Assembly: GCA_000004985.1 (NCBI GenBank)
Contig: GG738883.1
Direction: 5' to 3' (one strand)
DNA from: Naegleria gruberi
Lineage: Eukaryota
Length of the DNA: 64,000 bases
Positions within the stretch are counted from its first letter, which is position 1, and each line of letters begins with the position of its first letter. The notes beneath the pieces were generated by a model. It saw nothing but the letters and a program-made list of their open reading frames with translations, did no database searches and was not told the DNA's origin. A program made the translations under genes and the position numbers. Positions 1 to 64,000 of this stretch are shown piece by piece.

Positions 1-586
1 TTACAGAGTTAATAGTTAGATCCGTTATTCTTTTAATTAATTGGATATCTTCATCGTCTGGTGTTCTGCTGTTAGTTTCATCATTGTTTGAACAATCTTT
101 GATCAACTGTTCAATAACCGATTGATTTTCAATTATATTTGATGTAGGTAATGTGAATAAATTGGATTGTTTAAGAATAGTTTCAACGGTTTTCATCCTC
201 TCTTCATTTTCAGGTTCGTCTTCTTCTCCGTAATTATTTTCATAATTTAAATCTCCACCTCCTACAAGTAAACTTGGACTACTGCTCACATAGATAAACT
301 TTTTACCAGTCTTGTTAAGAATTTTATCGAACATTTCTCTCTCCTTCATACGTAGATCGGTCCAACTTTCAGCCACAGACTTTGCAACAGCTCCATCTTC
401 ACCCTCTACAAGATGAGGTTTTGTTAAAAGTGGATTTGAATGTATATTGTTTTGATTTCCATTATTATTTGTTGTATTTGTTGTTGTTGCTCCTCCACTA
501 TTATTTCCACCCGATGATGATGGAACAGTCTTTTCTCTGGTTTTTGTTGAATTTACGTCTTGTTGTTTACTTTGGTCACAGCCCAT
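1..586 (-). CDS. Partial CDS (N-terminal ~195 aa; C-terminus lies beyond window start). Protein begins MGCDQSKQQDV..., an N-myristoylation (Gly2) / Cys3 palmitoylation-type start, followed by a S/G/N/T-rich linker
   Basis: Reverse-strand ATG at 586-584 verified codon by codon (MGCDQSKQQDVNSTKTREKTVP...). Open frame continues to position 2 with no stop. Codon usage matches neighbouring genes. Absent from the ORF track because no stop lies in the window. Confidence 0.5.
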   Translation of the reverse strand, partial: MGCDQSKQQDVNSTKTREKTVPSSSGGNNSGGATTTNTTNNNGNQNNIHSNPLLTKPHLVEGEDGAVAKSVAESWTDLRMKEREMFDKILNKTGKKFIYVSSSPSLLVGGGDLNYENNYGEEDEPENEERMKTVETILKQSNLFTLPTSNIIENQSVIEQLIKDCSNNDETNSRTPDDEDIQLIKRITDLTINSV

Positions 587-771
587 TTTTTATGTTGTGA
601 TTCTTTGAGAGGATATTTTTAGGCTTTGAAAAAAATATCAAATTATTACAAGTTATTACTCAGCGAATTTATTAAAGATTTGGAAAGGATTTTAAATCTA
701 TTATCTCATATATAGTTGATTATAGATAAATAGATTCCGAGTGTAGTGAACAAAATATTAATATTTTAAAA

Positions 772-3177
772 ATGTTAACAGACTTTGAAATCAATGATGA
801 GAATAATCATCAGGACGATCAGGGCTATGATGAAATTATTGGAGGAGAAGATCATCATGTTCGTAATAGTAACGAAACAAAATTTGATAATTTACCGGAG
901 GAAGTAATTGCAAATATTTGTTCATGTTTTATGAGAAATTCAACAACAAATTTAGCAGAAAGAAAAGGACAACAGGATTTTTCTGAAAATTCATTGTTTG
1001 AGTATGAAGATTTTCATACTGTCAATATTGATGATTTAATAGATATTTATCCATTATCGTTACTTAATAGAACTATTAGAAACAAAATTTTAAATAATAA
1101 TCATTTGTGGAATGAACAAATGATTGTTGATCTGAGTGAATTTTCAAAATCAACCAAATTATTTAAATATATGAATAAGATTAATGATTGGAATTATAGT
1201 TCATCTGATGATGATCTAATTGTAACAGTAGAAAGAGAAAGACTAAATATTGCTTTGAACTTTCTTTCATGTCTTGGTTTATCTGAATATATTAAAAAGT
1301 TAAAAGTTAGTTGCATATTGAAAGAAGTTGGGTTGAAGGAATCCATTTCATGGTCAAAACTCATTATTCACTCATTCCCTAATCTAACAGATATCATCTA
1401 TTACAGCCTCACTGATAGAAATGTTGTTAAGAGGTACGAATCCTTAGATTGTACTCAGGGAAAATGGCAAAATTTGAGCTCAATAACTGTTTATTTTGAT
1501 TTTACGTCATTATTATCTTTAATAGAAAACCACAAATCTACTATCAAGTCTATTGCTTTTTCTCCAAAAATGTCAGATAGGAAATCAACAGAAGAACTCT
1601 TAAAAAATCCCAAGATACTGGAAAATGTACAGAACATTATTATTAGTATGAAGTTTGATTCTGCAATGATGGAATCTAACAAAAATTATATGGAAAAGTT
1701 TGGTGCATTAAACATAGATTGTTCTGCTTTAGATATAGAGCGTTGGATTCCAAAACTGACACACCTTAAAAAGTTGGTGTTGGAAGGAATATACAATCCA
1801 AATTTTAAAATTGAAAACGTTAATTTCACAAATTTAACTGAGCTAGTGATATGTTTAGCTAATCAATCGGAATTAGCTTTCAACAATGTTCAAGCTCCAG
1901 AATTGCAAGAGCTTAGCATTTCTAATGCATCAATAGAAGCATCAACAGAGCCATTTAAAAATTTGCGATCATTGAAATTTCAAACTTGTAATTATGATCA
2001 AAATTTTTGGATCAAATCTCACCCTACACTCATGTACTTTAGCTTGTTTTTTCCAGAGTTTAAAGACACTATGTATAATCGCTCATTTTCATTGACTGAC
2101 AATCAAAGCTTACTTGTTATTTTACTTACCTCACTGGAATCTGTCTCTATAACTAACATCAACCCTTCTTGCAAATTATATATTGAAAAATGTCAATCAA
2201 TTCAGATTAATACTAGTAAGATATCTGAAATTTATATACAGAGCTATTCTACTGCTAGCGATATAAATATCAAAGGAGATCACTGTTCAAAACTTCATCT
2301 TCCAAAAGGTATTGAAAAATGTAAAATAGATTTGAATTCAATTAGTGAGATGAACTGTTATTATCAAGATAATTATTCTAAAATATTACCTCTTAGAGCA
2401 CATAACATTTCGTTAGAAACATTGCATATATCCTGCTTTAACATTCCTATTTTTATTAAGGAATTCTTAACATCCTTTAAATATATTGGAACTTGTAAAT
2501 GTGTTATCAGTCATGATCATACATACTCAAAAGTATACAAAAACATTAGTCCAAGCTCTAATCTTGATACTGACATGTCTAGTGTTGAGAAAATAATTAC
2601 TCATGGAGATATATCACTTCATACACATTTGACAAATAGCACCTCCTTACATACAATAATATCTGGAAGCAAATTAATCTGTTCTCCCAATACCACCTAC
2701 TTGAGCACTTCACTCACTCATTTGGAAACAAGTATTCAAAACTTTTCTTCACAATTTGACCTCCCTAATTTGAAAAATTTAATAATTTCTCATTCTGCAG
2801 ATATAGAAATTGATCTTTCTCAATATCCACATCTAGAAGATTTTTCAATTTCTCATTCTAAGAATGTAAAAATTCGAAATACATCCAAGAGTATGGAGAA
2901 AATGAAATTTTTCCTATTGGAGGGTATTAATTCTCTTTCAATCAGTATTGATAATGTACAAGCCCCAAATATCCGAGAAGCCATCATTCACTCAATCAAA
3001 AGCATTGAACCTGGTACTGAGCCAATATTCACTTTATCTCATAGCCCAAAGATGCTCTTTTACTATGTTTCATTTGTGTGGAAACCAGCTTTTAAACCAA
3101 ACCCACCTCGTACACATCAAGAAACTTTTGTAACGCCAATACCTAACGAAAACACCAGAAATTGTGAAATATTATAA
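772..3177 (+). CDS. 801-aa protein with an N-terminal F-box-like motif (LPEEVIANICSCF) followed by degenerate leucine-rich-repeat-like segments
   Basis: Single uninterrupted ORF with a true ATG at 772. F-box-like LPxEVIxxIxxxF motif near residue 40. Repeated LxxLxLxxN/C patterns. AT-rich upstream spacer 587-771 shared divergently with the preceding gene. Confidence 0.5.
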   Translation: MLTDFEINDENNHQDDQGYDEIIGGEDHHVRNSNETKFDNLPEEVIANICSCFMRNSTTNLAERKGQQDFSENSLFEYEDFHTVNIDDLIDIYPLSLLNRTIRNKILNNNHLWNEQMIVDLSEFSKSTKLFKYMNKINDWNYSSSDDDLIVTVERERLNIALNFLSCLGLSEYIKKLKVSCILKEVGLKESISWSKLIIHSFPNLTDIIYYSLTDRNVVKRYESLDCTQGKWQNLSSITVYFDFTSLLSLIENHKSTIKSIAFSPKMSDRKSTEELLKNPKILENVQNIIISMKFDSAMMESNKNYMEKFGALNIDCSALDIERWIPKLTHLKKLVLEGIYNPNFKIENVNFTNLTELVICLANQSELAFNNVQAPELQELSISNASIEASTEPFKNLRSLKFQTCNYDQNFWIKSHPTLMYFSLFFPEFKDTMYNRSFSLTDNQSLLVILLTSLESVSITNINPSCKLYIEKCQSIQINTSKISEIYIQSYSTASDINIKGDHCSKLHLPKGIEKCKIDLNSISEMNCYYQDNYSKILPLRAHNISLETLHISCFNIPIFIKEFLTSFKYIGTCKCVISHDHTYSKVYKNISPSSNLDTDMSSVEKIITHGDISLHTHLTNSTSLHTIISGSKLICSPNTTYLSTSLTHLETSIQNFSSQFDLPNLKNLIISHSADIEIDLSQYPHLEDFSISHSKNVKIRNTSKSMEKMKFFLLEGINSLSISIDNVQAPNIREAIIHSIKSIEPGTEPIFTLSHSPKMLFYYVSFVWKPAFKPNPPRTHQETFVTPIPNENTRNCEIL

Positions 3178-3248
3178 CAATTTCTGGTGTGAAATATTAG
3201 AAACTTTGGATAACTTTTTTTCATTGAATCTGTGGCCAATTAATTGTG

Positions 3249-4730
3249 TTACTCCTCATTCATAGAAATTTCTAAAAACCTCGTTCCATTAAAATCTTTA
3301 ATTGTTTCAATAACAATCTTATCTATTGGATCTGATAATAGCAATACTTCTAACCCTTTCTTGGAATACTGTTCAATAAGTACTTCATTAATATTGGTTT
3401 CAATGCTTAGCAAAAAGTAAATGAATGTTTGTCCCTCCATCATTCTTGAACAATAATCCCTCAAACTCGACCACTCCGTCCTTTTGCAATTCGAGTGAAA
3501 TCTCAAAAGGTCTGTCAGAAGTAATCTATTTGAATCATCTAAAATCACTCCCATCTTGATTTTCCTTCCAAAATTTTGGTAGAAGTTCTTATAATCATCC
3601 TTATTTTCAGCAAGTCTTTCAAACATTTGCAATGTTGCCCTTGTCACACGTTTCCTTATTACTTTTAAAATTTTGTTTTCAGAAAATTGATATAAATTAA
3701 GAGGTAAATCTTCCGAATCTACCAATACTCTCATGAAATCCAAATAGTCTGGTACAATATATTTGCAATTATCCATTATAAACGTGCTTCTTATGTACAG
3801 ATGACTGACAAGCTCATAATTAAAATGGGCCACCTTTGGAATAAACAATAGTAATTTGAATTCAAGAATTCCTTCAACTCTGTAATGAGACATGGTCAAG
3901 TAATCTTCCCAATCATTTGACATTTCCTTATAGAACTGTAAATATTCACTTTTTGAAATTTTTTCAGGATCTCTTGTCCACAAGGGCTGATCTTTGTTCA
4001 AAAACTCACATTTCTGTTCATTATTTTCATCCAGAGTCTGTAGTAACACTGGATATCTAATTGGTTTGGAAAGAACAGTCAGATACATCTTGAGAAATGA
4101 ATTATCCAACAATACAAGTGAATCCTCATTCAAATATAGTGTTACTCTTGTTCCTCTTGTCAATTGTTCAGAACTTGTGTCACTTGCTACTTTGAAAACT
4201 CCATCTCCACTCGATTTCCAAATAAATTGCTCATTTCCATGCATTTTAGATGAAACCACCACTTTTTCAGCAATCATAAATGCTAAATTAAATCCAAAAC
4301 AATTTCCAAACCGTTCCATTACACTACTTTTATCACCTTGTTTCAATAATTCAACATATAATTTCACTCTCTTACTCAAAGAACCTCCTAAATTCAACAC
4401 AAGATCATTCCTTGACATTCCAAATCCTGAATCAATAATACTCAATGATTTACTCTCCAAATCAGGAATTATTTTAATGAATAGTTGAGGTTCACTCAAC
4501 AAGACAGAAGAATCCGATAGACTTGCATATTTAATTCTATCCAAAGCATCAGAAGAGTTGGAAATTAGTGATTTGAGAATAGTTTGCAAGTTATTGGAAG
4601 GAGGAATTTGTTTCAATAATTTGATTAATTCTGCAATTTCCTCTTGAAATAAGAAAGTATCTTCCGATATCTGATGATCTGAAGCCATTTTTTTAATATA
4701 TTGTAATGGATAATATTTTGTAAACAACAT
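3249..4730 (-). CDS. Hsp90-family paralog, truncated: N-terminal ATPase (GHKL) domain plus middle domain, no C-terminal dimerisation domain and no MEEVD. Probable start is the second Met (MASDHQ..., 4688)
   Basis: Strong motif-level identity to Hsp90: [16 protein letters not shown] ~ [29 protein letters not shown] ~ [22 protein letters not shown] ~ [31 protein letters not shown] ~ [43 protein letters not shown] ~ [38 protein letters not shown] ~ [15 protein letters not shown]. ORF ends ...[37 protein letters not shown], aligned to Hsp90 ~residue 540. The catalytic Glu of the LRELISNASDA motif is Ser ([11 protein letters not shown]). Confidence 0.8.
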   Translation of the reverse strand: [493 protein letters not shown]

Positions 4731-5172
4731 GCAGGAAAAATAGCGTTGGTCTGATGAAAATTAAATTGTCATCAACACAATTTCTTATGGAAAGACACCA
4801 TACAATAAAAGTAAGTTGTAGGTTCAATTACTGGTCCTAACAAGGATTTTTCTTCAGCTAAAACACTCAAAAAAATACAACAAATTCACTTCTAAAAAAA
4901 ACCTCCATCGGTACGGTTTTGGCTTTTTTCGTTCTCTTCATCACAAAGTTAAACCGTTGTTGTGTATTTTAAAAAGGCTTTGCAGAATAAGAAATAACAT
5001 CGGCCCACAACATCAACATCTTCAACAACAACAACAACAAAATTTAAAAACACAACAGGTGATAGATTTCTACCTGATACAATCTAGGCTATTAACTGAT
5101 TCATCATCAATTTGATCAAAATACTTTTCAACAATACAATTTCACGGATATGATAAAAACAAAACAATCACA

Positions 5173-6540
5173 ATGAATACTCAACTCTCCAATAATAACC
5201 AATCCTCTTCCTCTGAACCCCACGAAATTTCAACTCACAAACAAAATGATGAAGCAAACAATATTCCAGTTGACGTTGCTTCTGGTGATCCTAATTCCCA
5301 ATCATGGGTGAATTTACAACAACAGTTCATGGGAAATCCACATTACATGCCACCAAATATGACACCACAACAATACTATTATATGACTCTGTGGTTAATG
5401 CAACAAAACGGAGGCAAGGATGATCCCAATAAGAAGAAAACAGACAATCCATCAATAATAGATCCATCAGGTGCTGCTCCAAACGGAGAAGCTGAAAATC
5501 CATTAGGTATCTACCCACCACAAGTATATTTCCCATTTCCTGGCAACAATCCACCAAATAATTCACAAATTCCATCCCTAAATGTTGTTCAATCACAAGA
5601 AGACACAAACATTTCACAAGAAGCTGCAACACAAGAAAAGAAAACTAAAAGAAGAACAAAAGCCGCATCAACAACTCCTAAATCTTCAACTAAAAAACGA
5701 AAAAACACAAAGGAAGCAACAACTCCTGTTGAAGAAAGTTCTAACACACCAGATACACCAAAGAAAAAAAAGAAAAAGGAAACAACTTCTTCAAATGCAG
5801 GATCTAGTAGTAGAGGATCGAGAGGAGGACTTAGACATTTTAGTTTTAAAGTTTGCGAACTTGTTCAAAGAAAGAAAACAACTACAATTAATGATGTTGC
5901 TGATGAACTGGTTCAAGCAGAACTTCAAGATGAAGACAGTAAATCTGATGACAAGAACATTAGACGACGTGTTTATGATGCTCTCAACGTTTTAATGGCT
6001 TTAAATATTATTTCAAAAGATAAGAAAGAGATTAAGTGGAAGGGTTTACCTGTAGATTCACAAAAAGAATGTGAAGCATTGAATCAAATCAAATTACAAC
6101 GTTTAGAAATGATTCAAAAAAAAACTCAACAATTACAAGAACTTGAAAAACAACATCGATCATTATCAAGTTTATGTCAAAGAAATTCAAGCATGAATTT
6201 TGCAGAATCTAAGAGGATTGAATTACCTTTTATTATTGTTCATACATCAAAATCAACACAAATTGAATGCGAAATGGATGAAAATAGGTCTGAGGTATTT
6301 TTCAATTTCGACAAGCCTTTCGAAATTCATGATGATAATGAGATTTTATATAGGTTAAATCTAGGTTCAGATCAAAATCAATCTTCAAATCAACCAAGTG
6401 AGTCGAATAATATGAACATTTCAACATCAGGTCAAGCAGAAGATGACTTCTTTTCATTGGAACAACCCACAAACACTTCCTCTCCAAAAAAACCTTCTAA
6501 TAGCACTTCAAACAATGAAAAAGATATGGACACTCAATAA
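5173..6540 (+). CDS. tfdp: Transcription factor DP (E2F dimerisation partner, TFDP-family)
   Basis: Core DNA-binding/dimerisation region [29 protein letters not shown]...[32 protein letters not shown]...[10 protein letters not shown] is near-identical in motif content to metazoan TFDP1 ([29 protein letters not shown]...[32 protein letters not shown]). Single ORF with true ATG. Flanked by N/Q/S/T/K-rich low-complexity tails. Confidence 0.85.
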   Translation: [455 protein letters not shown]

Positions 6541-6554
6541 ACTTGTACATTTTG

Positions 6555-7970
6555 TTATTTATTGTTGCTTAGTAGATGCATTACTTCAGACAGAACTCTT
6601 CTTGTTTTTTCATTCGCCATAAAAGCCTCATTATAATCTGATTCAATTTGATTTAGTTCCATTTCTAGAGAAGCAATTAATTTCTTCTGATCTTCTATCC
6701 TTACAACAAGATCCTGCTTAGTCTTTCGTTCGGTTTCAATCTTTTTCTTAATGTCTGAAATTGAGCTTGGGGGAGAACTCGAGGGAGAAGGCTCCTTCAC
6801 TTTGTCAAATGAAAATTTGTAAAAATCCACATCTGGCCTTCTGAAAAATATCGTGTATTTGATTTCTGATTCCTCATTGAAATCCAACCAATCAACCAGA
6901 TATTTTTTGATATTGTTTCCAATTAGAATGAGTATCGATGCTCCATGCAGAGTGGAGTTTGTTTTTTGGGAGTGGGGATCAAAAATTACATGCACTATTT
7001 CTCCATATTCTTGGTCTAGAATTGAGTATATTAGCTTAGTAAATGTGTTCTGTTGGAGTAATAATATACAACTCCTTCGTTTCGTTTCCAAAACTCGATC
7101 AACCTTGGAAGAAAGACTTGTGAGCTCTCTAAGAGTAATTGCAGCTGCGGCTTGAAGATCCAATAATTTGTTTAACCTATCGTTCATTCGCAACATGTGC
7201 TCTGCATCAAGAATTCCCTGTTGGGGATCTTGAAAAGCTCCAAGTTGTAGAACGTTGTCAATCAAAGAGTTGGTAATTTTTGATGGTTCTAGCACTCTGT
7301 AAAGCAATTGTGCACCCATTTCAAGGCAAGTCGGCAGTGATGATGTACTCACCCCAAATGTTTGATAATCATTTTCACTAGCGATTAATAAACACTTCTC
7401 GATGTACTTATAATTTTTCCTATACATGGTTTCGAATTCAAATTTCTTGATTGACCTAAGTGGTGATTCCCTCTCTGTTGTTGATTGTCTCGAATATTGT
7501 TTATCATTAATTTGATTCCTATCAATTGAATAATCATATGATCCGTAAGGGCTTCCACTTTTACTATAATTTCTTGATGGATCTGAAGGAGAGAAGGATC
7601 TGGTTGGCGTTGAAAATCGAACTGAGGGTTCTCTTGGAGGAGATTTAATAAGTTCATTGCTAAGTGACCTACGCTTTGCATCCGAAGAAGATGGTTTTTG
7701 AGGAGGAGAAGCAATAGGTGAATTAAAATTTCTGAAAGGACCATCCGAAGGAAATATTGTTGAGTCTCCATATGATCTTCTGTGGGATTGTTTTGATGTT
7801 GTAGTTATCGATGAAGATACTGGAGTATATTTTGAATAAGTTAATGAGTTTGAATTTCCATAGACATGTTGTTGCTGTTGCTGATCAAAGTGATGGTCAT
7901 ACTTTGGTCGTTGAGACATTTTATTCACTTTATTTTTTTGTAGAAAGTTTGGCGGGAAATCATTCTTCAT
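6555..7970 (-). CDS. Hypothetical 471-aa protein: S/P-rich N-terminal half, globular middle region, C-terminal coiled coil
   Basis: Single long ORF with consistent codon bias. Coiled-coil heptads near the C-terminus (KKKIETERKTKQDLVVRIEDQKKLIASLEMELNQIESDYNEAF). No family recognised by eye. The stop is only 14 bp from the stop of the convergent tfdp gene. Confidence 0.45.
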   Translation of the reverse strand: MKNDFPPNFLQKNKVNKMSQRPKYDHHFDQQQQQHVYGNSNSLTYSKYTPVSSSITTTSKQSHRRSYGDSTIFPSDGPFRNFNSPIASPPQKPSSSDAKRRSLSNELIKSPPREPSVRFSTPTRSFSPSDPSRNYSKSGSPYGSYDYSIDRNQINDKQYSRQSTTERESPLRSIKKFEFETMYRKNYKYIEKCLLIASENDYQTFGVSTSSLPTCLEMGAQLLYRVLEPSKITNSLIDNVLQLGAFQDPQQGILDAEHMLRMNDRLNKLLDLQAAAAITLRELTSLSSKVDRVLETKRRSCILLLQQNTFTKLIYSILDQEYGEIVHVIFDPHSQKTNSTLHGASILILIGNNIKKYLVDWLDFNEESEIKYTIFFRRPDVDFYKFSFDKVKEPSPSSSPPSSISDIKKKIETERKTKQDLVVRIEDQKKLIASLEMELNQIESDYNEAFMANEKTRRVLSEVMHLLSNNK

Positions 7971-8083
7971 TCTTTTCTTCTAACAGAATTTAAATCTGAT
8001 GAATTTTCTTATCGCTCTCTAATCACTATTCAACTTAGCTAAAAACTAGGAAACGCGCTAGGAAGCATGCTGATAATTACCAA

Positions 8084-10036
8084 TTATTTTGATGGTTCCT
8101 TATCATCCTTCTTATCCTTCTTATCTCCTAAATCAATTTCATCATCACTACTGTGTTTAGTCGAAACTGTCCTTGCAGACATGCTATCTGATACAACCAT
8201 ATGGTTTGAATTATTTGGAGGTAAAGTCAGATTTGGAAAACTCTTTTCTCCTGCTTGTTCCTTCTTATCTTCCTTCTTTTCTTCCTCTACTCTAGCAGAG
8301 CTTTGATTGTCATTGGAATTGCTTGTAGAAGCCACACTAATATCGCTTCTTGTTTTTCCTTGAGCTGAAAGAGGTTTAATCAACTTCATGATCGATTTAA
8401 CTTTAGTTTGAACTCGGGTTTTTGTAACAGTTGTTTTTTGGTTGGCTTGGGTTCTCTTCTCAGCTTCTTCCTGAATTTTCTTTTTGGCCTCAGGGAATCT
8501 TGCAAGCACATTGTCGAAATCCTCCTTATACAAAACGAACACTTCACAAATTTCTTTTGCTCTCACAGAAGCCATTCTCTTGGAGTTGGAAATTAAGGCT
8601 ACCTCTCCAAAGAAAGAACCAGAGGTAAGAGTGGCCCAAATTTGACCTTGAGGGCCGACAATTTCAACTGTTCCTTTACCAAGGAAAAACATTTCTCTAC
8701 CAACCTCACCAAACTGCATCGCATAGTAATTTTCCAAAATGATTGTGTGGTTCAAGTAAAGACAAATTTCTTGAATGAATAATTCTTCCATATCTTTCAT
8801 GAAAGGGACTTTCTTTACAAGGTCTTTGTGCAAAAATTGAGAAACTTTTCTCTTTGTCTCAAGTTCCAAGTCTTCCAAGATATCCTCATCAGATTTTAGT
8901 TCTCTGTTAGCTCTCTGAATGATACCTAAAAAGTTACGAGAGTCAACAATTAGTTTAGTATTGACCTTTCTAAATTTCAAATAACCTGAAATGTCATCCA
9001 ATTTTCTGTTAAACTTAGAACTCTGTTGATTCATTTGGTTTACAAGATTCGACACGACACCAACAATGCCGGCAAAGAACAGTACTCCAAAAATGGCATT
9101 CAAAATGGAGTAGAGGGCACCAAGCTCATCTTGAGGGACGTCAGTTGCGAAACCCACAAGGAAGACAGTAGCAAAGTAAAAACTTCCTACATATTGCTTC
9201 ACTCTTGTAACAAAGTTATAAGAAGCAATATCAGAAGATAGGTTCATAAACACTAAGTATTTCAAATTATCTGTTGTGTCCATCTGAATTAAAATATTAC
9301 CATATTCATGATACTGATTAAGGTTCCAAAAATATAGGCATGAAAACCAGTGAATAATAACACTGAGATAAATAATAGACTTGACAATACGTAAATAGAT
9401 GGGGTTAAGCCTACTCTTCGATTCTACAGTTTGATAATAGTCACCCAATCTGAGACTAATAACAGGAATAATTCTAAACAATCTAAATGCTGGATGATTG
9501 AGTAAAAACCAATCATATAATGTACAATACGAGAGAATATCTATTAACAACAATTTCCAGTAAGAAAGCAATCTTCCAAGTCTCTTTTTTTCAGGATCTG
9601 CTCCAACCATCTTTGGCTCCAAAAGGTGAGCTATCACATTGGTGATAGCCAAAACATCCGCAACAATATTCAAAACCAAAAATCCAACATGTGTATATTC
9701 TTCAAAACAAGCAAGGTAAGGTGCAATAATAGCATTATACAAAATTACTATTGTCATAATAAAATCCAAAACTATTCTAATATTGCTGTCAGGCATGATG
9801 TAAAAGGATGTTGTTATGTTTTTTATCCTCATCGGAATAGAAACATGTTCTTTTTGACTCTCCTTATCTGCCAGTTTTACATCAACGTGACTTGATGATG
9901 CTGGAGAATCTGGTTTTACTCTTCGTTTTCCTCTCTGAAAGAATTTACTCAGGAACATTTCAGTTATTTTTTTTATAGTTACCAGTAGCATGTTTGGCGG
10001 GAAAATATGAACATTGAGATGCTCAATGATTGGCAT
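8084..10036 (-). CDS. Six-TM ion-channel-like protein with a C-terminal cyclic-nucleotide-binding domain (CNG/HCN/KAT-type architecture)
   Basis: Multiple hydrophobic TM helices, with a charged S4-like and a pore-like segment. Canonical CNBD phosphate-binding-cassette motif GKGTVEIVGPQGQIWATLTSGSFFGEVALISNSKRMASVRAKEICEVFVLYKEDF. No GYG selectivity filter seen. K/E/S-rich C-terminal tail. Confidence 0.6.
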   Translation of the reverse strand: MPIIEHLNVHIFPPNMLLVTIKKITEMFLSKFFQRGKRRVKPDSPASSSHVDVKLADKESQKEHVSIPMRIKNITTSFYIMPDSNIRIVLDFIMTIVILYNAIIAPYLACFEEYTHVGFLVLNIVADVLAITNVIAHLLEPKMVGADPEKKRLGRLLSYWKLLLIDILSYCTLYDWFLLNHPAFRLFRIIPVISLRLGDYYQTVESKSRLNPIYLRIVKSIIYLSVIIHWFSCLYFWNLNQYHEYGNILIQMDTTDNLKYLVFMNLSSDIASYNFVTRVKQYVGSFYFATVFLVGFATDVPQDELGALYSILNAIFGVLFFAGIVGVVSNLVNQMNQQSSKFNRKLDDISGYLKFRKVNTKLIVDSRNFLGIIQRANRELKSDEDILEDLELETKRKVSQFLHKDLVKKVPFMKDMEELFIQEICLYLNHTIILENYYAMQFGEVGREMFFLGKGTVEIVGPQGQIWATLTSGSFFGEVALISNSKRMASVRAKEICEVFVLYKEDFDNVLARFPEAKKKIQEEAEKRTQANQKTTVTKTRVQTKVKSIMKLIKPLSAQGKTRSDISVASTSNSNDNQSSARVEEEKKEDKKEQAGEKSFPNLTLPPNNSNHMVVSDSMSARTVSTKHSSDDEIDLGDKKDKKDDKEPSK

Positions 10037-19818: not shown

Positions 19819-20170
19819 TTGAATAAAATCACTCAAAATGAAACACTTTTTAAACGTGGCATTCACTGAAAGATACTCAAAACGAAACTGAATTGGGGTT
19901 AAAACAGCTTTGAAATACCATTTGCCATTGGTGTAAACAGGTTTATTCCTTATCTAATTAAGTTTTTCTGTAATTTCATGGTAAAAAAGAAGCCTCCTGT
20001 GAAGTAGAGCCAACAGTTTCTCAAAACCTTTTCCAGATATTGCTTAAATCAAAGCTTTGACATTAGAATTTGAACAAATTGTTCAAAATTAGAGACGACA
20101 CAAGAGCAAGCTTGTATTTGGGAGTTACTTTCGAAAACAATTAAGAGTTTGATGAAGGAAAAATTAACAC

Positions 20171-21502
20171 TTAAATGAAAATACTATCATGGAATATTTT
20201 GATTAAACGATTAGCAACCTCATCACAAATGTTATTTCCAGAAATATCAAAACTGGTCAATTGTTTCAAATCACTAAAATAAAGAGCTCCTTCATCACTA
20301 ATACTATTGCAATTAATATCAAGATTGGTCAACCATTTCATATCGCCTATGTGTCTAGCTCCTTCATCTCCAAGATTATTTCTATGAATGGAGAGATGAG
20401 CTAGTTTATCCAATCCACTAACATATTGAGATCCTTGTTGACCAATATTATTAATAGAAATATCAAGAAAAGTTAATAATTTCAATTCTCTTATAAATTT
20501 AACTCCAATAGCACTAATACTATTAGAAGAGATACTAAGTTTGGTCAATTTTGTCAAACCACTTAGATAAGTGGCTCCTTCATCACCAATTCTACAACTA
20601 TTAATGTTAAGTTTGGTCAACTGTTTCATTTCACCTATATATTTTGCTCCTCCAGGACCAAAAGAAATACCAAATATATCAAGATCGGTCACTTGTGGCA
20701 GTTCATTTATAAATTTTACTCCTTCTTCATGAATTCCATTCTTAGCAATAGCTAAACTTGTTAAGTGTTTTAATTTACCAACATGAAATGCTCCTTTATC
20801 ACCAATATTAATGTTATTAACATTTAAACTGGTCAATTGTTTCATTTTAATGATATCTTCAAATGCAATATTTCCAATATCATTTCCGTTAATATTAAGA
20901 CTAGTCAACTTCCTCATATTGGTAATATATTTGAGACAATTCATACCAAATCTATTTTTACTTATAACAAGATTTGTTAATTGTTCCAATTTACTTATAT
21001 GCATAACTCCATAATTACCAATACTATTATCAGAAACATTAAGATAAGTCAACTGTTTCAATTTACTTATTGGTTCCACTATTGAATCAGTTATCAAACT
21101 CTTAGATATGTCAAGACTAATCAATTGATCCAATGAAATTAAATATTTAGACATTTCTACAAAATTAATTTTTGAAATTCGAAGATCAGTTAATGATTTC
21201 ATCATGATCAACTTGTTGTAAGTTTCAGAGTTTCCCCATCTAGTCATCGTCAGAGTTTTAATATTTTGTAAAAATTGACCAGCTATTCTGTCCATTCTTG
21301 CACCTTTACATTTCAAGTAAAGATGATGACATGTCGATAACACCACATTGAACCACTGTTTTGAAACCAATGAACAATTCATGACAATAAATTTAAAATC
21401 ATCATGAAAGGATAAAATTTCATAAATTACATCATCAGGAAATGTTTCTACTACTGGGAGTTGTTGAGACATTTTTATTCCTTTGATGAAAAACACTTCC
21501 AA
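20171..21502 (-). CDS. F-box / leucine-rich-repeat protein (RNI-type LRRs)
   Basis: N-terminal F-box FPDDVIYEILSFHDDFKFIVMNCSLVSKQWFNVV. This is followed by ~14 regular 24-25-residue repeats of the form LTxLxIxxNxIGDxGAxxIxxLKQ. Single ORF with ATG. Confidence 0.7.
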   Translation of the reverse strand: MEVFFIKGIKMSQQLPVVETFPDDVIYEILSFHDDFKFIVMNCSLVSKQWFNVVLSTCHHLYLKCKGARMDRIAGQFLQNIKTLTMTRWGNSETYNKLIMMKSLTDLRISKINFVEMSKYLISLDQLISLDISKSLITDSIVEPISKLKQLTYLNVSDNSIGNYGVMHISKLEQLTNLVISKNRFGMNCLKYITNMRKLTSLNINGNDIGNIAFEDIIKMKQLTSLNVNNINIGDKGAFHVGKLKHLTSLAIAKNGIHEEGVKFINELPQVTDLDIFGISFGPGGAKYIGEMKQLTKLNINSCRIGDEGATYLSGLTKLTKLSISSNSISAIGVKFIRELKLLTFLDISINNIGQQGSQYVSGLDKLAHLSIHRNNLGDEGARHIGDMKWLTNLDINCNSISDEGALYFSDLKQLTSFDISGNNICDEVANRLIKIFHDSIFI

Positions 21503-21851
21503 TTATCTGATAGAAAAATCTCTTCCCATGATAACATGTTGATCTTTGATGTGAGAATAATCCACAATTTTCTCAGAGCATAAATTCAGTATTATATAAT
21601 TTAAGAAAAGAGATGATTAATGGCTATTCATCATCGGAATTGATTTTGAATAAACTTAAACTGTAAATTTTTACAAAACAAAAATTCAAAACAAGCCTTC
21701 ATCACGCCTATTTGTTAGGAAACAAATTCTCTTGCTTTCTTTTGAAAAAATGTTTGTCCACCATTATCACAAGGAAAGGAATTCTAAAGTTTTATAAATT
21801 CAAAGGCTTTGTGTTGCAAAACTAATACAAGACAAAAAAATTAAAAGTAAT

Positions 21852-24312
21852 ATGCTCCCTCAGACAAATAGTGATGATGATTCGCTGATTGATGATGATC
21901 AACTTGCATCAATTTACGAAGCAATCTATCCATCAAATCAAATTAATGTAGTTGACAATAATAATAATCAAAGTGTATTAATTGATGATATAATGATTGT
22001 TGATCCTTCTTCGGAATCAACATTTAGGATCTATTTGAATGAATTTATATTTACAGAATATGAATATGTTGAAGTTACTCGTAATTATGAAAACCAAAAG
22101 GAATACAGAAAAACAAATGTCAATGCATGTGGTTGGTTGAAGAAGAATACTAAGAATTCTACTCCATACTTGGATAATAAGACGTATCAAATACCATTAG
22201 ATCCTAATGGTGACTACTTTATTGAGAAACTGTTGCTAGTACAGATTAGCCCTGGTAAGATTCCAAAGAGATACTCTCTTGAGAGAACTATTCCTGAATT
22301 TAGAGTCGATGCAAGTGGTAATCGTTATATTGGAGCAAAATTGAGGAAAATCAAAGCATTTAATGCTAATCAAGAAACTGTGAACAGAATTTTGAGGATT
22401 TCCAAACATATACAGGATAAATTGATCCAAGAATGGCCTGAGAATTTGAGAGAAGATGTATTTTTATTACCATTGGTTTCCTCCTCAACTGGATCATCAG
22501 ATATTTCACTGTTCAATGGTATTCCTTACTTGGATGTTTTGGAACAATTCTTCTCTAACAATAGTTTACTTATCCAAGATGCTGAGTTTGAGAAAAGGTT
22601 GAAAAACCCAAAAGGTTTATTAGTCAGATGTGAGCAAACATTTGAATACTCAATTTTAGGTAAGTATTTTACGCACAATTTTACCAATAGTTTCACCAGT
22701 TGGTCATTATCAAGGAAAATTGCTTGGCAGAAAACTCACCAAAGAATTGGTAAAGTGCTTCATTAGTAACCCACACTTAATAAGTGCCAAGAATGCTGAC
22801 ATTGAAATTGATCCAAGTTATGTTTCATTCCCCAGATATGGACTTGAACTTGTTGAACAATTAAGAGAGCAATTTTACATGGAGTTAGATGTATTAATCC
22901 AGATGAATCACTATCAAAAAATGTTAGATTTTTATATTATCAAATTTCCTGGTTACCGTTTTCTTAAGGATCCATTATTGATTAGGGTAGCCCATACCTT
23001 CCCTTCCTATGCACACAAAATGAATTTTGGTCGTGGTCACTATGAGAGATTAGAGTTTATGGGAGATTCTGTGGTTAATCTTACTGCTTGTGTAGAACTG
23101 ATCAAATCTTGCAGAAACGATGATTCAAAGAAGGGAGATTGGAATGCTGGATTCACTGTATTGATTGCCAACGATTCAATTACCAGAGAAGCAGAAAAGT
23201 TACAAATTTCTGAACATTTCCTCAATAGTTCTGATAAGTTTTCAAAAAAGGCACAGTCCAATGTTATTGAGTCTATCATTGGAGCATTGTACATGGCTGA
23301 AGGAATAAGAGGTGCTCGATCTTTTGCAAAGGAATTACTTATACCAACTAGCATTGACTTTAAATGTCTAAAGAAATTTTCTAGCTCCTTCCCAAGCGTT
23401 TCAAATGAGGGAGAGCAATGGAAAAGAGATGTTGAGCATATGAAGTTATTTATTGGACAAGATATTATAGAAAAATTGCAAGACATTTTGCATTATAGAT
23501 TTAGGGATGTTGGATTGATACAAGAGGCTCTAATTAGCTGCAGTTACAATAACACATTTATGGATCTAAGAAATGTACCCATGACTGAAAAGATTCAAAA
23601 ATTTTTGAAAAAGAGAAATGATAGCAAAATAGTTGGCCTTTATCATTTGTACAATAATGAACAACTCAAATTATTGGGATCAGCACTACTCAAGTTTATG
23701 GTCACTGAATTTGTTTACAAGAGATTTACAGAAGCACAGCCAAGCAAATTAACTTTGCTGGCTCACCAAATAATCTCAAAGCAAGGCAAAGTATTCTCAG
23801 CTATCCATGAAAAGTTTAGATTTGATCAATTCTTAATGAAGACTGATATCGACGCTGATTATTCAGAAATTCAGCAATCCTATGACTGTTTTACTGCCCT
23901 TTTGGGAGCTATTTTCATGGATCAAGATTGTTTATTTTATAAGTTTGAATTTGCAACAATTTCTAACACCTATACAGAAGAGCTTGCCAATTCTACTGAT
24001 CCTTGCTCATCTTATTTCCTCAAAAGACATGATGTTACTCCTGACAAGTTCTTCTATTCATTCTTGTTCCCTTATATCGAACAGTTTGAGTTGAGCCCTT
24101 ATACCATTGAGCCTCCAAAGAAGCACACACTTCAACATTTGATCCAAGTCAACCACAAAAGCGTTCCATCTTATGTAAAGAATCAGGACGTATCCCAAGA
24201 GTTTTGTGTTACTATTATGGTAAATGGACAAGAGTTCAGTAAGGGTGTTTCTTCTAAATCTTTTGCAGAAGCAGAAGAACAAGCAATAGAAATGGGCTTG
24301 AAAATGTTTTAG
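21852..24312 (+). CDS. Dicer-like RNase III protein: unknown N-terminal region, two RNase III domains (first with intact signature, second degenerate) and a C-terminal dsRNA-binding domain. Two exons 21852-22659 and 22715-24312, joined by a 55-nt intron 22660-22714
   Basis: GTAAGT at 22660 and AG at 22713-14 join ...CEQTFEYSIL-G-KLLGRKLTKELVKCF in frame; the track start 22720 is a TTG. RNase III signature HYERLEFMGDSVVNL. Second domain NEQLKLLGSALLKFMVTEF, where E becomes K and the GD becomes GS. C-terminal dsRBD LQHLIQVNHKSVPSYVKNQDVSQEFCVTIMVNGQEFSKGVSSKSFAEAEEQAIEMGLKMF. The stop is 30 bp from the stop of the convergent hydrolase gene. Confidence 0.7.
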
Positions 24313-24342
24313 TGTAATTAAAATTGTTTTACTATTGATCCC

Positions 24343-25396
24343 TTAATTTGATGTTTCTGTTACTACACTTGGCTTTTCTACTAAAGATCCTTCACTGGCT
24401 AATTGTTCTTCATTCCTGTCCAAAATAAATTTCTTAATCTCGTACATCATATCTTCAAAATAGAGACTTTCACAATTATTATGTCCAGCATCTGGTAATG
24501 AAACAAATCTCGAGCATGATTTTTCATTTGGATTCAATTTTGATGATGCAATCTTATACAGAGTGTATCCATGTTCATAAGGAACAACCACATCCTTTCT
24601 GCCATGGAATATAAGAATAGGAATATTCTTCAAGAATGAGTAGTTACAAATCGATGCCATCTTTTCCTCATTTTTCATCATGTCAGCTATGTAAGTTAGT
24701 GAAATATTAAAATATTAAATTACGTACAAATGAAAAAGTCTGGTACTGTAAATGCATTAAATTTCGTCTTTACAGCACTTAATAATGGAGATTGTAAAAC
24801 CATACCCTTGATTTTAATTCTCTTTTCTACACATTCCTTGAATAAATCAGTGGTTGGTCCTGAACCAATCGATCGTCCATAAATAATTATTTCCTCTGTA
24901 GGAACTATCTTACAATCCGTTAAGAATTTAAATGCTAATCTAATATCTATTGAATATTAAAATTTCCGATATTATCACAAAACTCACCTGAAAAGAAATG
25001 TTTTTCAGTTGGTGTATTATTTGAACATCCATATCCTTGATAATCATAAGCAATTGTATTACATTTTAAATATCTGCTCAGATAAATCATCCACTTCTTT
25101 AACTGTCCAATATCTTCTGCATTTCCGTGAGAATACAGTATTGTTGTTTTGGCACCAGGATAAACACAATGAAAAGCACTTAATCTTTGTGATTCCTCTT
25201 TAGAGTCGTTTAAAAAGTTATCAAACGGATCAAAGTCTTTTATACAGTCAGGAGTTATATAGAATGTTGATTTCAAGTCTTCATTTACAACATTTGTACA
25301 TTCACTATCAGGAGGTAAATAGGAGGCAGGATTAGGTGGTCTAAAAACAATATAATCAATCGGAATCATGATCAATTTAAATTTAAATATATTCAA
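24343..25396 (-). CDS. Alpha/beta-hydrolase, ABHD17/ABHD12-13-like serine hydrolase. Three exons 25396-24988, 24946-24728, 24686-24343 (minus strand); introns 24947-24987 (GTGAGT...AG, 41 nt) and 24687-24727 (GTACGT...AG, 41 nt)
   Basis: Exon 1 ...LYSHGNAEDIGQLKKWMIYLSRYLKCNTIAYDYQGYGCSNNTPTEKHFFS. Exon 2 DIRLAFKFLTDCKIVPTEEIIIYGRSIGSGPTTDLF...MVLQSPLLSAVKTKFNAFTVPDFFI, containing the GxSxG nucleophile elbow GRSIGSG. Exon 3 ...ILIFHGRKDVVVPYEHGYTLYKIASSKLNPNEK...LPDAGHNNCES, containing the Asp and His regions. Both splice junctions keep the frame and both introns begin with GT and end with AG. Confidence 0.7.
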
Positions 25397-26142
25397 TGAT
25401 GATGAATAGGAAACACAATCTTTCTATTACTACTAAATATTCAACAATAAAACAAATTATAAAAAACAAATTGTCTCCTCTATCTGCAATTATCTAATTG
25501 TCTCGATCGCTGGTAAAAAGTAAGCTAGGTTACGATGTATTTTTTGTTCCACTTCACGCAATGTTCCTACAAGTCCAATTCATCATCAACAGCCTTTGAT
25601 GACGCTAATGACGAAAAGCTGGAAGGTGTTTGGATCAAGAAAATGGAATTAAATTCGATGTACTCCTCGGAGGTAAAATTAAGTCGGGTTTGTGAGTGTG
25701 ACATTGTAAGCGTAGGATTGATCAATTCCTTCTTTTATGGACTAAGGATATTCATGTCTTTTCAATAAGTAATAATGTATCTCTTCTTTCCTTGGAAAAC
25801 AATGTAACATCTATCAAAAAAATCTGTGATATGAAAACCTACAGTAGACTATTTACCCCAACCCGATACAACAAAGATTGTTGTAATTAATCTTTGGAAA
25901 TACAGAAGTGTATCTGGTTTACAGAATTGTTGGCAGTGTTCCTCTCCAATTTGAATACTCTACAGAAGATATTGATTTCTTGATCCTTATTTGTTGATTT
26001 TTATAAGTTGGAATATTGTCTCTTATATCCTTCGTAAATATTGTGGAACTCGTGAATCCACAGAGTATCTTTGGAGGTGTTCAATGCAAACGATCCAACA
26101 TATTATTTCTGTCAAATCAAATAACCATTTGAATAGGAGAAT

Positions 26143-27018
26143 TTAAAGCAAAATCTCATTATCACCGATTGTTAGCAACAATTCTTTAGCTTTAGGATGA
26201 CTGTAATCTATAGCAAGAGAACAAAAGAATCTAGCTCTATCAAATTGATCATTTGATTTGTTTAAACAACAGGCTGCATTATAGCAACAAGTGCCTAGAA
26301 ATACGCTGTCTTCTGAGTGAACAAATTTTCCCATTAAGTAACAGAAAATGAAGGCCTCAGCTGCCAATTCATAGTTTTTGTTTCTAAACAAACCAATTGC
26401 AACATCCTGTTGAGCCATAATTCTTGTTCTTAATTGATCTCCTTGTTCAGAATTGGAAAATTCAGAAAGCCATTGGTTGTTTGGGGAACAGAGAAGACAA
26501 AGTACTTTCCCTGGTTCCAGTTCATATATGATAGAGTTTGAGGCAAGCTGGAAAGGTCTGAAGGAATTGACTCTAATAAGATTCATAAAATCAAGTAACA
26601 GAAACCTGCCAATAACTATATCATCTTCTTCAAAATGGTTAGCCGCCACAATATTTGAAGAAGCTCCACTAATATCTAATGAAGGAATGTTAACACTGCA
26701 CAATCCCATTTTCTCAACATTTGATCCTTCATGGAAACTCATGAATAATCCAACTTCGCCGAACATTTTGGAGAATGTGGCTGGAGATACAGCAATACCA
26801 GAGTCACAACCAGTGTCCAACACAACATTTCGAAACTCAAATTGTTTGCCATTCGCAATTATAATAATCTTATTAATCGTATCTTTTCTGTCTTCGCTTG
26901 ATGAAGACATCATTCTAACTTTCGGAATACAATCTGGTGTAACTGAGGTTTTGATTGTCACAGGCTTTATGGTTTTCTTTGGACCCAAAAGATTTTCAAC
27001 CTTAACACGAATCACCAT
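26143..27018 (-). CDS. Retropepsin-like aspartyl-protease-domain protein with C-terminal TPR-like helices
   Basis: Single ORF. D-T-G active-site-like motif in hydrophobic context (FRNVVLDTGCDSGIAVSP). C-terminal Cys/Ala-rich helical repeats (AAEAFIFCYLMG...GTCCYNAACCLNKSNDQFDRARFFCSLAIDYSHPKAKELL). Family assignment tentative. Confidence 0.45.
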   Translation of the reverse strand: MVIRVKVENLLGPKKTIKPVTIKTSVTPDCIPKVRMMSSSSEDRKDTINKIIIIANGKQFEFRNVVLDTGCDSGIAVSPATFSKMFGEVGLFMSFHEGSNVEKMGLCSVNIPSLDISGASSNIVAANHFEEDDIVIGRFLLLDFMNLIRVNSFRPFQLASNSIIYELEPGKVLCLLCSPNNQWLSEFSNSEQGDQLRTRIMAQQDVAIGLFRNKNYELAAEAFIFCYLMGKFVHSEDSVFLGTCCYNAACCLNKSNDQFDRARFFCSLAIDYSHPKAKELLLTIGDNEILL

Positions 27019-27124
27019 TTTTTTTAACTTTTAATTTTACCTCTGTAGATGATATTCGAATGGTTTATAGTGATGTAACTAGAAGTATGGAAACAATGAA
27101 ATAAAAATCAATGGGATATTGTCT

Positions 27125-29692
27125 TTACCAATAGTCACCACAAGTACATTTTCCATCCTTAAAATGGTGGAACCGTGAGGCATCACGAATTATTATTTCA
27201 CAATTTCTAACTGCTGACAACAATTTAGTGGCATTATGGCAATCTCCACAAACCCTCAAGTTCGTTGTTAAATGAATTGTTGATGTATTTGGCTGTTTGT
27301 TGAAAGCATATGCCATGGCTATCTTTTCAGAATGTTTGTATAGTAAATCCAGTTTTTCTGCATCAGTGTCAACATTTTTAATCACCCAGCTTAGGTCTGG
27401 TTGATAACCTGCCTTAATGAGATCAGCTACCATTTTTTTTAGTTCTTTCTCTATCATCTTTATCTCTGGATGCTCCTTTTCTTCACAAACAAAAGAATGC
27501 ATTTTCCCTTCGATACAAACTTGCGTCATACTTGGTAACTTTTTAAATCCACCAAATTCCATCAACTCTTTAACCCTTTTGGCGTCTTCGTACATGTCTT
27601 GAGAAGCATAAATGTTAGCCATTAAAATGAAGTGAGATGATTCCACTTCATTTCGTTCAATAAGCATATTGAAAAGTTTCTCTGCTAAGGTGACATTGTT
27701 GAATTTTCTACAGACCCCAAATAAAGTGGACACAGTAACAACGTCAGGACTGATACAAGACCCTAGCAATTTCTCAGCCTCTTTAATATTACCTTTTCTT
27801 GCCAATGCATCGATCAAACATGCCAAATGTATGTTTGATGGTTTGATTGAATATTTGGACTCCATGTGGTTGTATATTTCTTTTGCTTCGTCCACCATAC
27901 CACAATGGCCACATGCATGCAACACACATGTTAGAGTATGCTCATTTGGTTTAATATTTTCTTTGCTCATTTGGTTCAAAAGTTCAATAGCCTTCAATCC
28001 CATTCCATGTATTGCATAAGCATTTATGATACAGGTCCACGAAACAACATCTTTGTTTGGTACTGAGAGGAAAACTTCATGTGCACTTGTTAAATCTCCA
28101 CATTTTGCATACATATTAATGAGTGCATTAAACAAGTTGTGGTCTCTGATTCTTAGCTCACTAATATTTCTGTGAATTATTTTTCCAAAATCCAAATTTC
28201 CAAATTCAGAGCATACAGAAAGAAGCAAAATAAGGGTTGGTACATCTGGAACCAAGTTGTTATTGATCATATCTTCGTACAGGGAGATAGCTTCTGGCAT
28301 TTTCTTAAGATTGGCCCATAACTTTATCATACATCCATAATGTGCTGTAATTCTTGCTATCTTGAATAAGGTGTTCATATTATCGAACAAGAAACATGCT
28401 TCTTGTTCCATAGAATGATTTGCAAAAAATGTTAACATAACCGTCATGGTTACATCATTCGGTTGGGTATACTTTGGCATGATCTTGAAATAAAGTAATA
28501 ATCTTTTTGTATCTCCATTTTGGGAGCATCCCTTAAGAAATGAGTTCCATGTTATTACATCTTTGAATTCCATTTGGTTGAATATTGATTCTGCATGTTC
28601 TACTTTACCACTCTTCAAAAACGAATCCAAAAGAACATTGAAAACAAAAACAGAGGTAACGCCTTCACTAATAATAATACTTTCTATTTCTTCCAACCTA
28701 CCCTCTTCACAATACGTTGGTATGATTAGTGTCCAAGTTGTATCGTCCAGTTGTTTCGTTTTAAGCATCTTCATAAACAGTTCTATTGCTGTTTGAGTTT
28801 CCCCACATTTCGAAAACATGTTAATGAGATTATTCTGAACAGTAATACTCCTGTATAGTTCATAATTTTTCATAATTGTTTCGTGCAATTTTTTCCCATT
28901 AACTAGAGATCGAGTAATAGCACATCCTTTCAACAAAAGAATAAATGTTACTTCGTTTGGAATGAGTTCTTTCTCTTGTCTGTAAATATTCATAGCTTCC
29001 TCACTTTCTCCATTCTCAATCAATGCCTTTATCAGACAATTAAAGTGAATAATATCTGGAGAAACGCCATATTCTTTCATTGAAAAATAAATTTCTTTGG
29101 CCTTTTCGCTCATGTTTGAATTGGCAAGAGAATTCAATAGTGAAGAAAATGTTTTGGGTTCTATTGGAATCTGTTTGCTTTTGACATATTTTAACAATTC
29201 AAATATGGTGGAAATATGTCCTGTATTGCAAAATCCTCTAATAATATAATTCCATGTTGGTGGATTTACTTTCTTCTTATATTCTTCTTGTAATGAAAGC
29301 ATAATTGTTGAGAGATCATCCCATAATGAGGTACTTCTGTCACTGCTTTCGATTTTGCAATAACTTATTAATGAAATAATAACAAAATAATTTAAAAGTG
29401 ATTTCTCCTTCAATAAATAATAGGCTTTAAAAGAATCATCCAACGACAACAATCTTTTTGATATGAGTAAGTTGGCATCAAAGGAATTTGGTTTCTGGAA
29501 AAAATGTTTCGTTGCTGAATCAACTTTTCCTTCGGCTATTAAATTTCGAACCACTCGATAATCAAAAACAGGAGAGTACGTATGGAAACTATGAAATTTA
29601 TTTGTATCACTAAACTTCAGAGTTTCCATATAAGATTTCTTGCACTTAAGGTTCTTGAAAAGAAAATTTTCAGCACAAACCAGCACACGCAT
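27125..29692 (-). CDS. PLS-class pentatricopeptide-repeat protein with complete E and DYW (cytidine-deaminase-like) C-terminal domain: plant-type organellar C-to-U RNA-editing-factor architecture
   Basis: ATG at 29692-29690. Many 31-36-aa PPR-like helical repeats (e.g. WNYIIRGFCNTGHISTIFELLKYVKSKQIPIEPKTFSSLLNSLANS; SWTCIINAYAIHGMGLKAIELLNQMSKENIKPNEHTLTCVLHACGHCGMVDEAKEIY). C-terminus ...LLYKHSEKIAMAYAFNKQPNTSTIHLTTNLRVCGDCHNATKLLSAVRNCEIIIRDASRFHHFKDGKCTCGDYW-stop. This has the HSE zinc ligands, CxxCH, and the terminal CxC-DYW tripeptide. The ORF uses more CG-containing codons (cga, tcg, acg, ccg) than its neighbours. Confidence 0.85.
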   Translation of the reverse strand: MRVLVCAENFLFKNLKCKKSYMETLKFSDTNKFHSFHTYSPVFDYRVVRNLIAEGKVDSATKHFFQKPNSFDANLLISKRLLSLDDSFKAYYLLKEKSLLNYFVIISLISYCKIESSDRSTSLWDDLSTIMLSLQEEYKKKVNPPTWNYIIRGFCNTGHISTIFELLKYVKSKQIPIEPKTFSSLLNSLANSNMSEKAKEIYFSMKEYGVSPDIIHFNCLIKALIENGESEEAMNIYRQEKELIPNEVTFILLLKGCAITRSLVNGKKLHETIMKNYELYRSITVQNNLINMFSKCGETQTAIELFMKMLKTKQLDDTTWTLIIPTYCEEGRLEEIESIIISEGVTSVFVFNVLLDSFLKSGKVEHAESIFNQMEFKDVITWNSFLKGCSQNGDTKRLLLYFKIMPKYTQPNDVTMTVMLTFFANHSMEQEACFLFDNMNTLFKIARITAHYGCMIKLWANLKKMPEAISLYEDMINNNLVPDVPTLILLLSVCSEFGNLDFGKIIHRNISELRIRDHNLFNALINMYAKCGDLTSAHEVFLSVPNKDVVSWTCIINAYAIHGMGLKAIELLNQMSKENIKPNEHTLTCVLHACGHCGMVDEAKEIYNHMESKYSIKPSNIHLACLIDALARKGNIKEAEKLLGSCISPDVVTVSTLFGVCRKFNNVTLAEKLFNMLIERNEVESSHFILMANIYASQDMYEDAKRVKELMEFGGFKKLPSMTQVCIEGKMHSFVCEEKEHPEIKMIEKELKKMVADLIKAGYQPDLSWVIKNVDTDAEKLDLLYKHSEKIAMAYAFNKQPNTSTIHLTTNLRVCGDCHNATKLLSAVRNCEIIIRDASRFHHFKDGKCTCGDYW

Positions 29693-29953
29693 TTTTTTAA
29701 CAATACTCTTAAGAATAAATATACTTCATCAAAAGCTGCACCATGTGGTTTTTATATTCAATCATCAATTAATTCGGAATGTATCTTAGCTCCTTCAAGA
29801 TCAAATATCATTATAACTAATAGTTAAGGCTGGTCAATCGAGTCAATTTCTTTATGTGCCTTTTCTCTCAATAGTGTTAACAGAAATATCAAGATTGGTC
29901 AATTTACTAACGGGTTTTAATTATTAAGGCTTTTAATAAATAGAACAAAAAAA

Positions 29954-32900
29954 ATGACACACAGAAAAACTCTTTACGTTAAAGTTCCCACGATCGATGC
30001 TACAAAAGATGAAGAAACTCCTAATCATCAACAAGACCCAGAGCTAAAAACACCCACAGGTCTTCTCGGAAGAGGGAGAAGTAGAGGTCGAGGAAGAGGA
30101 AAAGGTACACACCTTGTTTTTAACCAAAAAAATAAGGCTCAAACTCTACAAAAAAGAACATCTCATAACCAAGTTACAAGCAAAATTCAATATGAGGTAG
30201 AGATTGTTACAAAGATACAAACATCAACGGAGGCTACATCACAACAACCATCCACAATCACACAAAAAGAAATCATCACTTCTTGTATATCTCAAACTTC
30301 AACAACAGAAAGCGAAATCATTGTTCCTAATAGAAAAATTGTTAATCTCAAGGAAGTTCAAACCCTGACAAGGGAAGAGGTTTGCTCAATGATACACCCA
30401 TATTTACCTCGTGACATAATTCAGCAACAATTTGAGTTGGGATTGGATGGTACAGTAGTTTTTAATTACTTAAGAAACAAGGGTACTGACATACCACCCC
30501 AGTACACTAATTTTGTTTGGTTAGGCGTAACTGTTTTAACTGAAAAAAGACTTTTTCCATTTTGGAACGAAGAATTCACGATCCGTAAACTTCGGGAAAA
30601 GAAGATCATTAAGGATGTCAATACTAAATTTAATGTCAATGATTATATTTCGAGAATTGCTGATGGTATTTATAACAATGAATCTTTACCCCTCATCAGA
30701 GAAGAATCTGTGTTTTTATCTTCAATAACTGATAACAAATGGGAGTTATTGGTCAAATTTGTGACAGATTTAATGACTATCGAAATTATTCCTTTTCATT
30801 ATTCTTACAAAATTTCTGAATTACTATTGGAATTACCAAAATCCTTTAATCAGTCGAAGCAGAGATGGTGTTTAAAGATCCAGGAAGCAGTACGAGATCA
30901 AAAGGGTAAATTAGGAAGTTTATTCAAACAAGCAATACTTCCAGATCATTACAAAGGATTTTATGCCATTAAAAGAGATCCTATGTTGCGTGAATGGACT
31001 TACCACTTTAACGAATTGAAAATTCCAGAAAACAAAGGAAAGCCTTTGATTGACCTATTATCAAAAGATATTTCAGTTGGGAGAGGCAACGATTTTGGAT
31101 ATGGTATTATCCCAATTATTGATTTGTCAACCTCTGGAAAGACTTATACAATGTTTCAACTGGTCAACTCAATTCCTACAATTAATTACAAATTCTTTTT
31201 TGTTATACACATTTATCAGTCATCTCTATTTTGTGAGGCACTAATAGAAAATATTAAGTCGAACAAACGCCCAATATCTGAACTCGTAGCCTCATTTGTG
31301 TTAACTATATTAATAACAATTAAAACTTTGGTTGAAACAGAACCTGATATCCACCCGCGTGATTTTTTGAAGTAGGTATTTAATTTTATTGTTTTTTATC
31401 AAATGATTGAAATCAACAGATTTATTAGAGATGAAGGTGATGTATGTTTAACAGAAATATTTAAAAAATTAGTTTCTACCTATTTTGAAAAGAAGATTAG
31501 TGTTTTGAATGAAGATCTTACAAATGAATTAAAAGAAAAAATGATTAAGGTGGTATTTTCATTTGATGAAGCTCAAACATTGCTTGAGTATAAAACCGAT
31601 TCATGTTGTTTGATTAATGAACTGTGCAAAGAAATTAGACGTTACAATAATCCAGTATTTCTTGGAACAACCTTTAGTATTTCAAAGGCTGTGTTAAATG
31701 TTAGTCAAGAAGGAAGGCAATTTTTGTTTCCTGTAATTGGTACTCTTGAGCCTTGGTATTTGAATGATGTTGACAAGATATTAAGTCACATGTTCAATAT
31801 TGAAGATTTTAAGAAAGATAATGAAGAAGAGTATTGGATATTATGCTATTTACTATCTGGCGCACCTGAGAATGTAGTTAGATTCCACCAAACATTATAT
31901 CAACACGCAGAACTCTATCATAACGATAGTCTGGCTCTTTTTAGGAAAAGTCTTGAAGAAGTTGTACAGTTCAAAGAAGAGAGAAGTGCAGTTAGAATTG
32001 TATCTTTTTTGAATGATACATCAATCATGGACAGAGAAGATCATTTGTTAAAACTTATTTTTGACAGAGAAGTCGAAAATCAAAAGTTGATGAATTCAGA
32101 TTTGGTCATGAATAGTTTCAAGAGGGCATTCATTGAAAAAACCATTGCTTTTGTTGTTAGGAAAGACACAAATTCTTTATTTGAGATTGTAGATCCAATT
32201 ATTGCAAAATCATATTTTACAATTTTAGTGGAAGATTACACAGAAATGATGGTTTCTTTCATGACAGCCAACTTCACTAAGAGGGGAGAAGACTTTGAGC
32301 TATTTATGGTTATATTACTAATACTTGAAAGTAATAGATTGAAAGATCAACCTATGGTTGTTAGTCCATTATTTGCAAGTGCAACCAGTTTGTGCAAGTA
32401 TCAACTGATTACTAGAACCTTTCTAAATGATAAACATTTAAGCAAAAAGCTTTTATCACAATTTGCCAACATTTCAAGCATTTGGTATTGCCAATTGGCA
32501 TGCCATTTCTTTATGGATACATATGTGAAATCAGATAATAATATGGGGCCACTTGTGCTATGACACTTATATCTGACGGAATTACCGATAAAGAACAGCC
32601 CCATAAAGCCATCAATCTATTCAGAACTCTTTCCTTTGGAACAAAAACTGGACGAGGCAATAATTTCAAAGTTCCAACTTCACTTGTCAATCTACCATGC
32701 GTAAGATGGATTGTAGCACCAAATATGAAGAAAAACTTGTTTTCTGAGAGGAACCTTAGGAATGAGTATTCGTATTTGAATTCTGAAACACCAATTGACG
32801 ATGCATTTGCATGTCTTCAAAATAATTCTCTTGAATTGGTTATCACTGGATCAGGGGATATTAGTAAGTGCATTGAATGTTATCGTTCAAAACCGTACTA

Positions 32901-32979
32901 TGAGAATTTGAAATCATTATGGAAGAAATTCAAGTTAAACAAAAAGAAAAAAGGAAACAAAAAATCCGTTAAGGATTAG
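29954..32979 (+). CDS. P-loop NTPase of uncertain family. N-terminal RGG box, Walker A ...IIDLSTSGKTYTM..., Walker B ...KVVFSFDEAQTLL..., long helical C-terminal region. Exons 29954-31371 and 31420-~32563, with a 48-nt intron 31372-31419 (GTAGGT...CAG). Last ~140 codons (32560-32979) are in another frame; the candidate 44-nt GTGCTA...AACAG intron 32555-32598 is a weak donor
   Basis: Intron 31372-31419 joins ...HPRDFL-K-FIRDEGDVCLTEIFKK in frame; the track start 31403 is not an ATG. GRGRSRGRGRGKG near the N-terminus. Frame 2 stops at 32563, while frame 3 (MTLISDGITDKEQPHKAINLF...) is open from 32542. Joining them needs a +1 indel in the gggg run at 32545-48 or the weak intron. Confidence 0.5.
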
Positions 32980-33492
32980 TCTGCGTTTTACCAAGAAAGC
33001 TACTTGAAATATATTTCTATATATTTATAATAAAATTACAAATTGGAAATAGTCTCGTGAAGCACATGCCAATTCATTGAAAATTGAGTAATCTGCTGAA
33101 GTATTCGGATGATGATGTAATACCAACTTGGAATTTTGCTAAAAATATAATTATTTCCGTTCTTGTCCCGTTGAAGTATTGTGAGAGCCACCGTTTTCAT
33201 GTGCTATGCAATTTGGTTGTATAATGTTGCTGTTGCGCTCGAAAGGTTCAATCAACTTTGTAAACGCAAAAACCTATACAATTTACTCGTCACATCATCT
33301 ATCGCTTTCCAGTGTTTTGATTGGAGGGGCAAAAATATTTGTATTGCTACCAAAATGCCTGCAAATTAAAAATAACTGTGCTCGAGAAAACAGTAAACCT
33401 TCAAGACAAAAAAACTGCACAACATCAATACACGAGCGCGGCTCTTACCACACAATCACACACTAATCATCGTTAATTAAATATTCAGCAAG

Positions 33493-36400
33493 ATGAATTC
33501 CTACCACCAACAATTTATGAAAAAGTTGAAGGAATCTAACGACCAATTAGAAAATACCACAAAGAAATTGTTGGAACAACAAAAGAGTCAGCTGAATGAT
33601 CTCTTCAAGATGAGAGATCTTTTGCTCAATGTTCATAAATCCAAAGTAAATAAGACCACCAATGATTCACTGGAAAAGATGGAAAAAATCATCAATACAG
33701 AAGAAGAAAATCCTAAACCAATTGTAGTTGCCTTCCTTGGTAATGCAGGTGTTGGTAAAAGTAGTTTCATCAATGATATGATTGGTGGTCAACTATTACC
33801 AAGTTCTTCTGGAAGAATACATGTAACAAAGGCCCTATGTCACTTGAGCTATTCAAACAACATTACAATGGAACCAGTTTTATGTTCAGAAGATGAAGTG
33901 AAGGAAAGATGTGCTGAAACTCACTATGACTATGGTTCTATCAAGCCAGTTAGCATTGTTTCCAAGGTTACAGAGTACAAAACTATCCAAGATTTGACCA
34001 CAGCCATGGTCACATTTCAAAATCAAATGACAGAGAGTGATGTTTACAGAATCAAATTGATTCGAGTTAAAGTACCTCTTCCTAAAATCAAGTCCAAGTT
34101 TGAAGTTATTGATGTACCTGGTATTAATAGTGGTACATTGAGTGGAATATTCGAAAGAATGGCTTTGGAAGCTTGTATACTTTCTGATAGAATTTTATTA
34201 TTCCCAAATAGTTTCAGATCAGAGATTCCAACAGATGTTTTCGAATTCGTCCGTAAAATATTCAGTGACCCAATCATTCAAAAGAATCCAAAAACATTTA
34301 GTTTTTGCCATGGTGGTAGAAGTTTCCAAGAAGCAGATGCTCATAAGGAATATCTTGATTGTCTCCATGATTATAACATATCCAAGATTCATGTTTCATT
34401 TTGTCAATTACTTTCTAATTACTTTGATTTTAAATTCGATGATATTCCAAAAGCTCCCAATGAGAAACCAGTTAATGATCAAATTGTGTTTGTCGAGAAT
34501 AAGAAAGTAGTATTGGAATTACTAAAGGATAATTTTGTTTCCTTTCCAATTCCACACAACAAGTCAAAAAGCTTGACACATGAAATCAATATCACTCAAC
34601 TCTATTTTGATATCATGCTCAAGAAGGATAGACTTATTCTAGTTGGTAGAATGATTCAATCACTACGGGAGCTAGCCCTGTTGTGCATCCCAAATTTGCT
34701 ATTCAAATCCAAGTTTCAAACTGCCAAGAGTAATCAAGATAACAATGTAGAAATTATGGATGGATGTAATGAGGTTGTACATGATATTGTGAGAAAGATG
34801 CAAAAGGTTTTGAAAAAGCGTGGTGGTTTTAAGAAATCGAATGTCAAATTCCCTACTAATTTCCTTCTTGACGTCCTGTCATCTGAAGTTGTTAAGAATT
34901 TCAAGGAGAAAGAACATACTCTAATCCAAAACCAATTAGCTCTCATGGAAAAGCACATCAAACTCTTGGGTTCTATCCATTTAATCAAGAGTCAATCTGG
35001 AGATGCTGAGCAAGATTTAAAGAACTTTTCCGAACAAGTTCTTCCACTATTCGATTTAAATCACAAAGATCACATTACATTGGCAACTGAAATGAAAGGT
35101 GTTTTGAATGATTTATTTAAGAGTTTCATTTTGGAACGTAACTTTGAGTATGAACACAAGTTTGATATCAATTTTTGTGATGTCAGAAGAGATGAACACA
35201 ATTCAGGTGTTTTAAAACTTCCAAATAGAATGTTTTCAAGTGTTGAAGACATGACAAGTGCCAAGATAGTTTCAAATGGTGACAGTTTAACAAAGGCAAA
35301 CAAGTATAGAAATGATAAATCTGAAATGCAAGTCAGAAAATTGGAGAGTTCTGTACTTCTTCCAGCTTCTTCACAAAATATAATGGAAATTAATATTAGA
35401 AAGGACAAAATTATTGAGATTGAAGGTGGTGATCAATCATTTGATTCATTTAAGAGCATGTTGCCTTCAAGTACTTTACTCAATCATCATGCAAAAACTA
35501 GAATTGCTCCAACATTCTTCCTTTCCTTAGATGGAACATGTCCAAACCTTGCATTTAATTCATGTTGGGTAAATTACACCTCCGAATCACTTGTCATTAT
35601 TGTTACTCCACATGAATATGTCGATAACTTTGTTGATTTGGTTCAACAACACAATGAGAATGATCAACATAGAGTGATGATATTAAGTGTTTCAGTTGAG
35701 AATGAATTATATTCTGAAGGATCCTTGATGAATGCTGTCTTTGATTTTTCATCATACTTTGATTTTCCAATCATTCATCTTGTCAAACTGAATGTCAAAA
35801 ACATTTATGAATATGTCAGTCCATTGAAAGAATACGTTCACAATGAATGGACACCAATTAGATATTTCAGAAGTTCAGAAGCAATTGTTTACAATGAAAT
35901 TAATAGTCTTAGTGATGATAAGAAGCAAGAAATTGCCAAAAAGTTTGTAACCTCAGCAAATGACATTATTTATAAGAATAGTTTGAGATCAGATGAGAGG
36001 ATTAATGATTTATCATCTCATTACAATGCGAAGGAAGCACTTGCTGATGTTGAAGGATTTGTTGATTATCTGAGATTAATTGATTCCAAAGTTAATGGAA
36101 ATTTGGAAAAGAATTTCAAGCAAAGTTTCTTTTCAAAGAATAAGGCAAGAGTTGGATGTTGGGATGGATTGACTAGAAATATTGATAGAAATAAGATTTA
36201 TTCTAGAAATGGATATAATTACATGATTTCTAATTATGCGACTGCCATTGAAACTTATTTCATGCAAGCTCTAGACAAGATTAGACCAGTTTCTGATATT
36301 AAATTCACCCAAGATTTGCCAAAAGAGGGATATCAAACCATAGAGAATGGTTTTGACAGCAAAATGATTAGTTTCAGAACTAATATGCTAGCAAATGGTG

Positions 36401-36534
36401 TTGGTGGATTTATTCATTTCGGTTTCAAGTACGATTTGAATCGTTACGAGAAGATGAAACAAAAACAACAAACACCAAAAAGAAAGAAATCAACAAAGAA
36501 GAACAATTTCACATCCAGAAAGAAGAGAAAATAA
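33493..36534 (+). CDS. Large GTPase with an N-terminal IRG/IIGP-type (dynamin-superfamily-like) G domain and a ~750-aa C-terminal extension ending in a Lys-rich NLS-like tail
   Basis: G1 PIVVAFLGNAGVGKSSFINDMIGGQ (the GxxGxGKSSFIN form typical of interferon-inducible/IRG GTPases). G3 VIDVPGINSGT. Single 1013-aa ORF with ATG. C-terminus KQKQQTPKRKKSTKKNNFTSRKKRK. Confidence 0.55.
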   Translation: MNSYHQQFMKKLKESNDQLENTTKKLLEQQKSQLNDLFKMRDLLLNVHKSKVNKTTNDSLEKMEKIINTEEENPKPIVVAFLGNAGVGKSSFINDMIGGQLLPSSSGRIHVTKALCHLSYSNNITMEPVLCSEDEVKERCAETHYDYGSIKPVSIVSKVTEYKTIQDLTTAMVTFQNQMTESDVYRIKLIRVKVPLPKIKSKFEVIDVPGINSGTLSGIFERMALEACILSDRILLFPNSFRSEIPTDVFEFVRKIFSDPIIQKNPKTFSFCHGGRSFQEADAHKEYLDCLHDYNISKIHVSFCQLLSNYFDFKFDDIPKAPNEKPVNDQIVFVENKKVVLELLKDNFVSFPIPHNKSKSLTHEINITQLYFDIMLKKDRLILVGRMIQSLRELALLCIPNLLFKSKFQTAKSNQDNNVEIMDGCNEVVHDIVRKMQKVLKKRGGFKKSNVKFPTNFLLDVLSSEVVKNFKEKEHTLIQNQLALMEKHIKLLGSIHLIKSQSGDAEQDLKNFSEQVLPLFDLNHKDHITLATEMKGVLNDLFKSFILERNFEYEHKFDINFCDVRRDEHNSGVLKLPNRMFSSVEDMTSAKIVSNGDSLTKANKYRNDKSEMQVRKLESSVLLPASSQNIMEINIRKDKIIEIEGGDQSFDSFKSMLPSSTLLNHHAKTRIAPTFFLSLDGTCPNLAFNSCWVNYTSESLVIIVTPHEYVDNFVDLVQQHNENDQHRVMILSVSVENELYSEGSLMNAVFDFSSYFDFPIIHLVKLNVKNIYEYVSPLKEYVHNEWTPIRYFRSSEAIVYNEINSLSDDKKQEIAKKFVTSANDIIYKNSLRSDERINDLSSHYNAKEALADVEGFVDYLRLIDSKVNGNLEKNFKQSFFSKNKARVGCWDGLTRNIDRNKIYSRNGYNYMISNYATAIETYFMQALDKIRPVSDIKFTQDLPKEGYQTIENGFDSKMISFRTNMLANGVGGFIHFGFKYDLNRYEKMKQKQQTPKRKKSTKKNNFTSRKKRK

Positions 36535-36727
36535 GTGTTGACAACCTGAAGCTGATGATTTCGATATTCTCTTTTTTAACTTGTAAATAAAACAACATGA
36601 CAATTAATTGATTCAAAGCTTTTCATTGATGTGATGAAAATAGAAAATGAGTAGAAAAGAACACAAAATAAATAAAAATATTTTATATTATTAACATTTA
36701 TTACAATGTGTTCTTTGAGTAAATTTC

Positions 36728-39700
36728 TTATAATTTAACTCTCTGAAATCTTCTTTCTGTATCCATCATTACATTTTCAATAACAGTTACCATACTATCA
36801 AATAAATTAAGTGGTATATAATCATGAGTAATTTGTTCAGTTTCGTCTGAGAATATTAATTTAGACATGGCATGAATTTGACTTTGTGTAATATTGAGTG
36901 GTGAAGTTGATGATTCAGATATGAATGTGTTGAATATTTCCTTTGCTATTCTCCTTCTCTCTCTCACTCTATATTCTGTCTTGTATGTAAATTCAACCTT
37001 TTCCCAGAATAGTATATTTTGAGAAGATTGTTCAGTTGAGCAGTAATGTTTAAATTGAGTTCGTAAATCATCTCTTTCAAGTGTTCGTTTTAAAGATGAT
37101 TGAGAAAGATATCTAATCTCTCTCAATTTCAAATCATATTGTAATAAAAGATGATGTTGATATGGTATCAGAGTAACATCTGTACTTCCATTCAGAATCA
37201 TTAAATCTCTTAATAAAGCTATAGCACATTCCAATCTTAATTGTCTATTCTTAATGAGATAGGCAATTATAATAGTATAACTAGCTTCAAATATTTTAAT
37301 TTCATCAAAATCAATACTAGATGTTGAACTAGAATGATTACTGTGAGTAGAAACTGCTTTCATAGAATCATCTGAAATCTTTTCAGATAAAGATGGTGGA
37401 CTAGATGGTGCAAGGAAGAGATTGATTTTCTGTTGAACTAACATGGTCAAATCCTTATCAGATTGAGATGGATTATATTCTGAAATGAGACAATGCTCTT
37501 TAGAATCTTCAATCCATTTCACACATTCGTCTAATTTTTCAAAATTTAATCTATTACTAGCTGGAAGATAAACAACAAGATATTCAATACTTGTGTTATA
37601 AATCTTGTACGTTTTGAAAATGTACTCGGAAAATCTGTGTGGATCAATACCATCACATAATTTGAATCTTTCATCGGATTCACTAATAATTTGAATAATA
37701 TGTGTCACTTGCTTGTTTTTCATTTCTTTTGTAATGCTCTTATGTAAGTGTAATAAATTTGAATCACAAAATAGTACAGATTCAAATAGACATGTTGTAA
37801 AACTTGGATTTTCCCAATCAACCTTTTCACATACAGTATATAAATGATTAAATAATGAATAGGTATTAATATTTGTCAATTTAGGTGATATCTTTTTCCA
37901 ATCTTGACTAATTTGTTGTTGATCCTTCAATGAAATAAAGTTATATGAACATTCTAGAGTTTTCAATTCATTTAACTTTTTAGTAGAAGAAGCACTATCA
38001 ATTTGAATGTTTAAACTTGTTAAACAATTTCTATTCAACTTCAATTCATGTAAATATCTAAAATCTAACCATCTATTTCCTGCAACATGTTCAAAATCAT
38101 GAGTGGTAATACCACAACCACTCAAATTTAAAGTTTCAATATTTTTCAATTGGAATAAACCATCAAATACTTGATTATTCCAATGAATGTCATTATAACT
38201 TAAATCTAAAACGTATAAAGTTTCAGAGAATAATTCAATACCTTTCAAACATTTAATTCTATTGAAAGATAAATTAATAGTTTCAATACGTTTCAAGAGA
38301 GATAATTCTTGAATACTATTTGCATCTAAAAACATTTTCTCAAAGACCAATTCATTATGGCATAGACATAGATTTTTCAAATATCTCATTCCAGAGAATA
38401 ATTTAGAAGGTAACTTTTTCAAACAATTATAACTCAAATCTAAATGTTTCAATTGAACCATTCCAGTAAGTGTATTATCTTGAATGGATTCTAAATAATT
38501 GTGAGACAAGTCCAAATAGGTAATAGTAGAATACAATTTTTCAAGCATGCTATTGCTGTTAATAAATCTTAGATTGTTATGACTTAGTTTTAGTGTTTCA
38601 ATATTGGATGTAATGTAATCGGTTGGAATTTGTGGTAATTCTTTCAGTCTATTATGAGAAATATCTAAAAAATCAACACTTGATAAACTCATTATCGATT
38701 GAATAGAACCCTTAATAAAACAATTCTTCATTTCCAACCTTCTCAAGAATGAAAGACCTCTAATAGTTGAAGGTAAATCATCTTCTTGAGTTTCTAATCC
38801 AAATGGTCCATTATTATTCATTCTCAATAATTTAAGTTTTGGAAATCTTCTTAACCATTCTATTGGAAAGTTAACTAAACCACAACTACTAATATCAATT
38901 TCTGTAATGCTATGATGAAAATGTTCAGAAACAAGGAAACTAGAAACTGTTTGTTTTCGTTGTAATAACAATTCCTTTTCAATATTAATCATATCATCAT
39001 CAGTCTTTCTAATAACTCTTGACATTCTTGGAGAAACTTTTGAAATTGAACCATTAGTTGATGATGATGATGATTGATTTGATGCATTATTATTTGGTGA
39101 TGAAATTGAATTATTTGCTTCATTATTTGGATCAATAATTGTAAATATTTGTGATAAATTCAATGTCGACCTATTACTAATATTAATTAATTGATGAGTT
39201 GATGTTAAATTTGGAGCAGATTTTGAAAGAGTGTCATTATTTGAATGATGGAATTGACCTGAAATGATTACACTTGTACTCGTCGTATTGAGTGACATGT
39301 TTAAAGAAAAATCCGATTCATGACTAAATAAACTAGGATTTGCACTCAAATCTAAAGTTTCCAATAAACGTAAATCATCTAAACACTGTGGATAACCTCC
39401 ATAAAGTCTATTATTACTTAAATTCAAGTAAATTAAAGAATTTGCAAGTGGTTTGTGTTGTTTGCTTGATATTTTCTCATTATGAAACTCTGCTGTTAAA
39501 TTACGTGAAGATTCAGATGATTTCTTTTTTAAACCACCCTTCTTGAAAGAAATACCTAAAAAGTTCTCAATTTGATTGAATGAATAATCTAAATGTGTTA
39601 ATTGTTTCATCTTTCTCAAAGGTTCACTAAATTGTGTAAATAAATTGTGAGATAAATTTAGAATTTTTAAACTTTTCATCTTGTTAATTTTCTCTGGAAC

Positions 39701-39880
39701 TTGATCCAAACTATTTTGTGATAAATTGAGAGAAAGTAAATGATTTCTCAAACTATCATCATCACAAATTATTTTAAATTGTTTCTTTGATATGTTACAA
39801 TTAATGAGTGAGAGATTTTTCAAGTAATTATTCAATTTTGAATGATGATTCCATTTACCAAATTGTGAATTTGATGCCAT
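36728..39880 (-). CDS. Leucine-rich-repeat protein with a C-terminal RGS-like domain
   Basis: ATG MASNSQFGKWNHH. Two blocks of canonical LRRs (LSLNLSQNSLDQVPEKINKMKSLKILNLSHNLF...; LDISHNRLKELPQIP...LKLSHNNLRFI...LDLSHNYLESI...LDLSYNCLKKLP). C-terminal region FKHYCSTEQSSQNILFWEKVEFTYKTEYRVRERRRIAKEIFNTFISESSTSPLNITQSQIHAMSKLI resembles the RGS fold core (FW..VE.F...). Single 1050-aa ORF. Confidence 0.55.
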   Translation of the reverse strand: MASNSQFGKWNHHSKLNNYLKNLSLINCNISKKQFKIICDDDSLRNHLLSLNLSQNSLDQVPEKINKMKSLKILNLSHNLFTQFSEPLRKMKQLTHLDYSFNQIENFLGISFKKGGLKKKSSESSRNLTAEFHNEKISSKQHKPLANSLIYLNLSNNRLYGGYPQCLDDLRLLETLDLSANPSLFSHESDFSLNMSLNTTSTSVIISGQFHHSNNDTLSKSAPNLTSTHQLINISNRSTLNLSQIFTIIDPNNEANNSISSPNNNASNQSSSSSTNGSISKVSPRMSRVIRKTDDDMINIEKELLLQRKQTVSSFLVSEHFHHSITEIDISSCGLVNFPIEWLRRFPKLKLLRMNNNGPFGLETQEDDLPSTIRGLSFLRRLEMKNCFIKGSIQSIMSLSSVDFLDISHNRLKELPQIPTDYITSNIETLKLSHNNLRFINSNSMLEKLYSTITYLDLSHNYLESIQDNTLTGMVQLKHLDLSYNCLKKLPSKLFSGMRYLKNLCLCHNELVFEKMFLDANSIQELSLLKRIETINLSFNRIKCLKGIELFSETLYVLDLSYNDIHWNNQVFDGLFQLKNIETLNLSGCGITTHDFEHVAGNRWLDFRYLHELKLNRNCLTSLNIQIDSASSTKKLNELKTLECSYNFISLKDQQQISQDWKKISPKLTNINTYSLFNHLYTVCEKVDWENPSFTTCLFESVLFCDSNLLHLHKSITKEMKNKQVTHIIQIISESDERFKLCDGIDPHRFSEYIFKTYKIYNTSIEYLVVYLPASNRLNFEKLDECVKWIEDSKEHCLISEYNPSQSDKDLTMLVQQKINLFLAPSSPPSLSEKISDDSMKAVSTHSNHSSSTSSIDFDEIKIFEASYTIIIAYLIKNRQLRLECAIALLRDLMILNGSTDVTLIPYQHHLLLQYDLKLREIRYLSQSSLKRTLERDDLRTQFKHYCSTEQSSQNILFWEKVEFTYKTEYRVRERRRIAKEIFNTFISESSTSPLNITQSQIHAMSKLIFSDETEQITHDYIPLNLFDSMVTVIENVMMDTERRFQRVKL

Positions 39881-39999
39881 ATTACTAAAAAAGTAAAATT
39901 TAGAATGTAATGATGTTATTTGTAATGTTTCTAAAGTATTATAATCATTTTGTATCTATTATTAAATATTATTATTATTAAATATTATTACATATATTA

Positions 40000-40572
40000 T
40001 TAAATATTAAATATTTCATCATTATGATTGTTATTATTATTATTATTATCAGCAAATTTAAAGTTCAATGTTATATTATTATGATTGTTATTATTAAAAT
40101 TCATTATCGCAAATTGTCCATTGTCATCATCATCATTATAAAAGGAAATATTAATGATGTTATTTATATTAATTCTTCTTCTTCTTCTTACCTTTTGATA
40201 AATATTTTGAGTAAATTCATCCGATTCATTACCATCACGCAATGTTAATTTAATTTCCTTCACCGAATGATTCTGTAAATTTTTATCATTAAATTGTTGT
40301 ATGTTACTAATGAGTGTAAATTGTTGTTGTTGTTGTTGGAGTTGTGAATGATGATTTAATGATGAAGATGAGGATAAAGATGATGAAGATGAAGGTAATA
40401 AACTTAGGCTTGATTGTGTGTTGTTGGATGTTGTTGTTGTTGAAGAGGATGATGAATTTAACGGGGAGGAAAGGATGGAGGATGATGATAAATGTCTCCT
40501 TGCCTTGTTGCCCTGGAAAAAACTCATATTTTTTTTTAATGTTGACAGATGATGAGACAAGTGACTTTTCAT
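40000..40572 (-). CDS. Low-complexity S/N/Q-rich ORF (190 aa); possible small gene upstream of the LRR-RGS gene
   Basis: True ATG (MKSHLSHHLSTLKKN...). Long S, T, N and Q homopolymer tracts typical of this genome's coding simple-sequence, but no domain, and an antisense ORF overlaps it. Separated from the LRR-RGS start codon by ~120 bp of pure AT with no usable splice donor, so not an upstream exon. Confidence 0.3.
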   Translation of the reverse strand: MKSHLSHHLSTLKKNMSFFQGNKARRHLSSSSILSSPLNSSSSSTTTTSNNTQSSLSLLPSSSSSLSSSSSLNHHSQLQQQQQQFTLISNIQQFNDKNLQNHSVKEIKLTLRDGNESDEFTQNIYQKVRRRRRININNIINISFYNDDDDNGQFAIMNFNNNNHNNITLNFKFADNNNNNNNHNDEIFNI

Positions 40573-41091
40573 GGTGATGTAAGAATGAGGGAAATAAAGT
40601 TGCCCAACAAGTATTTGTGAAAGTTAATATTCAATTTCTTTTAATGAAGAATGAGATATTTGCAATTTAATATTTCATTGATAAAAATTAAATCCAAAGT
40701 TGAATAAAACCAATCCACTCCTAAACAAACAAGATTAACAACAAACATTTCCAATTTAAATAAAACAAAGATAATTTAATATAGTTAAGGCCTTAACAGT
40801 AATCAAATATTTTCCATTAAATAATTTTAATTGATTTACTTCATTTGTAGATTATCGCCAAAAAATCAACCTGCTATTAATAAATCATCAGTGGCAACAA
40901 TGAATCCAAGAAAGAACACCAAACAACACGTGGAAGGCTTTTTTTCCTCCTTGCTTGAACAAATTGCCGTTGGTGCTAATGAAACTTCAAAAAAAAAGCC
41001 TTTAAAAGAAACGTAACCTCTCTCTCACTTGTTCATCATCGTAATCAACTTTGTCAACTCCGAAACAAAGATAACGTTTTTTTATATTAAA

Positions 41092-42714
41092 ATGATGAAA
41101 AAGTGTGATAAAGAATGTAGTGGTGGATTGAGAAGGAAGATTAAATCTAATAGTGCTGATTTTCAAGTCAAGTTAGCTAGATATACTGAAAAGCAATTAA
41201 ATTTAGCATTAAAAGTATCAAACTTTCAACAAACTCAAATCATTGAAATATTATTTGATAATTTGACTCAAGTGATTGACTCGGAATATCAAAATCAATT
41301 GTCACAATTATCAAATGATTCAATTTCTGCTACTCCTATGAAACAATTCAGAAATGACACTACACAGAATCAATCAAAGTATTTTTACCATATTTTAGCA
41401 GATTACTATTATAATAATCCAAATGAATCAGAAAGATTGCAAAAATTATGTTTAAAACTCTTAACCAATCAATATCTTCCTTCCATATATACAATGCTCT
41501 TTTATAGATGGGTAAGTCAATTTGATTTACAATTTGTGATTTAATTTTCATTTAGATGTTTGATAGTGAATCTCAAAATTTGAGTTTAATTCATATTAAT
41601 ATATTTATGAAAGGTGTAAATAGATTATTCTGGTCAGATGTACAAAGTAAAACACTAAGATACAATAGTTTATTTAGAGTAAGTTTTTCTGCTCTACCAT
41701 TCTCAATAATAATTATGATAGTTTATTCAAAATGATATTTTACTGAAAGATAATTTCTCTAGTTTTTTCAATCCTACAAATCCTTATTCATCATTTCATG
41801 CTAGGAATTATAGTGAAGCAGAGGATGGATATGTGACACCTGATATGGATTCAAAAGATTTGGAAAATGTAATGAAATCACCTGTAATGGATGAATATAA
41901 AGAAAGAAAATCAATTTCTAACACAATTGAAGATGATGGAACTGTGGTTAATGTACAAAAAGTTATTCAATCGAAAAAAATTGATTTAATAAGCATTGTT
42001 GCTAAATACTATTTCTATTATGAGAATAGAGATTCGAGATACAAACTGAAACCATACATTATGCATTTATCAGAAAAATGTGCTCTAGATCCATCTCAAA
42101 CAACAGATTTTGCTGATGAAATTGAAAAGAAAAACAAGACCTATTCTAAACCTAATGATAAGCTAAGATTGACTAACAAACAAGATGAGAATTACAAAGT
42201 AATGCTTATTCTGATTTCTGACATGTTTGTTAATGAAAATATTTTGCTTTTGTCAACCGTGGATGATGAAGAAATAATTTTGAGCGTGTTAACAAGATGT
42301 CAATTATTCTCAGAGTTGGAAATCACAAACAGGACTATGGTAAAGTTTCAAGCAGCCATCTATGCCTTCACTTGTCCTGGAACACCTAATATTCATACTT
42401 CTAGTTTAATTAGAGCTAAGGCATCCAAAACATTGGATTATCTCTTCCCTAGTGGTAAATATGCAAGATGGTGGTTAAATACATCATTTAGATTGCTCTA
42501 TTATAATTGGCCTGTGTCTTTGTGGAATTGGTCAAAAGAAAAGGTAGCACAAGTATTTGATCTGCCCAACAGAGCTTGGGAGTTTGTAAATTATCATTTC
42601 AATTTCCAACCTGAACTGACCATTCAATACGATACCAAGACATTTTATGATAGTACAGACGAGGAAGATGACCAAAATATTTATTCTATTACTTTCAATA
42701 GTAGTAACTTGTAA
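41092..42714 (+). CDS. Hypothetical conserved-looking protein (~495 aa); three exons 41092-41511, 41556-41678, 41773-42714. Introns 41512-41555 (44 nt) and 41679-41772 (94 nt)
   Basis: First in-frame ATG is MMKKCDK at 41092; the track start 41029 is a TTG. GTAAGT directly after ...FYRW. Exon 2 is exactly 123 nt (MFDSESQNLSLIHINIFMKGVNRLFWSDVQSKTLRYNSLFR), bounded by TTTAG and GTAAGT. Exon 3 starts FFNPTNPYSSFHARNYSEAEDGYVTPDMDSKD..., in frame with track ORF 41833-42714 (GTG start). No family recognised. Confidence 0.6.
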
Positions 42715-42874
42715 ATAAAATCAGAAAGTAATCATGTCAGAATATGTTACCTCTCTTCAGAATCATGATCACCATATTCAATTCATAAGTTGAATTGTTC
42801 TCTACAGGTTGCAATTGGAATAAGATAGAGAAGGGGAATGGGTTGGATCGTGTTTGTAAATTTTGGAAATTGAC

Positions 42875-43819
42875 CTATTCTATTTTCATTTTTCTTAATT
42901 CCTTAAAAGCCTCAACATTAGCATATGGTTTACGAGTTAGTGGGTCAATATATTTTGCTGGTAAACCTGTTATTACACATTTGAGTTGTTTCTCCTCCTT
43001 TGGAATATTGAATCTTTTGACTTCCTCATCTGGCATTTTCTGATTAATACATTGTGGAATGCCATGGTTGACAAATTCAATAAGATTTGTTCCCATCTTT
43101 GAAATATATTTAACTCTTGGCTCATATGGATCAATCATCTTTGATTTTGAATCTCTAGCCTTTTTTTTAACATCTTCCTCAGTTTGTCTCAATTTTAAAA
43201 GACTCTTCTTGTTCTCTTCTGTAGTTATTTTTGCCTCTTCCAATAATTCCTCTTGTGTGAATTTTTTCAATTCCTTTGGAGCTTTTGGTGTTTTTGTCTT
43301 TGATGTTTTAGCTTTAATTTTCTCATCTGTAGCCTCTGTAGCTTTCACTGTTGATTGTCTGGAAGATCTCTTCATTTCTACTGGCAAAGTTGTTTTTGGT
43401 GTTTTTGGTGCTTTAGGTGTTTTAGGTTGTTTTTCCACAGTTGATGCTGCTGATTTATCTGTTGATTTCTTCTTCTTTGATTTAGATTCATCCTTGTATA
43501 CATTCTTTCTCTTTTTAGTTTCTCGTTCTTCTTTAGCAATCTTTTTCTCTACATTATTTGCTCTTTGTTGTTCTCCTTCTTCATCAGAAGTATATTCGTC
43601 CATATCCGAATCTTCATAATCTTGTTCTTCCTCCAATATTTGTTCCGTTGTTTCAAATTCATTGTCTCCTTCATCTTCGGCAAACATGTTCATCTTCCAA
43701 AATTCGTCATCAACATCTTTATCAATTCCTTCAAGTTCTGTCAGTCTTTTACCACGAGTACTTCTTGATGGTAATCTTCTTCTTTCCTCTCCCTCATCCG
43801 ATGCTTGTGATGGATCCAT
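42875..43819 (-). CDS. vps72: VPS72 / YL1-family protein (SWR1/SRCAP chromatin-remodelling complex subunit)
   Basis: Acidic N-terminal region with RSTRGKR motif, K/E-rich central region, and C-terminal YL1_C-type motif KCVITGLPAKYIDPLTRKPYANVEAFKELRK (cf. CxITGLPAKYRDPxTGLPYAN). Single ORF with ATG. Confidence 0.7.
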   Translation of the reverse strand: MDPSQASDEGEERRRLPSRSTRGKRLTELEGIDKDVDDEFWKMNMFAEDEGDNEFETTEQILEEEQDYEDSDMDEYTSDEEGEQQRANNVEKKIAKEERETKKRKNVYKDESKSKKKKSTDKSAASTVEKQPKTPKAPKTPKTTLPVEMKRSSRQSTVKATEATDEKIKAKTSKTKTPKAPKELKKFTQEELLEEAKITTEENKKSLLKLRQTEEDVKKKARDSKSKMIDPYEPRVKYISKMGTNLIEFVNHGIPQCINQKMPDEEVKRFNIPKEEKQLKCVITGLPAKYIDPLTRKPYANVEAFKELRKMKIE

Positions 43820-44053
43820 TGTTATTGTAATTGATTAATTTTATGATGAGGAAAAGTAAAAGGCTTGTTTTTGTGTGATGAGAATTTTTTCAAGATGTAA
43901 TTTTGGAGGGAATTGGTCGACAATAATTCTTTAGGTGATGATTCAAAATATAAATTTGTTACAAGAATTGTAAAAAGTATTATATGGCAAATCAATCACA
44001 ACAGCAATTCTGCTGTTATTGGCTATGGTTTATTGCAACTATTGATGAGAATA

Positions 44054-44875
44054 TTAATTTAACTTTTCAGAGTTTTGTTTGAAACTAAAGTTGAGTACAG
44101 TCATTGATAATGTATCAACAAAAGTATTATCGTGAGCATCGTATCTATTCAAAATGTACTTCAATGAAGTCTTCTGTTCAGCAGGAACAACTTCTTCAGT
44201 GACAGAAGCCATTTCATGATAGTTAGTTGGCATTGAAGGCCATTTGATCTTATTACTATTTACATTACTTCCTTCCAATTCCATTACTAATTCATAGTAC
44301 CGCCGTTTAAGGGTACTCAAAGAAACGTTTAACTTTTTAGCAGCAACACTTTGTGGAAGTGTCATGTATCTAATCAAATCATTAAGAGGAATGTCAATCT
44401 TGTTTCTCTTTGTTTTCCTCTTCTTTTGAATACCAGATTCAAGCTTAAGTTCTTGTTTTTCTGGTTTTTCTTGCTTTGGGAAAACAGAAATATCCAAAGT
44501 ATGTGGTAATTTGTTAGAGTTTGCAGTTGTAGTAATACTAGTTGCAGGGATTACAGGAGTGACAACAGGAATTGGCTGTACAGTTTGATTTCTAATTAAA
44601 AATTAATATTTGAAAAAGTTGATTAAAACATACCTGGTAGGAGGTGGAAATACAGGGAAAGATTGTAAGAAAACTTGAGGACTGAACCACAAATTCTTGG
44701 AAGGTTGAGAAGATGGTGGTGACATTGTTGGAGCAAGAGAAGGGATTATAGTACAAGAGGAAGATGACACAGAAGATGGTGATGATGGGATCAATTCTGG
44801 TTGAAGTAACTTGTGGAGATTATTATCGGTTGTAGTAAGAGTTGATTTTCGGACGGCCTTTGATTGTTGTTGCAT
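44054..44875 (-). CDS. RWP-RK-like domain protein; two exons 44875-44634 and 44591-44054, with a 42-nt intron 44592-44633 (GTATGT...TTAG)
   Basis: Exon 1 ends ...FPVFPPPT-R(ag|a) and joins in frame to NQTVQPIPVVTPVIPATSITTTANSNKLPHTLDISVFPKQ...; the track start of the downstream ORF is TTG. Domain core LNDLIRYMTLPQSVAAKKLNVSLSTLKRRYYELVMELEGSNVNSNKIKWPSMP matches the RWP-RK pattern (L..YF.LPi.eAAk.Lgvs.T.LKr.cR..Gi.RWP.RK) with RWP replaced by KWP. Confidence 0.5.
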
Positions 44876-46006
44876 TTTGTGATATTATCGTGTAGAGGTT
44901 ATTACAAGTAGTAGTATTTGAGTAGTCAGCTTTAAAGCGAGAAGGAGTGCAGATATTTTAAATTGTTTGAATTTATTATTTGGTGGATTGTGTGATGATT
45001 TATGGAGTATAAAAGATTGTACCAGGTTGAGAGGTTTGTGGTGGAGAATTTCAGCTGAGGTTCCCTCTTGCACGGAAAACGAGCGATGCGAAGTGAAGTA
45101 GACACTGGAAATTCCAATTTTTTACTTCTATATTGGTTAAGTTTTCTTGTTTTGTTGAGATAGACAAAAACGGTGATTCAATACGAAGCAACAAACAAAG
45201 GCAAAAGGTATTTTTCGCGTTTTTAAAAATAAATTTTTCGCTCCGGAGCTTTTTGACTGGTACACTGTTTACAATCAAAATCTTTTTGAGCCGTGCTGAT
45301 TCTATCTCTTCTATGCACAGAGCGAGGTGACCTTGTGAAAAACTCTCCAATTTTTTTATGTTTGGTCGAGCTGTCTCCAAATAAGGTTCTGTAAAAATTC
45401 TCGATGGTATTAAGCTGTGTATGTATAATATTGGAGTTTGCAATCTTGTTTTCTTGAAGCAAGAAGAAGGCTTGTTAATTTTATATCCTTATCGAATATT
45501 CAATCTCCTCCTTTATTCGAGCTTCCTTCACCAGAAAAAGCTTACTGTAGTAGGCCTTGGTGATTTTCAGTAGTTGATAATCTAGAATACTGTGGAATGT
45601 ACAAGTGAATCTTTTATACAACATGGAATCAGGTGGTGCATGTAAGAGATTGCACGCACCACCAAATTGAATTTTCTTTGTAAATTTCCAAGATCTTTAA
45701 TTTTCCTTCTCATCCCATGCAGCATGTTGTAAGATTGGCAATCGTTCTTTTTATGCAAAATTTCCTTGACGAGTTTGCAACATTGGATATTAAAAGTTTG
45801 TAAACAACATTCCAATTTCCAACAAATTATTCATCACCCAAATGACTGAATAATTACTCTCTACAGTTTTTAAGTTTATAAATTGGTGGTTTGAAAAACT
45901 GTAGTCTATATTAACCAACACCATCAAATTGTGCAATATTAGATATGAACCCAATATTAGAGGCTATATGATGAACATTGAAATTTAATTGAATGAACTT
46001 TAAAAA

Positions 46007-48516
46007 ATGTTAAACAAATCATCTGATGGTGGTAGATTGCCTCATCGTAATCATCCACTCTTAAATCATTTCATATATCAATATAATATTCATCAGCAGC
46101 ATAATAACAACAATGGATCGGAGGAAGATATTGATGATAAGAAATTATTTAGCAAATTGAAACAAGACTTGGCAGAACATTTAAATAATAATCAATTAAT
46201 TGATGAATACTTTTCTTGTTTATCTCCTTCGGTATCAAAATTAGTACACAAGAATGATGGCAAAATAGAAAATAATGAACAACAACAATATATTGATTCT
46301 ACAACAGGTTTATTACTAGTAGATGACGATGAAAATTCAACAACAGAAGGATTTCCTCTACTTGATGTGTTATCCGATAACTTTTTAAATGCTTCTTTAG
46401 AATTGAGAGAAATTTGCAAGTCTATTTGGAAGACTAATTCATTAGATTCAATTTTATTGGATTGCAATACTCAAGTAATGTCAATTAAACAATTATTGAT
46501 TGAATATATTACAGTGACAAAACAACCATTGGAAATTCTTGAATATTTACAAAATATTACTCAACAAGATGATTCATTTTCTAATGTTTATTCAGTATTT
46601 AGTTTACTTTCAACAATGGTTGAACATTTGATTACATCTGTTGTCTATACAGTTGCTACATTGGATGAGTCAAAGAATGGTAATGATGTTGTCATTCCAT
46701 TGACATTGACCGAAATATTGGAATGTGAACAAGTTAAAAAAATATTACCAATCAAATTATTGAATATCATTAAGGTTTTTATGGGTCCACCTAAAGGACT
46801 CAACTTGAGAAATGTACTTTATCATGGATTTTTAGATGAAACAGAAATTCATCCATCCTATTTATCATTTTTATGGAGAATTTACTTTACCACATGTAAA
46901 TGTGTATCTACATATACTCAAATATCAGGTTGGACTGAATTTGTATTGAAACCAAGAACTGATTTGACCAACGTTTCACAATATGAAGAACTTTTCAAAT
47001 ACCAAAATGATCAACTTTTATTTCAAAATGAAAATGATTCCAAGACGATTGATAAAATTCTAGATGAAACCTATTTCATTATACCAACAAGAATTAGAAT
47101 AATCAAGAAGGCATTTGAATTTTTACAAAAAGGTATTTTACAATCCAGTGCAATTGACTTGCAGCTTTCTCTCTGTTTACTTTTCCCTCAATTTGAATTT
47201 TGTTTGAGAAGAGTTTACATTGCTTCCAATCAAAAAGTTGATGAAAGAACATGGTCTGCTCAGAATGAAGAATTTTTCAGTACATTGGATGTAATTTTTG
47301 CCAATCACTTGGAAACATCAATCTATTGTGATTCAGTTCTCTCCTCAAAAGATCAAAAAACTGTTATTGATCATCAAAATTTAACACCCAACGAATTATT
47401 TAACATTGTTGGGAATAACATTGGTGATGCTCTTATGGATGCATTCATATTTTATAGGGTAAGTTTACCATTATTTTAAGTTGTTGTATTCAAATAATTA
47501 ATTACAAAAAGGGTCCTAAATTGAGAGACAAGATTGCTCACTGTCAAGTTCTAGGCCAAATGGATCCAAAACTAGTTCAACATTTCTTTTTAATATTTAT
47601 TTCTTTATGTGTTCATTTTTCTAAAGATGGAAATGAATCAACATTAGAGACTTCACATCTTTTACAATCCACAATGAACCATCTTATTAACAAACAAGTA
47701 TCATTCAGTTTTTATGATATTAGAACTAGATTTATTAATTTTTGGAACGAGATTAAGGATGTATATTATCAAAAGAAGAAATTTTACTGTTGTGGAGAGG
47801 GATATGTATGCGAGAATCCAGTGGGGCACATCAAGGAATTAGATGAGTACAAGTGTGCTATCAATAGAGATGGATTTTCTCTATTGAAATCACTTGATGA
47901 TAATATTAGAGATGATTTGGTTAATATTTTAGAGACAAATTTTAAAAAAGGACAACCAAAGAATGTGCAATTTTCCATGAATGAATGCTTTGAATATTTG
48001 ATAGTGAAAAATCCACTCATTGGAAAGATTCAATCACAAGATATTGAGTGCACATACAATAACCATTTCCACTGCCCAGCTCAACAAATTACCAATATTG
48101 AAATGTTGGTAAGAGTTTTAGAGCATTTGTACACTGGTTTGGAAGCATTGGAAGAGAAATATTTGGATTTGTGTAACTTAATTAATGAAAGAAAGGCCAG
48201 AACACCACAAAGAAAACTTTTCATTACAATGACTCAAACTAGATCAATTATTGATTTTATTTTCAAGTTCTTTATTGAATATACTTTTATTCAATTCGAA
48301 ATAATTGATAAGAGACAAGTGGAGGAAGGTGATGGAAAGAAACGTTTGAATTGGGTTCAACAATTATTAACTCAAGCTCTCAGAATTGAAGGTCAAATCA
48401 AAGAAGGAACTATTGGTGTCATGTGTGCAAAATTCTTGGAATTTATCATTCAAAAAGAAAAGAACATTACAAAAGACTTTCAAGATTATGAACTTGTAAA
48501 TAATGAAAGTAAATAA
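46007..48516 (+). CDS. Hypothetical ~820-aa protein; two exons 46007-47467 and 47512-48516, with a 44-nt intron 47468-47511 (GTAAGT...AAAAAG)
   Basis: ORF 1 runs into GTAAGT immediately after codon AGG (..IFYR). Acceptor AG at 47510-11 restores the frame into GPKLRDKIAHCQVLGQMDPK... (track ORF 47521-48516). No family recognised. Confidence 0.6.
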
Positions 48517-48676
48517 ATTTTTCAACAAGTAATAGTCAGCAATAAGCAATTGTTATCCACACGATCATTCGGTTCAACCGTAAACAAATTTAGCTAAATC
48601 ATCATTCGAGGAAAATTAGGTGTGAAATTTACGCATGGCTTTTTTATTTACAAAGTTGAAAATAATATTTTTGGTT

Positions 48677-51347
48677 TTAAAAAAATGCGTAATTTCTAGT
48701 TTGAACAAGGTTAAGCAAGGTTTTTGTTTCTGGATTGAATGCATATTGGGGAATGTTGTTTTCTGAATGGAGTGGATAAATGTCCATGATATCTTTTTGA
48801 AGATAATCCATTTCATATTGGGTTAGTAATTTTAAAATGAGTGGATATCTGTAATGATCTTGTTCTAATGTTCTTGCACGAAGAATGCTTCGTTGTTGCT
48901 TGTTGAGAATTTTGGTCAAATTTGGTTGTTTTTCAATCATTTTCTCAATAACTTCATTGTCATAACCAAGTTGTAAATGTAAACAAGTATCACCCAATTC
49001 ATTTTGTTGTTCCAATTCTTCAGGTGTCATTTCATCAATTAATTCCATTGCAAATTGATAATTCTTAAAGTTTAAACTAATCATTGGAATTGTAACATGC
49101 TTGATACCATCTTCAAGCTTATCCGCTAAATCCTGTGAAATTTTACAAGTAACAGGTCCAATAATGCTTCTTCTCTCTTCATCATTGGTTTCACTCTTAA
49201 TATAACAATAAAGTGAATAGATTGCCACCTGATTTGGATTAACAGCATATAATACTAATAAATGTCTCAATAATAAAATGAAATCTTTTCTATTAATTCT
49301 TGTTTTGAGTATTTTCAAACATTCAATTGCACTTTTCCAATCAATTTCCAATAATAATTCACCAATACTGCAAGGTAACCATCCATATTCAAGTGATACT
49401 TGCATTTCAGAATATGAATTTACAAAATATCCACATTGATAAGTATTACATATATAAATTATATAGGCATATAATTCTACAGAGTTAATCAAATGAAAAT
49501 TATTGAACCCATAAATATTTGCAATTGGAATATTGTAATCTCTAAAATAATCAATACATTCTTTCAGTGTAGATAATGATAAATGTTGTAAATTAGCAAA
49601 ACCTCCAAATATATATCCATTCTTTCTAAAACAATCATATTGTAAATGTAAATTAGCAATTTCTTTAACATTAAATGATGAACCATTATTATTATCAACA
49701 ATATTCAATTGTGGATTAGAAAGTAATGCTTGTGGAGTGATAATATTTAAAGATTCAATTTCAATGTGTGAAGGTAGAATTAATTTCAATTTTGCTACAC
49801 TATCCAAAGTAGTATCTAATAATTTCACCCTCTCTAATTTATCTAATAATAAATTTTCTGTATGAGAAATTGATATTTGACCTTCAACTACTTCTACAAG
49901 TTTCAATTTTTCACAACATGAAAATGATATTAATAATTGGTTTGTAAGTGTCCTAATTGCAATTCTTTTTAATCTATTATTCTTTCCTAATTTGTATATT
50001 TCCATTTATAAATATATATTATAAATAATAATAACAAAACATACCAATACATTGTAATACATTTTCATAAACTTGAATTAACTCATTAAATGATGATGAA
50101 TTTGAATCTAAAAATATTGCATTTGATATCTTTAAACTTGATAATTCCAATGGCATTGATGATTCATATAATTTTTTCCTACACATCATTGTATTAATAT
50201 CACCTGAATTTATAGGTGTAAATAATCCATTATTATTGGATGAAAATGGAAATTTTGATTGAGCATCTGGTAAATTTTCTCTTCTTAAAATTTCTCTTTC
50301 CAATTCTTCATTGGTTAAATTTAACATTTCTTCAATTGTTTTTGGTTCAATTTTTGGTAAAATATTATCAAATACATTAGTAGAATTATTATTAGAATTA
50401 AATAAATTATTATTACCAAATATGTTATTACCAAATATAGATGAATTTGGTGTTGATTGTTGTCTACTAAATGGAGTTGGCAATGAATTTCCAATTTTAA
50501 AAAACTCTGTATTTTCCTTAATGTTATTAGGATTTTCAGTAGTTATTGATTTTAATAATTCAAAACTATTAGAATAAATAAATAAATCTTCCAAATTTGT
50601 TAATTTTTCATCATGTAAATTTTGTTCTCTCAAAAAACATAAAAAATAGAGAAAATCAATGGAACGATCTGTCAATTTACAATTTGTTAAATCCAATTCA
50701 TCAATTTCTAATATTTTAATTTTCATTCTCTTTGAATATTCTCTGTTAATTAATCTCATTTTGTGTAGAGTTTGAAATTTAGTATCCATTACATGAGTTA
50801 ATTCAAAATTATTAATTCGTTTAATATTTTCAATTGGGTTGAAAAAGTTTGAAATTAAATGTTTCACCTGATCATATTCGAAACCTAATTGTTCAACAAA
50901 TTGATTAATATCTTGTTTAAATTTACTTTTCAATGAATAGCTGGGAATAAAATCAATAATATTATATTTAATATTATTAGGTAATTGTTTAATATCATTA
51001 CAATCAACCCAATTATTATTATTATTATTAGTATTAGTATTAACATTTGTAGTAGTATTATTTAAGAGTCTTTTTTGATCTTGTAAAATCCATAATTTTG
51101 TTAATTCTGGAGCATTTTCATAAATTGACCATGAAAATTTACTACTAACATCATTATTATCAATTGATTGATGTAATCTTGTTAATAATAATTGTTGAAA
51201 ATGTGAGAGTGATATATTATCTATTTGTTGATTATATTCAATAATGGGAGTATTAATTCTTCTTTCTTTTAAATATATAGTTATAAATTTAAACACATAT
51301 TGAATTATAATTCATACCTTGATTGTTAGCAAGTGAAGTGAACATTT
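48677..51347 (-). CDS. Member 1 of a tandem paralog pair (unknown family; C-terminal half has ankyrin-like G-D-T-C-L-H turns); three exons 51347-51320, 51265-50045, 49986-48677. Introns 51266-51319 (54 nt, GTATGA...AAAAG) and 49987-50044 (58 nt, GTATGT...TTAG)
   Basis: Short first exon ATG TTC ACT TCA CTT GCT AAC AAT CAA G (MFTSLANNQ) at 51347-51320 joins to -ERRINTPIIEYNQQ... The track ORF 50019-51296 starts at GTG. Second junction ...LQCIG-G-KNNRLKRIAIRTL... keeps the frame. Shared motifs with the downstream paralog: FSWS(I/N)YEN(A/I)PEL(T/V)KLWI(L/I)QDQ(K/R)R, YHKMRLINREY(S/A)(K/S)RMK(I/L)(K/R)IL, YQFAMELIDEMTPEELEQQNELGDTCLH, MDYLQKDI. Confidence 0.6.
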
Positions 51348-51469
51348 TTTAATAACAATTTTTGTTAAAACACACACGGACACTCAACAGGACAAGTTTC
51401 ACAATGACAGGTATCTTTATTTCTTTTAAAAAGCGGAAATTATTGAAATTTACAATGATAAATATTTTA

Positions 51470-54025
51470 TTATTGGAATTTCAATAGAACATTATTTTCA
51501 GGATGGTATTCATAGAGAATTTTAGATCCATCTTCAGATATTAATGGTGTTTTACCTTTGATATCTTTTTGAAGGTAATCCATTCCATATTTGGTTAGTA
51601 ATTTCAAAACTATTGGATATCTATTCTTGTCCCTGGCTAGAAAGTGTAAAATATTTCGTTGTTCTGGATTGAGAATTTTAGTCAACTTTGGTTGTTTTTC
51701 AATCATTTTCTCAATAACTTCATTGGTATGAAAAACTGGAAAATGTAAACAAGTATCACCCAATTCATTTTGTTGTTCCAATTCTTCAGGTGTCATTTCA
51801 TCAATTAATTCCATTGCAAATTGATAATTATCAAATGGTAGGGAAATTATTGGCATGGAAATGATTGAACGACCAAGTTTTTCAGAAAATTCTTTGGAAA
51901 TAATGCTTTCTACAGGTGACATGATTCTCTTCATTTCTTCTTCATTGGCCTGTGATTTGATATATCTATAGATTGGATAGAGACCAATTGAGTTATCATT
52001 AATCAAAGAACTTAAAAGTGTTGCTCTCATGAGTAGAATGAAATCATGTCTATCCATCTTGTTTTTAAAGATTTCCAAACATGTTTGAGTACTCTCCCAA
52101 TCAAGTGATAAAATTCTTTCATCTAAATTAGTTGGAATCCATCCAAGTTCAAAGTATTTTTCCAAGCCTGCATAATTGGTAATTCCCATTCTACCTCCTT
52201 GATAAGTATTGGAAATATAAATCAAATAAGCAAGAATATTATCATCTACATAGTGTAATTGAAATTCTTCTAATGAAATATTGTGTTCCATAATATAATC
52301 ACAAATTTGTTTCTTATCAAGAATTGTAAGTGTTAGCAAGGCACTTGATATAAAATCTCTTCTATGTCTAAAATAGGAATATTCAAAATGTTGTTCAATA
52401 TACTCTTTCATTGAATTGATTGTATTATCCACATATAAATGAACCTTGTCAGTGGTATGTGATGAATTATCTAAATATTTTTTACCATTCACATAGATAA
52501 CGTGTGGTGTTGGAGAGTGTATGCCTTCTACATCTTCCAAATGATGACACACAAGTTTACAACTCTTTGGAATATGTTCAAGTAGATCATAATCACCACA
52601 CTAAATTATTGTTATGTATTATGTGTTTCAAATTATTGTAAACTTACCAAACAATCTGATGATGTTTTGAATAATTCAATTTCCTCCAAAGTGGTAAATG
52701 AAGAAAGAATTATTGGATCACAGTGCAAATAATGGTCTTCAACGATGAATTTCAACTTCTTCAATCCCTTACAAACAGAAAGAGCTTGTAAAATTAAATC
52801 ACCACTCTCACTAAGTCTAAGAATCTCCAATTGAGTATTGACATCTAAAAACTCTAAAATATCATTACTTAATTGAAAACGTGATCTTTTTTTAACGGAT
52901 ATTGGTCCACCTGGTAATTCTAAAGCAAAAATATAAGAGTATAATTCTTTTTTGTAATCTTCTTCCTCTTCTGGTTCATCAATAAAGGATGATGATGTTT
53001 TCTTTTTCTTTCTTGGACCCTCTATCTTTCTTGTTTGTGTTAGTTCGAAAATGAGATTCTCCACCTGTTCATCATTTAAATTAACAATGTCATGTAGAGT
53101 GAGTTTCTTTTCCTCATCTTTCTGTTTCTCTTCTTGAATTTCATCATTACCAGTGGTAGTGAAACCATAACTAGCCTTTGTTGCCATCTTTTTCTTTGGT
53201 ACCTGTGCAGTGACATATAACATTGATTTGATGGTATCAATGTGTTTGTAAATAATTGGATCACTTAAATCAATCAAATTCTTTTCAAGCATTGATTGTT
53301 CTTTGATTAAATCTAAGAAATAAATCAAATTGTCTTGATTATTGCCATATTCAAAGGAAAGATTTGATAAATCAATATCAGAACTCTTTAAAATTCTTAA
53401 TTTCATTCTTGAAGCATATTCTCTATTAATTAATCTCATTTTGTGATAGGTTTGAAATTTAGAATCATATATATGAGTATGTTCAAATTTTCTTCTCGAA
53501 TCAACTTGGATAGGATTTAAACAAGATGCAATTCTACTTTTAACTTGTTCATAATTCAACCCTGTCAATTCCATCTTTGATTTGAAATTATTAATTTCAC
53601 TCTTAAAACTATCAATAGGAGAAAAAGTTGGAATAAAATCAATAATTTCATATTTTAAATCTTGTGGAAGTGATTGTAATAAATCACATGAAATTGACAA
53701 CAATTGTTTTTCATCAACACCACGAATTGATTTGGAGGCTTGTTGACGTCTTTGATCTTGAATAATCCACAATTTTACAAGTTCCGGAATGTTTTCATAA
53801 TTTGACCATGAAAATTCATCATTAATATTTCTCTTCAAGGCTTGTTCGAGAAGTGAATGAAACTTTTTAATGGCTTCTTCATTCTGATAGGGAATGGATG
53901 ATTGTTGGTGTCTATATCCACGACCACGACCACTAACTAGTGATTAATTTTGATCTGTTACATTAAATGATCATCAATTTTTGAAACATACTTGATTTAC
54001 GTGCTGTTGCTTTGGTTCTTGCCAT
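51470..54025 (-). CDS. Member 2 of the tandem paralog pair; three exons 54025-53992, 53936-52648, 52600-51470. Introns 53937-53991 (55 nt, GTATGT...CACTAG) and 52601-52647 (47 nt, GTAAGT...TTTAG). First exon encodes MARTKATARKS
   Basis: Track ORFs 52633-53838 and 51470-52552 start at TTG and GTG; the frame is open upstream of 53838 to a TAA. The 34-nt first exon ATG GCA AGA ACC AAA GCA ACA GCA CGT AAA TCA A plus intron joins in frame to -I-SGRGRGYRHQQSSIPYQNEEAIKKFHSLLEQALKRNINDEFSWSNYEN... The second intron (donor after ...SSDCL) joins to CGDYDLLEHIPKSCKLVCHHLEDVEG... Gene order, exon structure and motifs parallel 48677-51347. Confidence 0.55.
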
Positions 54026-54183
54026 TCACTGAGTTAACTCTTTGATATTTTTTTAATGATTTTCTTGTTAGAACTGGATTTTGTTTTTTACAATGAACAA
54101 GACAACCCAATAGAATACGTACTCAAATATTTAATGGTTTTTAAGATGTTTTTATTAATTTTGTCATCTTTTGATAATTGATT

Positions 54184-54862
54184 TTAGGCTTTGAGTTCTT
54201 CTTCTAGAGTAAGACGAGCTTCTTCTTCAATAATACCTCTTTGTAAATCCAAATCTCTCTTATGCCATATTCTCCATTTATCAACATTGAATAAATTAAT
54301 AGCCTTTCCTTTTGGTCTAGCACAAGCGCAACATTGACATAATAACATTTCAATAATTGAATTGCAAAGACTGAACATCTTGAGCCAGAATGGATCTTCC
54401 ATACGAACAGTTGGGTCTGGATTATAATCTTCCATACATTTAATACCAGTCAATGCTCCAACAAGTAAAATTAATAATCCAATAATTGCTGAATTTACAA
54501 TAACTACAACTTGAAGAACAGAAAGTTGATAGGAAAGAACTGCTACTTCATCTTTTGTTGCGTACTATTAAATGATATTAAAGAATAGTTGATGATAATG
54601 GTGATGATGCGTACATAATAATATTATTGTTACTCTTAAAATTACCAATACCTACGTCTGTATTATTAAATAAAGATGTATTCATATTAGGTTCTACAAT
54701 ATTGATATTATTCACGGAATTGATATCTTCCAATGCTGTATAAACAAATGTATTTGAAACAAGTAAAAGAAGAGTTATAACTCCAAAGGCAAAGATACCC
54801 AATCTTTGGGTGAGGGATCGTCTAGATGAAGTATTGGTGCTACCACCCGAAATTCGCTTCAT
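54184..54862 (-). CDS. Small two-TM membrane protein with a Cys cluster (LLCQCCACARPKGK) and an acidic C-terminal helix; one intron of roughly 80-90 nt around 54561-54652 (exact junctions ambiguous)
   Basis: Upstream ORF MKRISGGSTNTSSRRSLTQRLGIFAFGVITLLLLVSNTFVYTALEDINSVNN... (TM 1). Downstream frame ...KDEVAVLSYQLSVLQVVVIVNSAIIGLLILLVGALTGIKCMEDYNPDP... (TM 2) ...DLDLQRGIIEEEARLTLEEELKA. Several phase-compatible donor/acceptor pairs exist (GTAGGT...AATAG phase 0; GTAACA...AAAAG phase 1), so I cannot choose between them. Confidence 0.4.
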
Positions 54863-55213
54863 TGGTTGTCGTTGTTTTGTGTTCGCTCCAATTTTTTATT
54901 TTTAATTTCAAATTTAATTTTAAAAGGCTTTTTTCTATCGTCTTCTAACCATCAAGGAAGAAGAGACAATTTTGGTTACCATGGGTTATATGCATAGAAT
55001 ATTCACCTTCAGAAGGTTGATTCAAGTTCCTTCATTTCTCCTTCCATATAATTATAAAACTACTTATCATTCTATAAACAAGAGGACACAATGCTACGCT
55101 GGTAGCAATACCTGCAAGGCTTGCTTGATATTTTCAACCTTGTCATACAACAATCATCTTCGTGATGCTTTCTTCAGAAATAATTAATATTAATAATTAA
55201 TTATACAAAAAAA

Positions 55214-55672
55214 ATGAGTCAACAAGGAGGATACGTCGATCTTACTCAAATACCACTTCCACAACTTTTAAAATTGAATGAGAGTCTGACAAAGGAAGTT
55301 AATCAATTGACAGCATATTTATCAACATTAAGAGCAGCACACAACAAATATGTTAGTAGTAAATCATCATTGGAACAATTAAAAAAACAAACAGAGAGTA
55401 CACTTATGGTTCCTTTAACAGAATCACTCTATGTTCCAGGTACATTAAAAAATCCAGATAGTGTTTTAGTTGATATTGGAACAGGTTATTTTGTTAAAAA
55501 GCCAATTCCAGAGGCTCAAAATACACTTGAAAGGAGAATTAGACTTGTTAGGGACAGCGCTGAAAAACTTACCAAGACTATTCAAGATCAAAAGGAAACA
55601 CTTGAAAGAGTTCAATATATGGTTAATGCAAAGAGACAAGCTGCTGCTCAACAACAACAATTACAAAAATAA
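55214..55672 (+). CDS. pfdn5: Prefoldin subunit 5
   Basis: 152-aa alpha-class prefoldin layout, with coiled coil, beta-hairpin region and coiled coil. LTQIPLPQLLKLNESLTKEVNQLTAYLSTLRAAHNKYVSSKSSLEQLKK...LMVPLTESLYVPGTLKNPDSVLVDIGTGYFVKKPIPEAQNTLERRIRLVRD closely parallels PFDN5/Gim5 (..LSLPQLEML..QLDQEVEFLS...LLVPLTSSMYVPGKL...VLIDVGTGYYVEK..). True ATG. Confidence 0.75.
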   Translation: MSQQGGYVDLTQIPLPQLLKLNESLTKEVNQLTAYLSTLRAAHNKYVSSKSSLEQLKKQTESTLMVPLTESLYVPGTLKNPDSVLVDIGTGYFVKKPIPEAQNTLERRIRLVRDSAEKLTKTIQDQKETLERVQYMVNAKRQAAAQQQQLQK

Positions 55673-55808
55673 TTATTTATTAAATATTTGAATTTTCATC
55701 ATCAGTTTTGGACATTCTCTGATTATAATACATTTTATAAGAATAATTATGATAAGATAATGTGGAGTTTTATAATAGTATTATCATGATCAGGTAATAG
55801 TATTATTA

Positions 55809-56228
55809 TTAATTTATATTGTTAGATATTGTTAGAAGAATACTTACACTTTGATATTCAACCTTTTCAACTTGGAATTTTGAATCTGTTATTCCGAGAA
55901 TGTTGGCAACATGATAGCCAAGTTTTTCACCTATCGATAATGTCTTTTCAAATAGATTCATATCGGACCAATCTTTGGTAATGAATTTATTCGAAAAGTT
56001 TTCAGTATCGTCGTCATCAAAATCTTCATCTTCCGAATCATGATCATCATCGGCTTTAAACCAGTAGAACCATCCTTTTTGTTTCACTTCTTTGAACGAT
56101 GAAGGAGGTTGTTGTTCAATTTTTGTTGTTGTTGTAAGGATATCATTCCTATCTTTCGTTGATGAGGCAATCTCTTCATTGGTAATTGCTATTTGGGTGT
56201 TATTATTATTAATGAATTGTTTGGACAT
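55809..56228 (-). CDS. Small acidic protein (139 aa) of unknown function
   Basis: ATG MSKQFINNNNTQIAITNEE..., with a D/E-rich block WFYWFKADDDHDSEDEDFDDDD. Codon bias as in neighbours. A GTAAGT occurs just before the stop (55840-45 on minus), so an alternative ~130-nt intron and a different 3' end are conceivable but not supported further. Confidence 0.4.
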   Translation of the reverse strand: MSKQFINNNNTQIAITNEEIASSTKDRNDILTTTTKIEQQPPSSFKEVKQKGWFYWFKADDDHDSEDEDFDDDDTENFSNKFITKDWSDMNLFEKTLSIGEKLGYHVANILGITDSKFQVEKVEYQSVSILLTISNNIN

Positions 56229-56360
56229 ATTTTGTTGTACTTGTGGTTGTATTTTTGGCGCCCAAAACTAACAAAAACAATGTACTTTTTTAAATTTTAA
56301 AACTTTATTAAGAGACAGTCACCTCATATTATTTTATTGATCAAATATTAATAAGAAGAA

Positions 56361-59300
56361 TTATTCGTAAAATCTTTCTTCTTCCTCTTCTTCAGCTTCC
56401 AAATCAGAATCTTCTGGAGATAATTTCATTAAAACCTTTGCGCCATAGTCTTCAATGAATTTAGAATCCTTTGGATTTAATTTCTTAAATGAACAATATT
56501 CAGAAATTGAACGTAAATGATCATTATCAGCAAAACCTAATACATAGAATAAACTTCTCTCATTACATAATTTAGCAGGAATGAATTTATCCTTAATACC
56601 AATTTGTAAAAGTGAATCAACAAAATCAAACATCTTTTCAGTTTGATACTTTTCACGATATGATTTGATTAATTTCTTTACACATTTAGCAACTTCATAT
56701 CTTAAAGCATTAGCAGTTGAAGTAGCAGCCTTTTCAAATTGTGATTTAATAATAGGTAATAAATCAATAGCACATTCATTATTAGAAATTACAATTAAAG
56801 TTGCAGCTTTTGTAAGTGAAATTGCAATTTTAGCAAATTGTGGAGTTGATTGAATAGTTTGTGAAATTTCAATAATTTTAGATAAAACTTTATCTAAAAC
56901 TAGTGAAGATAAAGATTTATCAATACTCCAATAAGCCATTACAATAAATGTAACATATAAATTATCAGGTTGTGAAATAGTTTGATTAATAAAATCAATA
57001 ATAGAATTATCTTTTTGTAAATATAAACCACGTGAACAAATAGCTAAACATTGACTTGTAATATCAAGAATTCTATCTGAATCTTGTTGTACAGCTTGTT
57101 TAGATAGGATTGAATTAGCACATTCAGTAGAATCACATAAAGCCAATGTCTTTTTCAATGTATCAATACATTGATCAAATGGAACACCTTTAACTTTATC
57201 TTGATCACATGCCAATGTTAAAATACTTGTTAAAGTTCTTGTAATTGAAATTACAAAATCATTAACACTTCCTTTACCTGATAATGCATTAGATTTTAAT
57301 GCAACATTTAAAGCAGAAACAAGTGAATCAATTCTACATCCTAAATCAATTAATTTTGGAATTGATTGTTCTGATAATTTTCTTAAAATTGAAGCACTTG
57401 AATCTTGAAGTCCCTTAATAAATGTTGCTTGTAATTGTGGAAGGAATGGTTTTAACATAATTGAACCCTTATCCATTAAAGAACTACATGTTTGAAGTAT
57501 AGCTGCTTTAACACTCCATGGAAAACGATCACCTGCAACTCTAATTAATGGACCTGTTATTTTAATAACATATGGTGATAATTGTTTAGATGATGTCATA
57601 CAAATTAAATCACCAATACCAAGTGCTGAATTTTCACGTGATTCTGGTGTTTTACCAAATAATAAACCATGTAAATATAAATTCAATATTGGTTCAATAC
57701 CTTTTGGTATCTTATTAAATGCAGGTAAATCAATAGAAATTAATTCACCTGTTGATGATACTTGTGTTAATTTACGAATATTTTCACGTGTTGGTTGAAT
57801 AAAATCATTATAATGTACTTCCTTTGATAAACATTTGGAAATTAATTTTTCAACTGCATACCATGCACATTTAACTACATTATCATCTGGATCATTAAAT
57901 GATGTAATTAAATCTTCATAAATTGGTAATAATTCATCATTAATAAAATCTTCTGTTAAATTTTCTTCATTATATTGTGAAGGATTAAACATCATTTGCA
58001 TGAATAAATTAGCTGCACGTCTAACTTTAATATCATTTGATGTCATTTGACTCTTAATTAATTCAAATATAGTATAACTTTCTTGAATATTTAAACATTC
58101 TAATACTTTTGTAATAGTTCTTAAAATTAAAATTGATTCATCAGCAACATTTGTAACACTATCAATATATGGAGAAATTGATAATTGTGTTACAAGTTTT
58201 TCAATCATTGGTAAAATAAATTCAGTCATTTCATCTAAATGATCATTTTCATAAACACTTTCACATACATCACCCAATGTTCTCAATTGTGTATCTGTTA
58301 ATAAACCATTAGAAGATGAATGTGTAGATAAAAGAGCAGGTATTAATTTTGGAAGTACATTTTGTGGTCTAACACGTACTAATTGTTGCATACCAGATGC
58401 AGCAATTTCAACTAATTTTTCATTAGTTGTCTTTTCCAAATCTTGTAATAATTGTTGTACAATTTCCTTAACACAACGATCACCCATAACTCTACATAAA
58501 ACATCAAATGCAGATGATGCAGCATCACGTACAGTTGAATCATCATCACAAATACCTCTCTTTACAATTTGAATTAATTTGATAGAATAAGTTTGTAAAT
58601 GTTTGTCAGATGCAGCTAACATTAATTCAGTTACACCTAAAATAACACCTTGTCTCTTTTCAGGATTTGAATCAATATCTAATAATTGTTGATGTAACAT
58701 TGGAATTAATTCACCAACAACACGTTCACCTAATTTAACAACTAATTCACCCAATGCTTTACCTGCAATAAAACGTTGATCTTCACTCATATTTAAATGT
58801 TTCAAAATACAATCAGTAATACAAGTTAAATGATTCTTCAATGTACTTGGTGTATTTGCAATCATATCTTTCCATAATTTGTTAGCAATACTCTTCAAAT
58901 TAATATCTTGAATTGCAATAAATGTTAATGCAATAATATGTGAAACTAATTCCAATGATAAAACTCTTTCAATAACAGTTAATTGAATTGGATTTTCATC
59001 TAAATGAGACATTTCATCTGAATTACCATATAATGTAGTCATACGTGTTAATAAATCTGTTAATAAAATTAAACAATTATAACGTGTTCTCCATTCTTCT
59101 GATTCTAATCCTTCACGTAATGCAGGAACAAGAATATTCATTGCACTATCAGTAAATAATTCAACAATAACACGTGATGATTGTAATGATGTTTCTCTAA
59201 TACCTTCTTTAGAATGTGAAAGTGCTTTCAAAATTCTTGGTAAACACATTTCCAAGAATGGTTCAAATTGTGATTTCATTAAAGCAGGTAAATAAACAAA

Positions 59301-62300
59301 AACTTGCATATAACCTTCTTGAACTGAATCACCTTCAATTTGTGATAATAAAAATGGTAAAGATTTTTGTAAACGTGAAACACCTTGTGCTGAAATAACT
59401 TCACATAAAGCTTGTGCTGCACCTGATCTTTCAGTTACATATTCATCACCTTGTTGAATTAATTTTTCATGTAACCATGACATGACACCTGATAAATTAT
59501 CTTCACCAACTGATTTACATAATTGACCTATAGCTTTAGCAGATGATGCACGTACTTGTGGATTTGGATCCATTAAAATATTCTTTAAAATTGGTATCAA
59601 ATCAACCATATATGGGAATAAATCTCTCTTTGGATCTAAAATTAAAGCACTAATTGATCCAATAATTTGACATGCCTTCTTTTTAATATCTGTATAACGT
59701 TCTGTTAAAGCACGTGTCAAGACTGGCATTAAAAGTGCCAATGAAGCACTATCAATAGAATGTGTAAATCTTGTAAATAATAAAGATTCTAAAACCTTAT
59801 CAATTGTTTTTTGATCTGGATTTGTTAAAGCATCTAATAATAAAGGTACTTGTTTAGAAATTTCAGGTGATCTTGATGCACCACCTACTCTTTCTAAACT
59901 TCTCTTTGATGCTTCAACAATATCTGGATGTGTTTCATTAACTGCTTCTTTCAATATTTTAATTATAGTTGGTAAATAGGAAGATAATTGTCTTGGAGCA
60001 CAATATGCCATATGACCTAATAATTTAATATTAGCTGCTTTTTGTCTCCAATTATCATTTGATGTAGGTTGAATAACAGAAGGTAATAATTGAATTACTC
60101 CATATGGTGTTAATTGTGATAAAATAGATGAAACAGCTTGTTCTGCACTTGAACGTACTTCCTTTGTTGGATCACTTAATGCATAATTTAAAATAACAGG
60201 CATTACTTCAACAATGTATGGTTCAAATGTATTTTGGAAACGATGTGAAATACATTCCAATGCTAACATACATCCTTCTTTACCTTTTTTATCTGCCTTA
60301 TTATTTGTTAAATATTGATTCATTGGTGAAATACCATATTGATATAAATCTAATAATCCACATCCATATAAAACACCTGCTAATCCCCATGCAAATCCAC
60401 GTTTAACACCATAATTATTTGGAATATTCTTTCCATTTGATAATGTTGTTGTACCATATAATAAAAATGATAATAATCTCTTATTAATTAAATCATTATG
60501 AATATAATCTTGTTCCTTTTCATAAATATTTTGAATTAAAGGTGATAATGCTTCACTAATTGATTTTTGAACTGAATTTGAAGGTATAATTAATGTATCA
60601 ATTAATTGATCAATGGCTTTTTTAATCTTTTGAATATGTGTTTGTGCATTAAAATATTTTGAAACACTTCCATACCAAACAACAACAGTTGCTGTTGCAA
60701 AATCATTTGATGTTTTTTGTAATTGATTAATATATCCATCAAATAATTCAATTAATAAATTTGCATCATGTTTACCATGATTATAAACAAGTGCTAAACC
60801 AATATTAACCATTTCATCTAATAATTCTTGATAACATGATTCTAAATTAGTTTCAATTAATCTAAAACCATCATTAACAATAAAATCAAATAATAATTTC
60901 AATTCATATTTTGTAAATGGTGAAATTTCTTGTAATAACCATGAAATTGTAATTAAAGGTTCAAAACTCTTTTCATTTTCAAGTTTTAATTGTTTTTCTT
61001 TAAATGTTTTAATAACTCTATTTAAAATAGATTGAACAAGTAAAGAATTTGAATCACCTTTTTTCATTGAAATATTTGTATCAGATCCAATTAATTCTTT
61101 TAATGCACCTGTTATAGTTAAACATGAATTATTTCTAGAATAATAAGAATCATATTTAGTTTCACATGTAATTAAAGGAATTGATTTTTCAATAACTTGA
61201 TTTAAATTTGATTTAAATTGTTCTTTTTGAATGAATGGTTTTGATAAAACTTTACATTCTTCACTTGTATCAAATTGTGAATAATATAAAATAAATTTAA
61301 TATCATCCAATGTATTTAATGATAACTTTTTCAAATCACCCTTTGTTAAATATTGACAAAGTGTTTTTAAACAATATAATCTAACATTTTCCATTTCAGA
61401 ATACATAATAGAATGTATCATTGATTTAAATTCATCAATTAAATAAGGTGACATTGACATCATTGAATTAAATCCTTGCTTATTTAAATGTGGAATAAAA
61501 GGTAAAACTTCATTAACACAAATTTCCATTACCTTATTTCTAATAAGACTTGTTAAATCTGATTTACCTGCATGTGCTGATAAAATACTCATACATGTTG
61601 TTAATGAAGATGATTCAAAACGATGTTCTGGTTTAGAAATAATTGATTGTCTATTTAAAATAGATTCTAATAATGGTAATAAACATGTAAATTCTTCAGA
61701 TTCTAACATGTTTGGAAATTGTAATCTAATTTTATGAATAATATAATCTCCAAATGTTACATTATTATCATGTGTTGGAATATAACGTGTTAATTTATCT
61801 TCATATTCTCCACTTTCATTATTAAACATATTTTTAATACGGAATGTTGCAATTGCTAACATTTCTGCAATACATTCATTTGAAACTGTATTCTTTCTTC
61901 TACTTGTTGTTTTAGGTTGTGAATCATTAGCAAAATCTAAATGTACCAATGTATTTCTATTAACATTCTTTAATATATTAAATGCTTGTGATGAAATTGG
62001 TGCAAAATATTTATATTTATCTAATAAACTTGTTACATTAAATAATAATAATGACCAAGCAAATTTAATATAATGTGTACGAATATGATGTTCTTCAACT
62101 TTATCATTTGATGTATTAGAAGTAGTAGTATTAGAAGTAGTAGTATTAGATGAAGTAGTATTAGAAGAAGTAGTATTAGATGTAATATGAGAATGTTCTG
62201 AAATATTACTAATAGATGTATTATCATCATCTAATGAACTTGTTGTAATAATATCAATTGAAACTTTATCACCATTTGTTAAAAGAGTAATATCATTAAT

Positions 62301-64000
62301 TAAAGATAATAAATGTTGAATCTTATCAACTTGTTTTTGAATAGATTGTTTAACAATATTTTCCTTTTTTAACATATTTTCTTTAACAAATTGTTTTCTA
62401 GATTCTTGTAAATTCTTTTTAATAGTCTTTTCCTTATTTTGAATAACTTCCCATTCTTTATCAGTTAAATGATATCTATAATATTTAATAGTTTCCTTTT
62501 CATTCATAAATGGAATAGAATTAGATTGTCTAAAAATAGGATGTTTGTTAACTTCAGTATCTAAATCATGATATGGTTCTTCTAAATTATTTCTATTATA
62601 AACAATAAAATCAGTTAAATTATAATCATCACTTTCAAATAATAAATAATAATGTGAATGTAATTCTTTAGAAATTAATTCAAAAATTCTTGTTGAATGT
62701 TTAGAATGTTTAAATAAAATTAATGAAATAATTGAATATGAAATTGCCTTTCTATTAAATGTTGAATTATTTACCAATTCATTTAATAAATAAATTGTCA
62801 TTTCTTCATATTTATGTGAAATTGTATTATTTAAAATATATTGTTTATATTTTTCATTATGTACTAATGAATGAATATTATCAACAATTAATGGATGATG
62901 CATTAATATAAATAATTTATAAATACTTGTTTTATCTTGACATTTAATATTTAAACAATCTCTAAATGTTTCAATAGCAAATCTTAATGAACTATGTGTA
63001 TATAATTTGTTATTATTTGTAGTAATATTAGATGTAGTAGTATTAGTAGTAGATGTAGTAGTATTAAAATCATCATCTTGTAATTTCTTTTTATTAAATT
63101 CATTTTCCAATTCAATAATAAAAGATTGACTAAATGAATCTAATAAAATTTGTTCAATAATGAAATTATCACTTGTATTATTATTGTAATAATTGATCAT
63201 TGATTTTGATAAAATTTCTTGTGCTTGATGATTTTCTTTACAATTACTTAATGCAATACAACATGCTAAATATAAATCAGATTTAATTGCATTTGAAATA
63301 TTTGAATTAATAATTTTTTGTAATTTAATTGAATTTTCTGATTGATTATTAAATAAAATATTTGAAATTAAATAAGAAAGTGCAATAAAATCCTTTGAAT
63401 TTAATAATTCAATAGTTTCCTTATTAAAAATAAAAGTTAAAATTTTTTTAGTATTTTGTTGTAATAATTTAACAATAGATTCCTTATTTTGTACTAAAAT
63501 AGAATGTGTTAAAATTTCAAAACAATAAATTGCAAGTGATCTTAATGATTTCTTCTTTTCTGAATTTAAAATTGTTTCAATTAAAAAATTTTCTAAATTT
63601 GAATCTAATTGATCAATTGCAAAATGTGAAATGAATGAAATAATTGATTTTTTAACTTGATTAATTTCTTCACTTTCTAATTTAAATATTTTTGTTAAAT
63701 TTTCAAAATTTTCAAGTTTTTTAACATTTAATAATTCTAAAATATTAAATAAATAAATAAATGTTTGTGCTAATTCTGATGTAATTGTTGTTGTTGATAA
63801 ATATTTAAAAATAAAATTAATAAATGTTTCTAAATTTGATAATTCTAATTTAAATTCATTAAATTCTTTATCAAAAATTGATGAATTTTTAACTTTTTTT
63901 AAATATAAATAAATTGATTCAAATAAAAATTGTAAAGTTTTTGTATCTAAAAATGTAAATTCACTACTATTAATAAATAATTTATCATTTTTAATATTAG
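56361..64000 (-). CDS. gcn1: GCN1 (eIF2-alpha kinase GCN2 activator; HEAT-repeat ribosome-binding protein), partial: C-terminal ~2,545 aa in the window, N-terminus beyond the 3' edge
   Basis: 2279-aa track ORF. The same frame stays open upstream of the annotated Met (63200) for at least 180 nt that I translated (...ETIELLNSKDFIALSYLISNILFNNQSENSIKLQKIINSNISNAIKSDLYLACCIALSNCKENHQAQEILSKS-MINYY...). Protein is HEAT/ARM-repeat throughout. The region containing ...RILDPKRDLFPYMVDLIPILKNILMDPNPQVRASSAKAIGQL... and ...LLSTHSSSNGLLTDTQLRTLGDVCESV... is characteristic of the GCN1 eEF3-like HEAT block. Ends with acidic tail ...EDSDLEAEEEEEERFYE. Confidence 0.85.
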   Translation of the reverse strand, partial: NIKNDKLFINSSEFTFLDTKTLQFLFESIYLYLKKVKNSSIFDKEFNEFKLELSNLETFINFIFKYLSTTTITSELAQTFIYLFNILELLNVKKLENFENLTKIFKLESEEINQVKKSIISFISHFAIDQLDSNLENFLIETILNSEKKKSLRSLAIYCFEILTHSILVQNKESIVKLLQQNTKKILTFIFNKETIELLNSKDFIALSYLISNILFNNQSENSIKLQKIINSNISNAIKSDLYLACCIALSNCKENHQAQEILSKSMINYYNNNTSDNFIIEQILLDSFSQSFIIELENEFNKKKLQDDDFNTTTSTTNTTTSNITTNNNKLYTHSSLRFAIETFRDCLNIKCQDKTSIYKLFILMHHPLIVDNIHSLVHNEKYKQYILNNTISHKYEEMTIYLLNELVNNSTFNRKAISYSIISLILFKHSKHSTRIFELISKELHSHYYLLFESDDYNLTDFIVYNRNNLEEPYHDLDTEVNKHPIFRQSNSIPFMNEKETIKYYRYHLTDKEWEVIQNKEKTIKKNLQESRKQFVKENMLKKENIVKQSIQKQVDKIQHLLSLINDITLLTNGDKVSIDIITTSSLDDDNTSISNISEHSHITSNTTSSNTTSSNTTTSNTTTSNTSNDKVEEHHIRTHYIKFAWSLLLFNVTSLLDKYKYFAPISSQAFNILKNVNRNTLVHLDFANDSQPKTTSRRKNTVSNECIAEMLAIATFRIKNMFNNESGEYEDKLTRYIPTHDNNVTFGDYIIHKIRLQFPNMLESEEFTCLLPLLESILNRQSIISKPEHRFESSSLTTCMSILSAHAGKSDLTSLIRNKVMEICVNEVLPFIPHLNKQGFNSMMSMSPYLIDEFKSMIHSIMYSEMENVRLYCLKTLCQYLTKGDLKKLSLNTLDDIKFILYYSQFDTSEECKVLSKPFIQKEQFKSNLNQVIEKSIPLITCETKYDSYYSRNNSCLTITGALKELIGSDTNISMKKGDSNSLLVQSILNRVIKTFKEKQLKLENEKSFEPLITISWLLQEISPFTKYELKLLFDFIVNDGFRLIETNLESCYQELLDEMVNIGLALVYNHGKHDANLLIELFDGYINQLQKTSNDFATATVVVWYGSVSKYFNAQTHIQKIKKAIDQLIDTLIIPSNSVQKSISEALSPLIQNIYEKEQDYIHNDLINKRLLSFLLYGTTTLSNGKNIPNNYGVKRGFAWGLAGVLYGCGLLDLYQYGISPMNQYLTNNKADKKGKEGCMLALECISHRFQNTFEPYIVEVMPVILNYALSDPTKEVRSSAEQAVSSILSQLTPYGVIQLLPSVIQPTSNDNWRQKAANIKLLGHMAYCAPRQLSSYLPTIIKILKEAVNETHPDIVEASKRSLERVGGASRSPEISKQVPLLLDALTNPDQKTIDKVLESLLFTRFTHSIDSASLALLMPVLTRALTERYTDIKKKACQIIGSISALILDPKRDLFPYMVDLIPILKNILMDPNPQVRASSAKAIGQLCKSVGEDNLSGVMSWLHEKLIQQGDEYVTERSGAAQALCEVISAQGVSRLQKSLPFLLSQIEGDSVQEGYMQVFVYLPALMKSQFEPFLEMCLPRILKALSHSKEGIRETSLQSSRVIVELFTDSAMNILVPALREGLESEEWRTRYNCLILLTDLLTRMTTLYGNSDEMSHLDENPIQLTVIERVLSLELVSHIIALTFIAIQDINLKSIANKLWKDMIANTPSTLKNHLTCITDCILKHLNMSEDQRFIAGKALGELVVKLGERVVGELIPMLHQQLLDIDSNPEKRQGVILGVTELMLAASDKHLQTYSIKLIQIVKRGICDDDSTVRDAASSAFDVLCRVMGDRCVKEIVQQLLQDLEKTTNEKLVEIAASGMQQLVRVRPQNVLPKLIPALLSTHSSSNGLLTDTQLRTLGDVCESVYENDHLDEMTEFILPMIEKLVTQLSISPYIDSVTNVADESILILRTITKVLECLNIQESYTIFELIKSQMTSNDIKVRRAANLFMQMMFNPSQYNEENLTEDFINDELLPIYEDLITSFNDPDDNVVKCAWYAVEKLISKCLSKEVHYNDFIQPTRENIRKLTQVSSTGELISIDLPAFNKIPKGIEPILNLYLHGLLFGKTPESRENSALGIGDLICMTSSKQLSPYVIKITGPLIRVAGDRFPWSVKAAILQTCSSLMDKGSIMLKPFLPQLQATFIKGLQDSSASILRKLSEQSIPKLIDLGCRIDSLVSALNVALKSNALSGKGSVNDFVISITRTLTSILTLACDQDKVKGVPFDQCIDTLKKTLALCDSTECANSILSKQAVQQDSDRILDITSQCLAICSRGLYLQKDNSIIDFINQTISQPDNLYVTFIVMAYWSIDKSLSSLVLDKVLSKIIEISQTIQSTPQFAKIAISLTKAATLIVISNNECAIDLLPIIKSQFEKAATSTANALRYEVAKCVKKLIKSYREKYQTEKMFDFVDSLLQIGIKDKFIPAKLCNERSLFYVLGFADNDHLRSISEYCSFKKLNPKDSKFIEDYGAKVLMKLSPEDSDLEAEEEEEERFYE

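Follow-up and report, generated by a model that had tools for sequence, protein, structure and literature searches.

Is an Hsp90-like open reading frame that stops ahead of the C-terminal dimerisation domain, and that carries serine in place of the catalytic glutamate, a maintained gene of Naegleria gruberi, a decaying relic or one part of a longer protein? We addressed this question in a 64-kb window, the whole stretch of N. gruberi DNA analysed, where the protein encoded by the frame proved 100% identical to N. gruberi XP_002674661.1 (EFC41917.1, D2VN17, NAEGRDRAFT_44674), labelled in the public record as an unnamed 'predicted protein'. A look for expression gave no sign of transcription or translation: look-ups of the exact protein returned no contigs, XP_002674661.1 and its synonymous accessions were mentioned in no paper found, and the supplements of the Naegleria papers checked held nothing on this gene; the HSP90 qPCR primers of PMC10555999 target another gene, XM_002682845, and have no match in the window. 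The N-terminal and middle Hsp90 domains assigned in the original prediction were recovered both by Pfam HSP90 (PF00183; 266.6 bits, cutoff 24.4, over profile positions 75-340 of 518 only) and by alignment with human Hsp90-alpha, the best solved-structure match (E = 2e-109), residues 17-232 and 288-544 of which correspond to residues 23-242 and 242-488 of the 493-aa frame. GC content by codon position is similar to that of the adjacent genes, and the flanks of the gene show neither direct repeats nor a notable poly-A tract, as would mark retroposition or a mobile element. The truncated, catalytically altered Hsp90 copy is confirmed as a real observation (Table 1).

Table 1 Coordinates of the Hsp90-like paralog, its altered and retained elements and its downstream boundary in the 64-kb window.
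Feature	Position	Strand	Details
Maximal ORF, Hsp90-like gene	3249..4730	-	493 aa
Annotated CDS of XP_002674661.1	3249..4688	-	start is Met15 of the ORF (4688); 479 aa
N-terminal GHKL-type domain	4044..4688	-	residues 1-215 (479-aa numbering); aligns with human Hsp90-alpha 17-232
Ser40 codon TCA	4569..4571	-	site of the catalytic Glu (yeast E33 / human E47)
Asn44 codon	4557..4559	-	retained Mg/ATP-coordinating Asn (human N51)
Asp86 codon	4431..4433	-	retained adenine-contact Asp of DxGxG (human D93), motif DSGFGMS
Degenerate ATP lid	4329..4388	-	residues 101-120 versus GTIARSGTKEFMEALQAGAD; 4 of 15 invariant positions kept
Altered glycine-rich loop	4290..4316	-	residues 125-133, ERFGNCFGF versus GQFG--VGF
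Short N-M connector	4002..4043	-	about 14 residues instead of the roughly 50-60-residue charged linker of cytosolic Hsp90
Middle domain	3264..4001	-	residues 230-475; aligns with human Hsp90-alpha 288-544
Shortened Src/amphipathic loop	3798..3833	-	versus RAPFDLFEPKKKLNNIKL; 4-6-residue deletion
Middle-domain catalytic loop	3678..3707	-	1-2-residue deletion; Gln334 (codon 3687-3689) at yeast R380 / human R400
Stop codon TAA	3249..3251	-	on the M/C domain boundary
71-bp gap	3178..3248	.	up to the stop of the convergent 801-aa LRR-like gene (772-3177, +)

The paralog ends in ...ISMNEE, aligned with canonical ...VTKEGL, and the domain boundary lies opposite canonical ...KEFEGKKLVCVTKEGL; neither the C-terminal dimerisation domain nor MEEVD is present. 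With the full canonical N. gruberi Hsp90 as query, tblastn against the 64 kb returned a single HSP (residues 5-521 to window 4661-3264), free of frameshifts over 1.4 kb, and the C-terminal 187 residues of the same protein, searched against the whole 64 kb on both strands, reached E = 0.24 at best. Both the alignment to the M/C boundary and the tblastn searches uphold the truncation that had been proposed, without dimerisation domain or MEEVD. The distance to the convergent neighbour, earlier put at ~70 bp with no room for a cis exon, measures 71 bp; because this gap is so short, there is no space for a C-domain exon, and tblastn placed no C-domain coding sequence anywhere else in the 64-kb window. 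Given the absent C-domain, the paralog is probably monomeric.

In canonical Hsp90 the catalytic glutamate is the general base and a middle-domain arginine touches the gamma-phosphate of ATP. That arginine (yeast R380) and C-terminal dimerisation are both required for normal ATPase activity, and yeast Hsp90 E33A binds ATP without hydrolysing it. Glutamate occupies the catalytic column in 259 of 269 aligned Hsp90-family proteins and serine in only 2, the predicted replacement in the paralog being verified by its alignment with human Glu47, by the TCA codon and by this 269-member column; alignment of DSGFGMS with human Asp93 likewise agreed with the predicted retention of the ATP-contact aspartate. 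The catalytic loop, LNISRE in canonical proteins, reads LNLYQ- here, and the arginine found at the middle-domain catalytic column in 261 of the 269 is glutamine in the paralog only. Because this arginine is lost together with the glutamate, the deficiency in hydrolysis that had been proposed is predicted more strongly than at first. Judged from the aligned sequences, the pattern of matched and lost catalytic residues among the 269 relatives is far beyond chance similarity.

The nucleotide pocket presents a mixed picture. The adenine pocket still has Asn44, Asp47, Asp86, Gly88, Gly90, Met91, Asn99 and Thr180. Change in the paralog is heaviest in the lid and the glycine-rich loop, the segments that in Hsp90 bring about lid closure and N-terminal dimerisation: lid residues K112/S113/G114/T115 (human numbering) have become S/K/R/V, and the first glycine of the GxxGxG loop is glutamate, with a two-residue Asn-Cys insertion. 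In the Pfam search HATPase_c scored 20.7 bits in the paralog, below the threshold of 26.4, compared with 29.5 in the canonical N. gruberi copy, and HATPase_c_3 was detected in the canonical copy and not in the paralog. The Src loop of canonical Hsp90 is used for clients; since it is shortened in the paralog, client binding may be impaired too. The loss of the arginine, the loop and lid changes, the absent charged linker and the short Src loop had gone unmentioned in the original prediction, as had the divergence and the absence of orthologues.

Comparison with the Hsp90, HtpG, TRAP1 and Grp94 families placed the paralog nearest cytosolic Hsp90 (Hsp90-alpha, 370 bits; Grp94, 276; HtpG, 266; TRAP1, 159), and a neighbour-joining (NJ) tree set it within the cytosolic clade; on these sequence comparisons it is derived from a cytosolic (Hsp90A-type) Hsp90. 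The HtpG equivalog model NCBIfam NF003555 gave 335.5 bits, below its cutoff of 371, and 675.9 for canonical N. gruberi Hsp90. That canonical protein (XP_002672583.1, 707 aa, ending in MEDVD) is encoded full-length on another scaffold of the same genome, as expected if the gene studied here is an extra paralog. To see whether it arose from this Naegleria canonical gene, 12 heterolobosean-specific states were compared; the paralog shares only 2 of them, and at 5 it has the general eukaryotic state. A word-indexed search of 5.8 billion sequences and an exhaustive search of 1.84 billion representatives for an orthologue returned nothing above 47% identity, and the syntenic locus of N. lovaniensis lacks the gene and holds no Hsp90 remnant. 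By these comparisons the paralog is a lineage-restricted, single-species oddity.

Two candidate relatives were rejected. P0121 (477 aa, 44%), a possible truncated twin, is an incomplete gene model, without the linker, of a canonical metazoan-type Hsp90 whose glutamate and arginine are intact. P0170, a metagenomic protein with the same Glu-to-Ser change, paired with the paralog in the NJ tree at 52% bootstrap, a pairing attributable to long-branch attraction; it was set aside because the share of derived residues in common (20%) equals the background of unrelated divergent pairs. P0170, P0147 (Flectonema neradi) and P0124 (Bolivina argentea) are all divergent cytosolic-type proteins and, like the paralog, lack the charged linker, MEEVD and the catalytic arginine; P0124 also lacks the C-domain, whereas P0170 and P0147 still have a C-terminal region. 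On their sequences the paralog has no specific relationship to any of the three.

Identity of the paralog to any cytosolic Hsp90 is 44-46%, against 70-88% among canonical proteins themselves, and of 263 canonical-invariant positions the paralog still has 146. Relative to canonical cytosolic Hsp90 (human HSP90AA1/AB1, yeast Hsp82, XP_002672583.1), it retains a collinear GHKL fold and middle domain, with N51, DxGxG, T184, NDWED and, after the catalytic loop, the helix NKILKVIRK; it lacks the C-terminal domain, MEEVD and the charged linker, and differs in the E-to-S and R-to-Q replacements, the glutamate for the first loop glycine with its insertion, the rewritten lid and the short Src loop. Conservation is least in residues 21-40 (5/17), 101-120 (4/15) and 121-140 (6/14) and best in 241-260 (9/9), and the segments with adenine-pocket residues are the best conserved of the N-domain (11/14 and 8/11 invariant positions). 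The paralog has kept the hydrophobic core, a large part of the middle domain and, in the adenine pocket, the base formed by Asn, DxGxG and Thr. Retention climbs with canonical conservation (26%, 36%, 59%) and favours Gly/Pro (72%) and hydrophobic residues (62%) over polar residues (43%), the pattern expected with the fold under selection. An AF2 model has the Hsp90 N+M fold (pLDDT 75; mostly 80-94 in the N-domain, confident in the distal middle domain and 30-57 in its proximal residues 250-340), and Foldseek with this model returned full-length Hsp90 structures as top matches (E about 1e-42). Neutral decay to the same divergence, simulated with substitutions only, left on average 25 in-frame stops (12 at the fewest), and none of 300 runs stayed open; with so many stops expected, the open frame points to selection, and the paralog is probably maintained as an intact gene.

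The reading that we favour, and hold to be probable on this evidence, is that of a real, selectively maintained, lineage-restricted paralog of cytosolic Hsp90 that has N-terminal and middle domains only and would now be a pseudo-ATPase. We regard it as quite unlikely that the gene is instead a non-functional relic, a decaying partial duplicate whose frame is open by luck or through recent loss of constraint. It is a singleton in collections of 5.8 and 1.8 billion sequences and is missing from the N. lovaniensis locus, every hallmark catalytic residue is altered, and the change at about 40% of canonical-invariant positions would look equally expected of a gene heading for loss. Trichomonas vaginalis supplies a precedent in extra truncated cytosolic Hsp90 ORFs, regarded as possible pseudogenes, that have the N-domain and (part of) the middle domain and lie beside one full-length gene; these arose by nonsense mutations, and the C-terminal half is recognisable downstream, annotated separately (PMC5973626). 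The Trichomonas copies resemble the paralog as additional N plus (partial) middle cytosolic-type ORFs in a protist genome; the paralog, however, is cut exactly on the domain boundary, has nothing C-domain-like after its stop and is far more diverged. Against decay also stand the roughly 25 stops predicted, with no simulated run staying open, the frameshift-free alignment and the sparing of the core, of Gly/Pro and of the most conserved positions. Still less does the evidence favour a C-domain supplied from elsewhere, by a distant exon or a Giardia-like split gene, to give a full-length protein, which we consider very improbable. Giardia Hsp90 is split into HspN and HspC, joined by trans-splicing (PMC4006730, PMC8494341), HspN being likewise an Hsp90 ORF that ends ahead of the C-terminal part; here a GT (GA|GTAAC) overlaps the stop codon, and the window holds just 3.2 kb downstream of the paralog. 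HspN and HspC are, however, the sole Hsp90 of Giardia and keep the catalytic residues, whereas N. gruberi has a complete canonical gene and a paralog that has lost them, and these residues would remain absent from any joined product. No HspC-like partner ORF was found within the 64-kb window and neither strand has C-domain similarity, the public gene model has the same stop, and beyond the gap lies the convergent gene of 801 aa, the N. lovaniensis orthologue of which is adjacent as well.

A doubtful but more credible alternative is that the N-domain has kept its tight binding of ATP or ADP, as a hydrolysis-dead, E33A-like module acting as a nucleotide-dependent decoy. This is the reading of the original prediction, in which the decoy or co-chaperone-like role is speculative. 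The eight retained adenine-pocket residues, the conservation of the segments that carry them and the high confidence of the N-domain model are all consistent with it, although the pocket residues are perhaps kept for structure alone, and the altered GxxGxG loop and lid, the subthreshold HATPase_c score and the undetected HATPase_c_3, unlike in the canonical copy, argue against it. Laboratory constructs offer a comparison: Hsp90 N-M constructs (PDB 8u1m, NTD-MD; 2o1w, Grp94 N+M) have the domain content of the paralog, the E33A/E47A mutant bears a lesion of the same kind as Ser40, and an E47A chain (PDB 9xj8) is the single best PDB match. Unlike these, the paralog is a natural gene with further changes in lid, G-loop and catalytic arginine, so E33A-like ATP trapping is not to be assumed for it.

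For the favoured, selectively maintained paralog, a partial (3'-truncated) duplication of Hsp90 would be the most likely origin, after which constraint on the catalytic cycle would have relaxed and rapid divergence followed. Its product would be a monomer unable to run the ATP-driven clamp cycle, and any action would therefore be by static binding, as an ATP-independent holdase, as an adaptor or by competing for proteins that bind Hsp90 through its N/M surfaces. Such competition might involve Aha1-type partners, because the helix that they contact (yeast K387-K394) is intact; this single retained helix, from which the holdase or Aha1-competition proposal is drawn, is itself also structural. 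As the paralog is still intact, some passive binding role is probable, and its role is probably that at most. The more specific version, a selected natural 'pseudo-Hsp90' that as a monomeric, non-cycling N+M protein would regulate the canonical Hsp90 system through a static hold on N/M-docking partners or would serve as an ATP-independent holdase, is unlikely; if true, it would make a new class of chaperone-derived pseudoenzyme. The partners named for it are Aha1-type activators, CS/CHORD-type co-chaperones and particular clients.

Other protists, too, have sporadic Hsp90 copies that are degenerate or truncated. As a singleton in one free-living amoeba, without orthologues, it has limited practical significance. 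If expressed, however, it would be a natural experiment on an Hsp90 N+M module stripped of dimerisation, lid closure and hydrolysis, revealing which surfaces selection holds on to: NDWED, the base of the adenine pocket and the helix that comes after the catalytic loop. Such a gene could hint at ATP-independent functions of Hsp90 domains, and with it Hsp90 would join the enzyme families that have pseudoenzyme offshoots.

The Hsp90-like ORF encodes 493 aa with 100% identity to N. gruberi XP_002674661.1 / EFC41917.1 / UniProt D2VN17 / NAEGRDRAFT_44674, labelled just 'predicted protein' in every source, and a literature search found no publication naming the gene. The database model has 479 aa and starts at internal Met15; residue numbers below follow this 479-aa protein unless marked as ORF numbering (+14). 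The 14-codon upstream extension is basic and hydrophobic, without acidic residues, and either Met is a possible start. A convergent 801-aa LRR-like ORF ends at 3177, leaving a gap of 71 bp to the paralog stop. On the edge of this gap, across the LRR-like gene's stop codon, sits a perfect 14-nt inverted repeat (ACACCAGAAATTGT / ACAATTTCTGGTGT, 11-nt loop), which may serve both genes in 3'-end formation or termination.

Coordinates of the Hsp90-like gene and other features in the window
Feature	Position	Strand	Remark
Hsp90-like ORF	3249..4730	-	
Upstream extension of the ORF	4689-4730	-	precedes annotated start
Paralog stop codon	3249-3251	-	
Ser40, codon TCA	4569-4571	-	aligns with human Glu47 / yeast Glu33
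Inverted repeat	3152-3190		
Tandem intron-like units, whole array	13914-14447	+	
Four intron-like units	~13914-14089	+	one ANK repeat
Six intron-like units	~14178-14447	+	next ANK repeat; 263-nt higher-order repeat
Glu/Lys/Arg-rich coding repeat	14611-14759		low complexity
Low-GC stretches	14001-16000, 62001-64000		~18% GC

The family comparison places the paralog with cytosolic Hsp90: its top solved-structure matches are human Hsp90-alpha and -beta (E ~1e-109, 370 bits), followed by Grp94 (276 bits), HtpG (266) and TRAP1 (159). In a neighbour-joining tree it lies within the cytosolic clade beside long-branch linker-less paralogs, namely metagenomic P0170 (52% bootstrap) and P0124 from Bolivina argentea (19%). 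Pfam HSP90 (PF00183) matches it with 266.6 bits over profile positions 75-340 of 518 only, and HATPase_c scores 20.7 bits, under the 26.4 cutoff; the canonical N. gruberi Hsp90 matches the entire HSP90 profile at 777 bits and reaches 29.5 bits with HATPase_c. ORF residues 23-242 align with human Hsp90-alpha 17-232 and 242-488 with human 288-544, so that the ~55-residue charged linker is absent; the protein terminates at the middle/C-domain boundary, in line with the truncation originally proposed. With the canonical protein as tblastn query, the window gave one unbroken HSP (query 5-521, window 4661-3264, 40% identity), and the canonical C-terminal 187 residues, searched on both strands of the 64 kb, found no C-domain (best E=0.24).

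We aligned the paralog with 112 full-length cytosolic Hsp90s and, separately, with 269 family members. The predicted replacement of the catalytic Glu by Ser is borne out at Ser40, as is retention of the ATP-contact Asp: human Asn51 and Asp93 correspond to Asn44 and Asp86, and Gly95/Gly97 and Thr184 are also kept. All facts of the original observation are thereby upheld. Further losses had been overlooked. Gln334 replaces the catalytic Arg of the middle domain (yeast R380 / human R400, LPLNISRE); it is the sole Gln in a column that is Arg in 261 of 269 relatives, and its loop is 1-2 residues shorter. In the GxxGxG loop Glu125 stands in place of the first Gly, and Asn-Cys is inserted (GQFG--VGF to ERFGNCFGF). 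The ATP lid, canonically GTIA(K/R)SGTKxFMEALQAGAD, keeps 4 of 15 invariant positions; 5 of 17 remain in the N-terminal helix bearing the catalytic Glu and contributing to the N-dimer interface; and the Src (amphipathic) loop is 4-6 residues shorter. Overall, 146 of the 263 positions at least 97% invariant among the 112 cytosolic Hsp90s are retained. Over the same columns the paralog is 44-46% identical to each of the canonical Hsp90s compared (Naegleria, plant, insect and fungal), which share 70-88% among themselves. Conservation is best in the Asn helix (11/14), in DxGxG (8/11), over residues 241-260 ending NDW (9/9), in DSEDLPLN, and in the NKILKVIRK helix after the dead catalytic loop.

The gene is an extra paralog, as had been supposed, since a canonical Hsp90 (P0068, XP_002672583.1; 707 aa, ending MEDVD) lies on a different scaffold of the same genome; N. 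fowleri and Willaertia have one canonical Hsp90 apiece. A 5.8-billion-sequence search and an exhaustive search of 1.84 billion representatives returned no protein closer to it than ordinary Hsp90s. Synteny with N. lovaniensis PYSW02000024.1 (window 772-6540 against 4659-11464 of that locus, L001) holds on both flanks: the two species share the LRR-like gene on one side and, on the other, those for a DP transcription factor, a 471-aa protein, a cNMP-gated channel and an Ank/PARP protein. The interval separating LRR-like from DP differs. In N. lovaniensis it contains genes for a PAS-guanylate cyclase and a tyrosine phosphatase, for neither of which tblastn found a match (E <= 1e-3) anywhere in the 64-kb window; in N. 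gruberi the Hsp90-like gene occupies that place, and no Hsp90 remnant was detected at the syntenic N. lovaniensis locus. P0170 also has Ser at the catalytic-Glu site. As a candidate relative it was rejected, sharing 20% of derived residues, the level between unrelated divergent pairs, and we read the pairing and the common Ser as long-branch attraction and convergence. Of 12 heterolobosean-specific states the paralog carries only 2, and at 5 of these positions it has the general eukaryotic one; it may have arisen by a recent duplication followed by very fast evolution, be an old duplicate lost elsewhere, or be foreign.

The window is AT-rich eukaryotic DNA (~30% GC) with long intronless ORFs. 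Within an ankyrin-repeat ORF (...GHLEIVKLLLSCKTIDVNL / array / SPLYTACQNGHLEIVK...) lie tandem, extremely AT-rich intron-like units of ~43-46 nt (GTAAGT...ATTAG), spaced by just 3 nt (AAT/AGA/GAT/TAT). If all were spliced, runs of 3-nt micro-exons would result; the array could be introner-like or a tandemly duplicated mini-intron array. It falls, with the Glu/Lys/Arg-rich repeat, in the first of the two low-GC stretches, whose ~18% GC compares with ~30% in the rest of the window.

Because the paralog lacks an orthologue, dN/dS is impossible, and we asked instead whether an open frame would survive neutral decay. The canonical N+M region, back-translated with local codon usage and mutated at window base composition to 42% amino acid identity, acquired 25 in-frame stops on average and never fewer than 12, and none of the 300 runs kept an open frame, a conservative test since indels were omitted. 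Agreement with consensus climbs from 26% through 36% to 59% as canonical conservation increases; at invariant positions, Gly/Pro (72%) and hydrophobic residues (62%) are retained above charged (49%) and polar ones (43%). GC by codon position is similar to that of neighbouring genes. An AlphaFold2 model using 39 homologues has mean pLDDT 75, confident in the N-domain and distal middle domain and poor (30-57) in the proximal middle domain (residues 250-340, catalytic and Src loops); Foldseek matched it to full-length Hsp90 structures (E ~1e-42). We conclude that selection has acted on reading frame and fold, and not on the elements through which ATP drives closure of the lid, dimerisation of the N-domains and hydrolysis. 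A relic in decay would account for the latter losses, but the open frame makes this unlikely.

Hsp90 hydrolysis requires Glu33 as general base, contact of Arg380 with the gamma-phosphate, lid closure, and dimerisation of the N-termini, which becomes efficient because the C-termini are constitutively dimerised. All four requirements are missing from the paralog, so it is strongly predicted to be hydrolysis-dead, in agreement with the original prediction, and unable to cycle. Fragments of Hsp90 comprising only N and M domains are monomers of very low activity, and the absent C-domain suggests that the paralog would be monomeric too. It may or may not bind nucleotide: the base of the adenine pocket is intact, whereas the phosphate-contacting loop and lid are altered. 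The same opposition bears on the nucleotide-locked decoy originally envisaged, comparable to E33A Hsp90, which binds ATP without hydrolysing it; we consider this variant of static binding possible but doubtful. More broadly, the paralog is probably a selected pseudo-ATPase that works by static binding through its N/M surfaces. With the K387-K394-equivalent helix and NDWED segment intact, Aha1-type proteins or some of the clients would be the most obvious candidate partners, although such partnership is speculative.

Giardia's sole Hsp90 is encoded in two pieces, HspN and HspC, joined by trans-splicing (PMC4006730, PMC8494341); N. gruberi, by contrast, has a full-length gene besides, and the paralog's catalytic residues are gone. 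With no C-domain in 64 kb, completion by a hidden or trans-spliced one is very improbable. Trichomonas vaginalis has cytosolic Hsp90 ORFs truncated by nonsense mutations, with C-terminal halves persisting downstream (PMC5973626), whereas nothing follows the N. gruberi stop. Neither case fits. Degenerate linker-less paralogs are also present in metagenomes, the euglenid Flectonema and the foraminifer Bolivina. Among these cytosolic-type proteins, P0170 (loci L005-L007; 613 aa) has Ser in place of the catalytic Glu, Asn for Asp in DxGxG, and lacks the catalytic Arg; P0147 from Flectonema neradi has Arg to Pro; and P0124 has Arg to Leu and lacks the C-domain. It seems that dead Hsp90 paralogs have evolved repeatedly among protists, and such offshoots are unstudied. 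The N. gruberi paralog, an orphan of a single species, is a probable natural pseudo-Hsp90 with a putative role deduced from its sequence.

Follow-up and report, generated by a model that had tools for sequence, protein, structure and literature searches.

The 64,000-nucleotide window of Naegleria gruberi DNA contains two tandem genes on the minus strand, 54025-51470 and 51345-48677, that encode members of one protein family. The 5′ end of gene 54025-51470 encodes an almost exact replica of the histone H3 tail; after splicing, the gene yields a protein of 817 aa (Table 1). Its tandem paralog lies 2.7 kb away and shares 38% identity with it. As the sequence-only reading had claimed, the first exon of the paralog, MFTSLANNQ, carries no H3-like N-terminus. 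Two neighbouring ORFs are identical to N. gruberi proteins, which places the window in that species. Rfam and tRNA scans of the window returned no matches.

Table 1. Features of gene 54025-51470 and its tandem paralog
Feature	Coordinates	Strand	Details
Start codon (ATG)	54025-54023	minus	
Exon 1	53992..54025	minus	34 nt, reads ATGGCAAGAACCAAAGCAACAGCACGTAAATCAA; MARTKATARKS plus the first base of Ile12
Intron 1	53937..53991	minus	55 nt, GTATGT…CTAG, phase 1
Exon 2	52648..53936	minus	begins at 53936, reads ISGRGRGYRHQQSS…; RG-rich linker (SGRGRGY), N-module, acidic/basic low-complexity region with PRKKKK, start of middle region
Conserved all-alpha N-module (predicted)	53188..53919	minus	residues 18-261; family-defining
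WIIQDQ	53752-53769	minus	within N-module
LPQDLKYEIIDFIPTFS	53620-53670	minus	within N-module
HKMRLINREYASRMKLRIL	53389-53445	minus	within N-module
PRKKKK, putative classical-NLS-like basic patch	52999..53016	minus	residues 319-324; assigned from sequence
Intron 2	52601..52647	minus	47 nt, GTAAGT…TTTAG, phase 0
Exon 3 and stop codon	51470..52600	minus	ends at 51470; conserved box YLIYISNTYQGGR and C-terminal ankyrin repeats
YLIYISNTYQGGR box	52190-52228	minus	residues 566-578; conserved in 22/25 database relatives scanned
C-terminal ankyrin repeats (predicted)	about 51542-51772	minus	QNELGDTCLH at residue 718
Tandem paralog, same family	48677..51345	minus	852 aa; introns 51317-51266 and 50044-49987

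The MARTKATARKS exon and its in-frame 55-nt intron, as first described, were borne out in both coordinates and sequence, the splice being predicted. A TGA stands in frame directly upstream of the ATG at 54025. When all ATGs and GT donors in the 5′ region were enumerated, this ATG was the only one that could splice in frame to the exon-2 acceptor. A weaker alternative donor, GTAAAT, lies at 54000; MARTKATA is kept with either GTATGT or GTAAAT. In the frame of exon 2, a stop codon occurs 4 codons upstream of the acceptor, and the earliest Met within the exon, residue 133, follows both the conserved WIIQDQ (residue 68) and LPQDLKYEIIDFIP (residue 101). An upstream coding exon is therefore required. 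Homology with the N. fowleri relative P0012 crosses the junction between exons 1 and 2 (…GYRH…), a 19-residue segment aligning with MARTKATARKSISGRGRGYRHQ. Elsewhere in the tandem pair, three further introns of 47, 52 and 58 nt are similar to intron 1 in size and donor.

According to the comparison with canonical H3, from which N. gruberi's own H3 tail may differ, the tail agrees with H3 residues 1-10 at 9 of 10 positions, corresponding to the single-residue difference already noted. These first 10 residues (ARTKATARKS) are what survives of the tail, and the tail peptide of the gene is ARTKATARKSISGRG. Its M-A-R-T-K fits the H3TM motif: Met, then A/G/S/C/T/P/V, then R-x-K. Based on the amino-acid composition of the window itself, the chance of matching H3 at 9 or more of 10 N-terminal positions is 2.5e-11 per protein, or ~5e-7 for 20,000 genes. 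A scan of all frames revealed no ARTK-type motif elsewhere in the window.

Downstream of the tail, the protein does not resemble a histone. Pfam reported no family above threshold for gene 54025-51470, and Histone (PF00125) matched neither this protein nor 10 relatives; similarity to H3 stops by residue 29 at most. In the same search, Ank_5 scored 26.3 bits against a cut-off of 27 (E 9.6e-6) and Ank_2 scored 18.2. Designed ankyrin proteins gave many consistent weak matches to the C-terminus (E 6e-4), and the relatives P0047 and P0034 also matched Ank_5. The AF2 model of the N-module had a pLDDT of 86.6 when computed from a 37-sequence alignment (pLDDT 40 from 6 sequences), and the model of the post-tail region had no fold match in the PDB or among viral predicted structures. 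Overall, the body lacks a histone fold. It is predicted to consist of an all-alpha N-module of a novel kind and a variable middle, with ankyrin repeats at the C-terminus. LRRs suspected by eye in the middle region were not detected by Pfam, which also found no NTPase, TIR or other signalling domain.

To identify relatives independently of the tail, we used a profile of bodies only, with no tail residues (A2). Searching 1.84 billion representative proteins with it yielded 49 relatives, and hence a family of 51 members with the window pair. Every named member is from N. gruberi, N. fowleri, N. lovaniensis or Willaertia magna (vahlkampfiid Heterolobosea), annotated in genome records that were deposited separately. 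Paralogs share only 25-40% identity, and tandem pairs occur. As defined with a further profile, A5, the family has an N-module with a WIxQDQ box, LPxDLKYEIIxFIPT(Y/F)S and (F/Y)HKMRLI(N/S)KE(Y/F)xxRM, a YLIYLxNxYQNGR box followed by ankyrin repeats (…QNExGDTxLH…), and, at the extreme N-terminus, an H3 tail that is ancestral though not universal. All of these are present in gene 54025-51470, the ankyrin repeats as a prediction. Its exon-2 ORF matched A5 at E 1.3e-59 and has all invariant or near-invariant columns (W, I, L, I, F, P, S, D, K, R); the tandem paralog matched at E 1.6e-54. The gene belongs to an undescribed, lineage-specifically expanded family of Naegleria and Willaertia. A literature search found nothing on the family, its locus tags or an H3-tail sequence in connection with Naegleria.

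Two features of the body recall other proteins. The first is a candidate F-box, of which LxxLPxDLKYEIIxFIP resembles helix 1 and HKMRLINKEYxxRM helices 2-3; lineage-specific expansion combined with repeats is seen both here and in many F-box families. In addition, one subfamily (P0047) carries an acquired WGR domain. WGR is a module of PARP-type DNA-damage proteins, and its occurrence in this subfamily hints at a chromatin or DNA context.

An H3 tail stands at the N-terminus of ~21 of the 51 members, clear in 16 and degenerate in 5. Tailed examples include P0008 (a 29-residue segment), P0001, P0023 and N. fowleri P0012, and some tails are identical to H3 for 21-29 residues. The suggestion that the exon encodes a histone-tail mimic on a non-histone protein was thereby supported and extended: the tail, often longer, recurs in Naegleria and Willaertia paralogs and orthologs, in which its function would be that proposed below. 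The same recurrence, in relatives retrieved by a tail-less profile, bears on the option of chance resemblance. Such a resemblance, or an artefact of the gene model, could be argued from the prediction of the splice from sequence and from the gene seemingly missing from public proteomes in protein database searches. The per-protein probability, the recurrence, the intron-free ORFs of relatives and the fact that ATG 54025 alone feeds exon 2 make this reading extremely improbable, and chance was rejected.

To trace the origin of the tail, we examined its distribution and coding context. Tails are found in at least three clades of a neighbour-joining tree, with losses scattered among them. In contigs L001, L003/L004, L005 and L006, which are metagenomic or N. 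fowleri-like, tail and body form a single uninterrupted ORF; in L003, the codon that opens MARTKQ is the first ATG of the ORF. Between the exon-1 tail and an N. fowleri-like tail there are four synonymous codon differences, which argues for constraint at the protein level. Together, these data indicate that several clades of the family inherited the H3 tail from a common ancestor.

The sequence-only reading had also put forward exon capture from an H3 gene. Had gene 54025-51470 recently acquired the first exon of an H3 gene, or undergone repeated gene conversion from H3 genes, that would account for a tail that occupies its own 34-nt exon and is followed by an intron, and conversion could maintain the 21-29-residue identity to H3 in some members. 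By contrast, the presence of tails in at least three clades and in three or more species points to ancestry, tail and body are colinear in relatives with no intron between them, homology with P0012 spans the junction, and the codons differ synonymously between species. Moreover, a phase-1 intron near the position of intron 1 is present in the tandem paralog, which has no tail; intron and tail are thus not linked. We therefore consider capture or conversion very unlikely; as a recent, gene-specific event, exon capture is unsupported and was rejected. The ultimate source of the tail was likely an ancient fusion with the 5′ end of an H3 gene at the origin of the family.

Within these proteins, no segment is better conserved than the tail. 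Over residues 2-11, mean pairwise identity was 55%, and 59% between Naegleria and Willaertia, as compared with 26% in the folded N-module and 6-7% in the linker. Among 19 tails, A1 was retained in 16 (the exceptions being S, V and M), R2 in 18, T3 in 18 and R8 in 16; S or V at position 1 also allows Met removal. The most constrained positions were A1-R2-T3, where constraint was strongest, and A7-R8. K4 was replaced by R in 7 of the 19, and K9/S10 were only moderately conserved. The tails erode from their C-terminal side, with 29, 21, 13, 10 or 4 residues remaining.

This graded length, together with the loss or degeneration of the tail in many members, the adjacent paralog included, would fit a non-functional relic: an ancient H3 5′ fusion decaying neutrally, with the 10 residues that survive in gene 54025-51470 being inert. 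Neutral decay is nevertheless improbable in view of the cross-genus identity of the tail relative to the folded domain and the adjacent linker, the synonymous differences and the 9 of 10 residues kept in this gene. The data instead indicate that the tail is under selection. Many members, including the tandem paralog, have lost it, so at least some of what the family does must be possible without the tail. The pattern of substitution also constrains what the tail might do. The sequence-only reading had stressed the K4 and K9-S10 contexts, and both are present in the gene; their importance across the family was only partly borne out. The replacement of K4 in 7 of 19 tails and the moderate conservation of K9/S10 mean that K4/K9 methylation cannot be the common function of the tails.

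Based on these analyses, we think it somewhat more probable than otherwise that the tail is an ancestral, selected mimic of the H3 N-terminus that engages readers and writers anchored on that terminus. In our proposal, the initiator Met would be removed, as Ala comes next, so that a disordered leader would begin with a free A1-R2-T3-K4. Those of the cell's readers and writers whose anchor point is the H3 N-terminus would then bind the leader. PHD-finger, WDR5, RBBP4, UHRF1-PHD and Survivin-BIR pockets are candidate partners, and K4/K9 methyltransferases and S10 kinases may be as well. The ankyrin-containing scaffold might thereby be brought to chromatin regulators, or might compete with real H3 tails for them. 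It is in this sense that we infer Met removal, binding partners, a nuclear location and a biological role for gene 54025-51470.

Entry into the nucleus could itself be the purpose of the tail. The H3 tail is an NLS for histone-specific karyopherins, and in yeast, residues 1-28 of H3 serve as an NLS. A tail borrowed solely as an import signal, for the histone import route, would be consistent with the basic 14-27 region retained in the long-tailed P0008, P0023 and P0001, and the WGR domain of P0047 makes a role in the nucleus plausible. By contrast, conservation peaks at A1-R2-T3 and erosion proceeds from the 11-29 side, the main karyopherin contact. Gene 54025-51470 keeps residues 1-10 only and has its own classical-type PRKKKK patch, and a generic basic NLS does not need 21-29 H3-identical residues. 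We therefore regard import as an unlikely sole function.

Amoebae host Legionella, chlamydiae and giant viruses, and the tail could be part of an integrated decoy or sensor, in which a "tail-only H3" baits pathogen effectors that target H3, or the cell's own writers, while the body signals, reports or neutralises. Such a protein would be an amoebal analogue of the integrated decoys of plant NLRs, built on a histone tail. Lineage-specific expansion, tandem pairs and an identity of 25-40% among paralogs contrast with a highly conserved tail, and exact tracking of a target would explain 21-29 H3-identical residues on fast-evolving proteins. Methylation of H3 by Legionella effectors with a SET domain is documented. 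This support is purely circumstantial, however; Pfam revealed no NTPase, TIR or other signalling domain and no LRR, and the degenerate tails of many members would be poor decoys. A decoy thus appears doubtful, and we retain the mimic of the H3 N-terminus as the preferred reading.

The closest functional parallels to such a mimic are the human H3TMs (VRK1, BCL11A/B, SALL, FOG, PCLAF and others), non-histone N-termini that follow an M-Z-R-X-K rule (Chen et al. 2021; PMC8166343). In vitro, H3TMs interact with PHD and Tudor readers as well as NuRD, and their K4 can be methylated (PMC8166343). MARTK fits the rule exactly and would likewise expose a small residue-R-x-K after Met removal. Unlike the H3TMs, which carry ~4-5 H3 residues on unrelated proteins gathered by a motif search, the Naegleria tail has 10, and up to 29 in relatives, and is inherited within one paralogous family. 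It also resembles the N-terminal VRTK… segment of PAF15/PCLAF (PF15715, 'PCNA-associated factor histone like domain'). The N-terminus of PAF15 is read like an H3 tail by the UHRF1 PHD. Two family members matched PF15715 weakly through their tails (E 0.084, far under threshold), but the bodies are unrelated, PAF15 being a small, disordered, PCNA-binding animal protein.

Shorter H3 motif mimics are described for the ARKT automethylation site of G9a, influenza NS1 (ARSK), SARS-CoV-2 ORF8 (ARKS), SETDB1 and NOP16. They share with the Naegleria tail ARKS/ARTK-type motifs on non-histone proteins, where these engage histone readers or writers, but they are 4-6 residues long, are not anchored at the N-terminus and in many cases are viral. 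The Naegleria mimic is an authentic N-terminal end, endogenous and much longer in relatives. An N-terminal tetrapeptide anchored by its Ala (AKER, AVPI) is also found in Shugoshin and in IAP-binding motifs; it occupies a BIR pocket in competition with H3 A1-R2-T3(ph)-K4. Conservation in the Naegleria family is similarly anchored at A1-R2-T3, as in the Shugoshin/Survivin BIR and IAP systems, whose motifs comprise 4 residues only. Histone H3 and its variants, including CenH3, share a (nearly) identical N-terminus over 10-29 residues with the family, whose 800-aa helical and ankyrin body is unrelated and lacks the histone fold.

Histone mimicry has been known mostly as motifs of 4-6 residues on viral proteins or on scattered proteins of the cell. 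Here, a free-living eukaryote keeps a whole paralogous family in which a genuine H3 N-terminus is carried on a large non-histone scaffold. Two genes of the N. gruberi reference are probably unannotated, a 34-nt first exon being easily missed, and the occurrence of the family in the pathogen N. fowleri lends it some applied interest. If the tails are read or written like H3, antibody-based and peptide-level measurements of histone PTMs in Naegleria would be confounded: tryptic or ArgC peptides of P0001-type tails are indistinguishable from those of H3, and TKATAR would be diagnostic for gene 54025-51470. The family would then also provide a natural experiment that separates the functions of the tail from those of the nucleosome, and its tails, as a soluble H3-tail pool, could serve to buffer, sense or redirect the machinery of chromatin modification.

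Reading of the interval 51300-54400 yielded the gene model in the table, the predicted product of which starts MARTKATARKS. The 34-nt first exon, GTATGT donor, 55-nt intron and restored frame described in the sequence-only reading were found exactly as described, as was a tandem paralog whose first exon reads MFTSLANNQ and which has no H3-like start. When all ATG/GT combinations in the 5' region were enumerated, the ATG at 54025 was the only one to splice in frame to the exon-2 acceptor. This ATG is directly preceded by an in-frame TGA. Two donors are open to it, GTATGT and, at 54000, the weaker GTAAAT, with MARTKATA retained either way. A stop closes the exon-2 frame 4 codons 5' of the acceptor, and the first Met inside exon 2 is residue 133, which lies downstream of motifs conserved in the family (residues 68 and 101), so that the coding sequence must have a further exon upstream. 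Given the amino-acid composition of the window itself, a protein N-terminus would match H3 residues 1-10 at ≥9 positions with a probability of 2.5e-11. Chance, one option of the sequence-only reading, was rejected. No further ARTK-type motif occurred in any frame of the window.

Coordinates of the target gene, its tandem paralog and other features of the window
Feature	Position	Strand	Description
Start codon, target gene	54025	-	
Exon 1	from 54025	-	34 nt: ATG GCA AGA ACC AAA GCA ACA GCA CGT AAA TCA A
Intron 1	53991-53937	-	55 nt; GTATGT donor, CTAG acceptor
Exon 2	starts 53936	-	frame restored into ISGRGRGYRHQQSS
SGRGRG	53917-53934		residues 13-18
Intron 2	52647-52601	-	47 nt
Stop codon end, target gene	51470	-	product 817 aa
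Tandem paralog	51345-48677	-	852 aa; 38% identical to target protein
Identical run, ankyrin-coding part	51741-51829 vs 48975-49063		89 nt
Identical run, ankyrin-coding part	51687-51725 vs 48921-48959		39 nt
PPR protein	27125-29692	-	855 aa; intron-less
TIG/IPT-PARP ORF	10416-13040	+	874 aa
Low-GC 2-kb bins	14001-16000; 62001-64000		18% GC vs ~30% elsewhere

A first search returned two homologs, P0001 of N. gruberi (28% identity) and P0002 of Willaertia magna (31%), both of which start MARTKQ(T/I)AR(K/R). To guard against circularity, we used a profile (A2) of bodies only, from which every tail, i.e., the H3-like extreme N-terminus, had been removed. This profile retrieved another W. magna protein with an H3-like start and, in an exhaustive scan by HMMER (1.84 billion representative proteins), 49 proteins at E ≤1e-3, 33 of these at E ≤1e-10. 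The N-terminus of P0008 is identical to canonical H3 over 29 residues. H3-like starts are also listed for P0023, P0036, P0047, P0012 of N. fowleri, P0039 and P0040, as well as for P0005 (MARTRACPRKSTGYRIPRRKL), P0011 (MARTKVTARGL), P0007 (MARTKATKRRY) and the indel variants P0022 (MIRQACRKSIGGKAPRKGL) and P0024 (MYTRHVARKSVGGKAPMKF). With the window pair counted, the family has 51 members, of which 16 carry a clear tail, with ≥5 of 10 residues; in another 5 the tail is degenerate, and several tail-less members are 5'-truncated models. This recurrence of tails in relatives found without tail residues considerably strengthens the suggestion of a histone-tail mimic, of putative function. Named members come solely from N. 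gruberi, N. fowleri, N. lovaniensis and W. magna and are all labelled 'predicted' or 'hypothetical' protein; the others are from metagenomes. JGI sample 3300002220 contains three members, P0007 (contig L001), P0006 (L002) and P0024 (L006). Wherever BLASTP gives an alignment, each shares 23-38% identity with the window protein. The presence of three members in one sample implies an unsequenced heterolobosean with its own family expansion.

The rival explanation that the tails are artefacts was examined in contig DNA, read on four contigs whose genes are each listed as one ORF without interruption. L001 (JGI) has an unbroken 824-codon ORF that starts ATGGCAAGAACCAAAGCAACT. On the N. fowleri-like L003/L004, the ORF has its first ATG at the MARTKQ codon, and the listed upstream extension of P0052 begins at TTG. 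In L005 (ENA) and L006 (JGI), tail and body lie in one ORF. P0006 is truly tail-less, with 56 nt only to the upstream gene. The family tails are not annotation artefacts. A member on L005 is split over neighbouring ORFs, 1348-2982 (tail and N-module, the conserved region that defines the family) and 3003-3833 (an Ank_5-containing C-terminal part), which are probably a single gene with a short intron or frameshift.

In a neighbour-joining tree of the N-module, tails occur in at least three clades: Naegleria with the window, Willaertia, and P0022 with P0024 and P0036. A fourth group (P0039, P0040, P0044 and P0047) was too short for inclusion. Tail losses, that of the window's paralog among them, are scattered over the tree. 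Mean pairwise identity among tail-bearing members was 80% over residues 2-5, 55% over residues 2-11 (59% for Naegleria vs Willaertia), 16% over residues 12-21 and 6% over residues 22-41; for the folded N-module it was 26% between genera. Four synonymous differences separate the tail codons of the target gene from those of the N. fowleri-like gene. Together, these data indicate protein-level purifying selection on the tail, as judged from sequence comparison, and speak against recent DNA transfer, whether by exon capture or conversion. The earlier proposal of an exon captured from an H3 gene was rejected as a recent event. The indication of selection also argues against the rival view of the tail as a neutral relic.

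Among 19 tails, A1 is retained in 16; two of the exceptions are S or V, either of which permits Met excision, and the other is M. R2 and T3 are each retained in 18 and R8 in 16, whereas roughly half of the tails retain K9 and S10. At position 4, 12 tails have K and 7 have R. Tail shortening proceeds from the C-terminal side. From this pattern, the constrained unit is deduced to consist of A-R-T-(K/R) at a free N-terminus together with A7-R8, and to exclude K9-S10 and K14-K27. Such N-terminus-anchored conservation favours candidate readers of the WDR5, PHD, RBBP4, UHRF1-PHD or BIR type and speaks against a role centred purely on K4 or K9 methylation. It also argues against the tail being an import signal: a simple NLS role would need residues 11-27, whereas conservation sits at the N-terminus. 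The PRKKKK patch (residues 319-324) resembles the classical type of NLS and is a putative one. Right after the H3(1-10) copy, the target protein reads SGRGRG, which resembles SGRGK, the start of H4/H2A and a context of PRMT substrates. This motif is not kept in relatives (N. fowleri has STGGG) and may be a diverged TGGKAPR, not a second mimic.

The sole Pfam match of the target protein was a near-threshold Ank_5 at the C-terminus. Among relatives, Pfam returned nothing except Ank_5 and a WGR domain in P0047 of N. lovaniensis (E 8e-16). The WGR domain is inserted at residues 227-299 in P0047/P0053 (N. lovaniensis), hence the UniRef label 'NAD(+) ADP-ribosyltransferase'; neither protein was reported to have a PARP catalytic domain. 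No histone fold was found in the target protein or the relatives examined; the protein is therefore not a histone. Designed ankyrin proteins were matched by the ~80 C-terminal residues (E 6e-4), which are preceded by a YLIYLxNxYQNGR box, present by pattern scan in 22 of the 25 database relatives scanned and in the window pair. From a 37-sequence family alignment, A5, AlphaFold2 modelled the tail-less N-module as all-alpha with two short strands (pLDDT 86.6, pTM 0.63; pLDDT 40 from 6 sequences). No match to the N-module was found by Foldseek against PDB (best E 1.4), in BFVD (best E 1.2) or in a profile search of PDB sequences (best E 0.23). The segment LPxDLKYEIIxFIP…HKMRLINKEY, a possible F-box, gave a 19-column hhalign match that covers F-box helix 1 alone (14% probability), and the target protein cannot be filed as an F-box protein.

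The tandem paralog has a phase-1 intron close to the equivalent position in the target gene. The two genes are ~71-75% identical at the DNA level, and the two identical runs in their ankyrin-coding parts sit inside a 212-nt block of 86% identity, which points either to very strong constraint or to gene conversion over a short tract. Neither protein was returned from 5.8 billion clustered proteins or by the exhaustive scan of the representatives, although that scan does report proteins that are in the query alignment, as it did for others. The 5' halves of both genes therefore appear absent from public proteomes. The reference probably lacks an annotation of both genes (48677-54025) or models them wrongly, since a first exon of 34 nt or 28 nt is easily overlooked. 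The window is AT-rich (~30% GC) and gene-dense, with short introns; two neighbouring ORFs are exact N. gruberi RefSeq proteins, EFC41842.1 (NAEGRDRAFT_50903) and EFC41850.1 (NAEGRDRAFT_58724), and identify the window as N. gruberi. Eukaryotic proteins encoded in the window include a PPR-DYW protein, an E2F/DP factor and an Hsp90-family member. The PPR protein has an E motif and a DYW deaminase domain, the architecture of plant-type RNA-editing factors; DYW-type PPR proteins have previously been reported in Naegleria. The 874-aa ORF is unrelated to the H3-tailed family and has an unusual architecture, in which TIG/IPT and ankyrin repeats occur together with a CUE and a PARP catalytic domain.

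Overall, these data show that the H3 N-terminus on this non-histone scaffold is real, is under selection and was present in the ancestor of much of the family. Mechanistically, Met removal would expose A1, and the disordered leader could then dock in pockets that read the H3 N-terminus. Such docking would couple the scaffold to chromatin regulators or compete with nucleosomal tails. A rival to this docking model is that the tail serves as an integrated decoy for pathogen effectors. Full-text literature searches (Naegleria histone mimicry, H3 tail peptide, family locus tags) found no description of the family. The nearest concept is that of the H3 N-terminal mimicry proteins (H3TMs), human proteins defined by M-Z-R-X-K (PMC8166343), a rule to which the target protein conforms. 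In contrast to every described mimic (H3TMs, PAF15, G9a, NS1 and ORF8), the copied segment here is 10-29 residues long, occupies the authentic N-terminal position, and is inherited and conserved in a lineage-specific multigene family. Histone-tail mimicry is a known phenomenon, borne here in a new form by a protein family without recognisable relatives elsewhere.
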